Shown here in pieces: positions 1-63,936 of a stretch of 63,936 nt of DNA. A program made the position numbers and the translations under genes. This stretch comes from Emiliania huxleyi CCMP1516 (lineage: Eukaryota): positions 187,457 to 251,392 of the forward strand of contig NW_005201298.1 in the NCBI RefSeq assembly GCF_000372725.1. Reading direction: 5' to 3'. Below the pieces are notes generated by a model. That model was given only the letters and a program-made list of their open reading frames with translations. It made no database searches and was not told where the DNA came from. Positions within the stretch are counted from its first letter, which is position 1. Each line of letters opens with the position of its first letter.

Positions 1-2247
1 CGGAGGGAACCACGAGGCGAGAGCTACTCCAACCCCAACCCGGACCCTGACCCTTACCCTGACCCGTACCCTTACCCTTGCCCCAACCCTGACCCTGACC
101 CTGACCCTGACCCCAACCCGAACCCTGACCCTCACCCTAGGTCAGCAGCGGGGGCGAGAACTGGCTGGCGTACTCGCGGCGGTACCCAAACGGCCACGCC
201 GCCGCGCGGACCGACTCCTTTCACAGTGAATCATTCATCGCGAAGCAGTTATTGGTAGGCCACGCCGCAGCGCAGTCCGACTCCTTCCTCTGGTACTCGC
301 TCGAGGTATATCTCCCCACTCCCCCATATCTCCCCCACATCTCCGCCTTCCCGGCAGAGGTGGGTCCACCCTCCCCTACCCCAACGGTACCCGAACCCAC
401 CCTCCCCTACCCCACGGTACCCGAACCCACCCAGCCTTCCCGGGCGAGGTGGAGTGCTCACCTCCCTGCACCGACCCTTGCACTTTGAGTGTGCCGTGCC
501 GGCTCCAGCCCGTGTGGGGATGCGAGGGCTGCCTGGCCCTTGCCCCACCAGGAAAGTGACCCTTCCTTCCTTCTCTCGAGGCGGGGCCGGCGCATGTGAT
601 GATGCTCTGCTCGTACGCCGCGAGCGGCCCAGGCTCGCCGCAGCATGAGTGACTGACAGGTCCATGACATGTCCTGGACATGTCCGGGACATGTCGTGCA
701 GGCTCGCCGCAGCATGAGTGGCTCACACGCGACCTCGCTTCGGTCGACCGCCGCCGCACGCCCTGGCTGATCGCAGTGCTGCACACGCCGTGGCGCGCCT
801 CTCATGATATCTCCCCATAGTATCTCCCAATACCTCCCCGTATCTCCCCATAGTATCTCCCAATACCTCCCCATATCTCCCCATATCTCCCCACATCTCC
901 CCATATCTCCCCATATCTCCCCGTACCTCCCCGTATCTCCCCATATCTCCCCATATCTCCCCGCGTCTCATGCCGTGGCACGCCTCCAACCGCCACGAGG
1001 AGCGGATAGATAGGTAGGAAGGCGAAACACAGTCCGACCAACGACAGGGACACTGGCGCGGTATGGGCGGACGCACGACGGGCGGTGACGGTCACACAGG
1101 AGCGACGAGGAGCGGGGAGATATGGGGAGATATGGGGAGATATGGGGAGCTGCGCTCCTCGCGTGGTGAGAGCGACTCGGTGATGCCCCTTTGAGGTACA
1201 CCTCCAACCGCCACCACCCGATGAGCGAGGGCGCGAGGATGCGAGAGGACCTCGAGCCCCTCCTCCTCGCCGCGGGAACAGACCTCGTCCTCAACGGCCG
1301 CGCGCACCCTCGACGAGCACGCCGGGCCCAGAACGAAGAAGCACGCGCGCAGATCGACTTCTTTTATTAGGCCGTGTGCGCCTCTACGAGCGGGCCCAGA
1401 AAAAGAGACATCACGCGACACTGTACTTCTTTCTTAGGCCACGTGCACGCCTACGAGCGGACCCACCCGGTCGCCCCCCCCCNNNNNNNNNNNNNNNNNN
1501 NNNNNNNNNNNNNNNNNNNNNNNNNNNNNNNNNNNNNNNNNNNNNNNNNNNNNNNNNNNNNNNNNNNNNNNNNNNNNNNNNNNNNNNNNNNNNNNNNNNN
1601 NNNNNNNNNNNNNNNNNNNNNNNNNNNNNNNNNNNNNNNNNNNNNNNNNNNNNNNNNNNNNNNNNNNNNNNNNNNNNNNNNNNNNNNNNNNNNNNNNNNN
1701 NNNNNNNNNNNNNNNNNNNNNNNNNNNNNNNNNNNNNNNNNNNNNNNNNNNNNNNNNNNNNNNNNNNNNNNNNNNNNNNNNNNNNNNNNNNNNNNNNNNN
1801 NNNNNNNNNNNCGGGTCCATGACACGTCCCCGACATGTCCAGGCTGCGGAACGACGACCCGTGAAACCACCCGGCGGCCGCATCGGCGACTGCGCCGCCC
1901 CCCTCGCCCCGAGCGGAGGAAGTGGGCGATGGACGAGCGTGCCGACGGCTGATCGGACTTTACTAGGCGACCGCGCCGTCCTCGAGAGGAGGGCGGGCGG
2001 GCGGGGGGGGTCCCCCGCCCCCCCGCCCGCCCAGCTCGCCGCGGAGGCGGAGCCCTGCAAGCAGTACGCGGCACGGGCGGCATGCGACGCCGACGCGAGC
2101 TGCACGTGGTGCGACTGCGCGGCGGTGCCCTCCTCGTGCTGGGACCTCGCGTCGGCCAAGCGGCTCCCCCCGAGCGTGTATACGTGCGACTCCGCCCGCC
2201 ACCCCCGCCCGCCGCCGCGGGGCGACGCGCCGGCAGCGCGGGCGTAG
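1..2247 (+). CDS. Purple acid phosphatase / calcineurin-like metallophosphoesterase, multi-exon, 5'-truncated by the window edge and interrupted by an N-gap
   Basis: Spliced exons give GNHE (1-17), DRRRTPWLIAVLHTPW|YTSN and DLVLNG|HVHAYERT, the conserved PAP metal-ligand motifs. Inferred introns include 18-140, 193-258, 306-580 and 633-701. Assigning 1812-2247 to the same gene is tentative. Confidence 0.85.
30..140 (+). repeat. Telomere-like (CCCTGA/CCCTAA-variant)n hexamer run inside an intron
   Basis: About 18 degenerate CCCTRA-type hexamers ending in ccctag (acceptor). Confidence 0.8.
1483..1811. other. Assembly gap
   Basis: Run of N. Confidence 1.
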
Positions 2248-2771
2248 TAGGGGCTGAGGTAAGGGGCCCACAGCGCCCCAAAATCCACCAGTGTGGGATT
2301 TCGCGCAAAAGCTTGACTCTGAAAAGCTCGCAATGTACCTTTCTGAGCGCTGTGGTCGCCGCAGACTGGCTCCAACTTGACGGCGGCATGGAGGCACATG
2401 ATCGATGATGCCTCCAAGCTCCATGGACCATGCCGCCGTCAAGTCGAAATCGACATGCAGCTCGATGGTTTGCCCGAAAAGGTACATCGCGGCGTTTTGG
2501 GCGACAACAGCGCTGCGACCGCGAAGTGGCGGTGGACATGCTCCCACGTTGCCGACGTGTGGCGCCAGAGTGGCCGGCGCTGCTCGCCGCGACCACGACG
2601 GCTACTCCGATGCGGTCCGGGCCGACCCGTCCTGGGCGAGGTGGAGGGCGGCGGCGGCGTGAGCAGCGGTGGCGGCGGTGTGAAGGGGGGGTGGAGGGCG
2701 GCGGCGGCGTGGGCGGTACGGCGGCACGGCGGTAACGGACGGCAGGGGGGGGCGGCGGGCTAAACGGCAAG

Positions 2772-3567
2772 NNNNNNNNNNNNNNNNNNNNNNNNNNNNN
2801 NNNNNNNNNNNNNNNNNNNNNNNNNNNNNNNNNNNNNNNNNNNNNNNNNNNNNNNNNNNNNNNNNNNNNNNNNNNNNNNNNNNNNNNNNNNNNNNNNNNN
2901 NNNNNNNNNNNNNNNNNNNNNNNNNNNNNNNNNNNNNNNNNNNNNNNNNNNNNNNNNNNNNNNNNNNNNNNNNNNNNNNNNNNNNNNNNNNNNNNNNNNN
3001 NNNNNNNNNNNNNNNNNNNNNNNNNNNNNNNNNNNNNNNNNNNNNNNNNNNNNNNNNNNNNNNNNNNNNNNNNNNNNNNNNNNNNNNNNNNNNNNNNNNN
3101 NNNNNNNNNNNNNNNNNNNNNNNNNNNNNNNNNNNNNNNNNNNNNNNNNNNNNNNNNNNNNNNNNNNNNNNNNNNNNNNNNNNNNNNNNNNNNNNNNNNN
3201 NNNNNNNNNNNNNNNNNNNNNNNNNNNNNNNNNNNNNNNNNNNNNNNNNNNNNNNNNNNNNNNNNNNNNNNNNNNNNNNNNNNNNNNNNNNNNNNNNNNN
3301 NNNNNNNNNNNNNNNNNNNNNNNNNNNNNNNNNNNNNNNNNNNNNNNNNNNNNNNNNNNNNNNNNNNNNNNNNNNNNNNNNNNNNNNNNNNNNNNNNNNN
3401 NNNNNNNNNNNNNNNNNNNNNNNNNNNNNNNNNNNNNNNNNNNNNNNNNNNNNNNNNNNNNNNNNNNNNNNNNNNNNNNNNNNNNNNNNNNNNNNNNNNN
3501 NNNNNNNNNNNNNNNNNNNNNNNNNNNNNNNNNNNNNNNNNNNNNNNNNNNNNNNNNNNNNNNNNNN
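2772..3567. other. Assembly gap
   Basis: Run of N. Confidence 1.
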
Positions 3568-3743
3568 GTCTAGGCAGGGGTGCATTTAATCAATATCAAC
3601 GCTGGAGGCCGCGAAGAATTCTTTTTCTCACGGCCGCCGATAGGGCGCTGCTCTCCCGCTCTCCAGGCGCTCGCCCGCTTCACATGGCGCTTCCTCAAAA
3701 AAAAGCCGACCCCGAGCTCACAGGAGCTGTGCTGCGCCGCCAC

Positions 3744-5089
3744 ATGAGAAGCACGCTCGCGCTGCTCGTCGCCTCCCTGTGCGGGGCGACCGCCTTCGTC
3801 GCTCCGGCGGCGGCGCCGCTGCAGTCAGTCTCGCGCTGCGCGTCCCCCGCCATGATTGTGCGCGCCGCCCGCCTCGCAGCCGAGAGCGCGTCGCCGCTTT
3901 GCCAGGCGGAGAGGGCGCCCGCCCCTCGACCCGTTCCTGTGGGAGCGATGCGCAGGGCCTGCCCCCGTGCTGCTTGCCCCTGCGAGCGTCCGACCCCGCC
4001 TAGCTCTCCCACGTCGGAACCTCGGCGGACGCTTGCTGACGTCTCGGGGCGCCCGACCCCTCCCCCACAGAGCCATGGCAAGGGGTTCCGCAAGCTGAAC
4101 AAGCCTGCGGACCAGCGCAAGGCTCTGCTGCGCTCGCTCACGACCGAGCTGATCCGCCACGGCAAGATCCAGACGACGCTCGCGCGGTGCAAGGAGGTGC
4201 CACCACCCTCCACCCTCCACCCTCCACGCCCCATGCCCCACGCCCCACGGCCCCACGGCCCCACGCCCCACGGCCCCACGCCGCCGCCCGCCGCCCCATC
4301 CACAGCCTCAGCTCCCCTGCTCTCACCTCCCCACCGCCACCCTCGCCGCCGCCCGCCGCCCGCCGCCTCCCCATCGCCCTCCCCCCTGACACCTCACCAC
4401 ACCCTCCCCTCCCCGGCCCCCCCTCCCCGCGTAGCCATGCAGCACTTCTCTATCGCCCCGCCCCATTCACTATCTCCGACCTTGCGCGGTCCGCAAGACG
4501 GGAGACCACATGATTACCCTCGCCAAGGACGTATCACTGCACGCGCGNNNNNNNNNNNNNNNNNNNNNNNNNNNNNNNNNNNNNNNNNNNNNNNNNNNNN
4601 NNNNNNNNNNNNNNNNNNNNNNNNNNNNNNNNNNNNNNNNNNNNNNNNNNNNNNNNNNNNNNNNNNNNNNNNNNNNNNNNNNNNNNNNNNNNNNNNNNNN
4701 NNNNNNNNNNNNNNNNNNNNNNNNNNNNNNNNNNNNNNNNNGGGGAAGACCAACCGGACTCTGGATGGCCCACGACCCTGAGAGGGCGAACCCCAGAGAG
4801 ACAAGGTGGGACCGGAGGAGCGATCCACAGGCTCAAATAAGGTCCTATCACCCTATACCCTCAGCCGAGGGGGTGCCCCACCTCCTAGTGGGTGCCCCCA
4901 GAAGTAAAGGAGAAAACCACCTCCCCTGCCGCCCCCCCCCCCCCCCTCCTCCCCCCTCTCCCGGCCCTAGCCCCTGCCCCACCCCGCTGCCCCCGCCGCG
5001 CGCGCAGGGAGGGCGGCTACACGCGAGTGCTCAAGGACGGCTTCCGCAAGGGAGACAACGCGGAGATGGGAATCATCGAGCTGGTCTGA
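3744..5089 (+). CDS. rpl17: Plastid-targeted 50S ribosomal protein L17 (bL17), multi-exon, contains an N-gap at 4548-4741
   Basis: Signal peptide plus ATAF motif ([21 protein letters not shown]). GT-AG intron 3858-4070, then [47 protein letters not shown] and [25 protein letters not shown]. Confidence 0.9.
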
Positions 5090-5665
5090 GGTGCGGGGCT
5101 GCGGCGGGGGCAGGCATGCGTGTGTACCCTTCTCCTCGGCTGGTGTGAACCGAGTGTGCTCCCTCTTCTCTTTTGCCTTCGGATTCGCATTCGGTTTTGT
5201 GCCACTCTTGTTCTCTTCGCTGCCCGACATCGATCGCGTTGATTCTCGTGGTTGTGGTTCTAAGAGAGTAGAGACTAGAGTCTAGAGACCCACGCAAAAT
5301 GATATAAGTAATAAAGTACAATGGGCGCCACCTTCTTTCGGCGGACGCGGGACGGCGGGCCTCTCTCCCGCCAATGCCGCAATGCCAATGGCAATGAGCA
5401 AAAATACGGCAATGTGCCGCAAATCAGCCACATACACCGCGCGCCCGCCGCAGAAGCCTGCGCGGCCAGCGTGGGAGCAGGCCGGCGCCGACGGAAAAGA
5501 CGCCTGGAGACCTCGAGACGCCTGGAAACCTCGAGACGGCGCGAGACCTCGAGGGAGGAGGGCAGCGGCTGCTGCAGGCCGTGCGCCCGACGCGGGAGCG
5601 GGAACGGGAAGAAGGAAGAAGAAAAGACCCCGCCCGCCTTTCGGCGAAGAACTACCCAACCTCAA

Positions 5666-5678
5666 TTTTATATAGCAG
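5666..5678 (-). promoter_or_regulatory. TATA-like box CTGCTATATAAAA, facing left
   Basis: Exact reverse complement of 6696-6708. Confidence 0.4.
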
Positions 5679-5829
5679 GGCCCGCCCCCAGTTCAGTCTA
5701 GCGTAGACTGAACAGGCGCTCGTGCAAGCCCTACCGCATCCGAAAGTCGCAACTGAGGCGGCGGGCCCCCGTGGCGTGACCCAGCGGAGCACTCCTTCGC
5801 CGCTCGTCATGATCGGTAATGTCCGAGTA

Positions 5830-6547
5830 GCTGTGCGGACGGCTTCATGTCGCTCTCGTCGAGAGCGTTTTGGCGGCCCGGCGGGTGGGAGAATCTGTGT
5901 CGTCTGATGTGTCACTGTGTACGTCACATCGTCTTGATAACAAGCACGGTCGATCCGTCGAAGCGATACACTCGTTCCTATCTCGCTGGAGGGCTGGCAC
6001 GGAGCTCTGTGCCGACAAACAGGAAGAGCCGAGCGGCAAGAAGGGCTCGATGGGGAGCGAGAAGCGTCAGAAGAGCTTCAGGTGTGACCTGAAGTCCGTC
6101 GTGACGCTCTTATTTCCCCCCAGGTTTGACCGCGCAGCTTTCAAAATTCGACGATATCTTCCGGAAAGACTGAACTTCCCGCAGCTCGGCAGCATGAGAG
6201 GCGCAGAGAGGCTGCGAGTGCTCGACGAGTCTTGCGAGCTGCGCGTTCAAACCTGGGGGGAACCGACCGCGTCACGGCGGATTTTCGAAACCTCCCGGAG
6301 CACCTCTGCCGGTTCTCGCTCCCCATCGAGCCCTTCTTGCCGCTCGGCTCTTCCTGTTTGTCGGCACAGAGCTCCGTGCCAGCCCTCCAGCGAGATAGGA
6401 ACGAGTGTATCGCTTCGACGGATCGACCGTGCTTGTTATCAAGACCGATGTGGCGTACACAGTGACACATCAGACGACACAGATTCTCCCACCCGCCGGG
6501 CCGCCAAAACGCTCTCGACGAGAGCGACAAGAAGCCGTCCGCACAGC
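5830..6547. repeat. Long inverted repeat: arms 5830-6139 and 6237-6547, spacer about 97 nt
   Basis: The arms are reverse complements, nearly identical over the outer ~230 nt and more diverged inward. Confidence 0.95.
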
Positions 6548-6695
6548 AAGCCGGTGGAGCCGAGCGCGCGGAATCGACGATGGCGTGCCGGCCATGGGCC
6601 CGGACGAAGGTCCTGGCTCGAAAACGCGAGCAGAGGCTGCCGTGTGGGGCCACGGCGAGCCTCGGGCGAGAAAGACAGCTCTGGGTAGAGAGGAG

Positions 6696-6708
6696 CTGCT
6701 ATATAAAA
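6696..6708 (+). promoter_or_regulatory. TATA-like box CTGCTATATAAAA, facing right
   Basis: TATATAAAA in a very GC-rich background, mirrored at 5666-5678. Confidence 0.4.
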
Positions 6709-7039
6709 ATCCGGCTTGGGTAGATACGAAATGCAGACGGCGGGCAGACTGTGGCTGTACCCCTGGCCGAGGTGCATCGTTGTTCGCTGCACCTGATGGG
6801 CGCCAGGCTACTGAGTAGCGCACCAACCACCTCAACGCGTCGCAGCATGCTGCGCGCGACCCCGCTCCACGCTTATGAGCACTGCGCTGTCCATTATACC
6901 TCAATGCTCGCTGCTGCCGCGCCCGCCCGCCGCCCACAGCCCACCAAGCGCGACCTCACAGCCCACCACACGACCTCATGTTTACGTCAGTAGGACTGCC
7001 GGGAGTTCAAGAAGCTGGGGGTGTTTTCTGCTTGCTGGC

Positions 7040-7690
7040 ATGACAGTCGCGCAATCGCCGCCGCCACCTTCTAGTCTTCTAGGTGGAGTTGTCGGAGGAT
7101 CAGACGCCTCGCATGGGGAGTTTCCATTTTTGGTGTCCTTGCGTCGCCCCTTTGTCGGATATCCCGGTGAGCATCACTGCTGCGGCGGGACCCTCCTCTC
7201 GCCCTGCTGGGTCGTCACCGCTGCTCACTGCACCACCGCCGTAACAACAGTGGTGGCGGGACTGCACAAGCGAAACGGGAACAGCTGGTTTACTCCATCA
7301 GAGACGGAGCACGCGGTGATTGATTGGATTCAGCACCCGGATTGGGATCCCGACAATCTTCTCCCCTCAAAAAATGAAGCCGACATCATGCTGCTAAAGC
7401 TTGGGAACTGCGTGACGACGACGTCGGAGGCCGCACCCGTCGACGCCCTCGACGGACCGTGTGAGGGTCCGGTGCCGCGGTATCGCAAGGCTTTGCACTC
7501 TCAACTTTTGGCGTCTCACGGACGCCGTCGCGCGATCGCCGTCGTTTTGAACGCCTCGCTCGTTGGTAGCTCCTCTCTCGTTCTGCTCCTCTCCCGTGCT
7601 TGTCCTCCCATTGTCTCGGGTTGTCGCTCTCCTCTGACGCAGCCCTCGTGTCGAAGTGGAGGGTGTTGGACCCCTTCTCCTCGTGGTTGA
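7040..7690 (+). pseudogene. Trypsin-like S1 serine protease, N-terminal half only
   Basis: VVGG...FPFLVSL...CGGTLLSPCWVVTAAHC (His) and DIMLLKL (Asp). I found no GDSGGP exon downstream. Confidence 0.7.
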
Positions 7691-9645
7691 CTGTGTGATT
7701 GGCATGCAGCCCCGACCCCTCTCGTTCATCCTGCGTCGGCATGCGCTGGCGCGGCTGGTCGGGCTGTCGCTCTGTGGCGCATGTCGTCTAAGGAGGTCTT
7801 CCTCGCGGCATTGCGCCCGCCGAATACTAACACGCTCGCGAAAAGAAATTCGTTGAGAAGCTGAGTCATCGGCGAAGCCGGCGGGGGATATCCAATCTCG
7901 TTCCGCTGTGTGTCTCGCGCGCGTTGGTCGAAGTGCAACATGGCATGTAGTAATACATATTTTTCGTCTGCAGATGCCTTGTGCCCTACCCCCTAAAAAT
8001 AAATTTGATATCCGGGAGTGTTCATCGAAATTATAAGTGGGGTCCCACGTCCGCTCAACTGCATCTCCCGTGTGTGTCGGGCGGGGCGAGTCGGTCTGGC
8101 TCATGTTGTGGTGTTGGTCCCCATCTGTGTGTGTCCGGCTCCCACGGCGCGTTCAGTGTGCGTGTCCCTGTGTGTTAGTGATGGGTCGATCCCCGTACGC
8201 CCTGGCCCGGTCCCGCCCTCCCGTGTCGCCTTGTGTTCCGCTCGCGCGCGAGGGTCCATATTCCTTGCGCTCTCTCCTCTCTGTCTCTCTCCTCGTCGCG
8301 CGCGCCTTCCCTCCAGCTCTCTCCCGCGCATCTCGGTGCGCGGCCACGACACGCCGCCTCCTGCCACGGCGTCTTCCGCCTCCTCGTGTTTCACGGGTCG
8401 CGTCGGTCGCGTTCTGCTCGATTTCCTCGCCGCGCGGCGCAGCCCGTGTCTCTCTTTTTCTATCCTCGTTGGTTCCTGTCGCGCCGCCGCCGCCTCGCCC
8501 CCGCCCGTCCGTCGCCGTTCCTCGCCGCCTACATCCCGGTCGCCGTGGTACTCATGCCCTATTCTCTCTGTTGCTTCTGCGCTGTCACCCTGCCCCTCAT
8601 CTCCATGTCCCATCGCATCGCAGTGTCGCATCGCACTGCGCCTATGGCTGTCGGCTCTCGTGTAATGTTCGTGGCTGGCGTCGCACGCGCTGCTGATTCT
8701 CTCGCGCCCGCGCCTCTGTCCTCTCTGGTCTCCTCGCGGCGGCTTGGTGGCCTGTGTGCCCTCTCTCGCTGGTGCGGGTGCTCTAGTTTTCTGCGGCTTG
8801 CGGTGTGGGCGTTTTGCCTCGTTTCGATTCAATTTTCGCGCGAACCCACAAGCGTGTGGGCCGCTATCTGATGGCCTCCAGCGGGAGGCCCCATCTCGGA
8901 CACCAGCGGGTGTGCCGAGGACCAGGTCGTACGCGGGAAAGCTCATGCCGCCATCGCGGGAAAAATACCGAGCAACAGCAGAGTGCGCCTAAAGCCGTAG
9001 AGTGCTCCAAACACGAGTGCTCCAAAAACAAAGAACCGTGAAGACCATCGCGGACCACAGGGGCCACACAACGGACAAAATCTCACTTTTGTCTTTAACT
9101 GTCATGAGCAAGCCAACAGACTTTCGCACGCTCAGCCGACCTGGACGAGGTCACATACCAGGATACCACCAAGAACTGGTGCACTCGTGCACATGGCCTA
9201 CACCGCAGTCACAGATGCACATGCAGCGACAAGTGCAGCGATTGGTGTCCGTCGTTCTCCACACCGCTGACCGCTCTACCTCTAGACCGCTGTGGCCTGC
9301 TGTGGCGTGGCAAACGGTGAACGAGCAAGCATGCGGGGAGAAGAGCGGCATTGTGCATGTACGAGAACCGCACAAGCGAACCCCAGAAGCCCAGAGAACA
9401 CAGAGGTCACAGCGCGTACCGCCCCTCCAAGCTCCAGCCATTGTGGAGGTGGTCCTCTCTGCGAACATCCCGCGCACCCAAGACGACCGCGCACCCGCGC
9501 GACTGCGGCCGCTCCCTCCATCTGTACCCGCCCTCGCGCGCCGGCCATGGCCCCACGAATAGCACACACACAGCCGCGGCGGCACGCCAGGCGCAGTCGC
9601 CGCCGGACACACCCCGCCCGCGACGCGCGCAACCGCCGCGCCGCG

Positions 9646-12600
9646 TCACTCAGATGTGGAAGCGGAGGCGGCGGCCGGCTCGCCCGCCTCGGGTAGCGCG
9701 TCGAGCACGGCGCGGAGCTCGTTGTACGCCTATCATCACTTAGCTCACCAGCTCACCAGCCCACCACCAACTAGCGAGCCGGCAGCGCGGGAGCTCCACG
9801 GCAAGCCTTCTCCATCGGGGGCCTCGCAGACGCGCTCGCCTGAGGGGCGGTGAGGCGGCGCGTGGATCGATGCCGCCGTCTCCCTCCCCGCCCGCGACAA
9901 GAGCGCTCGAGTCGTGCGCCAGACGCTCTCGTGACGCTCTCGTGACGCTCTCATGGGTGGGCGGGCTGCTCTAGCCCTCGCCTCGGACAGCCAGCGCGCA
10001 GTCTGCTTGAGCAGGAGCGGCCTCACCCGCCGAAAGTGCGCCGCGACCGCCGCCTGGTGAATGAATGGACTGATTAACGAGTTGACTGACTCATTGACCC
10101 GCCGAAAGTGCGCCGCGGCCGCCGCCTCGAAGCCGGCGGGCGGGCACTTGATCATGTCCCGCATCGCGTAGCGCATCGTCTGCAGGCGCAGGTCCTCGTT
10201 GTACTCGCGCGAGCGCTGCTCGCCCGCGGGGGTGTTCTCCTATGGGGGAGATAGGGGGGAGATATGGGGGCGATCTCGGTATGGGGGAGGTCTGCTCGCC
10301 CGCGGGAAGTTCTTCTCCTCCTCGGCGTAGCCCGGCTCGTTGAAGTACGGCTTCGGCACCTATCTCCCCCAGATCTCCCCGTGTCTCCCCAGCTCCCCCC
10401 AGCTCCCCCCACCGAGGCGCGCGGCGTCGGCACCATGATGATCGACTGGATCGAGACGAGCACCTGTGCTCACGGCTAGAGGTGTGAAGAGGCGCTGTTC
10501 ACACCTCCACCACGATGATCGACTGGATCGGGGCGAGCACTTGCAGCAGCGTCGAGCCGGAGCTGCTCGCCGAGGGCGGAGTCCACCCCTCGCCGTGCCA
10601 CGTGCCGAGCAGCGAGAGGCACACCTTGCCGTCCGAGTAGTGGTTCGGGTTCATTAGTCAATTCGTTAATTAGCTAATTAGCTCATGAACACCTTGCCGT
10701 CCGAGTAGAGGTTCGGGTTGAAGCGCACCATGCCGCCGCCCGTCGTCTGCAGGTTGACCAGCGGAGGCACGGAGGGGTACTCTGCCGGGATGAAGACCTA
10801 TTCGCCCATGTCGGTGGGGGCGTGAGGACCACGCCACTCCGGACGGGCGGGGCGGCTTCCGCGGGGGGGGGGGGGGGGGGAAGGGGGGGGTGGAAGGAAA
10901 CCTGGAACTCCAAAAGGCCCAACGCGTAGGGGGTCTCGTGCGTCGTGTCGAGCACCTCCCCAGGGCCCGAAAAGAGCACCTGGAGAGCGCACGCCCCTCC
11001 CTTGACTCCCTTGAAGGAATGAACTCGTTCACCTGAGTCGAACGGAGGGAATCAACTCGTTGAATCGAGCACCCCCCTTTTTAAGGGGGGGGATTCCCCC
11101 CCCATTTCCTCATGGAAATTATTGAAACGCGTTGAGGACGTCCATCCTCAAACCCCTTAATGAGTTAATTCATCAATGGACTTCATTGAAGCGCCTTCAG
11201 CACGTCCATCCTCAACCCAGCTCCATGCATTAACACTCCATTACTTACTTAATGCAACTTCATTGAAGCGCCTTCAGCACGTCCATCCGGCTCTCATCCT
11301 TGAGCACGACGATGCACGACTCGGCGCCTACTCTCGCCGCGTCTCGGCTCATCTCGGCCCGTCTCCCCCTCGACCTCTCCAGGCAAGCCGTGTCCGCGCC
11401 GCACGGCAAGTTGCCCTCGCCCGACAGCGACTTGCACTCCTGCAGCAGCCGCTTCACCTTGCTGCGCGCCGCGGCCTCAAAGGGCGACTGCGCGATGTTC
11501 TGGCGGTAGTAGTGGTTGTACCGCCCCGCGCCGTCCGCCATGCCAACTTCGTCGAACGAGAGCTCGGCCAGCTCCGCGCCGTACGCCTCGTTGACCGTTC
11601 GCAGCATCGCGGCGGCGCCGCCGTACTCCTCCTCGGCCGCCGCGGCGTCGGCGGCGGCGCGCTCGCTCACCAAAGAGGAAAGGCCGCCGCCCGGCCCGCC
11701 CTCGCCCCCGCCCCCGCCTCCCTGCTGCAGGCGGGGGAGGAGGCGGCGGAGGGCCTGCACCTCCAGCGGCGGGAAGTGGTCCTTGCACTTGTGCTCGAGG
11801 ATGTCGGCCGCCTGGAGAACCAGTTGACTGATCAACGAGTGGGCTACTCAACGATTGAACGCGTGCTCGAGGATGTTGGTCGCCGTGTGCAGGAGGGGCA
11901 CGTCGAGGTTGTCGCAAGCGGCGAGCGTCTGCACGAAGGCGGGCACGCGCGAGGCGGCGTGGAGCAGAAGCTGCGCCGTGTCGGAGAGCATCTTCTTCGG
12001 GTGCCTATGCAAAAAAGAAATGCCGCTAGCGAAAAAGAAATACGCCCGGGTGTCGGAGAGCATCTTCTTCGGGTGCCTATGCAAAAAAGAAATGCCGCTA
12101 GCGAAAAAGAAATACGGCCGGGTGTCGGAGAGCATCTTCTTCGGGTGCCTATGCAAAAAAGAAATGCCGCTCCCGAAAAAGAAATACGTGCGGGTGTCGG
12201 AGAGCATCTTCTTCGGGTGCCTATGCAAAAAAGAAATGCCGCTCCGGAAAAAGAAATACGTGCGGGTGTCGGAGAGCATCTTCTTCGGGTGCCTATGCAA
12301 AAAAGAAATGCCCCTCCGGAAAAAGAAATACGTGCGGGTGTCGGAGAGCCTCTTCTTCGGGTGCCTATGCAAAAAAGAAATGCCGCTCCGGAAAAAGAAA
12401 TACGGGCGGGTGTCGGAGAGCCTCTTCTTCGGGTGCCTATGCAAAAAAGAAATGCCGGTCGCGAAAAAGAAATGCGTGCGGGTGTCGGAGAGCATCTTCT
12501 TCGGGTGCCTATGCAAAAAAGAAATGCCGCTCCGGAAAAAGAAATACGAGCGCGTGTCGGAGAGCATCTTCTTCGGGTGCCTATGCAAAAAAGAAATGCC

Positions 12601-15600
12601 GCTCCCGAAAAAGAAATACGTGCGGGTGTCGGAGAGCATCTTCTTCGGGTGCCTATGCAAAAAAGAAATGCCGCTCCGGAAAAAGAAATACGGGCGGGTG
12701 TCGGAACGCATCTTCTTCGGGTGCCTATGCAAAAAAGAAATGCCGCTCCCGAAAAAGAAATACGGGCGGGTGTCGGAGAGCCTCTTCTTCGGGTGCCTAT
12801 GCAAAAAAGAAATGCCGCTCCGGAAAAAGAAATACGGCCGCGTGTCGGAGCGCATCTTCTTCGGGTGCCAGCCCAGCTTGTCGGGCTGGTCGACGCGCAA
12901 GCCCTCCCGCGCCTTGACGTCGCAGAGCTTGCGCAGGAACTCGACCAGCATCGCCGCGAGCTTGGAGGCGCGGGACGGGTGGGAGGCAAAGGCGGAGCAG
13001 ACGCCCGCCTCGTCGGTGAGGAAGAGGAGGGCCGCCAGCGACGAGTGGGCGAGCTGGAGGAAGCCCTTGGCGGTGCGGCGGCACTGCTCGAGGCGAGCCT
13101 CGCGCGCCTGCCTCTCCTTCCCGCTCAGCGCCGCCCACGCCGCCTCCTTCTCCTTGTCGGCGGCAGAGGCCGGCGGCGGGGCCGGCAGCGACGCCGCCTT
13201 GTCCCCGCGACGCACCGAGGCTGGCATCTCCTCCTGCCTCGTGTGCACGTCCGCCAGCCGGCCGAGCGCATCCGCCAGCAGAAAGACCGCCTCCTTGACC
13301 AGCGTCTCTGCAAACTCTCCAAACGCCGCGCCGCCGTCGCCGCCACCGCCCGGCTCGAGCGAGGCGGCCGCGGCGGCCTGCAGCGCCCTCCACGGCTGCG
13401 GCTGCTGCCACAGCGCGCGCAGCACGCTCATGATGCGGAAGCGGTCGCCGTTCTTGTCGGAGACGGCCGCCGCGTTTGTGTGCAGCCCGAGCTCGACGTA
13501 GAGGGAGAGCAGGGGCAGCTGCACCTCCGACGCCGCCTCGGCGTCGATCAGCCTGACAAGCGGCCCCGCCACGCCGCGCAGCCGCGAGCCGGCCAGCCGC
13601 GCCGCGTGCTCGTCCATCTGCACGAGCGTCTCGAGCAGCTCGGCGGCGGTGAAGCGGACGAAGGGCGAGGAGGCGAGGGCCTGGAGTTGCGGAGAGCTCG
13701 CCGCGTCAAGACGGGACAGCCAAGGGCGGGCGGTGTGGGCGCGTCCGATTTCTTGTTTCCTGCCGGCCGACCCAGCGGCACGCGCAGCGCGAGACGAGGG
13801 GCGCCGCAACCTCCGAAGCAACGAGAGCCTGGGGGTCCTTGCGCGCGAACAGCACGAGGAGCGCAAACACGTCGGTCAGCGTCGAGGCGGGCAGGGCGGC
13901 GCACGCGTCGGCCGCCGCCGCGCTGTCGGCGCAGAGATGCTCGAGCCACGCGCCTTTTCACAGCAGTGGGTGTGAAGAGACGCTGCTCACACCTCTCGCC
14001 AGAGATGCTCGAGCCCCGCGCCTTTTCACAGCAGTGGGTGTGAAGAGACGCTGCTCACACCTCTCGCCAGAGATGCTCGAGCCCCGCGCCGGCGAGGCCG
14101 CAGAAGCGGAGGAGGAGGGGCTGCAGCCGCGGGCCGTCGAGCAGCAGCCGGTACGCCAGCACCGCCGCCTGCGCCTTGCCCTGCCCAGCCTCCTTGATCG
14201 CGTGCAAGTGTGCGTCGAAGGCCGCCGCACCGCCCTCGGGAGGGGGGGCGCGCACCTTGCGAGATATGGCGGAGATGTGGGGGAGATATGGGAGATAGCC
14301 CTCGGGCGGAGGAGCGCGCACCTTGCGAGATATGGCGGAGATGTGGGGGGAGATATGGGAGATAGCCCTGGGGAGGAGGAGCGCGCACCTTGCGAGATAT
14401 GGCGGAGATGTGGGGGGAGATATGGGAGATAGCCCTGGGGAGGAGGAGCGCGCACCTTGCGAGATATGGCGGAGATGTGGGGGAGATATGGGAGATAGCC
14501 CTCGGGCGGAGGAGCGCGCACCTTGCGAGATATGGCGGAGATGTGGGGGGAGATATGGGAGATAGCCCTGGGGAGGAGGAGCGCGCACCTTGCGAGATAT
14601 GGCGGAGATGTGGGGGGAGATATGGGAGATAGCCCTGGGGCGGAGGAGCGCGCACCTTGCGCTGCAGCTCGAGGAGGATCCGCTCGCAGCGGCGCATGGC
14701 GGGGAGGCGGCCTATGAGAAAAGAAGAGCCGCTGGAGGAAAAGAAATACGGCCGGCTCCTCGCATGGCGGGGAGGACGCCTATGAGAAAAGAAGTACCGC
14801 TGGAAGAAAAGAAATACGGCCGGCTCCTCGCATGGCGGGGAGGACGCCTATGAGAAAAGAAGTACCGCTGCAAGAAAAGAAATACGGCCGGCTCCTCGCA
14901 TGGCGGGGAGGACGCCTATGAGAAAAGAAGTGCAGCTGGAAGAAAAGAAATACGGCCGGCTCCTCGCATGGCGGGGAGGACGCCGACGTGCAGCGCGCGC
15001 AGGCAGAGGAAGAAGCACTCCGTTACAAAGTGCAGCTCCGCCTAATAAACGAATGAACGAATTCACGACTCAGCTAATTCACTCCGTCACAAAGTGCAGC
15101 TCCGCCTCGGCGTCGCCGCCGCCCGCCGCGACCCCCTCCGCCGACCCACCAGCAGCGCCAGCCGGCGGTGGGGTGTTCGGGGGGGGAGCGGGCTCGGCGG
15201 CGGCGTCGCTGCTCGAGAGGAGGGAGAGCTTGATCGCCTGCGCGGAATGAAGGACTTGAATTGACGCATCCACTAGTTGATGCGTCAGAGGGAGAGCTTG
15301 ATCGGCCTGCGCCAGCTCGTCCGCCTCCTCGTTGGACTCCTCGAACCCTCCCGACCCACCCGCACCCGCTCCGCCGCCGCCAGAAGGGTCGCCGCCAGCT
15401 TCGGTGAGCCTGAGGCGCTCCTCGGCTTGCGGCCGGCGGCGGCGCGCCGACCACGCCGCCTCGCGCCGCCGCTCTCGCTCGTGCCACCTCGAGATATGGG
15501 GAGATATGGGGAGATATGGGGAGATATGGGGAGATATGGGGAGATATGGGCCGCTCTCGGTCGTGCCATCTCCAATCGAGCTCTTCATACTTGGTTCATT

Positions 15601-16631
15601 CGTTCGTCCGTTCACTCGTTCATTAAGACGCGCCACCTCCAATCGAGCCGCGCGAAGCCGTCATGCCCCTTGCCGTCGCGGAGAGCCGTCGGGGTGAGGA
15701 AGGGGCCGCACAGCTGCAGCAGCACCGCCGCCGCGCTAAGCAGCGCCCCGTCCGACGAGCAGCTCTGCCGCGCCTAATCAACTCATCAGCGGATATGAAC
15801 GAGTTGACCCATTCACCCGCCCGACGCGCCGCTCTGCCGCGCCCGCATCGCCTCTTGAGGGCTCTGCTGCTTCCCCCCGTCTGCGTTCGCGCCGTTGGCC
15901 GCGAGCACAGCGCCCAGCCAGCGCAGCGCGGCCGCCTTGGCTGCCGGGTCCTTGAAGAGCGCCGCCGTGAGGATGACCCGCTGCCTGCATGGACATGTCT
16001 AACAGACCAGTCACGGACCCTTGTGTAGAGGGGAGTAGGCGCCACGAGGTGGTCTGCTGCCGGCTCTGCAGCTGCCACACCTCCTCCCACCCGCCCTCGA
16101 GCACGGCGCGGTCCTAATTAAACGAATTCACTGATTCGCTGAGCACTGATCAACTAATTCACCCCGCCCGCCCTCGGGCACGGCGCGCTCCTCGTGATGC
16201 CACCCTCCCCCGCCAGGGGCAGGCGCCGCCATCCCGTACCTTGACCAAGGAATCCGTCCACCGTTAGTACGCTGAGTGGCGAATTCGTTTCTCCGGCGCT
16301 GCCATCCCGCGCACCTTACTCAATCAGTTCAGAACCAGTCAGCCATCACCAGCCTGACCCCGGGGCCGGGCAGGCGCCAACCCCGCGCACCCCGTCAGCC
16401 CAGCCGGCGAGGGGCTGAGCAGGCGCAGCACTCCGAGCCCCTCTGCCTCCCGGCCAGTCCACTCGCCAGAGCGGAGCCTGCCGCTCTCCTAGAGGCCAGG
16501 TCAGGCTCCCGTCTCCACACACACACACGAGGTGGTGGGGCAAGGGCCAGGCTGCTCCCTCGCGACTCCACGTCTGACGACAGGAGCCGGCACGGCATTC
16601 GAAGTGCAAGGCCCGGTGCGCGTGGGTGAGC

Positions 16632-16715
<84 letters not shown>

Positions 16716-17961
16716 AGTGCGTGTGTGTGTGTGTGAATTGTGTGTGCCGCGTGCTGTGTGTGTGTGTGTGCTGTGTGAGTCTGTCCGCTCTCCTCGTCAA
16801 GCCGCCGCACGAGCACCGCGCGGGCGGCAACGCCGTGCGGAAGCGGCTTGAGCGGCCCGCCACCCGCCGCCGCGCCGAGGCCGAGAAGCAGCTCCGCCTC
16901 TGCCAGCACCGCCCGCCACCCGCCGCCGCCGCCGCCCGAGGAGGAGGAGGAGGAAGGGGAGAAAGAGACGTCGACCACAGCGCCGCCCGAGTACGGGTCG
17001 AGCCGGCGCAGCAACGACTCGAGTGCCGGGCCGTATACGCTCTCCTGCTCCGCCAGCGAGAGCGACGTGGCGACGGCGGTCACAAACGGCGCCGCCGCCG
17101 CCGAAGCCTTGAGCAAGCCGACGAGGTCGCTCTCTCCAGAGTCGCCGTAGAGGGAGAGCCCGTCCTCCTCAGCGGCCCCCGAGAGGAGGGCCTGCCTCGC
17201 GTGGTGCAGCGCGACCTCGCACCCGAACGCCGCCGCCGCCGCCGCGCTCGCCTGCTGCAGCTGCGGCTGCTGACGCTCCCAGCAGTGTATTATATTATAT
17301 TATATTATATTATATTATATTATATTATATTCGCCTGCTGCAGCTGCGGCTGCTGACGCTCCCAGCAGTGCTGCAGGTAGCGCAGGCCGCGCTCGTCCCC
17401 GTGCGCGTACGACTGGGTTCGGTCCCGCACCTGAGGCAGGGGGAGATGGGGGGAGATAGGACGGAGATACGGCACCTGAGGGGCGAAGGAAGGCCGCGGA
17501 CGTGTGCGTCGCGGACGTGCCACCCGGCCGGGCCGCACCCTCCTCCCGCTCACTGCCCCCCCCCCCCCACTACCCCTCGCGCTCACCGCCCGGTGCAGCG
17601 CGTCGGCGCCGTCTGCCGGCGCGGCCGACAGAGCAAAGCCGGCCTGGAGGGCGGCGAGCCCCGCGGCGTCGAGGCCGAGCCGCGGCGCGGGACGCGCCTC
17701 GAGTTTCGGGCGCTTGGCGGTCGGCCGCGCCATCGTCGGAGGGGGCGCCATCGCCATCGCCATGTCTTCGTCCTCGTCCATGTCGGTCGACGCGCCGTCC
17801 GTCTCGCCGTCCGTCCCGCCGCCCTCCTCCATCATGTAAAAGTACTCGGAGGCGGCCGCCTCAATGTTGCCACCCGCATTCTGGAGCAGCGTCCCGGCCT
17901 GGCCGGCGTCAATCCCGAGCATGCCCACGAGCGTAGCCACAGAGGCCGCATACTCGTCCAT
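9646..17961 (-). CDS. Multi-exon ubiquitin-system protein: N-terminal UBA-like domain, Ufd2/UBE4 core-like region, C-terminal BIRC6-type UBC (E2) domain
   Basis: UBA-like: [33 protein letters not shown]. Ufd2-core-like: [30 protein letters not shown] and [35 protein letters not shown]6-like E2 with catalytic Cys: [69 protein letters not shown]. Confidence 0.8.
11978..12869 (-). repeat. 72-bp tandem array (12 units plus a partial), intronic
   Basis: Units start at 11978 + 72n up to 12842. On the minus strand each unit reads GCACCCGAAGAAG...TTTTTTGCATAG. Confidence 0.95.
14256..14655 (-). repeat. 66-67-bp tandem array (6 units), intronic
   Basis: Minus-strand unit GTGCGCGCTCCTCC...ATATCTCGCAAG. 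Confidence 0.9.
14712..14985 (-). repeat. About 68-bp tandem array (4 units), intronic
   Basis: Minus-strand unit GCGTCCTCCCCGCCATGCG...TTTTCTCATAG. Confidence 0.9.
16633..16775. repeat. (GT)n microsatellite
   Basis: Directly visible. Confidence 0.95.
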
Positions 17962-18268
17962 CACTGCGGTCGGGCTGCGGGACGTGGAGCGCTGAGGAGT
18001 GGCGCTGTACACGGCGTGCGGAAAAGAATGTTGCCCTGGCACACCACGGGAGCCGCCTAAGCGACTCCTGCGAGGGCGGCGAGGCACTTAGCTGTCAGTG
18101 TCGTGCGAAAAAGAATCATGGTTACTGGCGAACATCCTCGGGTTCACCTGACTGTCTCCATGGAACTCCCACAAGGCTCTCCTGCAGAGCGCCAGACAGC
18201 CTAGCGTACAGGGTGCTGTTTTCCGTCAATATAAAAAGAAAAACATTCTGCACCTGTCAACGCGGAGC

Positions 18269-18838
18269 ATGCAGATGGTTGGCGAGGGCGAGGTCACGGT
18301 GGTGCTTCTCCTCCTCGCGGCGGCGGCGCTGCCGGCACTCTTGTACGTGCGGCGTCGGCAGGAGCAGCAGTTTGAGGCCAAGCTGCAGTCGATGAGAAGC
18401 AAGCAAGCCGAGGCGAAGCTGCAGGCGGTGGAGGAGAAGGTCGCCGCGGTGGAGGCGTCTGCAGCTTCGCCGCCGCCGGCACCGTCAGCGAGGGCGCGCC
18501 GCGGGCGGGCCGCCGAGGCGCGGCCGCCGCTGCTCAAGGGCGCAAAGTGCTGGTACGAGGCGGACCGGTCCAGCGACCCGGTGCTGGTGGAGATCATGCA
18601 GGTCCACGCGGACGTGGACGGGGCCTTCTACACGATCAAGCTGCCCAGCGGCGGCGAGAAGCAGACGACGCGCGGAAAGCTCGATTCGCTCGAGGAGCGC
18701 GCTGAGGCCGCGGCGGCGGCGCTGCTCGCCGAGGAGGCGAAGGAGAGCAAGAAGGGCGGGCGCGGCAAGGGCGGGTCGGGCCGCGAGAAGCCGAAGCCCG
18801 CCCGCAAGCAGAACAGCGGGCGCGAAAAGCGCAAGTGA
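18269..18838 (+). CDS. Hypothetical protein: N-terminal transmembrane helix, coiled coil, small beta domain, basic tail
   Basis: Intact 189-aa ORF with coding-like GC3 bias and a hydrophobic N-terminus (VVLLLLAAAALPALLY). Confidence 0.65.
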   Translation: MQMVGEGEVTVVLLLLAAAALPALLYVRRRQEQQFEAKLQSMRSKQAEAKLQAVEEKVAAVEASAASPPPAPSARARRGRAAEARPPLLKGAKCWYEADRSSDPVLVEIMQVHADVDGAFYTIKLPSGGEKQTTRGKLDSLEERAEAAAAALLAEEAKESKKGGRGKGGSGREKPKPARKQNSGREKRK

Positions 18839-19227
18839 GGCCGGCGGTGTGCACACCGTTTGCGCTCTAGTCTACTGTCATAGGGAGTCGTGCGATCCGC
18901 GCGCGCGTGTACGTGTGCCCGTTTTGCCGCACGTACGTCAAAAAGGATGCGACATTGACACAGTGTCGAAATGAGACCACGGTAAGATCGCGCCACTTGC
19001 CTGTGTGGCTCTCTCCTCCGCGCTGACGTGTGACGACGACTGCGTTGTGCGACTCGGAGGCGACTCGCTCGCGTCTCGCGCGCGGGAGAGGTGTGTACAT
19101 GCGTGCTCTCTCGACGGGGCCGCCGCAGTCGCACGAGCGCGCTCGCGCCCCGCTCATTTCGTAGTGCGCCGGTGCAATCTTCGCTGGCTCCGTCCCACAT
19201 CGCTGGTCCCTCGTCGACAGCACGCAA

Positions 19228-19470
19228 CTACATGGCCGGATCTGGACTCGCGGGGAAGAAGTAGTGCTGGCAGGCTTCGTAGAGTTCCGCTCCGCGTCCG
19301 CTCCGCTGCATGTACTTCAGAACCATCACGGAAACAACGATGAGGATAGTAGGCATCCAGCTCTCCACTCGGACATCCGCGTTGCCCTTTCCACTATCCG
19401 CAGGCGGCGCGATGGCTGTGTCGGCGTCGGCTGTGTCGGCGGCAGTACGCTTCGTCGTCTTCTTTGCCAT
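19228..19470 (-). CDS. Small hypothetical membrane protein
   Basis: 80-aa ORF with one hydrophobic segment (ILIVVSVMVL). Confidence 0.35.
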   Translation of the reverse strand: MAKKTTKRTAADTADADTAIAPPADSGKGNADVRVESWMPTILIVVSVMVLKYMQRSGRGAELYEACQHYFFPASPDPAM

Positions 19471-19612
19471 TGCCTGCAGTATGATACCAGGAGATGAGAG
19501 GGTGCGCGCAGTGGCGCTCGAGGACGCCCTACGCCGATGCTTGGCAGCGCGTAGTGTCGAAACTCCGAGACTCCGACGTCCAATGTCAAATTCACTCTTT
19601 GTTTAGAGAGCG

Positions 19613-20542
19613 ATGGCGCGGAACTTGTGGCTGCCAATAACAGGCGGGTCGGTGGAGGAGATCATCTCGGCGCACGCTGACCCGCTCGCTCTCCTGGAGA
19701 GTGGTGCGGTGCCTGCTCTCGTCGTGCGCCGTGCGCTAGCAGCACCTGCGCTGACGACAGTCTTGTCGCGGCTGCAAGGGCAGCCGTGGCAGAGGAGGAC
19801 AGCCTCCTATAAGACGTTGGGCGTCGATTTGGGTGCCTATTTGGGCCGCTACCCGCACCCTCTAGATTTGCTGCGGGCCGAAGTCCACTCCACTTGCACC
19901 AAAACGACCGACCTTCAGAGGCATCACGCCAACGCCACTGCCGCCTTTGATCTCGCGGCGAAGAGAGCAGGCCTGTACGCCCCGGTGGAGGCGCTGCACC
20001 GCACTCTGCGTGCGCTCTTTGCCGCGAGGTCTGCGGCTGCTGAGGCCGACTTCCTCCCGGCTCCGGGCGTCTTTCGCATGCACCGCCCGGGCAACCGCTT
20101 CGCGCCGCACGCAGACACCATCCACGCTGCAGAGTGGAGCAGTGCGTGCGGAGGAAAGCGGCCGAGGCGAGGCGTGGCGCCAAACTTCCGCCCTCTCCGC
20201 CGCCTTCGGCACCAGCTCTCTGCCCTCGTGTCGCTGCAGCAGCCCAGATCCGGGGGAGAGCTGCGGCTCTTTAGCACCAACTGGGAGGCCCTCATGTCAA
20301 CTTGCAACCAGCGCGGCGTGGCCTACGACGTGGGAATCGCCTTCCCTCACTGGCCGCGCGCGGCAGCCATGCTGCACCCGCGCGAGTACAACCTCACCGT
20401 CACGCCGGGCGACGTCTTCATCTTCAACAGCAATCGCGTGCACGAGGTGCTGCCGGTGGTGGGTCAGCAGCCGCGCCTCGTGCTCGGGTCCTTTGTGGGG
20501 TACTCGCACTCGCCGCGTGAGGAGATGAGGATGTGGTCTTGA
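19613..20542 (+). CDS. 2-oxoglutarate/Fe(II)-dependent oxygenase superfamily protein
   Basis: HxD (PHAD), GGELRL, PGDVFIFNSNRVHEV (distal His) and a downstream Arg (PRLV). Intronless, 309 aa. Confidence 0.75.
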   Translation: MARNLWLPITGGSVEEIISAHADPLALLESGAVPALVVRRALAAPALTTVLSRLQGQPWQRRTASYKTLGVDLGAYLGRYPHPLDLLRAEVHSTCTKTTDLQRHHANATAAFDLAAKRAGLYAPVEALHRTLRALFAARSAAAEADFLPAPGVFRMHRPGNRFAPHADTIHAAEWSSACGGKRPRRGVAPNFRPLRRLRHQLSALVSLQQPRSGGELRLFSTNWEALMSTCNQRGVAYDVGIAFPHWPRAAAMLHPREYNLTVTPGDVFIFNSNRVHEVLPVVGQQPRLVLGSFVGYSHSPREEMRMWS

Positions 20543-22629
20543 GGACCTCGTGCTCGGGTCCTTTGTGGGGTACTCGCACTCGCCGCGTGAGGAGATGAGG
20601 ATGTGTCTTGAGGACCGAGAGGGAGGAGCCATCGAGAGAGGTCGGTGACGATGCTGCCGGTGTCGGCATTCCCAGCGGATGGAGACCGTGGCTGTTGCGC
20701 TGGTCAAAGCGAAGGCCGCCTCCTCGAGGACTGTTGGGGACGCCGATCATCTCTCCAGCTCCGAACTCGAGAATTGTGCGCATGTCGGATGGAGCCCTTG
20801 CCGCCGCTTTCTCCACCCTTCCCTGCCTGCCCCTTTCCATATCTCGACGACCTCCACCTCCCCAACGCCGGTGGGCAGGCATCAACATCAAGTTCGGCAG
20901 CTCGACCTTGAAGCTTGATCGCTTCTGATGCTGATGGCAACGGCAAGCCTCTCCTCTCTGAGGAGCTAAAGAAGCACCTGAAGGACGAGCTCACCAGATT
21001 GATAGACAGACCAATGGTAGCCGAGCCGTGTACCGCTGGGCTCGTCGAGCGCCTACTGAGGGTCGCGCGTTTGCGCCCCGCGGACCGGCGCCGGCGGCCG
21101 CCGCGTGCCCGCGGTGCCCCGTGATCGGTGTGTGGCAGCGGCGCGGCGCTGCGTGTGTGACCATCGTCAGCGGCGCCGCCAGCCGTCATGTGCACTACCG
21201 GCACGATGTGCCTTGTGCGATGCGGCGCATGATTGCTCTGTAGGCATCCTCGCGCTTTCGCTTCCGGCGCATCGCCTTCGTCTCCTTGCTGCGCAGCTGG
21301 GTGTAGTTCGGGCCCGCCTCCGCCACGCTGTCCAGCAGCTGGGCGGCGCTCGCCATCTCGACCGCGTCGTCCTCCGGCGGAAGCTCCGCGTTGCCCGCGG
21401 CCGCCTCCCGAGCGCGCTCGTCGCGCATCCGCTCGTGGTGGGCCTGCCGACGCGCCACGCCGGCGCCCGCGTGCCTCGCCGCCGCGTCCGGCGACGGCAT
21501 CGATGCTGTCCGCCCGAGCGTGACTCGCCACTCCACGACCTCCACGACCCTCCACGACCCTCCACGACCCACTCGCTCTGCCCCAAACCTAAATCGTCTC
21601 ACTAGTTACATACATACTTTAGCGACACACAGCCATGTGGGACGCGCGTCGTCCGTCGAGTACCTCTAGCCTAAAGTAGCCTATATAGAGCCTAGACGCT
21701 AGAGCCGTACTACCCAGCCTTCGCATGCGATCGTGCATGCACATGCACATGTCCATGTATGTGCATGCACATGTGCATGCAGAGTGCTGCAGTCTTTTTT
21801 TACGCGTGTGGCGCGTGAGCAGAGACCAGAGTGGTGTTGTGTGAGACGCGTGTGTGAGAGGCGGGCGGTTGACGTTGAGTGCTGCGCGTGCGTGTTCTGC
21901 GTCTACAGAAACACCAATGCATATTCTCCGCTCCGACCACACACCCTCGCCGACGACTACAACCTCGCAAAAGAGTCACATAGCGGTGTGACATCTGGCT
22001 GAAGCCACGCCACGGCTTTGGCGTTTGGGAACCACTCCTTCTCTCCCGTGTACGCAAACTGGATTAGAACGTGGCCCGTTTGCTGCTCCGCCACCGCGCC
22101 AGCGTAGCAGAAGGATGGGTCGCCACCCGCTTCGACGCTCACCCACTCTGTCTCCGGCACGGAGACCAGCCGCCCGACCAAGCTAGCATGCTGCATCGGC
22201 GCAGTGCGGCGCGACGCGCTCGCAACAACGAACGTCTGGCCCGGCTGTACGCCAACTGGGACCACCGTGGTGAACATCTGCTCGCCCGATGTGGACGGGA
22301 AGGTCGCGGACTGGCCGGGACTCATGCCCGCAGGTGGAGTGCGTGGTGTTAGGGTAGCGAGGTTGGTTGGGCGCGGCGAGAGTCAAAGCGAGGCAAAAAG
22401 AATTTTCTTTCGAAATTTCAGATGGCAAGAGATTTTTTCTTTTTTTGTTTCTCTCTACGACGGGCACGGGACCGGCCCTGCCGCACCGCGCCAGGATGGG
22501 TCGCCTGACAAGGCACTGTGGCACGCCGGTCAGTGCTGGTTCGTTGGAGCAGCTGCGCTGCCTCGCGAGCTTCCAGATATTCTATCGATATGAAGGGCGC
22601 ACAAAGGCGCTCGACGTCGCTCCATCCGA

Positions 22630-23670
22630 GGACTCTGTCAGGACTCTGTCAGGACTCCGTCAGGACTCTGTCAGGACTCCGTCAGGACTCCGCCAGGACA
22701 ACCACTGTCCCCGCTGTGAATAGAGCCCTTAGCTAGAGAGTAGGGAGGGGTGTACAGTCGAGTTACTCCCGAGGGCAGGGACGGCCCTCCACTGAGGGAA
22801 AGGGCGCACGGGGACGGTATCGACCCAGCCACGCAGCTCTTTCCTCGCGTACAGCCAACGAGTTTGCTGGTCCACAGGCAGGCCAGGCCGTGAGCGTGGG
22901 CCGGTCAGGCCTGATCCTGCGGTGAGCACTGGAGGGCTATGCGGCTCGCTCCGTCAGCCGACTTGCGCTGTCGAGCGGTCGAGCGCTTCGGGTTGGACCC
23001 GCGGGAGGGTCCCTGCGCGGCTGACATGGCCAGCCAAGCCGTGTGCGCTGCCGTGGGTGCTGCCGTGGGTGCTGCTGTGGGCGCTGCCGTGGGCGCTGCC
23101 GTGGGCGCTGCCTCGGTCAGCAGTCGGTCAGCCGCCGTCCGCTGCTCGGCGCTGGCCTGCAGGTTGCCGGTGGCAAATCGGGGGCGCGCGGGCCATGGAC
23201 GTCGTGGCCGAGCTTTGCTGCCTATGCACGTTGCCGGCTGTAACGTTGCCTGCACCATGGCCGCGCCTCTCTTGCTTGTGCGCTTTCATGGTCGGCCGAG
23301 TGGCGCGAGACCCAGCGTGATTTCTTTTGTCTGTCAGGACTCTAAGTTCTGTCAGGACTCTCAAGTTTCTGTCAGGACTCTCAAGTTTGCTTGTCAGGAC
23401 TCTCAAGTTTGCGTCAGGACTGCCCCATCAGGACGATTCCGCAGAGGGCGCGCACGGTCGAAAGGGGGGCTGGGCGTCTATCATTCACTGCTGGGGGGGA
23501 GGGGAAGGAGGGTTGCAGTGAAGGAAGGTGGAAGTCTCTTCGGAGGCACTTGTGAGCACTGTGAAGACCGTGCGCCGTCAGGACCCCGCCAGGACTCTGT
23601 CAGGACTCTGTCAGGACTCTGTCAGGACTATGTCAGGACTCTGTCAGGACTCTGTCAGGACTGTCAGGAC
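22630..23670. repeat. Three clusters of an 11-mer (CTCTGTCAGGA)n at 22630-22698, 23330-23420 and 23578-23670
   Basis: Directly visible. Probably subterminal repeats of a transposon (inference). Confidence 0.8.
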
Positions 23671-25454
23671 AGTTGCGGGAGCTCCACAAACCAGGTTAAA
23701 GCTTCTGGGCGGTCGTTAAGGTTCGCTCCCCGCACACCGGCCCCGGAATAAGTTACATCATAGTGTTTGAGTCGCCGCTGCTGAATGCTGACGGAGCGGA
23801 GGCAGCGGAGGGGCCAGCGGCGCCGCTGCCTGCGGAGGCGGGTGCGCCCGCCGCGCCAGCCACCGCCGCGTCCGAGCCACCGCCGCGTCCGGCGCCTGCC
23901 CCTGAGGCGCCATTCACCCACGACGGCCACTTTGATTTTCCGCCACTCCGCAGCCCGCTACATGTACATGTACATGTGCACTCACGCCCCAAGAGTCGAC
24001 TCGGCTCGACGGCTTTAACCATCATGGGGCACGGACCTTCTGCGACAACCCAGCCCCCTAGTGGGCCTGCGACACATCTTTCGCCGCCAACTCTGCTGGG
24101 TCAGTGCAACGTGCACGGTTTCCTTTGCCTCCAAAATGTGTTTCACCATGGAATGCAACAGTTGGGCCTACCCCTTGGCAAAACGTCCTTGAGCCCTTGT
24201 GTAATGGGGCTGAGGCAGTGCCCTTGTGTAATGGGACATGTTCTTCTGGAAAGGAGCTTGCCATCTACCAAGGTCTGCCTATTCACCCCGGGCATCAGTG
24301 GCTTCAGAGTGCCAACAGACAATTCTATCCAACGGCGTTCCACCGACGGCGATACTCAACATGCCTTACCCGCCTGCTGCCTCTGCCTCTCTCAGCCATG
24401 CGACCCCTCCGCCAATGCACACCTCGAACGCGACGTTAGATCCCGCTGCGAGTGGCAACATTCGCGGCGATGAGGCCTCTGCCAGCACTGATCATCACAA
24501 CTCGTCTGTTACGCTACACGTTTTTGCCCTGTGCAGGTGAAGAGCGGACCGGTGAGGGAATGACCTTTTGGCGCGGCGCTGCTATGTGCCTGCGCGCTCA
24601 TGGCGCCTTCAGGGGTGCGCCTGAGGCGTGTAGACTGCGGCCCGGGGCGCCGCGATAGCGCGGCGCCGACGATTGTGTCGCTCACTGTCACACCAACGAC
24701 ACGGTCACAGTGTGTGTGCAGTGCGTCAATTCCGGCGACCGTGACGCCGTCGGCGCTCGTCAAAAACATCTACTGTGGAGCTCTAAGTCTGATGGCGTGT
24801 TGTACTAGTGGTGCTGCACTAGGCGGCCCGTTTTTAGCAAAAAGAAGATACCACATCGCGTGTGGCCGTCGAAAAACCGCATGTTCGCCCGTTTTGGACC
24901 CCTTCGTACGGCTCCAAAAACCGCTCCTTAACGACGACTACGCGGCCCGGCGGTCGATCTGCGCCTTCTCAGCGGTGGTGTGGATATGGGCGGTACGTGC
25001 GGACTGCGTGGTGCTGCGACAGTTTGACGAGTGCGACTCCCAGCGTCGACTTTGCGGACCCCACGGAGCCTCTGCTGCTCCGGGGGGGGGGGGGGGTCTG
25101 CAGACCACCCGGCCGAACTTCAGAGACAGTAGCGGTGCTCCTCAAATACCGCTCAAACGCCCACGATGCTGTCGAGGGGACATATGCTGATGATCCTGGC
25201 CCAATTGGTTCGCTCAGAAAGCTTCTGGGCGGTCGTTAAGGTTCGCTCCCCGCACACCGGCCCCGTCACGCCGGGATCGTGTCCCTCACTACTTGCCCAA
25301 CCATTCGTACAGGAGAGTAGACAGATGATGACGACACGCACGAGCGACACACAGACACAAACAAGCTCACAAGACACACAGCCAGCGGGCTGCCACACAT
25401 CCTGAGTGGGCGTAACCCCGTATTCGAAAAAAGAAAAGACCTTCCCGCCAAACC

Positions 25455-27054
25455 ATGGCGTCTCACAACGGACTTCAGTGCTGGATGTGCCTTGGCGGGG
25501 CGACGCACGCCTGCCCGCGCTGCGACGTCGCATACGGGACCGCCGTCTGCCTGACGTGCTTTGAGAAGGCGGCCCGCCAGGCCGACACGAAGCGCAAGCT
25601 TGGCCGCCTACGGCACGACGCGCTCGACTGGACCGGCGCGCCGCGAGGAGAGCGGCCGCTGCGGCCGGTCGACATGGCGACGACGCCAGCTTCGCCGTGC
25701 CAGTGCTGCACGCGCGAGTGCCTGCAGCCGCAGCTGGTGCTGCTTCCGGCGCCCGCGCCGCCGCTCGCTGCAGGCCCCGGCGGCCAGCAGGCACCGCCGG
25801 TGCCGGTGCGGGTGCCCAAACCACACCGCAGATTCTGAGTCGCGCGCGGCTGTCTCTCTCTCACGCTCTTCGCCCTTCGCCCGCCAGGTGCCGGCTGTGG
25901 AGGCGGCGGCGGCGACGGCCGCGCCAGCGACGCCGGTCGAGCTCGCGCCGCTGCCTGCGGAGGCTGCCTCGCCGCCGGCAGGCGGTGCGGCGGCGCCCTC
26001 TGCGGGCAGTGCGTCATGGATCACGTTCCTCGGGACGGCAAGCGCGTGGGTTGGGGGGGCCCTGCTCGAGGCAGCGGCGGAGGGCTTCCGCCGAGCAAAG
26101 CGGCGGCGATGCGATGGGGAGCAGAGGGAGGGGAGGGGGGGGGAGGAGGAGGAGGAGGCGCCGCGTGTCGGCGCGAGCGAGCGGGCGCGCCTCGGCGGCC
26201 CCTCCGCCGACGAGGCGGGCGGCGGTGGCGCGCCGCCGGCCGCGCCGGCCGCGCAGGCCGCCGTGCGCACCATCACCGCTGCAGGCGCCGAGGCAGTTCG
26301 GCAGGCAGACAGGGAGGGGCTTACGCTGGCCACGGGCTGCGGCAACACCGGCTACAAAGGCGTCTGCTACCGCCCGAAGGAGCGAGGCAGCAAGAAGTAC
26401 AGGCTGTCGGTGTTTGTTGGCGGCAAGATGCTCTCCCTCGGCTACTTCACCACCCCCGAGGAGGCGGCGCTCTTCTACGCCCGCAGGGAGGCGGGCAGGG
26501 ACATGGTTGCGCCGGCGAGCCAGAGGATGTACTTGCGCCGAGCTGGCTCGCTCGAGGCGACCACCGGCGAGGCGACCACCGGAGCGGGCGCGGCACCCAC
26601 CGGAGGGGCACCCGCCGGCACGGCGATGCCCATTGAGGACCTCGCCGGTGCGGTGGCCCGCGGGGCGGCCGGCGCGGCGGCCACCGGAGCCGCCCGCATG
26701 ATGGCCCCGCCGCGGACCGCGTCGTCAGAGGGCGTTGTGCTGATCCCAGCCGTCCGCAAGGACAGCACGACGGGCTACAAGAACGTGATCTTCCACCGCG
26801 GCAGTAAGCAGTTCGAGGCGAAGGTGCGACCTGGCGGCAAGAGTGTCTTCCTCGGCTCCTTCGACACCGCCGAAGAGGCGGCCACCGCCTACGCTCGCTC
26901 AGAGTACGGCCGTGCCGACGCCGCCAAGCTGCTGCAGCCCCGCGCTGGCACGGGGACGGCCAGCGCGGCGCCTGCTGGTGCGGGTGCGGCGACCGGCGCG
27001 GGTGCCGCGCCCGCCGCTCGCCAGGCGATTGCTAACTTCGCCGCCGCGCTCTAG
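25455..27054 (+). CDS. Protein with an N-terminal Cys-rich (zinc-finger-like) region and two AP2/ERF-like DNA-binding domains
   Basis: Exon 1 has CWMC..CPRC..CLTC. Intron about 25800-25887. AP2-like segments: TGYKGV..LGYFTTPEEAALFYAR and TGYKNV..FLGSFDTAEEAATAYAR. Confidence 0.75.
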
Positions 27055-27309
27055 ACGAGCACCGGCCGGTGCTGGCGTGGAAGACGGCGGCCATCCGCGC
27101 GTATCTAGTGTGCGTGTCCTAAGTGTTGGTGTCTGCGCAACCTCCTGGAGCCTAGCAGAAGGCGGCCGGCGGTGGGGCGAGGGAAGGGGGGGGGGGGGGG
27201 GTATGGTCCCGTCGGCGGGAGGCTGGGTCTGTCAGCAGGATTCGATTACCATACGTACCATACCAAAGGAAAAGTGGCAATTTTTCCGTGCTGCCCCACA
27301 ACAAAAAAA

Positions 27310-27663
27310 GCGCGCGCAGCGCGCTACATGGCGCCGCAGGCGCCTTGCGTGGCGCGCAGCGCCGCCGCAGGCGGCGGACAGCAGGTGCGCGAAATTAAAC
27401 GCATTTTCGGTTCCGCACTTTTGCCACTAACATCAAAATCCGGTGCAATATGTCGGGCGGATGAATGATTGATTGTGATTGATTCGACTAATACATGCCC
27501 GCCATGCGCAGGCCAGCGCCGCGCTGTGACAAGCATAGAGACGCCCCGACCTCTCTGAACTAAGCCAGATTACTGCGAACGAACGCGCAGCGGGGCAGCC
27601 AACGGCCGTAGACGGGTCACAAATTGCCCGGGACGGCTGACGTAGAGCCACATGCACATTAAG
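27310..27663 (+). repeat. Dispersed repeat family A, copy 1
   Basis: High similarity to 31969-32355, e.g. GGCGGCGGACAGCAGGTGCGC.AAATTAAACG and GACCTCTCTGAACTAAGCCAGATTACTGCGAACGAACGCG. Confidence 0.85.
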
Positions 27664-28567
27664 CAGCAACAGCCGTAGAGGATTGTTAAACGGGTCGGCG
27701 CTCGCGGACGAGGCACAGCGCGCCATTGGTGCGGCGTCGCGCGACCGCGAGGGACCGCGGGGGGGGGCTAGTGGGATGGGGGCTCTAAGGGGAAGGGAGC
27801 GGGGGGCGCCCAGTAGGGCGCCGGCGCCCCAGCGTAGAGGGCCGTGTGTAGCAGGGCGTCGCCACAGCGCTGCAGCTGTACTGCGACTCACCTTCACCTA
27901 CGCTCGGGAGCCGCGCCATCGTCATCGCCCTCGACTACTCCAACGCCTACTCGACGAGCCTGCTCGACTCGTCGGCACGGGCGACCCTGATGCTTCCCAT
28001 TTTTTCGTTTCTTTTGAGAGCAGGACGCCGGGTTTGTCTTGTATGTGCGTGTCGGGCCAGGGTGTGTGCGCGGGGCGGCGAGGGGCAGGGGCGTGCAGGG
28101 CGGGGGCCCAACGTCGGGCGGCTTGCGGGGCCGACAAAATCGAGGGGGGGAAGAGGAGAGCGGATGGGCGGTCGGCGTTGGGGTAGCAGTGACAGGGCGT
28201 ACGGGGTAGCCGTCACTCTCCTGCCTCAAAAGGGCGGGGCTGTCCCGGAAAGTGAGAAACGCCGGGCAGCGTGGCGCACAACTGAACCCTCCCACACGTG
28301 CTTGTGCTTCCTCCTTCGCTGTCACATCCCCTCCTCTCTTTCCCGCCTGGCTGGGCGGGGCGGCGGGCGGGCGCGCGGTGCGGTGCGGCGTGTGTGTGCG
28401 AGTGACTGCTACCAGGGACCACGGGCTTGTATTATTAACAACGAAGGCGCTCTCAAAAAAAAAAGCCGCCCAAAAAGTCCGAACCCGGCGGTCCTCAGGA
28501 CGGCACGCAGCAGGAAGGCGGGGGCAATTCTTTTTTCCAGTGGCAGTCTCCGGCGAGCGCTCTGACC

Positions 28568-30586
28568 ATGGTCCCCAAGGTAGCAGCGCGCGAGGAACCG
28601 CTTCTCCCCGCCTCGGAGGGCTACGTGGAGTACCCAGCGGCGCGGCGGCAGGCGCTGCCGCGCTGGATCACCGTCGCCGGCGCCGGCATGGGCGTCGCCA
28701 CGCTCCTCCTCCTCATCTCGGCAGCGTCCCAGCACAGCGCTCCGACGTCTTCTTCGTCGGTCATGCCGTCGGCGGCCGCGGCCGGCGCGGCGTCGGGGGC
28801 GGTGCTCTCGGGCGTCCTGGACCTGCCGGCGCAGCAGCAGCCGCAGACGCACCTCCTCGCGGCGCAGTCGGCGCGGGAGGAGCCGGCGGCTGCGCGGAAG
28901 AAGGGCGTGCACGCGGTCCGGTTGAGCAAGGTTGAGCGGACGGCGCGGCAGCACGCGCTGGAGCTGAACGACGAGACCTCGCAGGGGCTGTTTGCCCTCG
29001 GCGGAGCCACCACCAACCTCATCGCGGCGGATGGCGACGCGGGGACGGCGACAGTTGAGCTGAAGGACTTCCAAGATGCGCAGTACTACGGCGAGATTTC
29101 GATTGGCACTCCGCCCCAGACCTTCTCCGTCGTCTTCGACACCGGGTCGGCAAACCTCTGGGTGCCCTCGTCGCGCTGCAAGGGCTTCAACCTCGCGTGC
29201 TTCCTCCACCGCCGCTACGCAAGCGACAAGTCGGACACCTTTGTGCGCGATGGCACGCCCTTCGCAATCAAGTACGGGTCCGGCTCGATGTCCGGCTTCA
29301 TCTCGCACGACAAGATCAGCGTCGGGTCGCTCACTCTCAAGAACGCCTCCTTCGCCGAGGCCGTCACCGAGCCCGGCGCCGCGTTTGTTCTCTCAAAGTT
29401 CGACGGCATCCTCGGCCTCGCATACCCGTCGCTCTCGGTCCACTGCCTCACGCCCGCCATACAGCACTGTGAGGAGACGCTGTTCACACCCGCAGCTGTG
29501 AGCAGGTCAACGGCCTTACGCCCGCCATACAGCACTGTGAGGAGACGCTGTTCACACCCGCAGCTGTGAGCAGGTCAACGGCCTCACGCCGGTGATGCAG
29601 GAGCTGATCAAGCAAGGCCAGCCCATACCTCCCCATATCTCCCCATATCTCCCCATATCTCCCCATATCTCCCCATATCTCCCCATATCTCCCCATATCT
29701 CCCCAGATCTCAAGCAAGGCCAGCCCGCGACGAGCTAACTACTACTCAACAGCTAATCGTTACTAATGAACGAAGTCATCACCAGGCCAGCTCGCGGCGC
29801 CGCTCTTCTCCTTTTGGATGAGCAAGGACCCGAAGCAGACGCCGGGCGGCATGCTCTTCCTGGGCGGCGTCGACGACTCCTACTACACCGGCGACCTGCA
29901 CTGCCTCCCCATACCTCCCCATGTCCCCCATATCTCCCCCATATCTCCCCATATCTCCCGCACAGGCGACCTCCACTACCTCCCGATATCTCCCCATATC
30001 TCCCCATATCTCCCCATATCTCCCCGTATCTCCCGCACAGGCGACCTCCACTACCTCCCCATCACACGCAAGGGCTACTGGCAGTTCGACCTCGACGCAG
30101 TGTCGGTCGGCGGAAGCGACGTCCTCACAAAGGGCTCCGCCATCGCCGACACGGGCACCTCGCTCGTCGTCGGCCACGATGGGTGTGAACAGCGTCTCTT
30201 CACACCTCTGGCTGTGAACAGGCACCTCGCTCATCGTCGGCCCCACCGAGCAGCTGAAGAAGGTGATTGGCAAGCTGGGCCTCGCGGACGCGCAGGCGGG
30301 GATGGGCGGGCAGTACTCGATTCCGTGCGACAAGAAGGGGGAGCTGCCCACGCTCTCGTTCACCTTGGGCGGCAAGACCTTTAGCCTCGAGTCGGCCGAG
30401 TACGTGCTGGAGATGGAGCTGCTCGGCAAGAAGATGTGCACCCTCGGGCTGATGCCGATGGACGTACCAAAGCCGGCTGGCCCGCTCTGGATCCTCGGCG
30501 ACGTCTTCCTCTCAAAGTACTTCTCGGTCTACGACTTTGGCAACGACCGCGTCGGCTTCGCCGAGGCGGTGGCGACGGCGCCGTAA
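28568..30586 (+). CDS. Pepsin-family (A1, cathepsin D-like) aspartic protease with an N-terminal signal-anchor, multi-exon
   Basis: [41 protein letters not shown], second catalytic IADTGTS (split by intron 30155-30221) and WILGDVFL. Confidence 0.95.
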
Positions 30587-31968
30587 GGAGCTGGAGCCTG
30601 CCGCCTTCCCGCGCCGCCGGTTCCGCCGGCCGGCAGTGGCGGCAGTGCTCGGCGCGGCGGGCGGACGCTCCTCTTCTCGCGGTGGACGTGTTGTGCGTGT
30701 GTGTGCGCGCCGCTGTGGGGGCGTCTCGCCACCGGAGCAGGCGGCGGGCAGGGGGGGCTGTCTGCAGCGTGGTCTCCGTCTCGACCCAGGGGCGTGCCCG
30801 AGGCGGCGGCAGTGCTGCGTCGCCGTGCGTGTCGTTGCGTGACTGCCCGTGCACCGTGATGCCGTGACGAGGCGGCATCACGCGGGAGTGTCGATGCGAG
30901 CGGAGGTTGCTAGAGGGAGGTTGCCCCGCAGTGGCAAACCTTGCAACCCCGCCTCTTCTTTGCGTGAGTGTGCCGCGCGCGTGCCATACCACTTACCAGC
31001 TGTGCCGTGCTTTCATTTATATGTTCTCAGCAACGCTAAGCCACGTTGACGTACTGTATCTTTCGGATACCGTGCGCGGGGCCCGGCCCCAGGCGGCGCG
31101 GCCCGAGGGGGCGCCCCGGCGCGGGCCCGCCCGCGGCCGGCGCCGCCCCGCGCCCCCGCGCCCCGGCCAGGCTCGTGCGTCGTGGTCAAAAAGTCAGAGA
31201 GTGGGGTGGCGCTAGTGATCGTGGCGTCGTGCCCGCGATGCGGTGAACTGAAGACTGAAGACCCTCCTCGGTGTTGATAGTTGGGTTCGATCAATGGGTG
31301 CCGCCTTTACAAGCTCTGCGCCCTGACGAATGTGCAGATGTGGTTGGACGGTTGGCCCGAGAACGCTCCCAGAGCCGTCGGCGTCGAGCGGCAGACGCAG
31401 ACACGGTCCCGGCGCACAAGAGAGGCACAGGGCTCACCGCTCTGCGCTTGGAATGGGGGCGCGGTCACCCTTGTGTTCAAGCTCAGCCAGTCCTCCTGTC
31501 TTTGCCCAGCCGCGATGTTTTGGCAGGCCAGCGATAGGTCATCCAGCCGGTCAAAAGCATTGCTGTCGTCCTCCTCACGTTTCTTGAGCCAGCGGCGCTG
31601 GGTCTCGCGCGGTGACAGGATGTTCTGCATCGATCCCGAGGACATTGAGCTTGGAGTCGAGGCGTAGGAGAGGGAGGAGAGCTCCTCAAAGTCGAAGTCG
31701 GACCCGCTGGCCAGCTCGGATGAACCTTGCTTCGGGTCTCGCGCCAAATCCGGCACGGTGACGGCTGAGGCCAGAGCCGACCTCTTCATCATCCCACCCC
31801 TTCGTTCGAGTCTGGGAGTTGCTGGCGCCGCCTACGGCTCGTCCACAACCGCAATCAACCCCGCCCAATGGAAAATTCGCCGCGCGGTTTCACAAAACAA
31901 CTAAACTAAAAAATGGCATTTTTTCGGTAAAATTACACTGTGAAAAAGACAGAAAAAGAGAGAGAAAA

Positions 31969-32355
31969 CGCGCGCGCAGCGCGCGTAGGCGGCGCGCAGC
32001 GCCGCCGCAGGCGGCGGACAGCAGGTGCGCAAAATTAAACGCCATTTTCGGTTCCGCGGTTTTGCCACTAACATCAAATGTCGGGATGATTGATTGATTC
32101 GACTACATGCCCGCCTTTGCGCAGGCCAGCGCCGCGCTGTGATACGCATAGAGACGACCCGACCTCTCTGAACTAAGCCAGATTACTGCGAACGAACGCG
32201 TAGCACGAACGCGTAGCGCGCGGCGGGGAAGTCAACGGGGCAGCCGGCCGGGCGGCCGGCCGCGCCCGAGGCGCGAGGGCGTAGACGGGTCACAAATTGC
32301 CCGGGACGGCTGGTCACTTGGTCTCTGACGTAGGCCACGCACATGCACATTAAGC
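31969..32355 (+). repeat. Dispersed repeat family A, copy 2
   Basis: See 27310-27663. Confidence 0.85.
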
Positions 32356-32699
32356 GGTGACATGACCTGATTGTTAAGAGCCGGTCCGCGAAATTAAATG
32401 CCATTCTCCAGGCAGGTATCCATTTTAGCACTATCTTCGAAATCCCGGCCGGTACTGTTTTAAGAATGAGTGAAAGAGGTTGTTGGTATTGTCTCTGAAA
32501 GAAATGGGCTCGGCTGCGCCTGGGTTCGGAGCTTCAACGCCGGCCATTGCGCCGAATAAAACGGCGGCAAGTGCCGGACAGTGCACAGGGGCTTCGGCGA
32601 GAGCGTCGATGCCTTGAGTTGCCCGCTATGGCCGGGGGCTGCACCGCCGTGTGCATCAAGAAGAACTTGCACATGTGGAAACTGTGTATATGCCGAAAT

Positions 32700-33750
32700 G
32701 TGACGGCGGCGAGGGCGACACGGACGGAGCAGGCGACAAAGGCGAATCCGACGGCGGAGGCGGCGACGGCGACACGGACGGAGGCGGCGAAAGCGAGACC
32801 GATGGCGGCGACGGCGACGGCAAGCGAGCTTGCTGCGGGGAGGGCGAGACGGAGGAAGGCAGCGGCGACGGCGACACGGACGGAGGCGGCGACGGCGACA
32901 CGGACGGAGGCGGCGACGGCGACACGGACGGAGGCGGCGAAAGCGAGACCGATGGCTGCGACGGCGACGGCAAGCGAGCTTGCTGCGGGGAGGGCGAGAC
33001 GGAGGAAGGCAGCGGCGACGGCGACACGGACGGAGGCGGCGACGGCGACACGGACGGAGGCGGCGACGGCGACACGGACGGAGGCGGCGAAAGCGAGACC
33101 GATGGCGGCGACGGCGACGGCAAGCGAGCTTGCTGCGGGGAGGGCGAGACGGAGGAAGGCAGCGGCGACGGCGACACGGACGGAGGCGGCGAAGGCGACA
33201 CGGACGGAGGCGGCGAAGTCGACACGACCGACGGCGGCGGGGAGAGCGATTCCAACGGCGGCGGCGGCGACGGCGACGAGGACAGAGGCGGCGAAAGCGA
33301 GACCGACGGCGGCGACGGCGACGGCGACATGGATTGAGGCGGCAAAGGTGAGATCGGCGGCGGGGATGGCGAGACGGAGGAAGGCAGCGGCGACGGCGAC
33401 ACGGACGGAGGCGGCGACGGCGACACGGACGGAGGCGGCGAAGGCGACACGGACGGATCCGAGGCGGCGACGGCGACACGGACGGCGGAGCGGCGACAGC
33501 GACACGGAAGAAGGCGACGGCGAGACCGACGGCACGGCGGGGAGGGTGAGGGCGGCAGCGGGGAGGAGTGCGGCGGCAACGGCAGCGGCGAGGGCGGCGG
33601 CGACGGCGGAGGAGAGAGCGGCGGAGAGGGCGGTGGAGAAGGCCGCGGGGAGGGTGGCGGAGAGGGCGGTGGAGGCGAGGGCGGCGGCGACGGCGGAGGA
33701 GAGCGCGGAGGCGACAGTGGCGGAGAGGGCGGCGAGGAGGGTGGCGAACT
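32700..33750 (-). repeat. Ser/Pro-rich (SPPP / SPSPPPSV) coding-type repeat, including three 150-bp units from about 32761
   Basis: The minus strand translates as extensin-like SPSPPPSV repeats. The parent gene could not be defined. Confidence 0.6.
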
Positions 33751-34439
33751 CGCATTAATTCACCTGCGGGAACCGGGACGGCGGGGAGGTGGCGGGACCG
33801 AATCGTACCGCGGGCCGCCGGGCAGCGGCCATACCCGCTCGGGGGAGGCAGGGCTCAGAATCGGTTTCAGGCCACAAGGCCGGTGAGTTGGGCGTGACCG
33901 TCATCTAGAACGCGCCCGCTCGCTCGCGAAGTCGGTCTGCGGAAGGTAACGACGATTCGGCTAGCTGGGCGTCTGCGGAGGCAACGGGCGGGCTGGCGAT
34001 CCGCAACGAGGCCTGTTTGTGGCGGTCGGACAGGCACCCGTCGCATCTGTGGACAGGTGTGACGACGGCAGTGACGAGATTGCGGCGCAGCCGCGCACGG
34101 GGTCCCGCCGTCAGCGGCCACACAGGCAAGAGCGGCACATCATGAGTCGGGGGGGTGTCGGGGCACGACGAGGGTTGCTTCGGCTGGCGCTCGGAGGCCA
34201 CCAGGCGGCCCCATTTGCGTCCGGCAGGTGCCTGCCGCACGCCTGCCGCACGCTCTAACGTGCAGAGCACCGAATAGACGCCTTGCCCTAAAAAATGGAG
34301 CGTAAAAATGGAGCTCTTGTTGGAAACTAAGCAAAAGGCGCTGTTGGTTCCATTGCCATCCGAGAGGGCGTCCACATTTTTCTTCTGTGCACGTATGCAC
34401 AATTGTATATGACACACGCGAACTCCGTAACCGCTGCGG

Positions 34440-35522
34440 ATGGTCGATGCGGACTGCAATCGCTCTGAGAGTGCGCTGGTTGGCGGAAGCGCAATGCTCG
34501 ACGGGGGCGAGGCCCCCACGGCGGCGACAGAGGCGCCGGCGACAGGAGCGATCGACTTGAATGAATTGCTCCGCTCAGGGCAAAAGCTCCCGCCCAGCGC
34601 ACGTCCGCCAGAGCCAGCCGGCGCCGACGGCCTGGAGCAGCAGTCTTGGCTGCAGCAGCTGAAGATGTGGGCCGTGGCGCAGAGCCGTCTCGAGGAGACG
34701 CCAATGTACCAGATCAAGGAGCAGGCCTTTTCGGAGCAGCTGGAGCGGGAAGCTGAGGCGCGCCGGCGCCAGGTCCTCGCCCAGCGCAAGGAGTACCATC
34801 GTCCGATGGACTTTCTGCAGCTCGAGAGGCAGGCCAAGCTTGAGGCGGAGGAGCGAAAATGGGAGGCCGCGCCAGAGCCCGCTCGGCCGAAGCCGGGCGC
34901 GCCGGTCCGGCTCCCTCCCTGCAATAGCCAGTATCACGTCTCCAAGTTCCAGCTCGCCGCGCGAGAGAGCCACGCGCGCCGGCTGAATGCGGAGGCGAAC
35001 AAGCGGCAGGAGGCGTGCCGCAGGCGCGAGGCGGCCCGCGAGTACGCGACTACGACGGCGGCCATGAGGAGGCAGCCGCCCCTGCGCAAGTCGGCGAGCC
35101 GGTTGCAGCCGCCAGCTGCTGGGAAGCGCATCGACTCGATCATAAGCGGTCCCCCCGCATCGAGGAGAGGGCTCTACCCGGCAGTCAGGACATATGCGAC
35201 GCTGTCTCCGCGCCGGAGGGAGGCGCCGAGCTCGCAACCGCCGTCCCGCGTCGCCCACGAGCAGCAAGTCAAGGCGCTGGCCGCGCGCGCCACGACGCTC
35301 AACCAGCGCGTCCGCGATCTTGAGGCGGAGCGGGGCGAGCAGCGGCGGGGCCTGGAGAACAGCGTCATCTCCGATTTCCTGGCCCACGAGACGGACAAGT
35401 GGGAGGGGGCGCTGTCGACCCAGCAGGAGGTTGTCGCAGGTTACGCCCAGGCCATTAGGGCCAAGCTCGAGCTCTGGGAGGCGCTAGGCCAAGTACCGTC
35501 CAAGGCGCAGCGAGGGAGATGA
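34440..35522 (+). CDS. Hypothetical coiled-coil protein
   Basis: Intact 360-aa ORF rich in E/R/Q/A with coding-like codon bias. Confidence 0.6.
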   Translation: MVDADCNRSESALVGGSAMLDGGEAPTAATEAPATGAIDLNELLRSGQKLPPSARPPEPAGADGLEQQSWLQQLKMWAVAQSRLEETPMYQIKEQAFSEQLEREAEARRRQVLAQRKEYHRPMDFLQLERQAKLEAEERKWEAAPEPARPKPGAPVRLPPCNSQYHVSKFQLAARESHARRLNAEANKRQEACRRREAAREYATTTAAMRRQPPLRKSASRLQPPAAGKRIDSIISGPPASRRGLYPAVRTYATLSPRRREAPSSQPPSRVAHEQQVKALAARATTLNQRVRDLEAERGEQRRGLENSVISDFLAHETDKWEGALSTQQEVVAGYAQAIRAKLELWEALGQVPSKAQRGR

Positions 35523-35652
35523 AAAGTTGTTTTTCAAAGTAGCTTTTTTCTCACACGCCTCGCCGATCTCTGCAAGCGATCCTACCCGTGAGACTGACAG
35601 AAGCAACGCCTACTTTAATGCCGTGGGGCTCCTGTCGTTAGAGACGTGGTGA

Positions 35653-35721
35653 CGCGAGGGTCGCACCCCTTGCCCCACCACCTCGTGTGGAGAAGTTTAC
35701 CTTACCTTACCTTACCTTACC
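35653..35721 (+). mobile_element. 3' end of a putative non-LTR/SINE-like element with a (TTACC)n tail
   Basis: GCGAGGGTCGC..CCCTTGCCCCACCAC..GTGTGGAGAA.TTTAC(CTTAC)n. It matches the reverse complement of 50388-50460. Confidence 0.55.
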
Positions 35722-35724
35722 TAC

Positions 35725-37073
35725 TTAGGGAGGGCACGCGAGCGAGCCCCACGCGAGCGAGGAGGAATCGTAGGGCCAGGCGCTCGTCTGTGCGTCGAAG
35801 CTGGCGTGGATGAGCGCCTTGTTGCAGTCGCTCAGGGAGTTGTGGCCGCAGAACATGGAGCTCATGGTAGTAACCGCCGACACGTCCCACGCGCTGATGT
35901 CCTGGTTGAAGACGGATGCGAAGCAGAACATGCGCTCCATGGTCGTGACTGCAGACACGTTCCACACGCTAATGTCCTGGTTGAAGGAGTAGGCCTGGTA
36001 GAACATGGAGTACATGTCCGTGACCGCCGATGTGTCCAGGCCGACCGTCCCAGCGCAAACCATCGTCTCGGGATTGTACTCTATGCCGACACTCGGGCCG
36101 TAGTTGGTGTCCTCGCAGTCCGGCACGACTGGTACAGTGACATGCTGCGCTTTGTCGGGCGTTCCGCCACCAGCAGACAGAGTGCCCCAACCTGCCGTTA
36201 CGAGGTTAGTCCCGACTTCGTGCCACGTGTTGTCGCCAGGCTGGTCGAGGTCGATCAGTGCGTACTCGCTTGGCCGTTGCAGCTTAATGAGGGTGATGTC
36301 GTTGTCCATCGTGTCTGCTCAGAGATTATACTGTCAGTAGTGCGCTGCATAACCGGAACCTTCTCTGCTACAACCGAAGCTCGATGCCTGCATTGTAGAG
36401 GGCGTTTGGAATAATCGACTCGATATTGATCGTCTCCGTGCAGTCGTCGCCAGCCTCAAACTTGCTCATGGCGTGCCCGCCGAGTAGAACCTAAGAGGGA
36501 GGGGAGTTGATGGTCAACGTGCAAAGCAAGAGGTGACTGGCGCAGTCGGCCGCGTACTCGCTCGAAGTTTGTCCCGCAATGCGCGGCAGTGAGTACCCAC
36601 TGCGGGTGGATGAGCACCGCACCGCAGTAAGACTGGCCCCAGAAGTCCTCCTCCGCTATGTACACCAGGAACGGGTAGAGACGAGGAGGAGCCACCTCCG
36701 TGCCGCCAACAATCATCGGAGATATGACTGGGGGAGCTTTCGCCGACCGCTGCTTGGACAGGTCAACAAAACAGCGGGCGGGAAGCACGCCGGGCGGAGG
36801 CAATGGCGGCGGCACGCCGGGCGGAGAAAATGGCGGCTGCACGCCAGGCAGAGACAATGGTGGCGGCGGGGGCATTGGGTGCGTCGGAGTCGGCGCGGGG
36901 GGCGGAGGGGGCGGTGTCAGTTCTGCTCTTAAGGGAAGCAACCCCAATGCGAGCGCAATCACCAATCCAATGAGTAGTGCGAGCACGAGGACAAGTAAGG
37001 CGGCCAGCGCGCATATCTCCGCTTGCAGCGGCAGCGGTGGTGGCGCCCTCGACGGCGGCCAGACCTGCGGCAA
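35725..37073 (-). CDS. Chimeric protein: TM/Pro-rich leader, trypsin-like domain lacking the catalytic Ser, DUF285-type repeats
   Basis: [34 protein letters not shown] and MVCAG, followed directly by [47 protein letters not shown]. Confidence 0.7.
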
Positions 37074-37075
37074 CG

Positions 37076-38441
37076 ATGGCCCTCCGGCTCCTTGCCGTGA
37101 AGACTTCGCTCACCTCGGAGACGGTCAAGAGCGAGCATACCGGCAAGCCCGCAACAAGTGGGCTGCAGCGGGCAAGAAGCGCAAGCGACACGAAAGCAAG
37201 CATGCTGAGCGAGATGCAAAAGTACATCACGATGCTGCTCGAGCGCAGATCATGCGGCTGCGTTGCGGGGAAACGCAGGACGCCGCGGAGTCCCTCGCCG
37301 CTTACTTGCTCCGTGGAGGAAGCGGCGATCCCAGCTACGGCTCGTCGGACTGGTGCGTAGCAGCGACACTGGTCCGCCTGCCCAGCACGCGTAACCCCCT
37401 CTCTGCTCGCAGGCTATCAGAATTCATCCTCCTGATGAGCATGGAGGCAACATACTCCGCTGTCGAGAAGGCCGCTGCAGCTAGCCTCGCGCTGAGTGAG
37501 CCGGCAACGCGATTCATGATCGAGAAAATGCGGTCACTGGCGGTGCAATGGCGAGATATGGCAGCGTCGACCTTCCAGCAGGAGCAGGATTCGCAAGTGT
37601 GCGCCTTGCTGTCGTCTGCAGTATACTGCGACGATGTTCAGCTGCCGCCGATGCTACCTCCGAAGCTCGCCGCCCTTGCATCAGTGCTTGCCGCCCCCAA
37701 AACAGTCGACATCGAGGCCAGTGACGCACAGCTGCAGGAGTACGAGGCGCACCTGGACCGGCTGAGAGAGAAGCGTCGCGCGTCGGAGCAGCGCACGGCA
37801 GAGAGGAAGGCGGGCGTGCTGCCAGCCAAGGAGCCAGAGGCGGAGGCTGCGAGTCTCGAGCGCTATCTTCGCGAGCGAGAGGAGCGAGAGAAGCTTCGGG
37901 CGCTGTGCAGAGCAATCGAGGAGGGCGACGAGGCTACGGCGCGGGCGTGGCTGGACGGCGGTGGGCAGATCAACGCGATGTACGAGTACGAGCAGGACTC
38001 AAAGGGCCAGCCCATGTACAGGACGCTGCTGGGGCTTGCAGCCAGAGGGACCGGGGGTATGAATGGCAGGGCCAAGCAAGAGGCGGCGCTGGTCCATATG
38101 CTGCTGCAGCGCGGTGCTGAGATCGACCAGCAAGATGGGCGGGGCGAGACGGCGCTGTCCTGATGCTCGCCGCTGAAGGCGGCAACGTGCTGGTGGTGGA
38201 CATCCTGCTGCGGCACGGCGCGGAAGTCAACTTGCGAGACAACCAAGGCTGGACTGCGCTCGTGTGCGCCTCCTTCTACTCCATGCCTGACCGTGCTCGA
38301 CACGCTACTCTGCTCCGGCTGCTGCAGGCAGGCGCAATTATGCCGACTGCAGTCTGGTACAAAAGCGCCGTCTGCACTCGTACCAACGACCAGTACAACT
38401 ACCTGCGAGAGGTGGAATCGGCATATCGCATGTCAACCTGA
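37076..38441 (+). pseudogene. Ankyrin-repeat protein with a frameshift near 38160; start uncertain
   Basis: LLQRGAEIDQQDGRGETAL | MLAAEGGNVLVVDILLRHGAEVNLRDNQGWTAL. Five extra nucleotides (TCCTG) break the frame. Confidence 0.65.
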
Positions 38442-38447
38442 GGGAGG

Positions 38448-38590
38448 GTGTAGAGGATGTAGAGTGTAGAGCGCTGAAGAGCTGTAGAGCTGTAGAGCTG
38501 TAGAGAGAGCGCTCTGGAGCGCTGTAGAGCTGTAGAGCTCTACATCGGGCGCGGGACGAACTGCGTGCGTTGTAGAGCGATGTAGAGCGC
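38448..38590. repeat. (TGTAGAGC)n repeat cluster
   Basis: Directly visible. Confidence 0.8.
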
Positions 38591-38711
38591 GATTTTCAAG
38601 CCAAACGAGGGGTGGGAGTTCAATCAATGAATCGACTCAGCATGCGATTTGTTTTTTCTGGTCATCAAGGCTGAAAGCTCTGTGCTTTGTGACTGATCCG
38701 TCAATCTTCCA

Positions 38712-41700
38712 ATGAACACACTCCGTCTGGCGAACCGCGCCGCCGCGAGGTCGGTGCGCCAAATCAAGCACGGGCAGCTCCTTGGCAGTCGCGCCATCGC
38801 CAACACGGCTGCGCGCAGCCTCGGCGTGCACGTGCCAGCGGTGCTGCGCTCGCAGGCCTCCCTTCTCAGCACAGCGAGGTCGGTCGAGCACTCTGACCAG
38901 GAGTGGACTGCGAGCGCGGCGAGCCCGCCGTTTGACCCGTCCGACGAGGCCACGGTCCAAGCGTGGACAGAGCGCTTCCTCGACGCCGTGCGTGACGTGC
39001 CGGCGGCGACGGACCCGGCTCGGAGCGCGGCGGTGCTGAGGGAGCTCGTCAAGTCGAACCTGCTCTCCTTCACGGACATGCGCGACGCGCCCGAGAAGTT
39101 CTTCCTCGCGCACCGCCTCCTCGCCACCGTCGGCCTAGGCGGCTTTGGTGTCCGCTTCACCGTCCAGTTCAACCTGTTCGCAGGCTCGATAGTCGGGCTG
39201 GGCGGGCCGGAGCAGGTGGCGAGCCTGCGCGAGATCACCCGAGATTTCACGAGATCACTCGCGATCACCCGAGCAGGTGGCGAGCCTGCGCGACATCCAG
39301 GCGGCGGGCCAGCTGGGCTGCTTCCTGCTGACAGAGGCGCAGGCGGGCGTGCTGTCTGGACTGATCGTCGAGACTACCTGCGAGTGGGACGCGGGCTCGC
39401 AAGAGGCGCGCCGTAGGTAGACGACCCTCCGCCTGCGCCACCCCTGCCATTCCCCCGCCAACATCGTACATGAAGCGCGCCGGCGGCCGCCTCCTCTGGC
39501 ATACCTCGACACAGTGGCGGGCGTCTCTGCCACAGAGTCAGACCCCGAGCCCCGCTGTCGCAGTTCGTCCTGCACACGCCGAGCGACAAGGCGGCCAAGA
39601 ACTGGATATCGCAGGGGTACACGGCCGAGCGCGGCGTCGTCATCGCAGACTTGGTCATCGGCGGAGAGAGCCACGGGTCGCACGCCTCCCTCCTCTCGTT
39701 GCGACGCCGAGTGAGTGAGAGTACTGAGTGCCGAGTGGGCTCTGGTCAGGCCGCACGCCTTCCTCCTCTCGATGCGCGACGCGGAGGGGCAGCTGCTGCC
39801 CGGCATCACCGTCGAGGACATGGGCACAAAGACGGTGGCGAACGACCTCGACAACGCGCGCGTCTGCTTCGACAAGGCCACGCTAACCACCGGCCGCCAC
39901 GCGGAGCGAGCCGGTCCGCTGGCCAAGCAGCGGATGCACTTGAGGTAGGTCCGGCTGCCAAAGGACGCGATGCTAAACAAGTTCGCGGACGTGCGAAACG
40001 ACGCGTACGTGCAGACCACCGACGAGCGGATGCGGATCGAGGTGATCGGCCAGCGCCTCCTCACGGGACGGCTCGCGATCGCAGAGGCGACGCCCTCGCG
40101 ACCTCGGCTCCATCTCGGCTCTATCCTGGCTCCATCTCGGCTCTATCCTGGCTCTATCTCGGCTCTCTCTCGGCTCTATCTCGGCTCTATCTCGGCTCTA
40201 TCTCTCGCAGAGGCGAGGCCCCTCGCGACCTCGGCTCCATCTCGGCTCCCTCTCGGCTCCCTCTCGGCTGTCTCTCGGCTCTCTCCCGGCTGTCTCTCGG
40301 CTCACCTCGGCTCCTCTCGGCGCACGGAGCATGCGATCACCGCTGGTGCCCTGCGACCTACCTCCAGGCGGCCCTGGCGAGCTGCCGCGTGCTTCACCTC
40401 CGCACCGAGCAGTACGCGCGCGGCAAGGTCTGCAACGGGCTTGCGGGCGAGGTGCGCCTGTCCGAGATGCCGCAGCTGAAGGCGGTCTTCCGCGAGTCCG
40501 AGGCGAGGGTAGCCGAGAGGGGAGCGGAGAGGAGCCGAGGTGAGGCCGAGGGGTGGCCGAGGTGAGCCGAGGTGCAGCTGAGGGGCAGCCGAGGTGAGGC
40601 CGAGAGGAGCCGAAAGGGCCTGAGAGGAACGAGAGGGGCCGAGAGGAGCCGCGAGGAGCCGCGAGGAGCCGAGAGGAGCCGAGAGGAGCCGAGAGGAGAG
40701 GAGCCAAGGTGAGCCGAGGACACGTCCCCGACACGTCCCTGTAGGCGGCGCTCGAGCAGATGGCAGCCTTCACTGCTGGCGTCGAGCAGCGGCTGAACAG
40801 CTGCCTGCGCGCAGGCACCATCCCGGACGCGGATCTCGTCGATGCGATCGCGGTGGCCAACCAGTCCCCGAGATTGCCCGAGAGTATCCGAGATTGCCCG
40901 AGCTTGCCGGAGATTCCCCGTCGCCAACGAGCCTCTCCTCGGTCGGGGCCCAGTTGCGCTCATCCCTCGTGCTCCTGCTCCTCCCGGATCTTGGGTAGGT
41001 TGGCCAAGGTCCGGGAGATGAGTTAGTTAATGAGCTGGGTAGGTGGCCAAGATCCGTTGCATCGACGTCGCGCTCGAGCGCGCGCACGCGCTGCGCAAGG
41101 AGGTCGGCAGCTACGCTCTGATGCACGAGATTTCTCGAGATTGCACGAGATTACCCGAGAGTATCCGAGAGTCTAGGTCGGCAGCAACGCTCTGATGCAC
41201 GAGATTGCACGAGATTGCACGAGATAACCCGAGGTTGTCCGAGAGTACAGGTCGGCAGCTACGCACTGATGCACGCGACGGGGTTCGAGCTGGTCGACAT
41301 GCTGCTCTGCTGCAAGTTCGCCGAGGGGGACAGCCGCATCCTGCAGCAGAAGCTCACCCGCGACCGGCTCAAGGCGCTGCAAAAGGGCGGCGCGGCAGCC
41401 GCCCTCTCTGGCTTGCTCGGCGAGCACCGCGCCGAGGTGTTCGCCGCGGCGAATCTGGCTCGGAAGCTGCAGCCGGCGAGATTAACCGGGGTTGCCCCCC
41501 CTGATTACCCGAGATCACCCGAGATTGCTGAGTTGGCTTGCGGATTGTGTTTAGGCGGGGAGGGACGTCGCCAAGCTCGCCGCCGCCATGGACGAGCACT
41601 GGCGCGAGATCTACGACCTCGCCGAGATGATTGCAGAGCGGCACATCCGCACTGGACCGCGCGCCGCGTTTGTCGAGGGCCCTTCTGTGGAGCGGCTGAC

Positions 41701-41761
41701 ACCGGCGGCGACCGGCTTCGACGCGGACTGGAAGGGCAAGCTCGGCGCGCCCGTGGCGTGA
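38712..41761 (+). CDS. Acyl-CoA oxidase/dehydrogenase family flavoprotein, multi-exon, with an Arg-rich mitochondrial-type presequence
   Basis: RFTVQFNLFAGSI, GCFLLTE, ETTCEWD, FVLHTPSDKAAKNWISQG, HAFLL, DNARVCF, LLTGRL and KFAEGDSRILQQK. Confidence 0.85.
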
Positions 41762-42245
41762 GACGGGGGCGGCAGCTGATGATCACTGGTGAGATATATG
41801 TGCTGAGATATATAAGATTGTGTGCGCGACGGCGGCGCACGGCCGAGTCTTTTTCTTTTCGAGCTGCGAGCTGTGTGTTCCTGGAAATTACCCTGCGACC
41901 GCCTGGGTATTTTGTCGATTTCCTCGGGGAGAGGGCATCTAGTAGCGTAGGCACTCGTACTCGAGCGTGGTGCTCGTAGGTCGTAGCTGCCTCAGATTTT
42001 GCCCCAGACCAGCTCTCAGACTCAGGGAAACTCGCGAGTTTCCAGAATGGAGCACCAAACACCCTTTGTTTTCCCTGGAAATTTCCGGAAACGCAAAGTG
42101 CTGGGGACCCTCTGTTTTCCTTTTTGTTTTCCGGAAAACCTCGTTGAGCCCAAACCGTAGTAAAGCTGTACCTCGTGACTACGGCTGTACGTACGGATTT
42201 AGTCGAGGACCTCCAGACTCCAGTGATTGTGACGTCTCTCTAGAC

Positions 42246-43325
42246 TCACAGCCCGGTGGTCGAGACGTCTGGAGCGCACCACATCACGCGGAAGTGAACG
42301 TAATCGTCCCTGGGGCCCTGCCTTTCCTCGCCTCCGAGCGTGCACGTCGCCGCGGCGAGCGCCTCGTCCACCGTCTCGCCGCACGAGATCTCCTCGACGC
42401 GCAGCTGGTGCGCCTCGCATGCGGCCGCGAACGCGTCGACGCCCGTGCGGCGCGCATTGTTGAGCACGTACGCCGCGCCGTGCGGGCGGCTCAGCCAGTG
42501 CGGCAGCAGCGCCGCCAGCAGCCGTGCGCCTTCGATAGAGTACAGCACTTCGGTGGCGATCACGACATCGCACGGCGCCCACGAGCAATCCCGCGGCTGC
42601 CGCCTCTGCGGAGGACCGTGGCGAGTCCTCCGCCGGTGGCTGCGCAGCGTCCATGCTCCACTCCACCGGCTTCGTCGGCTGCGACCAGTCGAGCTCCAGC
42701 ACTCGCAGGCACGCCGGCTCCAAGGGTAGCCGGGCACGATTGCTTGCGACATTGTCGCGTAGCAGGTGCATCACCGTCGCCTCACTGCGAAAGTGACCGC
42801 GAAAGTCGCTCAGCCACACGCTCCGTGGGCCACATGCCGCCGCCACGCTGATGCCGAGCAGCCCGCAGCCCGCGCCGAGCTCGACAACGGATTTGTCGCG
42901 AAAGACCGCGGCGTTCGCCAGAGCCCACGCGCGGTGGACCCAAGCTCCATGCCAAATACGAGTTCCGGTGTGCTCAAACGTCTCGCGCAACACGACGAGA
43001 GGAGACAAATCGCGATCGTGTGCGCGCGTCACCAACCAGTGTGCGTAGCCGCGGACCGCACTCTCGAGCCTCCCACAGTGGCCTCGTGCATCTCCGCCTG
43101 CACTCGCCTCGCCGCGATCGCTTGGTCTCTGTCGAGAGGCCCGGCAATCTTTCGATTGGCGAACGGCTCGAGTGGCAGCGCCTCATCGACATCAACATAG
43201 CTAGCGACGGCAAGTTCGCTCGTGTTGGTGCCTTCCGGAACCACGATGTCGAGGCGCGACAGCTTCCAGCGGCGCAAGCCGCACGACGGCGCGCCTGACG
43301 ACTGCGATGAACCACCGTCGGCCAT
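42246..43325 (-). CDS. METTL21/EEF2KMT-like (family 16) SAM-dependent lysine methyltransferase, broken over three frames
   Basis: TGTRIW, KSVVELGAGCGLLG, WLSDF, ELDW and DVVIATEVLY. The frame changes near 43030 and 42600-42740 could be introns, errors or pseudogenisation. Confidence 0.7.
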
Positions 43326-44560
43326 GATTGTTGCCACGTGGCCGGCGCGCGCCCGCTCGCTTCTTGCTCTTGCGTGCGCGCCTTCCGCACACCACAGCAA
43401 TGTGAGCTTGCCTTTTGCCGCCGCGTGGCCGACGCTGACGCTGACGCCGTGCGCTCCGTGCGCGCGCAGATAGCCAAACGTAACCACCAGAGCGTCGGTC
43501 AACGAGAAAATCAACGGAGCGACTCTTGATCAACACAGAGACGGAAAAATCTGATCATCGACGGCGGTCGTGCGACACCAGACGTTCACCAATGGCTCTT
43601 CATGGGTAACATTCGAGTGCGACGACGGCGAATCACCAGACCTGTCTGTCTGTGCAACCGCTTCATCTTATTGGAGGCGATCGCGCTGCTGACGCCGTCC
43701 TTCTTTGCGACGACATCCACCGCGTACGGTGCAAAGTCCGGACTAGGTTGGATGCCGGGGACGGTCAGAGAGCCATCGGCCAGCGGGCCACAAGCGACGG
43801 GCACCGCCATTCACTTGAGCACTTGATAGGGTCGATTCCGCATGGTACGGCCGTAGCCGCCGCCCTGTGTTAGTGCCAGTGCGAGCCAGTCCCGTGCCCA
43901 GTCCCGAGCCAGGCCGTTGTAAAATTCTTGTCGCTTAGGCTCCGGTGGTGTGCCGGTGATAGTCTCTCGAGGTTCTCGAGGTGGATATCCTTTGGCCGCG
44001 TTGGGTAGCGAGGATTGGTGTGACGCGATCCACGCAGGCGTGTTTTCTGGCGGCCGACCGTCAGTGCACGGAGTTGCCCCTTCTCCGACTGCCCCGGCTA
44101 GTTCCCGAGTTTCGCGGGAGTGACCCCATGCGTCAAACCCGAGACCTAGCGCGGGTGGGTTGGAGGGAGCTCGCCCCGTTCCTCCCCATCGGGCCGCGTG
44201 AGCGGCCACGCCTCGCAGATTCGTTTTCGCGCCTGGGTCAGGCGCGCGGGGCATCCCCCGGGTCGCTCGACCAGCGATCCGAAGAGTGGCCGCTATGCGA
44301 GGGAAAGAGCGGGGCCCTCGACGCCTCAGTCCGGCCCTCCGAGGGGGGAAGGGAAGTGCGGGGTCCCCACGGGCGCCTCAGTTCGGCCCTCCCGAGGGGG
44401 GGAGGGGAGCAAGGGGGTGGGGGGATTGGGGTGGTGGGGAGGGGTCTCGGTTTCATGTGGCTAACACTTGCCTTTCGGGGAGGGGCCTCGGCCTGGCGAG
44501 TCCAGCTCAACCTGACTTCTTCCCCCCCTCCCTCGAGGCAGCGAGTAGGCAGCGAGAGGA

Positions 44561-45290
44561 GGTCTCGAGCGCCTATATGAAGGTATGTGAGATGGTGATG
44601 GGAATGGGTGGTCGGGCGGGCGGGCGGGCGGGCGGGCGGGCGGGCGGGCGGGCGGGCGGGCAAGCAAGCGGGGAGCGGCGGGCGGGCGGGGCGGAGCGGG
44701 CGGGCAGGGTTATCGGGGGAATCGTGTCCACAATCAGCGGCAGCGGAGCAGCAGCCGCAGCAGCAGCTGCTGCAGCAGCAAGCAGCAGCCAGATTGCTGC
44801 CGTTGTCTGCGCCGCGATCCGCCGCCGCGCCGCCGCGCCGCCGCCGCCTGCGCTCGCCGCCGCCTCGTAGACGACTCCTCTCGCGCTCGGAGAGCCGCGC
44901 AGCGGGCCGCGAGGTTGTGGTCAGAGAGCAGCAGGGTTGAGATCCACAAAATCGGCCAAATTTGAGGTTGCTCGAGAGAGCCTGGAAATGGTCCCGCGCC
45001 GTTGCCCCGGTGCCGGCGCATCACGTCTCAGCCGCGATGGGCCGGTTCCGCCGCGCAGTCGAGCAGCAGGAGCTCGGAGGCAACTTTGTCGACAAACTGG
45101 TCGAGCCAAAAATCGGCGAGGAAGCGGCACCGGCGGCACGCCGGGACGAGTCCGGACTGATCACATTGTTCGGCACCGCGGCGGCGAGCCGCCGCGAGCC
45201 CACAGGAGAGCTGGGCGCCGCGGCACCAGACCGCGCCGCCAGCGAGGCGAGAGCAGCAGCCGACCGGCCGTGACATGGGAGTTAGACGGC
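44561..45290 (+). repeat. Dispersed repeat family B (about 720 bp), copy 1
   Basis: Collinear with 54273-55000. Starts GGTCTCGAGCGCCTATATGAAGGTATGTGAGATGGTGATGGGAATGGG and contains (GGGC)n and (CAG)n tracts. Confidence 0.9.
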
Positions 45291-45507
45291 GGGATTTTTC
45301 TAGTCTTCACCGGTGATAGTACTAGCACGCGCCAGTTCGCACCTGTGTCGAGCCTGTCTGCTGTGAGAGAGAGTCTGTCTTTAAATTCTTTTCCAGAGGG
45401 ACTTTGTTTAAGCTACTTTCTTTTCCGTTTTATTAAATTCTTTTCGCAGAGGTGACGACAGCGCACGCCGCTCGCGACGACCGGCAACCCGGCTGCACCG
45501 GCGAGCG

Positions 45508-50199
<4,692 letters not shown>

Positions 50200-50209
50200 G
50201 GCGGCGCGG

Positions 50210-50387
50210 CGCGGTCCGCCGATGGAGACGAGGCTGCTCGGGCAGGCGACCGAGACGAGAGAGGCGCGGTGCTGGAACGCCTCGTCCGGCAGGTGCGTCA
50301 TGCCCTCGGGCAGCACCGCGTGCCCGCCGGTGACGACGACCTGCCAGCCGCCCACGTCCAAAGTCTCGGAGCCGGGTGATGGGGCTG
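50210..50387 (-). pseudogene. BspA-type leucine-rich-repeat gene fragment
   Basis: LPEGMTHLPDEAFQHRASLVSVACPSSLVSIG resembles the BspA/LRR_5 consensus. No start or continuation found. Confidence 0.5.
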
Positions 50388-50563
50388 CTAAGGTAAGGTA
50401 AGGTAACGTAAATTTCTCCACACACACAAAGTGGTGGGGCAAGGGGGGGCGACCCTCGCATCTCTACACCCGGACACGCGCCACGCGGGGGGCTTATAAG
50501 ACCAAGACGAGCCAAGAGCCCCACGCGCCACGGCATTCAAAGTGCAAGCACTGGCCCGGTGCA
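50388..50563 (-). mobile_element. Putative non-LTR/SINE-like element end with a (TTACC)n tail
   Basis: Related to 35653-35721, 16508-16619 and 468-550. Confidence 0.55.
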
Positions 50564-52216
50564 CGTGGGTGAGCAGCCTGCCCCTCCCTCCCGACAAACC
50601 AACTCCCGCACACACGCAATTGCACTCTGGCCATCGAATGACTCCGAATGACTCACTGTGTGTGCTAAGTCCTAAGACAGAATCTCCGCAGACAGCCAAA
50701 ACGGGCCGTGCGCCCGTGCCGCGTTATGAGTTATGTGGTGAGTGTCCTCTCAAGCACGGGGCTGCTCGGGCGAGCGTCTCCATATCTCGCGCGAGTGTCA
50801 CCATGGATCACTCTAATTGCGAGTTTCTTTTTGTTTCTTTTGAGAGCCTGGCAACCTAATCACCTGAGGCGTTGTCCTATCGCGAGTTACTTTTCGTGAA
50901 TTTTCTGAAGGCACAGGAAGTCGGCCGGCAAGCGCATTTTCGTCCTCACGCTGTGGCGCCGGATTTCTTCTTTATCGAACGCCTTGGAGGACGCAGCTCC
51001 GGTTGCCGCTGCCTGCCGCCGCCCGCATGGCCCGCCGCCGCCGCCTGCCGCCGCCGCCCGCCGCCGCCGCCGCCCGCCGCCGCCGCCTGCCGCAGCCGCC
51101 GCCCGCCGCCGCCGCCAGCCGCCGCCGGCCCAGCCGCCTGCCTGGCCTCGCCTCTGCTGCCGCGGAGGCAACGCCCTACGGGCACCCAAGGCCCGACGGG
51201 CACAACCAACGCCGAGAGGCACCCCATACCGCCGCGGAGAAGGCTTCCGGCGATGCCGGCCGCTGCTCCAACGCGAGAAAGAACCAAAGCAAATCTGATT
51301 GACGCACGCAAGTGCCCCATCTGGCTCAGAGCCGACATGAAGCACGCAAGTGCGAACAAAAGGGTTGCTTTGGCTGGAATCAGCCATTCAACTACGAACC
51401 AAGGGCGGCACAACCCGCCGGACCCAAGCCTGTGGCCCGCAATCCCCTGCCTGTGAGCTCAGTGCGGGGCAGTGCGGCGGGGGCCGGGCCCCCCCCTCTA
51501 GCCCGGGGCCGACAGCCTGGGCACGCCGTGGCTGTGAGCTCAGCGCGGGAGAGGTCGCGCAACGCGCGTGTCTCAGACACCCAGACACCATCTGGGCCCC
51601 TCCCTGCGAAAAGGGCCACGGCGGCGAGGCGCAATGCCTCCCCTCTAGCCCGGGGCCAGCGCTGTCGGGCACGCCATGGGGATTGCGGGCGCAAACGCAG
51701 CCGATCGGACTGCCCTGGCGCAACGCGCCGGGCGGTTCGAGCCCCGGGGCTCACCCGGGGAAACCCTCCCCCCCTCCCCCTCCCCGCGTCGGCCCAGCCG
51801 CCGCCTCCCGCGCGCGCCTGGCTGCCTGGTGGAGACACACGGGGCTGAGCGCCGCAGCTGCTGTCCTCCTCGAGGCCAAGCAGCTCGGCCTGCCCCCTCC
51901 CGCCGGGCTGAGCCACGGCGTTGCCCCATGCGAGAGGCTGGATGGGGCCGGTGATGGGGGCATGGGACGGAGGGTGAGGTCGTCCGCACAGCGGCCGCGC
52001 CCACGGTACGAGCCGCCACCGAGCGGATCGACCAAGGGCCGTGGCTGCAGTGCGGGCGCAGAGCGCCCGAGGGCTCCTGGCGAGGGAGGCGCTATACAAA
52101 TCTCCCGACGCGCCGACTGGCTACCACCCGCGCCCGCGGCTCTGGTGGTGCGGAAACGCCAGCACATAATTAGTGGTGGGTTTATAGTGACTGTGTCGGT
52201 GTGTGTGTGTGTGTGT

Positions 52217-52265
<49 letters not shown>

Positions 52266-52300
52266 ATGCTATTTGTTTCGTCAACAAAACGGTTCCGACC

Positions 52301-53873
52301 TCACTCCCCCGCGTCCCCCTCCGACTCCTCCGCGTCGCTGCCGCAACACAGCCCTCCGAGCGGGTCCCACACCGCCGCCACCGGAGGCTCGCTTGTCCTC
52401 CTCCTCGCCGCCGCGGGTCCGCCTCCGCCGCCGCCGGCGCCGCCTCCGCCCTCCTCCCCGCCCCCCGCTTTCCGCTTTGCGCCGCCCAGCGCCTCGCTCA
52501 CGGCCGCAGCGACGGCGGCGCGGCTAGCCTCCGCCTTGGCCCCAACCTCGCTCAGCGAAGCAACCGCCTCGGCCGCGGCGGGCGGCGGCGCGGCGGCGGG
52601 CGGCGGGGGCCAGCGGCCGCACGCAGCGATTGTGACGGGCAAGCTCGGTGCGTCGCCAGCCCCTTGCGCCGGCGCGGCTGCCTCTGCGGCGGCGAGGGCT
52701 GCGTCGCCGCTCACGAGGCGGCCGAAGCGGACGTGCGACCCGGACAGGTGCGGGCAGGGGGCGAGGGTGATGTAGAACTGGGACGCGTTTGTGTCGGGGC
52801 CGGAGTTGGCCATGCAGAGCAAGCCGCGCGAGGCCTGGTCCTTTCGCAGCCCGTCGGGCTCGTCATTGAAGGACGCGCCAAACACGGACGCGTCTCCGCC
52901 TGCGATCCTCCCGCCGTGCAGCAGCTGGCCTGGCAGCAGCCGGTGGAAAGCGGTGCCGCGGTAGCAGCAAAAGACGCTCGAGGCGGGTCCGACCTCCCCG
53001 CCGCGGCCGTACAGTGCGCCAGGAACGCGGCGGCGCGCGCGGAAGCCTTCGCAGAGGCCGAGGAAGTTTGCGCTCGCCTGGGGCGCCGCTAGGAAGGGTC
53101 GAGGAAGGGCCTAGGGAGGGTCTAGGAGAGGTCTAGGAAAGGCCGAGGAAGTGTTTTGCGCCTGGGGCGCCGCCGCCTCGTCGAGCTCAAAGACCAGCTC
53201 CCCGACCTGAGGACAACACAAAAGCACTCCTGAGGACACGCCAGCGGTGGCTGAGGCGGCGGTGGGAGGGCGCCTTCACCGCCGAGCCGCCAAGATGTGC
53301 AGGCCACGTCAGTGGCATGTCGGAGTCATGTCCCGGGTGGGGGTGCGGGGTCGTGCAGAGTCTTCAGAGTGACGCGGGTCGGTGTCAAGCATTCTGCGTC
53401 AAGCATCTAGGCTCTCCGACCCTCTCGCGCCCGACCCGGAGGGAGAGGGACGCGTGCGGTGGCGCGTGCGGCGCCAGCGGCCCCGCCGCGGCGGCGTGCG
53501 CGCGGGAGGCGGCACATGCGAAGGGCGTGTCACCCGTCGAGTCGGTCGCCGCCGGGTCGGCGCCCGCCTTGAGCAGCTCCTCGACGCACGCCGCGTGGCC
53601 GTTGGCTGCGGCGGAGTGTAGAGGCGTCGAGCCGCCGTGGTTGGTTGCACAAGACAGCCCGGCCGCCTCGGGGAGGGAGAGCAGCCAGCGGAGCGCCGCC
53701 ACGTGGCCACCGGCTGCCAGCCAGTGACACGCGGTGTGGCCAGCGGTGGAGACGCCCGGCGTCTGCGAGCGGCAGAGCGATGCCGCGTCGGAAGACTCGG
53801 CGTGCAGACGCTTGAGCGTGAAGGCGTCGCCCTGGCGCGCGGCGTCGAGCCAGCGCGAGGCGAGGTCGGCCAT
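52301..53873 (-). CDS. Ankyrin-repeat plus cyclophilin-type PPIase fusion, multi-exon
   Basis: Ankyrin: GHTACHWLAAGGH, GSTPLHSAAANGHAACVEELLKAGAD. Cyclophilin: LVFEL, ANFLGLC, YRGTAFHR, GLLCMANSGPDTNASQFYIT, HVRFGRLVSG. Confidence 0.85.
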
Positions 53874-54007
53874 CTGCGGCAATTCGCTTAGGCGGCTCTG
53901 GTGGTTTGCGATAGTTAGGCTATGCCAAGTCTGTGTCGCGCCGTCTTGGGCTGCTGCTGCTGCTGCTGTTACCTCCGGTCCACCCGGAGCCGTGCTAGCG
54001 GAGCCGT

Positions 54008-54085
54008 CTCTGACAGCGTTCTGACAACGTTCTGACAGCGTTCTGACAGCGTTCTGACAGTGTTCTGACAGCCGTTCTGACAGCT
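54008..54085. repeat. (TTCTGACAGCG)n 11-mer cluster
   Basis: Its reverse complement resembles the CTCTGTCAGGA 11-mer at 22630-23670. Confidence 0.8.
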
Positions 54086-54272
54086 TTCCGACGGTAATTT
54101 ACAGTTAAGACTCACCATCTGGTCTGATTAAAGGAGAGCGATATCAGTGTCGGTTACAGCAGAAAGATTCCTTAATTCTCTCCACTACAAAAAAAGTCCG
54201 GTGGGGAACCGACATCATGGCCCCGAATGCCGTGCTCTCTAGGTAATCTGCGGGAGCTCCACAAACCAGGTT

Positions 54273-55000
54273 GGTCTCGAGCGCCTATATGAAGGTATGT
54301 GAGATGGTGATGGGAATGGGTGGTCGGGCGGGCGGGCGGGCGGGCGGGCGGGCGGGCGGGCGGGCGGGCAAGCGGGGAGAGGCGGGCGGGCGGGGCGGGG
54401 CGGGCGGGCGGGGTGATCGGAGAAATCGTAGCCACAATCAGCAGCAGCGGAGCAGCAGCAGCAGCAGCAGCTGCAGCAGCAGCAAGCAGCGGCCTGCCGC
54501 AGATTGCTGCCGTTGTCAGCGCCGCGATCCGCCGCGCCGCCGCCGCCTGCGCCGCCTGCGCTCGCCGCCTCGCAGACGCCACCTCTCGCGCTCGAAGAGC
54601 CGCGCAGCGGGCCGCGGGTTGAGGTCAAAGTGTGCAGCAAAGTGGCGAGGTCTGAAATCATCAAAATTTGCACTTGCCCGAGACAGCCCGGAAATGGTCC
54701 CGAGCCGTAGCCCCGGCGTCGGCGCATCGCATCTCGGCCGCGAAGGGCCGGTTCCGCCGCGCAGTCGAGCGGCAAGCTCCAGGGCAACTTTGTCGACTAA
54801 CTGGATGAGCAAACAATCGGCGAGGAAGCGGCACCGGCGGCACGCCGGGACGAATCCGGACTGATCACATTGTTCAGAACCGCGGCGGCGAGCCGCCGCG
54901 AGCCCACAGGAGAGCTGGGCGCCGCGGCACCAGACCGCGCCGCCAGCGAGGCGAGAGCAGCAGCCGACGACCGGCCGACATGGCAGTTAGAAAAGCGGGA
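54273..55000 (+). repeat. Dispersed repeat family B, copy 2
   Basis: See 44561-45290. Confidence 0.9.
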
Positions 55001-55535
55001 TGCTTTCTTTTCTGGTGGGGATGGTCTTTTCGGCGAGTGTGTGTGTGTGTGTGTGTGTCACTCACACTTTTCGGCGAGCACCACGGTGCTCGCGGATTCG
55101 ACCATCCGCCTGACTACCATTCCGACGACGCCTTCTGTGAGGAGGACGGCATTTGTGAGGGAGTTTTGTTGTAAAATTCTTTTCTTCTAATGGAAAATTC
55201 TTTTCGCCCGGAGATGGTGAGGTGGCCGGTGGAGGCACCCTCCTTAGCCTGGCTGTTCTTCACCTTCCTTTCTACCTACCTACCTAGTCGTCCTCGAACC
55301 TTCGACATGTAGTTGCCCATAGTTAGCGCCCGCCCGCCCCCCCCTCCGTCGCTTCGCAGAAGAAAAAACAAAATACAAACAAGCACAAGAGAAAGCGAAG
55401 CCAAAAAACGATTGCGTAAACGGCGTCACAAAGCCCGCCGGTTTTGATCGACAATCGTGAGATTGACCGCCGTAGCAGCCGCCGCCAGAGCCGCCGCCAA
55501 GGCAGCCGAGGCCGCGGTCGCGCGCGCGACCACAC

Positions 55536-56255
55536 ATGGCGCCGCCGTCGGCACAGCACCTCCAGCCCGATCTGGCGCACGTCTCCTTGCGCCATCCCGA
55601 CGTGTATCCTCCGCACATGCCAGACACGCTGTTCTTCCTCGAGATTCTGCGTGACTTGGAGCTGCGTACATGCGGGAGCACAACTGTTGTTTGCGAAGTT
55701 GGCTGTGGTGCGGCACCTCTTGCCACCCTGTTGGCCATGCATCTCGGCTCTTCGGCGGCGACTCTCGCCTTTGACCTCCACTCATCAGCGTGCTCTGCAG
55801 CTGCAGAGACGGCGCAATGCAACAACATCGTATTGCAAGTTGCACGCATGGACCTTGTTGCGGCGATGAGGCCAGGCTTGATTGACCTGCTGCTTTGCCA
55901 CCCGCCCTACGTGCCGACGAGCGCAGTGGAGCTGGAGACGGCGCGCGCCTCGTCGGGCGAAGCCAAGGCGAGCGTCGAGGCTGCGAAGGTCACATGGGCC
56001 GGCGGCCCGGGCGGCACACGTATGCTGGGTGCGCTGTGCGATGCGCTGCCACGTGTGCTGTCACCCGACGGCTTCGCGCTTGTCCTCTGGTTTGAGAGAG
56101 AGTTGAGCAGTGACGCCTTTGGGCTCGAGGCCCTCGGGCTGTGCAGCACCCTCCTCGGCGAGCGCCATGCCAACGGAGAGACCTTTTGCATCCTGCGCAT
56201 CGAGCGCGCGAGCAGCGCCTCCTCTCCGGGTGCGAGGCGTGAGGCGGCAGGGTGA
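55536..56255 (+). CDS. HemK2/N6AMT1-like SAM-dependent methyltransferase
   Basis: VYPP..DTLFFL, EVGCG, DLLLCHPPYVPT and WAGGPGG. Intronless, 239 aa. Confidence 0.8.
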   Translation: MAPPSAQHLQPDLAHVSLRHPDVYPPHMPDTLFFLEILRDLELRTCGSTTVVCEVGCGAAPLATLLAMHLGSSAATLAFDLHSSACSAAAETAQCNNIVLQVARMDLVAAMRPGLIDLLLCHPPYVPTSAVELETARASSGEAKASVEAAKVTWAGGPGGTRMLGALCDALPRVLSPDGFALVLWFERELSSDAFGLEALGLCSTLLGERHANGETFCILRIERASSASSPGARREAAG

Positions 56256-56506
56256 CGGCTGTTTGCCTGTGCCTCGCTCTGTCGCGGCGGGAAGTGGCGG
56301 TGCTCGCCCAAGCGTTCCAAGCGTGGCCGCGCGCGTGCCGTGCTGGCAGAAGCGGCGGAAATCTCGATCGACCTCGCGCCGCGCGCGTTCCGCACATCCG
56401 GCGCGGCCACAATCCACAACGCAAATGGCGGCTGCTTCACCGCGGGCGCGGCGGCGGCCGGCGCGATTGCTCTGCTGCTCCGCTCAAAGCGGCGTGCGAC
56501 CATCCA

Positions 56507-57440
56507 ATGAACCCGCCGAGCTTTGTCCTGGAGCGCTTCTTTGCCCAGTATGAATTCTCGGCAAAGTATCAGGTCCGTTGTGTACGGCGCCTCAGGGCTT
56601 TGCATTTCGCTCTGCTACCCTGCCGCGTTCGATCTGTAGCCATAACATATTTGCAAGGATGTGGCCGTACTCTCGGCGGGAATTGCTGATCATGTGCGCC
56701 GGCGACAAGGAGATGCTCACGGCATGGGATGAGCTGAGCCTCGGGTACAGAGCCGCGGCCTGCCGGCGCTGCTCAACGAGATCGCCGCGTGCTACTCAGA
56801 CCCCATTTGCGCGGAGGATGTTCTTGAGTGCGTGCCGTGCGAGGGCATACTGCTCACTGCCCAGGCGCTCGTGGCGCCCGGTGATCACGTTGTAGTCGTG
56901 TGGCCTGCCTACCAGTCTCTCTTCGAGATTGCTCGGGCACGAGGCGCGATGATCCACAGGTGGCACGTGCGCGGGGGTGGCGCCGTGCCGCTGCGCTTCG
57001 ACGTCGACGACCTGGCGGCCACGTGCGCGGCTGTGGGCGGCAAGGTCAAACTCATTGTCGTCAACTTTCCGCACAACCCTACCGGCTGCCAGCTGACTGA
57101 AAGCGAGCTGATGCGCGTTGTCGCCATCGCGCGCTCGTGCGGCGCCTTTGTGCTCGGTGATGAGATGTACCGCGGCCTCGTGTACGGCGATTCCCCGCCG
57201 CTGCCGGCCATGTGTGAGGTCTACGAAAGGGCATCTCGCTAGCGGTGCGTGCGGGCCGATAACTCGCCACCACGAGCACACCACCACCACCACTCCGTGA
57301 CGGTGGATCGAACTCGGGACCACGCTGCAGCATCGCACGCGCTGCTCATGTCCCTGGCTCGCTCTGCGCTTCGGTGCAGGGCATGTCCAAAGTCTATGCT
57401 CTCCGCGGGCTGCGCGTCGGCTGGCTCGTCTCCCAGAAGG
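56507..57440 (+). CDS. PLP-dependent aminotransferase class I/II, frameshifted; 3' end not found
   Basis: FVLERFFAQYEF, PGDHVVVVWPAYQSL, VNFPHNPTG, DEMYRGL and MSKVYALRGLRVGW (PLP Lys). Frame break near 56745. Confidence 0.75.
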
Positions 57441-57966
57441 CTAACGGGTGCGTCTCCGGTGGATCGAGCGCTCGATGTCTTAGCACCCACTGCTGAAGCC
57501 TCGCGCTCGATGTCTTAGCACCCACAGCCTGTGTGGAGACTCCAGCACTCCACACGCCACCCGTGGTGCGTGGAGCGTGTAGTTTGCCTGCGGTAGTGGG
57601 CACGCTCGCGGGCATTTTGTCTCGTTCGGGCGAATGCGGAGATCGCACAGATCGGCGAGGGACGCACGACAAGCGATGGCGCTAAGAGGTTCCTCTTCCC
57701 CCCGCCCCCCCCCCCCCACCAAGGCGCGCGATACACACGACAAAGTATCTTATCGCTCGAGCGAACGTGTATTTTAAGAACTCTTTCGCGTCGTCCTAAC
57801 TCCTATCCGTCCCCCTGGCCGCGCTTCTTGGCTACCCGGCCCCGGTTGTGATTATTGACTGCTCTAAGCGCATCGGCTCTCTAGGGGGACCAGGAGGCGG
57901 TCGTCTCCCCCGTTCTATTTTCTAATCTTTTTATCGCACCTACCACGACAGCACCATCATCGATGC

Positions 57967-60477
57967 ATGTTCCCTATAGGCAAAACTTGCCGCGATTTGA
58001 GTCCTTGGAACGCGATGCCGAGGACGCGCACGACGCGCGTTCTTGCCGTCGGCCAAGGCACTACGGGCACCCACACTATATTCAACGCGTTGTGCGCGCT
58101 CGGGGTACCCAGCGTCCACTACCGGCAAGAGTGCAACACCGGTTCGCCGTGCCGCTACACAAAGGATCGCTCGCTCGCGGGCGCCGTCAAACATGTCCCT
58201 CATGTTTGCGGAGCGGAGGGCCTTGAGCTCTACGAGTCAAAAAATGTCGTCCGCATGCGTGCGATGTACGATGCGGCCAAGGAGTTCGTGGCCAACAAAA
58301 GAGACTGCACGAGGGCCCGGCACCAGCACCTGTGCAACGTGACGGGCAACGAATGGGCTGCGGCTGCGCGGGCGACTGTCTCCGCCTTGGCGAGGGACCA
58401 GTTGAGCCTGACGGACTCGCCATACGCGCAGATGCCAAGCCTGCTGCTCAGCCTGCCTGAGCTTGTCAACACGAGCCTTTATGTCAACTCGTTGCGAACA
58501 AACGCGACCGAGTGGGCGACCTCGAGGGTTCGCGAGCACAACAGCAGCATCATGTGCAGGCAGGAGGTCTTCCCGAATGGGGACCGCCTCGACTTGCACG
58601 CGTGCGCCGAGGCATGTGGGCCCAACGTGTTTGGGGACTGCCTCGTCAGATACGACGATATGCCGCTGGAGGCGCTCGCGGGAGCTTACGAGCGCAGCGC
58701 CTCCCGGCTCCGCTCGTCGCTCCAGAAGCTCCCGTGGCAACGCCGTGTGCTGACGGTCGACATGTTTACCACCCGCATCGACACCAAGAAGGTCTCCGAC
58801 CTCATACAGCAGGCACATTCTCGCAGCCAGTGCGCAGGGACGGCGTGCATTAATGGCAGGGGTAGCTCGTTGTCGGTCGCCTCTCACAACGTCCTGATGA
58901 CATGCGCCGGCGCTGACGACGAGGCCGTGGGCTGCGCAGCCCTCTGGCCTCCGACCCCGCCCGACTTGGCGCGGTCGGGCGGCTTTCAGGGAGGGCAGAG
59001 CCTCCTCACGAGCGGCAACCAGCTCGAGCATCCCCCGCGCGCCATTGTGGTCACCATCTTTAAGAAGACCCGCCTGGCCACGCTCGTGCAGTTCCTCGAG
59101 TACTACCGCCTCATCGGCGCGAGCCGCGTCGTGTTGGTGGACAACAACTGCGGCTACGAGACGGGGCGCGTCAACCGCATACTAGCACCGTACATCCACG
59201 GCGGTTTTGTCAAACTCATGACCGAGTATCGCTGCCTCAAGCCGGGCGAGCGCACTGCCGAGGGCGACGTCTTTGCCGAGACGACGGTCATGCGGTGGGC
59301 GGCGTCCAAATCAGCGCGCGCTGGCGACCTGGTGCTCTTCCTGAGCGACGACGAGTTCCTGGTGCTCAAGGACCCGGCCTGGAGCCTCCCAATGCTCGCC
59401 CGCCAGATGCACGCGGAGCGGGTCTGCGCTGTGCACGTGCCGTGGAAGCAGTTCGGCTCTGGTGGCCACCGCTGCCAGCCCAACGGAAGCTTGCTGCGCA
59501 ACTTCCAGTCGCGAGGCCCGCTCCTCCACGAGCTGACGCCGACGGACGCGGACGCAATGCTCGAGGACGCGCACAATGCGAAGATCAATCCGCCCTTCAA
59601 AGGTAAGCCCCTCTTCTTGTGGCAGCTGTCGAAGACTTGCGCGACGCACCTCTGCTCCGACGGCTGCGACTTTGCCGATTTCACCGTCTGTGGCTACCCC
59701 AATGGTACCTTTGACAACCGCTCGGTCGGAACCAAAAGCTCCGATCAGGCCACAAAGCTGACGCGCTCTGCGGTGTGCCCCCCTTTGCTTCGGAACCAGA
59801 TGGTAGGCACATTCATCAACCACTATGCCTACCAGAGCGCAGCAGCGTGGGAGGAAAAGAAGGAGAGGGGGCGAGTGTCCGACCTGGTGGACCGCAGGGG
59901 CCCCGTTCCCTTTGAATACAATGCTCTGGTCGACGGTGCCGGCTTCAGCAAGACCTCCGAGCGCATCTCGCTCCTCTCGCCGGCGAAGCCATCGCTGCAG
60001 TCCTGTCTCCGGCGCCTGCTCGCCGACGGCGTCACCACGTCGAGAGAGCTCCTCGCGACGGGGCAAACGGATCGCCTTGGGCCAACGCTGCCTGCCTTTC
60101 ACCAGGTGGCCGAGGTGAGAAACGCCACGAGATCAAGAAGGACGCCGGAGGAGAGGAACGCCACAAGATCAAGAAGGCAGCACCCTGCCCTTGACGACGG
60201 CACGCAAAACCGTCTCCGGCGCCTGCTCGCCGACGGCGTCGCCACGTCGAGAGAGCTTCTCGCGACGGGGCAGACGGATCGCCTCGGGCCAACGCTGCCT
60301 GCCTTTCGCAGGGTGGCCGAGGTGAGAAACGCCACGAGATCAAGACGGACGCCGGAGGAGAGGAACGCCACAAGATCAAGAAGGCAGCACCCTGCCCTTG
60401 ACGACGGCATGCAAAGGCAAACGCAAGGAGAGACCCCAGCTCCCGTCCCGGTCGCCCCGGTCCCTGTGTGGATTTAA
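57967..60477 (+). CDS. Intronless 836-aa protein: P-loop sulfotransferase-like domain, GT-A (GT92/GT2-like) glycosyltransferase domain, duplicated 69-aa C-terminal segment
   Basis: RVLAVGQGTTGTHTIFNALCALG; FLEYYRLIGASRVVLVDNN, FLSDDEFL, WKQFGS and INHYAYQS. 207-bp repeat starting at 60006 and 60213. Confidence 0.7.
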   Translation: MFPIGKTCRDLSPWNAMPRTRTTRVLAVGQGTTGTHTIFNALCALGVPSVHYRQECNTGSPCRYTKDRSLAGAVKHVPHVCGAEGLELYESKNVVRMRAMYDAAKEFVANKRDCTRARHQHLCNVTGNEWAAAARATVSALARDQLSLTDSPYAQMPSLLLSLPELVNTSLYVNSLRTNATEWATSRVREHNSSIMCRQEVFPNGDRLDLHACAEACGPNVFGDCLVRYDDMPLEALAGAYERSASRLRSSLQKLPWQRRVLTVDMFTTRIDTKKVSDLIQQAHSRSQCAGTACINGRGSSLSVASHNVLMTCAGADDEAVGCAALWPPTPPDLARSGGFQGGQSLLTSGNQLEHPPRAIVVTIFKKTRLATLVQFLEYYRLIGASRVVLVDNNCGYETGRVNRILAPYIHGGFVKLMTEYRCLKPGERTAEGDVFAETTVMRWAASKSARAGDLVLFLSDDEFLVLKDPAWSLPMLARQMHAERVCAVHVPWKQFGSGGHRCQPNGSLLRNFQSRGPLLHELTPTDADAMLEDAHNAKINPPFKGKPLFLWQLSKTCATHLCSDGCDFADFTVCGYPNGTFDNRSVGTKSSDQATKLTRSAVCPPLLRNQMVGTFINHYAYQSAAAWEEKKERGRVSDLVDRRGPVPFEYNALVDGAGFSKTSERISLLSPAKPSLQSCLRRLLADGVTTSRELLATGQTDRLGPTLPAFHQVAEVRNATRSRRTPEERNATRSRRQHPALDDGTQNRLRRLLADGVATSRELLATGQTDRLGPTLPAFRRVAEVRNATRSRRTPEERNATRSRRQHPALDDGMQRQTQGETPAPVPVAPVPVWI

Positions 60478-60882
60478 ATCCGCGCCTCCTGTGCCCTGTG
60501 CTAGTTACTGTCTTTCTCAGACTGGGTTATTTGCGAGGGTTACGACATGAGCAGAAGGGGGACGGAGACGATATCTCGCAGTACTGGGACGAGTCTCTTC
60601 GAGTGTAGTCTGTAGACGCGCGTACGCGCGGCTCGCTCGGCTTTTTATCTGACTGTCTTACATGCTGTCTTAGTGAGATTATCGCAGCACCGAAAAACCG
60701 CACCCACGGTCGCTCTCGCTCGCCGCGGCGCCCTGCTCTCTATTTCTCTCTCTCCGTCCCGCACACGATGTCAAAAACACATAGATATTTCTGGGTAAGG
60801 TTGGGTGATGGGGAAGCAAGCCGCCGCAACGCACGCATGGCATGCTGCTGCGCGATGCTGCGCCTGCGCTCGGTGCGCACGA

Positions 60883-63731
<2,849 letters not shown>

Positions 63732-63936
63732 CGCGCCAGACGACACGGCGCGGCTATGTTTGGAAAAAAGAATTTATGGCTTTCCGCGCTGGACAGGCGG
63801 GGCGGCTGGCCGGCGTGGGACGGGCTGGCGAGCAAGACGCCCATTGAGTGGTACGCCGCAGAGACGGGAGGCTACGTGTTCACGGGGTGAGGCCGTGGGC
63901 CGACAGTGCCCGTGGAATGGGTTATGACGCAACCGA

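What the first reader, a model, noticed from the sequence alone, without database searches (positions are those of the whole stretch)
11978..12869. Twelve complete 72-nt GC...AG intron units stacked head-to-tail with no exon between them
On the transcribed (minus) strand every unit starts GCACCCGAAGAAG (copy of the next exon, HPKKMLSDT), has two U-rich tracts and ends CATAG. This gives 12 consecutive AG|GC junctions. The unit is a multiple of 3 and stop-free, so using an internal AG would insert n x 24 aa in frame. Inference: the array is removed by recursive (ratchet) splicing or in one jump to the last AG, or it yields length-variable proteins.
Basis: partly seen in the sequence, partly recalled or inferred. 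Interest (0 to 1): 0.8.

Follow-up and report, generated by a model that had tools for sequence, protein, structure and literature searches.

The report
Twelve stacked introns in algal gene
In a gene of the bloom-forming alga Emiliania huxleyi, one intron consists of twelve head-to-tail copies of a small intron-like unit and is missing from the assembled transcripts; it likely arose from a short insertion that duplicated its target site and then multiplied, and it may be cut out piece by piece.

Summary
Observation confirmed: 12 units of 72 nt (12868-12005, minus strand), each a 28-nt copy of the next exon's start plus a 44-nt U-rich insert ending CATAG, in an E. huxleyi Ufd2-core/UBC gene. 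Spliced transcript contigs of 3 of 4 runs join the upstream exon to the downstream exon: the whole array is an intron. Length-variable proteins are not supported: homologs hold one copy, 3 of 4 wild alleles carry frame-breaking units, and the gene's three other arrays have 67-68-nt units, so frame preservation is chance. Copy number varies (1, 2, 2 against 12, short-read caveat). The array is the extreme case of a local rule: 11 of 18 modelled introns of this gene sit in a 13-33-nt exon duplication, inserts fall into families, and wild alleles carry extra, different inserts at the next junction. Likely origin: insertion with a long target duplication, then tandem expansion. Stepwise (ratchet or any-order) versus one-jump removal was not testable; I put stepwise at about 55%. 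Nine paper searches found no description. New variant of known intron-gain routes; interest 0.62.

The parts
12005..12868 (-). Focal intron: 12 tandem 72-nt units (28-nt exon copy + 44-nt U-rich insert ending CATAG); only GT/GC/GA-AG cut that removes all of it is G|GC at 12868 to AG at 12005
12841..12869 (-). First copy of the 29-nt duplicated exon segment; intronic from 12868, reads M-R instead of M-L
11884..12004 (-). Downstream exon ([14 protein letters not shown]...), starts with the retained copy of the duplicated segment
12869..13680 (-). Upstream exon, Ufd2P_core (PF10408, E 1.2e-22)
13681..13759 (-). 79-nt GA-AG intron, joined across by contigs of 4 of 4 runs
14712..14983 (-). Second array, 4 units of 68 nt, insert related to the focal insert, not frame-preserving
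14256..14655 (-). Third array, about 6 units of 66-67 nt (CCCATATCTC-type insert); different units in allele L001
13954..14089 (-). Fourth array, 2 units of 68 nt; 1 unit in allele L001
11812..11883 (-). Single-unit intron; wild alleles carry extra units or inserts of other types directly behind it
62247..62312 (-). Single 66-nt unit in another place whose hairpin insert shares the U-rich CATAG module
9646..17961 (-). Host gene: Ufd2-core plus C-terminal UBC domain (N-terminal UBA-like label is recalled, untested); hand model

Best explanation
The 864-nt block is an intron made of twelve copies of one 72-nt unit and is absent from spliced transcript contigs; it likely began as a 44-nt insertion that duplicated 29 bases of exon, likely multiplied by slippage or unequal exchange between the direct repeats, and is more likely than not cut out in steps. 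Shown: the anatomy, complete removal in the assembled transcripts, single-copy homologs, variable copy number and frame among alleles. Inferred: the insert brings the pyrimidine tracts and the A of the acceptor AG, and the GC donor comes from the start of the duplicated exon, so the coding sequence is restored exactly. Each internal TAG|GC junction is both acceptor and donor, so cutting from any donor to any later acceptor leaves a shorter array that is still a substrate; every order ends in the same mRNA, which makes copy number nearly free to drift. Stepwise removal about 55%, one jump about 45%; untested.
For:: contigs of X6, X2 and X12 (three studies) run through the upstream exon to 12841 and continue as the downstream exon (30 loose letters compared by eye: exact in X2 and X12, 3 differences in X6). 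Homologs P0004, P0005, P0007, P0009 and P0011 have one copy with ML/LL, as in the last copy, not the MR of unit 1. Wild alleles: L001 has 2 units; read from ORF translations, P0008 has 1 unit of 71 nt, P0013 has 68 + 72 nt, P0012 has a first unit of 73 nt with a stop. 11 of 18 modelled introns of the gene have a junction repeat of 12 nt or more, against 0.6% of 5000 random exon pairs, and in 10 of the 11 the cut is at the 5' end of the repeat. Window-wide, 10 of 26 single-unit repeats have a GT/GC...AG pair in their first 4 nt against 7.4% by chance, P 9e-6. For steps: single units of 64-83 nt are the gene's usual intron size, internal donors have AG before GC where the first has TG, and none of 12 variable columns falls in the 26 splice-signal columns (nominal P 0.0025).
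Against: No intermediate was seen: contigs drop rare forms, and RNA was laid on the upstream flank only. X1, the only run on record as RNA, ends 8 letters past 12841 and lists no loose end; X6, X2 and X12 count as RNA here because they skip the 79-nt intron. All four runs differ from the window at some sites, so their copy number is unknown; only X12 shows a unit-to-unit contig (depth 7.7 against 81). Short-read assemblies can collapse arrays, so 1-2 units may be undercounts. The variable columns fall in three clusters, so P 0.0025 is overstated. No allele without the focal intron was found (6 of 6 have it). Only 2 of the 18 modelled introns are RNA-checked. No donor element for the inserts was identified.
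Confidence: 0.66

Rival explanations
1. Same origin, but the array is removed in one jump from the first GC to the last AG (exon definition across the 121-nt downstream exon); internal junctions are silent passengers of a minisatellite.
For: Fits equally well. The gene has a 292-nt and a 400-nt intron in my model, so longer introns are probably handled. Each focal unit folds into a hairpin that hides its pyrimidine tract (z -3.25).
Against: Needs 11 identical acceptors to be skipped; the hairpin has no compensatory change (0 of 19 pairs) and would act on the last unit too.
Confidence: 0.4
2. The units arose by plain duplication across the 3' end of an older intron and the exon start (potato RdRp type), without any foreign insert.
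For: Units 2-12 are such copies; precedent in PMC4974935 (Results section).
Against: Unit 1 joins the upstream exon directly with an exon copy, with no trace of an older intron 5' part; the insert recurs at unrelated exons (14958-14712, 62247-62290); alleles differ by inserts of other types at one junction.
Confidence: 0.12
3. Internal AGs (or 33-nt mini-exons between GT donors, as the public model P0003 draws them) are used to make length-variable proteins.
For: Units are 3n and stop-free in the window; P0003 and P0002 include extra 11-aa copies; X12 has a low-depth unit-to-unit contig.
Against: Main contigs hold one copy; homologs hold one copy; 3 of 4 wild alleles break the frame; the other three arrays are not 3n; these public models are described as often wrong at intron boundaries (PMC10290126 and PMC4028052 passages).
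Confidence: 0.05
4. The 12 copies are an assembly artefact of a shorter array.
For: Other alleles show 1-2 units.
Against: 11 of 12 units are distinct; no gap nearby; neighbours tend to be more alike (Spearman 0.24, P 0.051); a unit-to-unit contig exists in X12 and two units in L001.
Confidence: 0.07

Closest known systems
Recursive splicing at zero-length exons (ratchet points; review PMC5126111, passages read)
   Same: An acceptor directly followed by a donor that is regenerated after splicing; nothing retained in mature mRNA.
   Different: Known sites are (Y)nCAG|GT points in introns of tens to hundreds of kb; here TAG|GC every 72 nt in an 864-nt intron, made by tandem copying, copy number variable, intermediates not shown.
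Introners, intron-generating transposons (PMC9860276, PMC12130899, passages read)
   Same: Insert carries one splice site and takes the other from its target duplication; families of related inserts; insertion differences between alleles.
   Different: Target duplications quoted are 3-9 bp, here about 16-33 nt; inserts are 35-60 nt and often simple-sequence; no autonomous element known; units expand in tandem. Neither main text mentions Emiliania (0 hits); their datasets were not seen.
[quoted passage not shown]
   Same: Duplicated exon sequence supplies a splice site; later units copy an intron end plus an exon start.
   Different: The acceptor comes from a foreign insert, not from a duplicated AGGT; no parental intron precedes unit 1; no new exon is added.
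[quoted passage not shown]
   Same: New introns flanked by direct repeats, read as filled-in staggered breaks.
   Different: Repeats here are longer and inserts recur as families.

Membership tests
Recursive splicing site | Acceptor directly followed by a donor | tested here: met
   11 internal TAG|GCACCC junctions; GC rather than GT
Recursive splicing site | Nothing retained in mature mRNA | tested here: met
   3 of 4 runs join the two exons
Recursive splicing site | Intermediates or lariats at the internal sites | not testable with these tools
   Only contigs were offered
Recursive splicing site | Lies in a very long intron | tested here: not met
   864 nt
Recursive splicing site | Sites conserved above background | tested here: inconclusive
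   0 of 12 variable columns in signal columns, but columns are clustered and copy number varies
Introner | Related intron sequence at unrelated loci | tested here: inconclusive
   Related insert at 2 other places in 64 kb; no genome held for a full count
Introner | Short (3-9 bp) target-site duplication | tested here: not met
   29 nt here
Introner | Terminal inverted repeats or other transposon hallmarks | tested here: inconclusive
   Focal insert has two direct modules; the related insert at 62247-62312 is a hairpin (z -4.37)
Introner | Presence/absence among alleles | tested here: inconclusive
   Focal intron present in 6 of 6 alleles; extra inserts differ between alleles at the next junction
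Introner | Autonomous partner element | not testable with these tools
   No genome held
Tandem-duplication intron (Rogers) | Duplicated exon segment across the junction | tested here: met
   29 nt, 1 mismatch
Tandem-duplication intron (Rogers) | Both splice sites from a duplicated AGGT-like motif, no foreign insert | tested here: not met
   Upstream junction is TG|GC; AG needs the insert's last A
Coding tandem repeat or tandem exon array | Units kept in mRNA and frame conserved | tested here: not met

The most novel reading that the evidence does not exclude
E. huxleyi runs an undescribed, still active intron factory: short insert families land in exons with 20-33-nt target duplications, bring their own acceptor, borrow a GC donor, pile up at the same junctions as mixed or tandem stacks, and are removed by ratchet splicing at about 70-nt steps, far denser than described recursive splicing. 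It would explain this alga's GC donors, repeat-rich introns and bad gene models, and give polymorphic intron gains to study in populations.
Probability: 0.33. Interest if true: 0.86.

Novelty: new variant of a known kind. Interest (0 to 1): 0.62.

Why it matters
How new spliceosomal introns arise is a long-standing question with few cases caught in the act. This gene shows young introns with their target duplication intact, alleles that differ in inserts and copy number, and RNA showing exact removal, in a cultured, globally abundant alga. The array is also a natural test of splice-site choice: twelve equal acceptors and donors in 864 nt. Practically, the public gene models keep false 11-aa repeats here, and the same error is likely elsewhere in this genome.

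Tried and rejected
Frame preservation as a sign of function: rejected (9 of 22 units 3n; wild alleles break frame). Fold-back origin of inserts from their own target: rejected as a rule (own insert pairs no better than foreign ones, permutation P 0.56, n 19; only the focal unit ranks first). Selected hairpin in the unit: no compensatory change, 0 of 19 pairs. 33-nt mini-exons with 39-nt GT introns (public model P0003): contradicted. Insert motif in viral contigs: 0 matches. No whole genome held, so no genome-wide count. The metagenome scan gave 1 locus. The filter dropped all multi-unit arrays, so its 10 of 26 covers single-unit repeats only. The 22 units were hand-picked from the 55 repeats for having a usable cut. 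One search listed too many splice options to be useful. The 2013 genome paper was not held. Five look-ups of earlier scan findings gave nothing on this genome.

Full report
Observation. The array is as described. On the minus strand 12 units of exactly 72 nt run from 12868 to 12005, followed by a thirteenth copy of the unit's start that is the real exon (TRF score 1560). Each unit is 28 nt of exon copy plus a 44-nt insert with two T tracts ending CATAG. Units differ by 0-8 nt; 11 of 12 are distinct; the window's gaps are over 7 kb away.

Host gene. The upstream exon matches Pfam Ufd2P_core (E 1.2e-22) and is 100% identical to two Emiliania huxleyi gene models, P0002 and P0003. Downstream exons translate to a UBC domain like that of homolog P0007, which carries PF00179. 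In this species GC donors are about 56-65% and GA about 4% in hand-checked sets (PMC4028052, passages).

RNA. I laid 4 of the 17 listed runs, from four studies, on the upstream exon plus unit 1. All are contigs. In X6, X2 and X12 a long contig covers the exon down to 12841, the end of the duplicated segment, and its loose end is the downstream exon (compared by eye: exact in X2 and X12, 3 differences in X6). X1's contig ends 8 letters past 12841 and lists no loose end. All 4 runs have a contig joined across the next intron upstream (79 nt, GA-AG by my reading), so these contigs are spliced RNA, though only X1 is on record as RNA. The mature form thus holds one exon copy and no unit. The only GT/GC/GA-AG cut that gives it is G|GC at 12868 to AG at 12005. 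Each of the four contigs has one more difference than the table lists, which fits the M-L of the last copy rather than the M-R of unit 1 (inference). X12 also has a 102-nt contig across a unit-to-unit junction at depth 7.7 against 81, so array RNA (or DNA) is present there; it cannot tell pre-mRNA from part-spliced RNA. The downstream flank and the inside of the array were not examined with reads, and the runs' strains differ from the window at a few sites.

No coding role. Five homologs (P0004, P0005, P0007, P0009, P0011) have one copy of the motif, with ML or LL. The public models P0002 and P0003 insert one and four extra 11-aa copies; the contigs contradict them, and these models are described as often wrong at intron boundaries (PMC10290126, passages). 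A metagenome contig of another allele, L001, has 2 units. Three metagenome ORFs, read from their translations only, give 1 unit of 71 nt (P0008), 68 + 72 nt (P0013) and a first unit of 73 nt with a stop (P0012). So 3 of 4 wild alleles break the frame. Short-read assemblies may undercount units. The gene's other arrays have 68, 67 and 68-nt units, and 9 of 22 hand-picked units in the window are 3n. The 3n, stop-free state is chance.

The wider pattern. In my hand model of part of the gene, 11 of 18 introns lie in a direct repeat of 13-33 nt across the junction, against 0.6% of 5000 random exon position pairs; in 10 of the 11 the intron starts with a copy of the next exon (the 18 are the introns I could place, and only 2 are RNA-checked). 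Across the window, 10 of 26 single-unit repeats have a GT/GC...AG pair in the first 4 nt of the repeat, against 7.4% by chance (P 9e-6; multi-unit arrays were dropped by the filter). Inserts recur as types: the focal U-rich module also fills the 68-nt array at 14983-14712 and, as a hairpin, a unit at 62312-62247; a GTGTGA...CACAC type occurs at 14089, 10540, 30155 and 29437; others are built of TAAT-, TATTA- or CCCATATCTC-like repeats. Alleles differ: L001 has 1 unit where the window has 2 (14089), an extra unit with a (TAAT)n insert behind the intron ending at 11812, and the start of a further insert about 30 nt on; P0013's translation reads through that further insert without the (TAAT)n one; the window has neither.

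Mechanism. Inferred origin: a short sequence is inserted at a staggered break or by a target-duplicating element; if the target starts G|GC and the insert ends in pyrimidines plus A, the product is a GC-AG intron that restores the exon exactly. The flanking direct repeats then allow tandem expansion. Shared variants (the AGG variant in units 2, 7, 8, L001 unit 1 and P0008; L001 unit 1 equals unit 7) show descent by copying. Inferred splicing: every internal junction is acceptor and donor, so any cut leaves a shorter array and all routes end in the same mRNA. For steps: one unit is the gene's ordinary intron size, an allele with one unit exists, internal donors have AG before GC, and signal columns are invariant (0 of 12 variable columns in 26; nominal P 0.0025, overstated because columns cluster). 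For one jump: exon definition could pick the last AG, and no intermediate was seen. I put these at 55 to 45. The unit's hairpin (z -3.25) shows no covariation and is not shared by other units.

Comparison. It works like an introner that carries its acceptor and borrows its donor (PMC9860276, PMC12130899, passages), but the duplication is 29 nt, not 3-9. It resembles tandem-duplication gain (PMC3443670 passages; PMC4974935 abstract and Results), but the acceptor comes from a foreign insert. Its junctions have the form of recursive sites (PMC5126111 passages), but in a short intron and without shown intermediates. It is not filed as a member of any of these.

Novelty. Nine full-text searches (listings seen, seven papers opened in part) showed no description of exon-duplicating or stacked introns in haptophytes. 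The 2013 genome paper was not held; from memory it reports abundant 10-11-bp repeats in introns, and its supplement, the introner datasets and the supplement of PMC4028052 were not seen and may bear on this. Verdict: real, intronic, non-coding; a new variant of known intron-gain routes; interest 0.62, more for the pattern than for this one array.

Noticed in passing
window 13681-13759 (-): GA-AG intron with CAG|G on both sides, joined across by contigs of 4 of 4 runs; both public gene models place it differently.
   Followed up: partly
L001 38-108 (-), matching window 11811-11780: Extra unit with a (TAAT)n insert and the start of a further insert, both absent from the window: insertion differences between alleles at one junction.
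   Followed up: partly
window 14712-14983 (-): In the 68-nt array the last exon copy reads R-L-P-A-M where the other copies and model P0002 read V-L-P-A-M; homolog P0006 has a hydrophobic residue there.
   Followed up: no
window 15488-15648 and 10980-11288 (-): Apparent mixed stacks: two or more duplication-plus-insert units with different inserts at one junction.
   Followed up: no
window 46610-47066, 48140-48627, 49403-49595, 29437-29590, 20476-20616: Further tandem arrays of 60-88-nt units, some of the same exon-copy-plus-insert look, outside this gene.
   Followed up: no
window 9646-17961 (-): Domain order Ufd2-core followed by a UBC domain instead of the U-box usual for Ufd2 (recalled); homolog P0007 has the same pair.
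   Followed up: partly
window 17248-17370 (-): 40-nt perfect exon duplication around a pure (TATTA)n insert, with the AG|GC near the 3' end of the repeat.
   Followed up: no
window 32700-33750: Long degenerate repeat region (periods 24, 51, 126, 150), probably coding.
   Followed up: no

What the first reader, a model, noticed from the sequence alone, without database searches (positions are those of the whole stretch)
10464..30221. A ~40-nt hairpin filler shared by unrelated introns (introner-like family 1)
In transcript orientation: GGTGTGAACAGCGCCTCTTCACACCTCTAGCCGTGAGCACAG (10464-10505, minus); GGTGTGAGCAGCGTCTCTTCACACCCACTGCTGTGAAAAG (twice, about 13952-14062, minus); GGTGTGAACAGCGTCTCTTCACACCTCTGGCTGTGAACAG (30182-30221, plus); and CTGTGAGGAGACGCTGTTCACACCCGCAGCTGTGAGCAG (twice, 29467-29573), where the hairpin core is inverted. 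The core is a GGTGTGAA...TTCACACC stem and the tail supplies the acceptor AG. The same module in four introns of two genes, each beside an exon duplication, looks like a mobile or templated intron-generating insert.
Basis: partly seen in the sequence, partly recalled or inferred. Interest (0 to 1): 0.8.

Follow-up and report, generated by a model that had tools for sequence, protein, structure and literature searches.

The report
Introns built from exon-duplication scars
In the alga Emiliania huxleyi, many unrelated genes carry short introns made of a roughly 25-base copy of the next exon followed by one shared 40-base piece that ends in the splice acceptor, likely scars of DNA-break repair that copied the end of an existing intron, which would explain how this alga makes new introns and why most of them start with GC.

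Summary
The host is Emiliania huxleyi. Six module copies lie in four introns (0 expected by chance). RNA contigs from two studies splice out two of them. A metagenome scan gave 121 loci. In 74 of 93 usable loci the intron starts with a copy of the next exon (control 53 of 8556). The unit is mostly 64-73 nt, with donors GC 38, GT 22, GA 7, close to the species' published donor mix. The module has no terminal inverted repeats and no autonomous partner was seen. It has a fixed 3' end, a ragged microhomology-joined 5' end, and sometimes flank captured from another gene's intron. The long duplication is not specific to this family: telomere-type, microsatellite and AT-rich fillers share it at the same spacing. 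Best reading: staggered-break repair duplicates the target and fills the gap with the 3' end of an existing intron; splicing selects the survivors. Whether the template is RNA or DNA is open, and no empty allele of this family was found. E. huxleyi introners are catalogued, with mechanism mostly unknown.

The parts
10464..10540 (-). Intron A (77 nt, GT-AG): 33-nt imperfect copy of the next exon plus module
   Evidence: frame restored on removal; present in orthologous locus L040
10464..10505 (-). Module copy A (42 nt), forward core, ends in the acceptor AG
10431..10463 (-). Exonic copy of the duplication for intron A
13954..14089 (-). Intron B: two tandem 68-nt units (GC donor), each a 22-nt exon copy, a short extension and the module
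   Evidence: single unit in L057
13932..13953 (-). Exonic copy of the duplication for intron B
29438..29573 (+). Intron C: two tandem 68-nt units (GT donor), module with reversed core; unit 2 starts exon-like, as slippage between the repeats would give
   Evidence: skipped in RNA contigs X9 and X8, one unit only in X1
29574..29590 (+). Exonic copy of the duplication for intron C
30155..30221 (+). Intron D (67 nt, GC-AG): 21-nt exon copy, 6 nt, 40-nt module; interrupts the DTGTS motif of the protease (catalytic role recalled)
   Evidence: skipped in RNA contigs X9 and X8
30182..30221 (+). Module copy D, the commonest form (11-nt motif forward, reversed, forward)
   Evidence: very high summed contig depth
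30222..30242 (+). Exonic copy of the duplication for intron D
28568..30586 (+). Host gene 1: cathepsin D-like aspartic protease, 498 aa, 4 introns, all with duplications
   Evidence: 495 of 498 residues identical to P0123
29617..29785 (+). Neighbouring compound intron (two units with other fillers), precisely absent in genomic locus L045 and in a contig of X2
12871..13680 (-). Exon of host gene 2 (Ufd2P core, ubiquitin elongating factor); the gene carries introns A and B
   Evidence: PF10408 E 1e-22

Best explanation
These are spliced introns, each made of a long direct duplication of exon sequence plus a shared 40-nt 3' module, and they likely arise when a staggered DNA break is filled in and the gap is patched with a copy of the 3' end of an existing intron. 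SHOWN: the anatomy; splicing of two window introns; the module in about 100 unrelated loci; a fixed 3' end and ragged 5' end; 5' junction microhomology; 5' flank shared between unrelated loci; the same duplication around unrelated fillers. INFERRED: (1) two nicks about 15-40 nt apart are filled in, giving the repeat; (2) a repair polymerase or reverse transcriptase copies about 40-55 nt from an intron-resident copy, starting at its acceptor AG, and rejoins by microhomology; the template may be excised intron RNA or genomic DNA (about even odds); (3) insertions in exons survive only if the repeat supplies a G(C/T/A) donor, an AG acceptor exists and the unit reaches about 62-78 nt, which yields the sense bias, the narrow length and the GC donors; (4) each new intron is a template for the next, and the repeats let units expand in tandem or be lost precisely.
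For: Duplication in 74 of 93 loci versus 53 of 8556 control pairs; unit 64-73 nt in 65 of 74; donors GC 38, GT 22, GA 7, other 7. Published E. huxleyi donors are GC 56%, GT 40%, GA 4% (PMC4028052). 5' junction microhomology of 4-6 nt in 6 of 21 loci where the repeat reaches the core; null mean 0.39, maximum 4 in 5000. 5' flank shared between unrelated loci: 8 pairs scoring 9 or more among 103 loci; null mean 0.44, maximum 3. L048 and L055 carry a 5' part matching the exon start of the exostosin gene L021 at 18 and 19 of 20; control maximum 16. 5'-shortened modules have longer repeats and the same 67-nt unit (L028, L016). Probable antisense copies take both splice sites from the repeat (L012; L062). 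In other fillers the junction lies at the start, middle or end of the repeat. Telomere-type fillers have the same 22-30 nt repeats (L028, L067, L094), which points to a general repair route; telomerase-type insertions at breaks, some with target duplications, are described in PMC2246262. Repeat spacing is 65-79 nt in 81 of 149 non-family pairs and 71 of 86 family pairs. Unit number varies between alleles and one neighbouring intron is precisely absent.
Against: No empty allele of a family-1 site was found (85 queries, only self-tandem hits), so gain is inferred. 14 of 93 loci have no own duplication even with gaps allowed; two of them look like whole-intron copies without one. 3' junction microhomology does not exceed a permutation null (P 0.10). 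The narrow unit length (SD of repeat plus extension 3.7 nt versus 5.4 for the repeat alone) needs selection for length, which was not tested. No enzyme was identified. The scan pattern required a whole core, so shortened copies are under-sampled. Gene direction for the antisense cases rests on reading frame and neighbouring units; the codon model miscalled at least one known-sense locus (L040). The non-family pairs are not RNA-validated and include noise.
Confidence: 0.58

Rival explanations
1. A dedicated retroelement system (target-primed reverse transcription by a non-LTR element that nicks the strands far apart) inserts the module as a SINE-like passenger.
For: Fixed 3' end, variable 5' end with microhomology and captured 5' flank are the recalled signs of target-primed insertion; long target duplications are recalled for CRE-clade elements.
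Against: No A-rich or repeat tail in the module; no partner seen in 180 kb; telomere-type and microsatellite fillers have the same repeat. It overlaps with the best explanation if a reverse transcriptase uses intron RNA in trans.
Confidence: 0.2
2. Whole introns of about 68 nt insert without duplication (introner-type reverse splicing or ligation). The 5' part is later overwritten in register by the next exon's sequence, through conversion with cDNA or an intronless allele.
For: Conserved total length; identity falls from about 93% to about 45% towards the core; L048 and L055 look like whole foreign introns with no own repeat.
Against: Probable antisense copies and other fillers have repeats that straddle or precede the junction. 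Extension length does not track repeat divergence (rho 0.04, n 70). Telomere-type fillers have no donor intron.
Confidence: 0.12
3. The introns are older, and the module spreads by ectopic gene conversion or by secondary insertion into existing introns, creating few new ones.
For: Compound introns with different fillers at one junction (29617-29785; L061; L062); no empty allele found.
Against: Repeats are near-perfect (35 of 70 with no mismatch in the first 15 nt), which suggests recent origin at most sites, although tandem slippage could refresh them.
Confidence: 0.07
4. A MITE-type DNA-transposon introner.
For: Short, high-copy, intron-forming, with an internal inverted repeat.
Against: Termini are not inverted repeats; the duplication is 14-45 nt and variable against 3-9 bp for described introners (PMC9860276); the 5' boundary is ragged.
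Confidence: 0.03

Closest known systems
Introners / introner-like elements (PMC9860276; PMC12130899), including E. huxleyi families in their supplements
   Same: Sequence-similar short introns at unrelated sites; 'co-opt 5 prime, carry 3 prime' splice-site logic. The 2022 tables list five E. huxleyi families (653 elements): three average 37 nt at 54-57% GC, two average 70 nt. The module read from its internal GT at position 4 is 37 nt at 54% mean GC, so those families are probably this module mis-delimited (inferred; their sequences were not seen).
   Different: They record TSD '?' or 'N' (2022), and class Unknown or LTR with 2-4 bp TSDs, one family noted as '10bp terminal direct repeats' (2025). 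Here the duplication is 14-45 nt, forms the 5' 40% of the intron, and only the 3' part is inherited.
[quoted passage not shown]
   Same: Direct repeats flank a filler at a staggered break.
   Different: There the repeats are short and five events were counted as unambiguous. Here the repeats are long, the anatomy is pervasive, and the filler recurs in about 100 sampled loci and is traceable to other introns.
Tandem genomic duplication of AG|GT (reviewed in PMC3443670)
   Same: Splice sites come from duplicated exon sequence; matches the antisense cases.
   Different: Only part of the intron is duplicated exon; a foreign filler makes up the rest and usually supplies the acceptor.
Interstitial telomeric insertions at breaks (PMC2246262)
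   Same: Templated filler, microhomology, some target duplications; telomere-type fillers occur here too.
   Different: Those are not described as introns in the passages seen, and duplications were 4.6-16% of cases.
Hypoxylaceae symmetrical sister (stw)introns (PMC8469720)
   Same: Proposed spread of intron RNA through break repair; internal symmetry.
   Different: Whole introns move and no flanking duplications occur.

Membership tests
Introner (broad: intron-generating repeated element) | Similar sequence in introns of unrelated genes | tested here: met
   109 clusters from 121 loci; 15 loci with different Pfam hits, sense only
Introner (broad: intron-generating repeated element) | Spliced out of mRNA | tested here: met
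   2 of 2 tested introns skipped in RNA contigs of two studies; A and B not tested with RNA
Introner (broad: intron-generating repeated element) | Similarity extends to both ends of the intron | tested here: not met
   The 5' 19-44 nt is locus-specific exon copy in 74 of 93 loci
Introner (broad: intron-generating repeated element) | Empty site in related alleles or species | tested here: inconclusive
   None in 85 queries against 180 kb; a neighbouring non-family intron is absent in L045 and X2
MITE / TIR DNA transposon | Terminal inverted repeats | tested here: not met
   The ends are direct copies of one 11-nt motif; the inverted pair is internal
MITE / TIR DNA transposon | Short, fixed-length target duplication | tested here: not met
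   14-45 nt, median 24
SINE-like retroposon (target-primed) | Fixed 3' end, 5' truncation with microhomology, variable target duplication | tested here: met
SINE-like retroposon (target-primed) | A-rich or repeat tail, structured-RNA head | tested here: not met
   No tail; no Rfam match
SINE-like retroposon (target-primed) | Partner LINE sharing the 3' end | not testable with these tools
   No whole genome held; none seen in the window or loci
Break-repair intron gain | Direct repeats around a templated filler, with junction microhomology | tested here: met
   (5' junction only; 3' junction P 0.10)
Break-repair intron gain | Dependence on end-joining enzymes | not testable with these tools
   Needs experiments

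The most novel reading that the evidence does not exclude
E. huxleyi runs a transposon-free, self-renewing intron cycle. Excised intron RNA is reverse-transcribed from its acceptor end into staggered breaks, so each new intron is a fresh exon duplication plus the tail of an older intron. Most introns of the genome arose this way, tails compete as replicators, the repeats allow precise loss, and the species' GC-AG majority is a by-product.
Probability: 0.3. Interest if true: 0.92.

Novelty: new variant of a known kind. Interest (0 to 1): 0.78.

Why it matters
The source of new spliceosomal introns is a long-standing question, and break-repair gain rests on few cases. Here the signature looks pervasive, young and partly traceable from donor to recipient, in a species with many sequenced strains, so insertion, expansion and precise loss can be measured directly. 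It offers a mechanistic reason for the unusual GC-donor majority, which PMC4028052 attributed to genome GC content. It also warns that ab initio gene models and introner catalogues may cut these introns at the wrong place, because the intron start mimics the next exon.

Tried and rejected
No whole genome is held, so there was no genome-wide count. Summed contig depth over the module bin is about 1,500-1,800 times the neighbouring exon bin in X1 and X2; the tool says this is not a copy number, so it is used only as 'probably thousands'. Viral contigs: 0 hits for two patterns. Rfam: 0 matches in 29400-30300. Hairpin as the functional feature: rejected as unproven (module z -1.0 and -1.3; only whole intron A folds strongly, z -4.7). 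Reverse transcriptase stalling at the branch point: disfavoured, because the only branch-like motif I recognise (recalled consensus) lies mid-module while copies extend 20 nt or more beyond it. 3' junction microhomology: not significant. Age-dependent erosion of the repeat: not seen. The negative correlations of repeat and filler length are partly built in by definition and are not used as evidence. Earlier scan notes: nothing. The 2013 genome paper is not held; I recall that it mentions 10-11 bp intronic repeats and GC donors, and it or its supplement may describe more. RNA and allele evidence for introns A and B from sequencing runs remains open.

Full report
OBSERVATION. They end four introns: A 10464-10540(-), B 13954-14089(-) (two 68-nt units), C 29438-29573(+) (two units, reversed core) and D 30155-30221(+). 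Each unit begins with an imperfect 17-33 nt copy of the next exon, whose first two bases are the donor. Removing the four introns of the plus-strand gene gives a 498-aa aspartic protease; keeping C or D gives a premature stop. That protein is 495 of 498 identical to an Emiliania huxleyi protein. RNA contigs of X9 and X8 (two studies) skip C and D exactly. A and B restore the reading frame of a minus-strand gene with a Ufd2P core domain; they were not checked with RNA.

WIDER SAMPLE. No whole genome is held. Of 130 core matches, 119 carry the acceptor tail: 108 with forward core and 11 with reversed core. They collapse to 109 clusters; one cluster wrongly merged two loci (L048/L075 with L055/L101). 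Sixteen clusters were dropped: 10 failed the tail rule and the rest lay near a contig end. In 74 of the remaining 93, the intron start matches the next exon at 12 or more of 15 bases (control 53 of 8556). Five more pass a gapped test and 14 do not. The unit is 64-73 nt in 65 of 74. Donors are GC 38, GT 22, GA 7, other 7. Identity to the exon is about 93% over the first 18 bases and about 45% next to the core. The repeat has median 24 nt and the extension before the core median 3 nt. Downstream segments hit Pfam in 15 of 89 sense and 0 of 91 antisense translations. A codon model called 44 sense, 5 antisense and 25 ambiguous of 74, with at least one known miscall.

THE MODULE. It is an 11-nt motif three times, forward, reversed, forward, with a variable 4-nt spacer. 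The ends are direct, not inverted. Variants include a 29-nt periodic form (L020) and a fully alternating palindromic form (L098). The reversed core is most simply a template switch between the arms (inferred). The module folds no better than shuffles, has no Rfam match and was not found in viral contigs. No longer element with the same ends appeared in 180 kb.

CLUES TO MECHANISM. (1) The 3' end is fixed and the 5' end ragged; 5'-shortened modules have longer repeats and the same unit length. (2) Where the repeat reaches the core, 6 of 21 loci show 4-6 nt of microhomology (null mean 0.39, maximum 4); the 3' junction shows no significant excess (P 0.10). (3) Unrelated loci share 5' flank: 8 pairs among 103 loci against a null mean of 0.44. 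L048 and L055 carry the exon-derived start of an exostosin-gene intron like that of L021, at 18 and 19 of 20 (control maximum 16). The module is therefore likely copied from intron-resident copies. (4) Probable antisense copies (L012, L062) take both splice sites from the repeat. In other fillers the junction falls at the start, middle or end of the repeat, as a target duplication predicts. (5) The anatomy is not family-specific. 10-11 nt repeat, AT-rich, microsatellite and telomere-type fillers have the same repeats, with spacing 65-79 nt in 81 of 149 pairs (not RNA-validated, some noise). (6) Units are unstable: B and C have single-unit alleles, and the compound intron 29617-29785 is precisely absent from genomic locus L045 and from a contig of X2.

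AGAINST. No empty allele of a family-1 site was found (85 queries). Fourteen loci lack an own repeat. The narrow length needs untested selection. No enzyme is known. RNA versus DNA template is unresolved.

BEST EXPLANATION AND RIVALS. Staggered-break repair with a filler copied from the 3' end of an existing intron, filtered by splicing (0.58). Rivals: a SINE-like passenger of a non-LTR element (0.2); whole-intron insertion with later overwriting of the 5' part (0.12); spread within older introns (0.07); a MITE (0.03).

WHAT IS KNOWN. PMC9860276 (passages; supplement rows; the file was cut when stored) gives introner duplications of 3-9 bp and lists five E. huxleyi families with TSD '?' or 'N'. 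PMC12130899 (passages; supplement rows; file 13 searched; file 14 not searched) lists three families per assembly, class Unknown or LTR, one noted '10bp terminal direct repeats'. Their 37-nt families match the module read from its internal GT in length and GC, but I saw no sequences. PMC4028052 (passages) reports the GC-donor majority and attributes it to GC content. PMC3443670, PMC2246262 and PMC8469720, all seen as passages, give the break-repair, telomeric-insertion and intron-RNA precedents. Searches listed no paper whose title or abstract describes long exon duplications as the start of E. huxleyi introns; most listed papers were seen as listings only. The 2013 genome paper is not held, and it or unseen supplements may bear on this. 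The CRE-clade, target-primed and branch-point comparisons are recalled.

VERDICT. A real feature, RNA-supported for two introns and widespread. It works like an introner but fails the end-to-end similarity and terminal-repeat tests. It is best seen as one filler family of a general duplication-plus-filler route of intron gain. New variant of a known kind; interest 0.78.

Noticed in passing
L028:5-95, L067:400-492, L094:158-267; window 29-140: Telomere-type hexamer fillers flanked by 22-30 nt duplications; in L094 and at the window start the filler ends in an AG.
   Followed up: partly
window 17248-17370: Perfect 40-nt duplication around a pure (TATTA)n filler, probably a very young event.
   Followed up: no
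window 29617-29785: Compound intron of two different fillers, precisely absent in genomic locus L045 and in a contig of X2: presence/absence polymorphism.
   Followed up: partly
window 11978-12869, 14232-14661, 14693-14984, 46610-47066, 48140-48627: Tandem arrays of 60-88 nt units (up to 12.4 copies), each exon copy plus filler: expanded introns of other filler families.
   Followed up: partly
window about 9650-16200 (-): The host gene has a Ufd2P core domain followed by what looks like a ubiquitin-conjugating E2 domain (motif recalled from the translation): a possible E4-E2 fusion.
   Followed up: no
window about 27505-27680 and 32120-32370: A dispersed direct repeat of roughly 150-250 bp on either side of the protease gene region (seen).
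   Followed up: no
window 32700-33750: Purine-skewed array of 24-150 nt repeats, perhaps encoding a Gly/Asp/Glu-rich protein.
   Followed up: no
L012 (matches at 701-723 and 788-810): Two module copies back to back in opposite orientation, sharing spacer and a 7-nt 5' extension: possible local copying.
   Followed up: partly

Follow-up and report, generated by a model that had tools for sequence, protein, structure and literature searches.

The window, i.e. the whole stretch of DNA analysed, comprises 63,936 nt of the Emiliania huxleyi CCMP1516 assembly (RefSeq GCF_000372725.1, contig NW_005201298.1, positions 187,457 to 251,392 of the forward strand), and all coordinates below refer to it. 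The region is eukaryotic, its GC content is 62–71%, and its sequence is also present in marine metagenomes and in runs of cultured organisms. The gene that hosts the arrays described here lies on the minus strand. The part examined (11293–17961) yields an open frame upon in-silico splicing and comprises a UBA-like N-terminus and a Ufd2P core; the 3' end of the gene lies beyond the part mapped. Pfam searches identified PF10408 at 12871–13680 (E 1.1e-22) and PF14555 at 17692–17961 (E 4e-05) and gave no domain for 11293–11808, and the predicted product is a ubiquitin elongation factor E4/UFD2-like protein. At about 10000–11800 (minus strand), the gene presumably runs past the Ufd2P core into a region that, judged by eye from its motif, we take to be ubiquitin-conjugating-like.

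Three arrays of stacked introns interrupt this gene on the minus strand, namely A1 (13954–14089), A2 (14256–14655) and A3 (14712–14983), and their removable parts, with the exons in between, span 1030 nt. Their units follow one grammar, in which G|GY and a 19–24-nt copy of the downstream exon are followed by a filler and AG, with GC or GT at the start and AG at the end. Tandem repeats were called by TRF at 13932–14090 for A1 (period 68, 2.3 copies), at 14232–14661 for A2 (period 67, 6.4 copies) and at 14693–14984 for A3 (period 68, 4.3 copies), the last unit being partial in each case and the partial copy corresponding to the exon start.

A1 consists of two identical 68-nt units (136 nt) with CCG|GC as first donor, AAG|GC at the internal junction and the acceptor TGAAAAG, and each unit is composed of a 22-nt exon copy, a 6-nt linker and a 40-nt dispersed element. 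The source of the copy is the start of the exon after A1 (13932–13953), which differs at one base from both intronic copies. As defined by RNA joints, exons of 166 nt (14090–14255) and 56 nt (14656–14711) lie between A2 and A1 and between A3 and A2, respectively, and a 58-nt exon (14984–15041) lies upstream of A3. A2 contains six units of 67, 67, 66, 67, 67 and 66 nt (400 nt) with AAG|GT at every junction and a filler of degenerate 10–11-nt CCCCATATCT-type repeats. It forms a (67,67,66)×2 higher-order repeat (TRF period 200, 98%), in which unit 3 equals unit 6 and units 2, 4 and 5 are the same. A3 contains four units of 68 nt (272 nt; first donor TCG|GC, internal junctions TAG|GC), each made of a 19-nt exon copy, identical in all four, and a T-rich filler ending in CATAG. 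Thus, the internal junctions juxtapose AG|GY (AAG|GC, AAG|GT and TAG|GC in A1, A2 and A3), as in recursive splicing.

The fillers measure 43–49 nt and come from dispersed families, so the introns are not built of duplicated local sequence alone. An initial annotation, made from the letters of the sequence, had described the arrays as 2 × 68, 6 × 67 and 4 × 68 nt, with a separate filler family in each and the order exon copy, filler and AG throughout. The two- and four-unit counts were confirmed, whereas the six-unit array is not strictly 6 × 67. The three fillers show no mutual similarity by shuffle test; the A3 family recurs, however, in a further array of the same gene (A0, 12005–12868) and in a single unit at 62247–62312, and the A2 filler matches position 29966 of the window. 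The order applies to A1 and A3, where the filler supplies the A of AG, but not to A2, where the AG lies within exon sequence that was duplicated (each end reads CGCAAG|GT) and both splice sites stem from duplicated AGGY. Folding of the unit RNA was no better than that of shuffles for A1–A3 (z −0.72, 0.60 and −0.79).

The annotation had also held that correct expression needs every unit to be removed. This is the case for A1, where none of three retention patterns is in frame and any unit kept shifts the frame, and for A3, where 4/15 patterns are in frame and every one contains a stop, but not for A2, where 19/63 patterns are in frame and stop-free, including retention of the last 66-nt unit alone. 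All 4095 patterns of A0 are in frame and stop-free, and its unspliced units would add 24-amino-acid repeats. A0 (minus strand) contains 12 units of 72 nt with a variant patchwork and four-gamete pairs in 6 of 21; it is a predicted intron outside the interval compared with RNA, and its unit folds better than shuffles (z −3.1).

Single units and mixed stacks were found in the same gene on the minus strand. The 64-nt intron at 15042–15105 carries a 26-nt exon copy, an AT-rich filler and AG, with an RNA joint in 4/4 runs, and is the unexpanded state of the array grammar. At 15488–15636, two units with unrelated fillers are removed as a single 149-nt block according to an RNA joint. At 16240–16390, each of two units opens with a copy, now diverged, of the exon that follows, and an RNA joint removes a 151-nt block; alignment of their fillers is no better than that of shuffles, so these fillers are unrelated as well. 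The mixed stacks suggest repeated insertion at the same site. Two-unit stacks with differing fillers at one junction were also seen at 11147–11287 (minus strand) and at locus L048.

Five more arrays with the same grammar lie in other genes on the plus strand, at 29438–29573, 29891–30040, 41103–41250, 48137–48610 and 49404–49547, with 2, 2, 2, 8 and 2 units, respectively. In the first of these, either orientation of the palindromic segment of the A1-family core matches about equally well. The array at 46610–47066 has five units of 88 nt, and its unit seemingly copies the end of the upstream exon and not the start of the downstream one; the adjoining peptide appears to resemble glucosamine-6-phosphate synthase. 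A perfect 40-nt duplication surrounds a (TATTA)n filler at 17248–17370; here the candidate cut lies close to the copy's 3' end, which is the mirror arrangement.

RNA and DNA contigs across the arrays

RNA evidence was taken from contigs, not reads, of runs from other strains (X11, X12, X13 and X15; two studies), compared over 12870–16600. Fifteen of 25 RNA joints were listed, and 11 of those are introns of the host gene. A1 is spanned by contigs that join across exactly 136 nt in 4/4 runs, and joints of 400 nt for A2 and 272 nt for A3 were found in 3/4 runs each (X11, X12 and X13). RNA junction mapping, which the annotation had proposed as a check, thus shows the whole of A1, A2 and A3 to be absent from related-strain RNA at the G[TCA]..AG register. 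The same cut fits all 11 RNA-supported introns among the joints listed for this interval, with a clear exon copy in nine (in one of them in the second unit), a weak one in one and none in one. A 79-nt RNA-supported intron with a GA donor and without an exon copy was observed at 13681–13759 (minus strand), which is perhaps older than the others. For E. huxleyi, GC donors of 56–65% and acceptors that are almost all AG are given in the accessible text of PMC4028052.

The RNA at A1 carries the exon variant at 13948, which places the joint at most 6 nt from the 5' end of the copy and argues against jumps of reverse transcriptase. At A2 and A3, the RNA exon shows intron-type letters where the window exon departs from them, so that these window letters are either strain-private or errors. 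Two two-base departures were noted: at 12900–12901, the window differs from all eight runs compared (DNA and RNA), and at 14708–14709, a departure deduced from the RNA joint gives Val in the RNA and Arg in the window. In both cases the change is either private to the strain or an error of base calling. Some bins within A2 and A3 have an RNA depth of zero, which does not speak against retention.

Contigs from four DNA or unlabelled runs cross filler–copy–filler junctions at A1 (X1 and X9) and A2 (X1, X2 and X9). At A3, flank contigs of X1, X2 and X5 end at 14722 and resume near 14955, 29 nt inside the array on each side, from which we infer a multi-unit loop in the 31-mer graph. A 98-nt loop contig of X9 has a depth of 162 compared with 38–48 in the flanks, which is only a hint of extra copies. 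An empty, intron-free site was absent from the 10 joints listed for the four DNA runs, and three orthologous element sites (L030, L034 and L043) were all filled. The stacked-intron arrays are real and supported by RNA in related strains.

Repeat phase and the dispersed 40-nt element

A splice-blind scan of the window identified 62 direct-repeat loci with a period of 50–100, of which 44 were tested after dropping 17 of low complexity and leaving out the one at 48704; for multi-unit loci, excision lengths were set by hand from the periods. A locus passed if a G[TCA]..AG cut fell within −3 to +8 of the 5' end of the repeat on either strand, and the expectation was derived from shifted positions. 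While 14.7 were expected, 31/44 loci passed, a number reached in 0/200,000 simulations; a mirror control centred on the repeat's 3' end gave 16/44. All 11 multi-unit loci passed (3.8 expected), counting one doubtful locus, 46610–47066, which passes on the minus strand only and seems to represent another arrangement. Flanking sequence of 83 metagenome loci supplied 41 further brackets, of which 18 passed (expectation 6.0); the mirror test at the 3' end was passed by 11. The phase of minisatellites relative to splice sites is therefore non-random both in the window and in the metagenome flanks, as the initial annotation had anticipated, and its observation that the repeated unit equals one intron length also stands, the units being introns in register.

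The 25-nt core motif of the A1 filler has six matches at four sites in the window and none in 100 shuffles. In metagenomes, mostly in two assemblies, 94 loci with the core were found (86 after removal of eight duplicates), and the downstream exon was matched at at least 14/20 positions in 73/86 loci compared with 3/294 chimeric controls. Units of this family have a median length of 68 nt, and the exon copy measures 13–42 nt (median 24; 65 single-unit loci). The core is 40 nt long in 49/59 single-unit loci, with a variable linker of 0–19 nt, and begins 25–32 nt after the donor in 50/59; the stretch in between is locus-specific and only the 3' 40 nt are common. An acceptor tail could be called at 80/87 family loci, most frequently as TGAACAG (47), TGAATAG (13) and TGAGCAG (6), and the TGAAAAG end of A1 recurs at one of these 80 loci, namely the ortholog L043. 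When the acceptor of the element itself was used, GC, GT or GA stood at the start of the copy in 59/67 cases and the length was 64–73 nt in 60/67.

The A1 core has no terminal inverted repeats; its ends form a direct repeat, and a palindrome lies inside it. A search of a viral sequence collection with the core gave no match. Truncated, reversed or head-to-head copies of the family were observed at L003, L007, L015, L065, L071 and L077, still with a direct repeat of 24–45 nt. A fixed 3' end, a ragged 5' junction and a long variable duplication together resemble target-primed reverse transcription. Microhomology of at least 3 nt between the upstream exon and the 3' terminus of the element occurs in 9/59 loci against a background of about 1.4%, but was not counted for target priming because it is inseparable from selection for donor context. 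Copy length and linker length correlate negatively, a relation that is partly built in. The A1 element is likely to be mobile.

Proposed formation and expansion of the arrays

A1–A3 are spliceosomal introns made of head-to-tail copies of a ~68-nt intron, each of which probably arose by a single insertion of a short, likely mobile element with duplication of ~20–30 nt of exon and probably expanded later by slippage or unequal exchange between the two exon copies. In the first step, the element (40 nt for A1) carries the AG acceptor, and the donor G|GY is located at the 5' end of the exon stretch that was duplicated. With the acceptor in the element and the donor at the start of the copy, splicing removes the element together with one copy and restores the message. 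From this anatomy, which is observed, we infer insertion, target duplication and mobility, insertion being held at this grade because the joints listed for the four DNA runs include no empty site. In a second step, the intron would lie within a bracket of copy, filler and copy, whose copies could misalign in replication or recombination and thereby gain or lose one intron length. The product, (copy–filler)n–copy, would turn over like a minisatellite. In a third step, excision of the whole array or removal unit by unit in any order would lead to the same mRNA, and this product was seen in related strains. Since internal junctions read AG|GY and the donor is restored unchanged by every excision, all these routes would converge on one mRNA, and expansion may therefore be nearly neutral. 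That longer arrays are removed unit by unit is an evenly balanced proposal, with a modest preference for it because most single introns here measure 55–85 nt. Against the model, exchange between copies should also delete introns, and no intron-free joint was found among the 10 listed. The mixed stacks with unrelated fillers point to a second route to stacking, by repeated insertion at one junction.

Several observations bear on when amplification happened. In the host-gene ortholog L043, A1 is a single unit, and the variant common to both window units is already present in the exon copy of this unit; A2 there has different units that alternate between 72 and 67 nt. L020 and L078 represent one site with one unit and three units, respectively, the trio being arranged in an ABA pattern. 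Unit composition and number therefore differ between alleles (1 vs 2 units in A1, 1 vs 3 in L020/L078, and the units of A2), although single-unit orthologs are short-read metagenome contigs in which the assembler may have collapsed identical units. In 4/9 arrays, variants on the 5' side are confined to the first copy and the internal ones agree with the exon at these positions, which is what exchange inside the copy predicts. Over 51 nt the fillers of the array at 29438 do not differ, while its first copy and the exon do so at 2/17 positions. On the other side, the exon copy and not the first copy is the odd one out in A1, A2 and A3 of the window, which may be private to the window for A2 and A3, and the two-unit array at 29891 keeps its number in L034. 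The difference between one and n units could also have arisen by contraction from a multi-unit start.

The initial annotation had tied amplification to the intron-forming event rather than to random slippage. In an explicit form of this idea, template jumps or rolling-circle copying of excised intron RNA would produce a concatemer that is inserted at once, in keeping with A1 units identical over 68 nt, the identity of the four A3 exon copies, a unit that is exactly one intron, and the fact that about 8/87 A1-family loci are clearly multi-unit (by reading). This is unlikely, since orthologous sites hold one and two or one and three units, no fewer than two post-divergence steps are required for the A2 higher-order repeat, the ABA pattern of L078 and the alternation in L043, and variants are limited to the first copy in those 4/9 arrays. 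The match of unit and intron does not depend on amplification at intron formation either, because later misalignment of the 15–35-nt bracket copies adds exactly one intron. The link to the intron-forming event is thus unsupported, and unit-number differences at orthologous sites, the A2 higher-order repeat and mosaic exon copies favour a later date. Slippage or unequal exchange is thus favoured here, in a form that is not random but seeded by the ends of the intron itself.

Without any mobile element, repair of staggered breaks might produce the copy by fill-in and the filler by slippage, with spliceable products kept and then expanded. The variable lengths of the copy (13–42 nt) and the linker (0–19 nt) would agree with this, as would the simple 10–11-nt repeats of A2-type and many other fillers, and the accessible part of PMC3443670 puts forward break repair with direct repeats as a way in which introns may be gained. 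It could apply to A2 in particular. However, an A1 core fixed at 40 nt in 49/59 loci with a conserved acceptor tail would be hard to make de novo each time, and enrichment of the cut is limited to the copy's 5' end (31 vs 16), which leaves this explanation quite improbable for the arrays.

Repeated independent insertions at one exon junction, each regenerating its target, would account for the mixed stacks with unrelated fillers at 15488–15636 and 16240–16390 (RNA joints) and at L048. As an origin of A1–A3 they are very improbable, as the units of each array share locus-specific letters; the linker and the TGAAAAG end occur in both units of A1, and because this end is rare (1/80 loci), independent insertion explains the mixed stacks but not A1–A3. 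An artefact, be it assembly errors (the window departs from all eight runs at 12900–12901, so base errors could occur) or RNA joints from reverse transcriptase jumping between direct repeats, which promote template switching, can hardly be the cause, given that units differ from one another in ordered ways, DNA contigs of X1, X2 and X9 cross filler–copy–filler and those of X1, X2 and X5 break 29 nt inside A3, joints fall at the copy's 5' end, which is the site of G[TCA]..AG, wherever the copies differ, and the frame requires removal. Insertion of an element with a long target duplication followed by later expansion remains the preferred reading.

Relation to known systems and meaning for intron gain

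Introners are described in the accessible parts of PMC9860276 as having target duplications of 3–9 bp or none, a layout with the 3' site in the element and the donor from the duplication, and terminal inverted repeats in some families; dinoflagellate introners have duplications of 3–8 nt according to the accessible text of bioRxiv 10.1101/2020.10.14.339549. As in the introner-like elements of Symbiodinium and Polarella shown there (PMC9860276 Fig. 2B; bioRxiv 10.1101/2020.10.14.339549), dispersed short inserts contribute the AG, the target duplication contributes the donor, the mRNA is restored, and GC and GA donors are used. In contrast to introners as covered in these texts, where the duplication is 3–9 nt and fixed per family, it is variable here (13–42 nt) and makes up about one third of the intron; similarity is restricted to the 3' 40 nt instead of lying near both intron ends; and the A1 core is without the terminal inverted repeats of some families. 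Held against the criteria for introners, the A1 family has similar introns at many sites and takes one splice site each from element and target, but shows neither end-to-end similarity nor the introner duplication length nor terminal inverted repeats. The supplement of PMC9860276, as far as accessible, contains 653 elements in five E. huxleyi families with the target duplication given as '?' or 'N', and these may or may not be the families seen here. The main texts of PMC9860276 and bioRxiv 10.1101/2020.10.14.339549, in their accessible parts, make no mention of a tandem arrangement.

Tandem duplication and break repair are treated as sources of introns in the accessible text of PMC3443670 and PMC4974935. 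The arrays share with tandem genomic duplication (AGGT model) that the duplicated exon gives the donor, and A2 takes both sites from duplicated CAAG|GT. Unlike in that model, the copies are separated by a foreign filler of a dispersed family, which in most cases supplies the AG. The arrangement is also the usual state in this window and not a rare one, and it is the complete intron that has multiplied, its units following one another without an intervening exon.

For the birth of minisatellites between short direct repeats, two models (Haber and Louis 1998; Taylor and Breden 2000) are summarised in the accessible text of PMC3389668. The likeness to the process outlined there lies in the expansion of unique sequence between repeats, the incomplete last unit, the variant patchwork and the change in copy number, and the difference in the repeats, which measure 5–10 nt there and 19–30 nt here, where they were made by intron gain, and in the unit, which is a complete spliceable intron.

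Recursive splicing uses a juxtaposed acceptor and donor, and excision regenerates the donor, which is found at the internal junctions of the arrays as well. The same holds for fungal stwintrons in the accessible text of PMC8469720, in which the acceptor abuts the donor and excision regenerates the donor; but unlike nested stwintrons and the very long introns of recursive splicing, the arrays are complete ~68-nt introns in series, for which stepwise removal is hypothetical. The accessible texts of PMC10290126, PMC13518057 and PMC8469720 contain nothing on a chain layout of exon copy and filler, and the main text of PMC12130899, as far as accessible, is without E. huxleyi or haptophytes, while its datasets may bear on novelty. 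A long exon copy or intron chains in haptophytes were not found in the literature search, whose scope excluded most subscription papers, so that absence from print is unproven. Introner-type gain with a long duplication, together with intron chains, is apparently an undescribed variant of intron origin and multiplication. Most likely, A1–A3 are introner-like introns with an unusually long target duplication and secondary expansion as a minisatellite.

A broader proposal is tentative and rather doubtful, namely that most introns of this alga come from a new class of short elements with a 20–30-nt target duplication, probably by target-primed reverse transcription, and that accordion introns in chains, spliced unit by unit, amount to recursive splicing of minimal introns across the genome, with no exon in between. 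The exon copy itself, through which donors would be borrowed from GC-rich coding sequence, might explain why GC and GA donors are so numerous in such algae. For future work, introner searches that require end-to-end similarity would miss or miscall such families. Natural alleles of one intron that differ only in unit number would offer a test of whether a chain is removed as one or unit by unit by a spliceosome of short introns. The origin of new introns has been a question for a long time, and their gain is mostly traceless. The arrays tie intron gain to the birth of minisatellites, and most introns examined here record their origin in a long copy of the next exon, whose divergence from the exon may be used as a clock.
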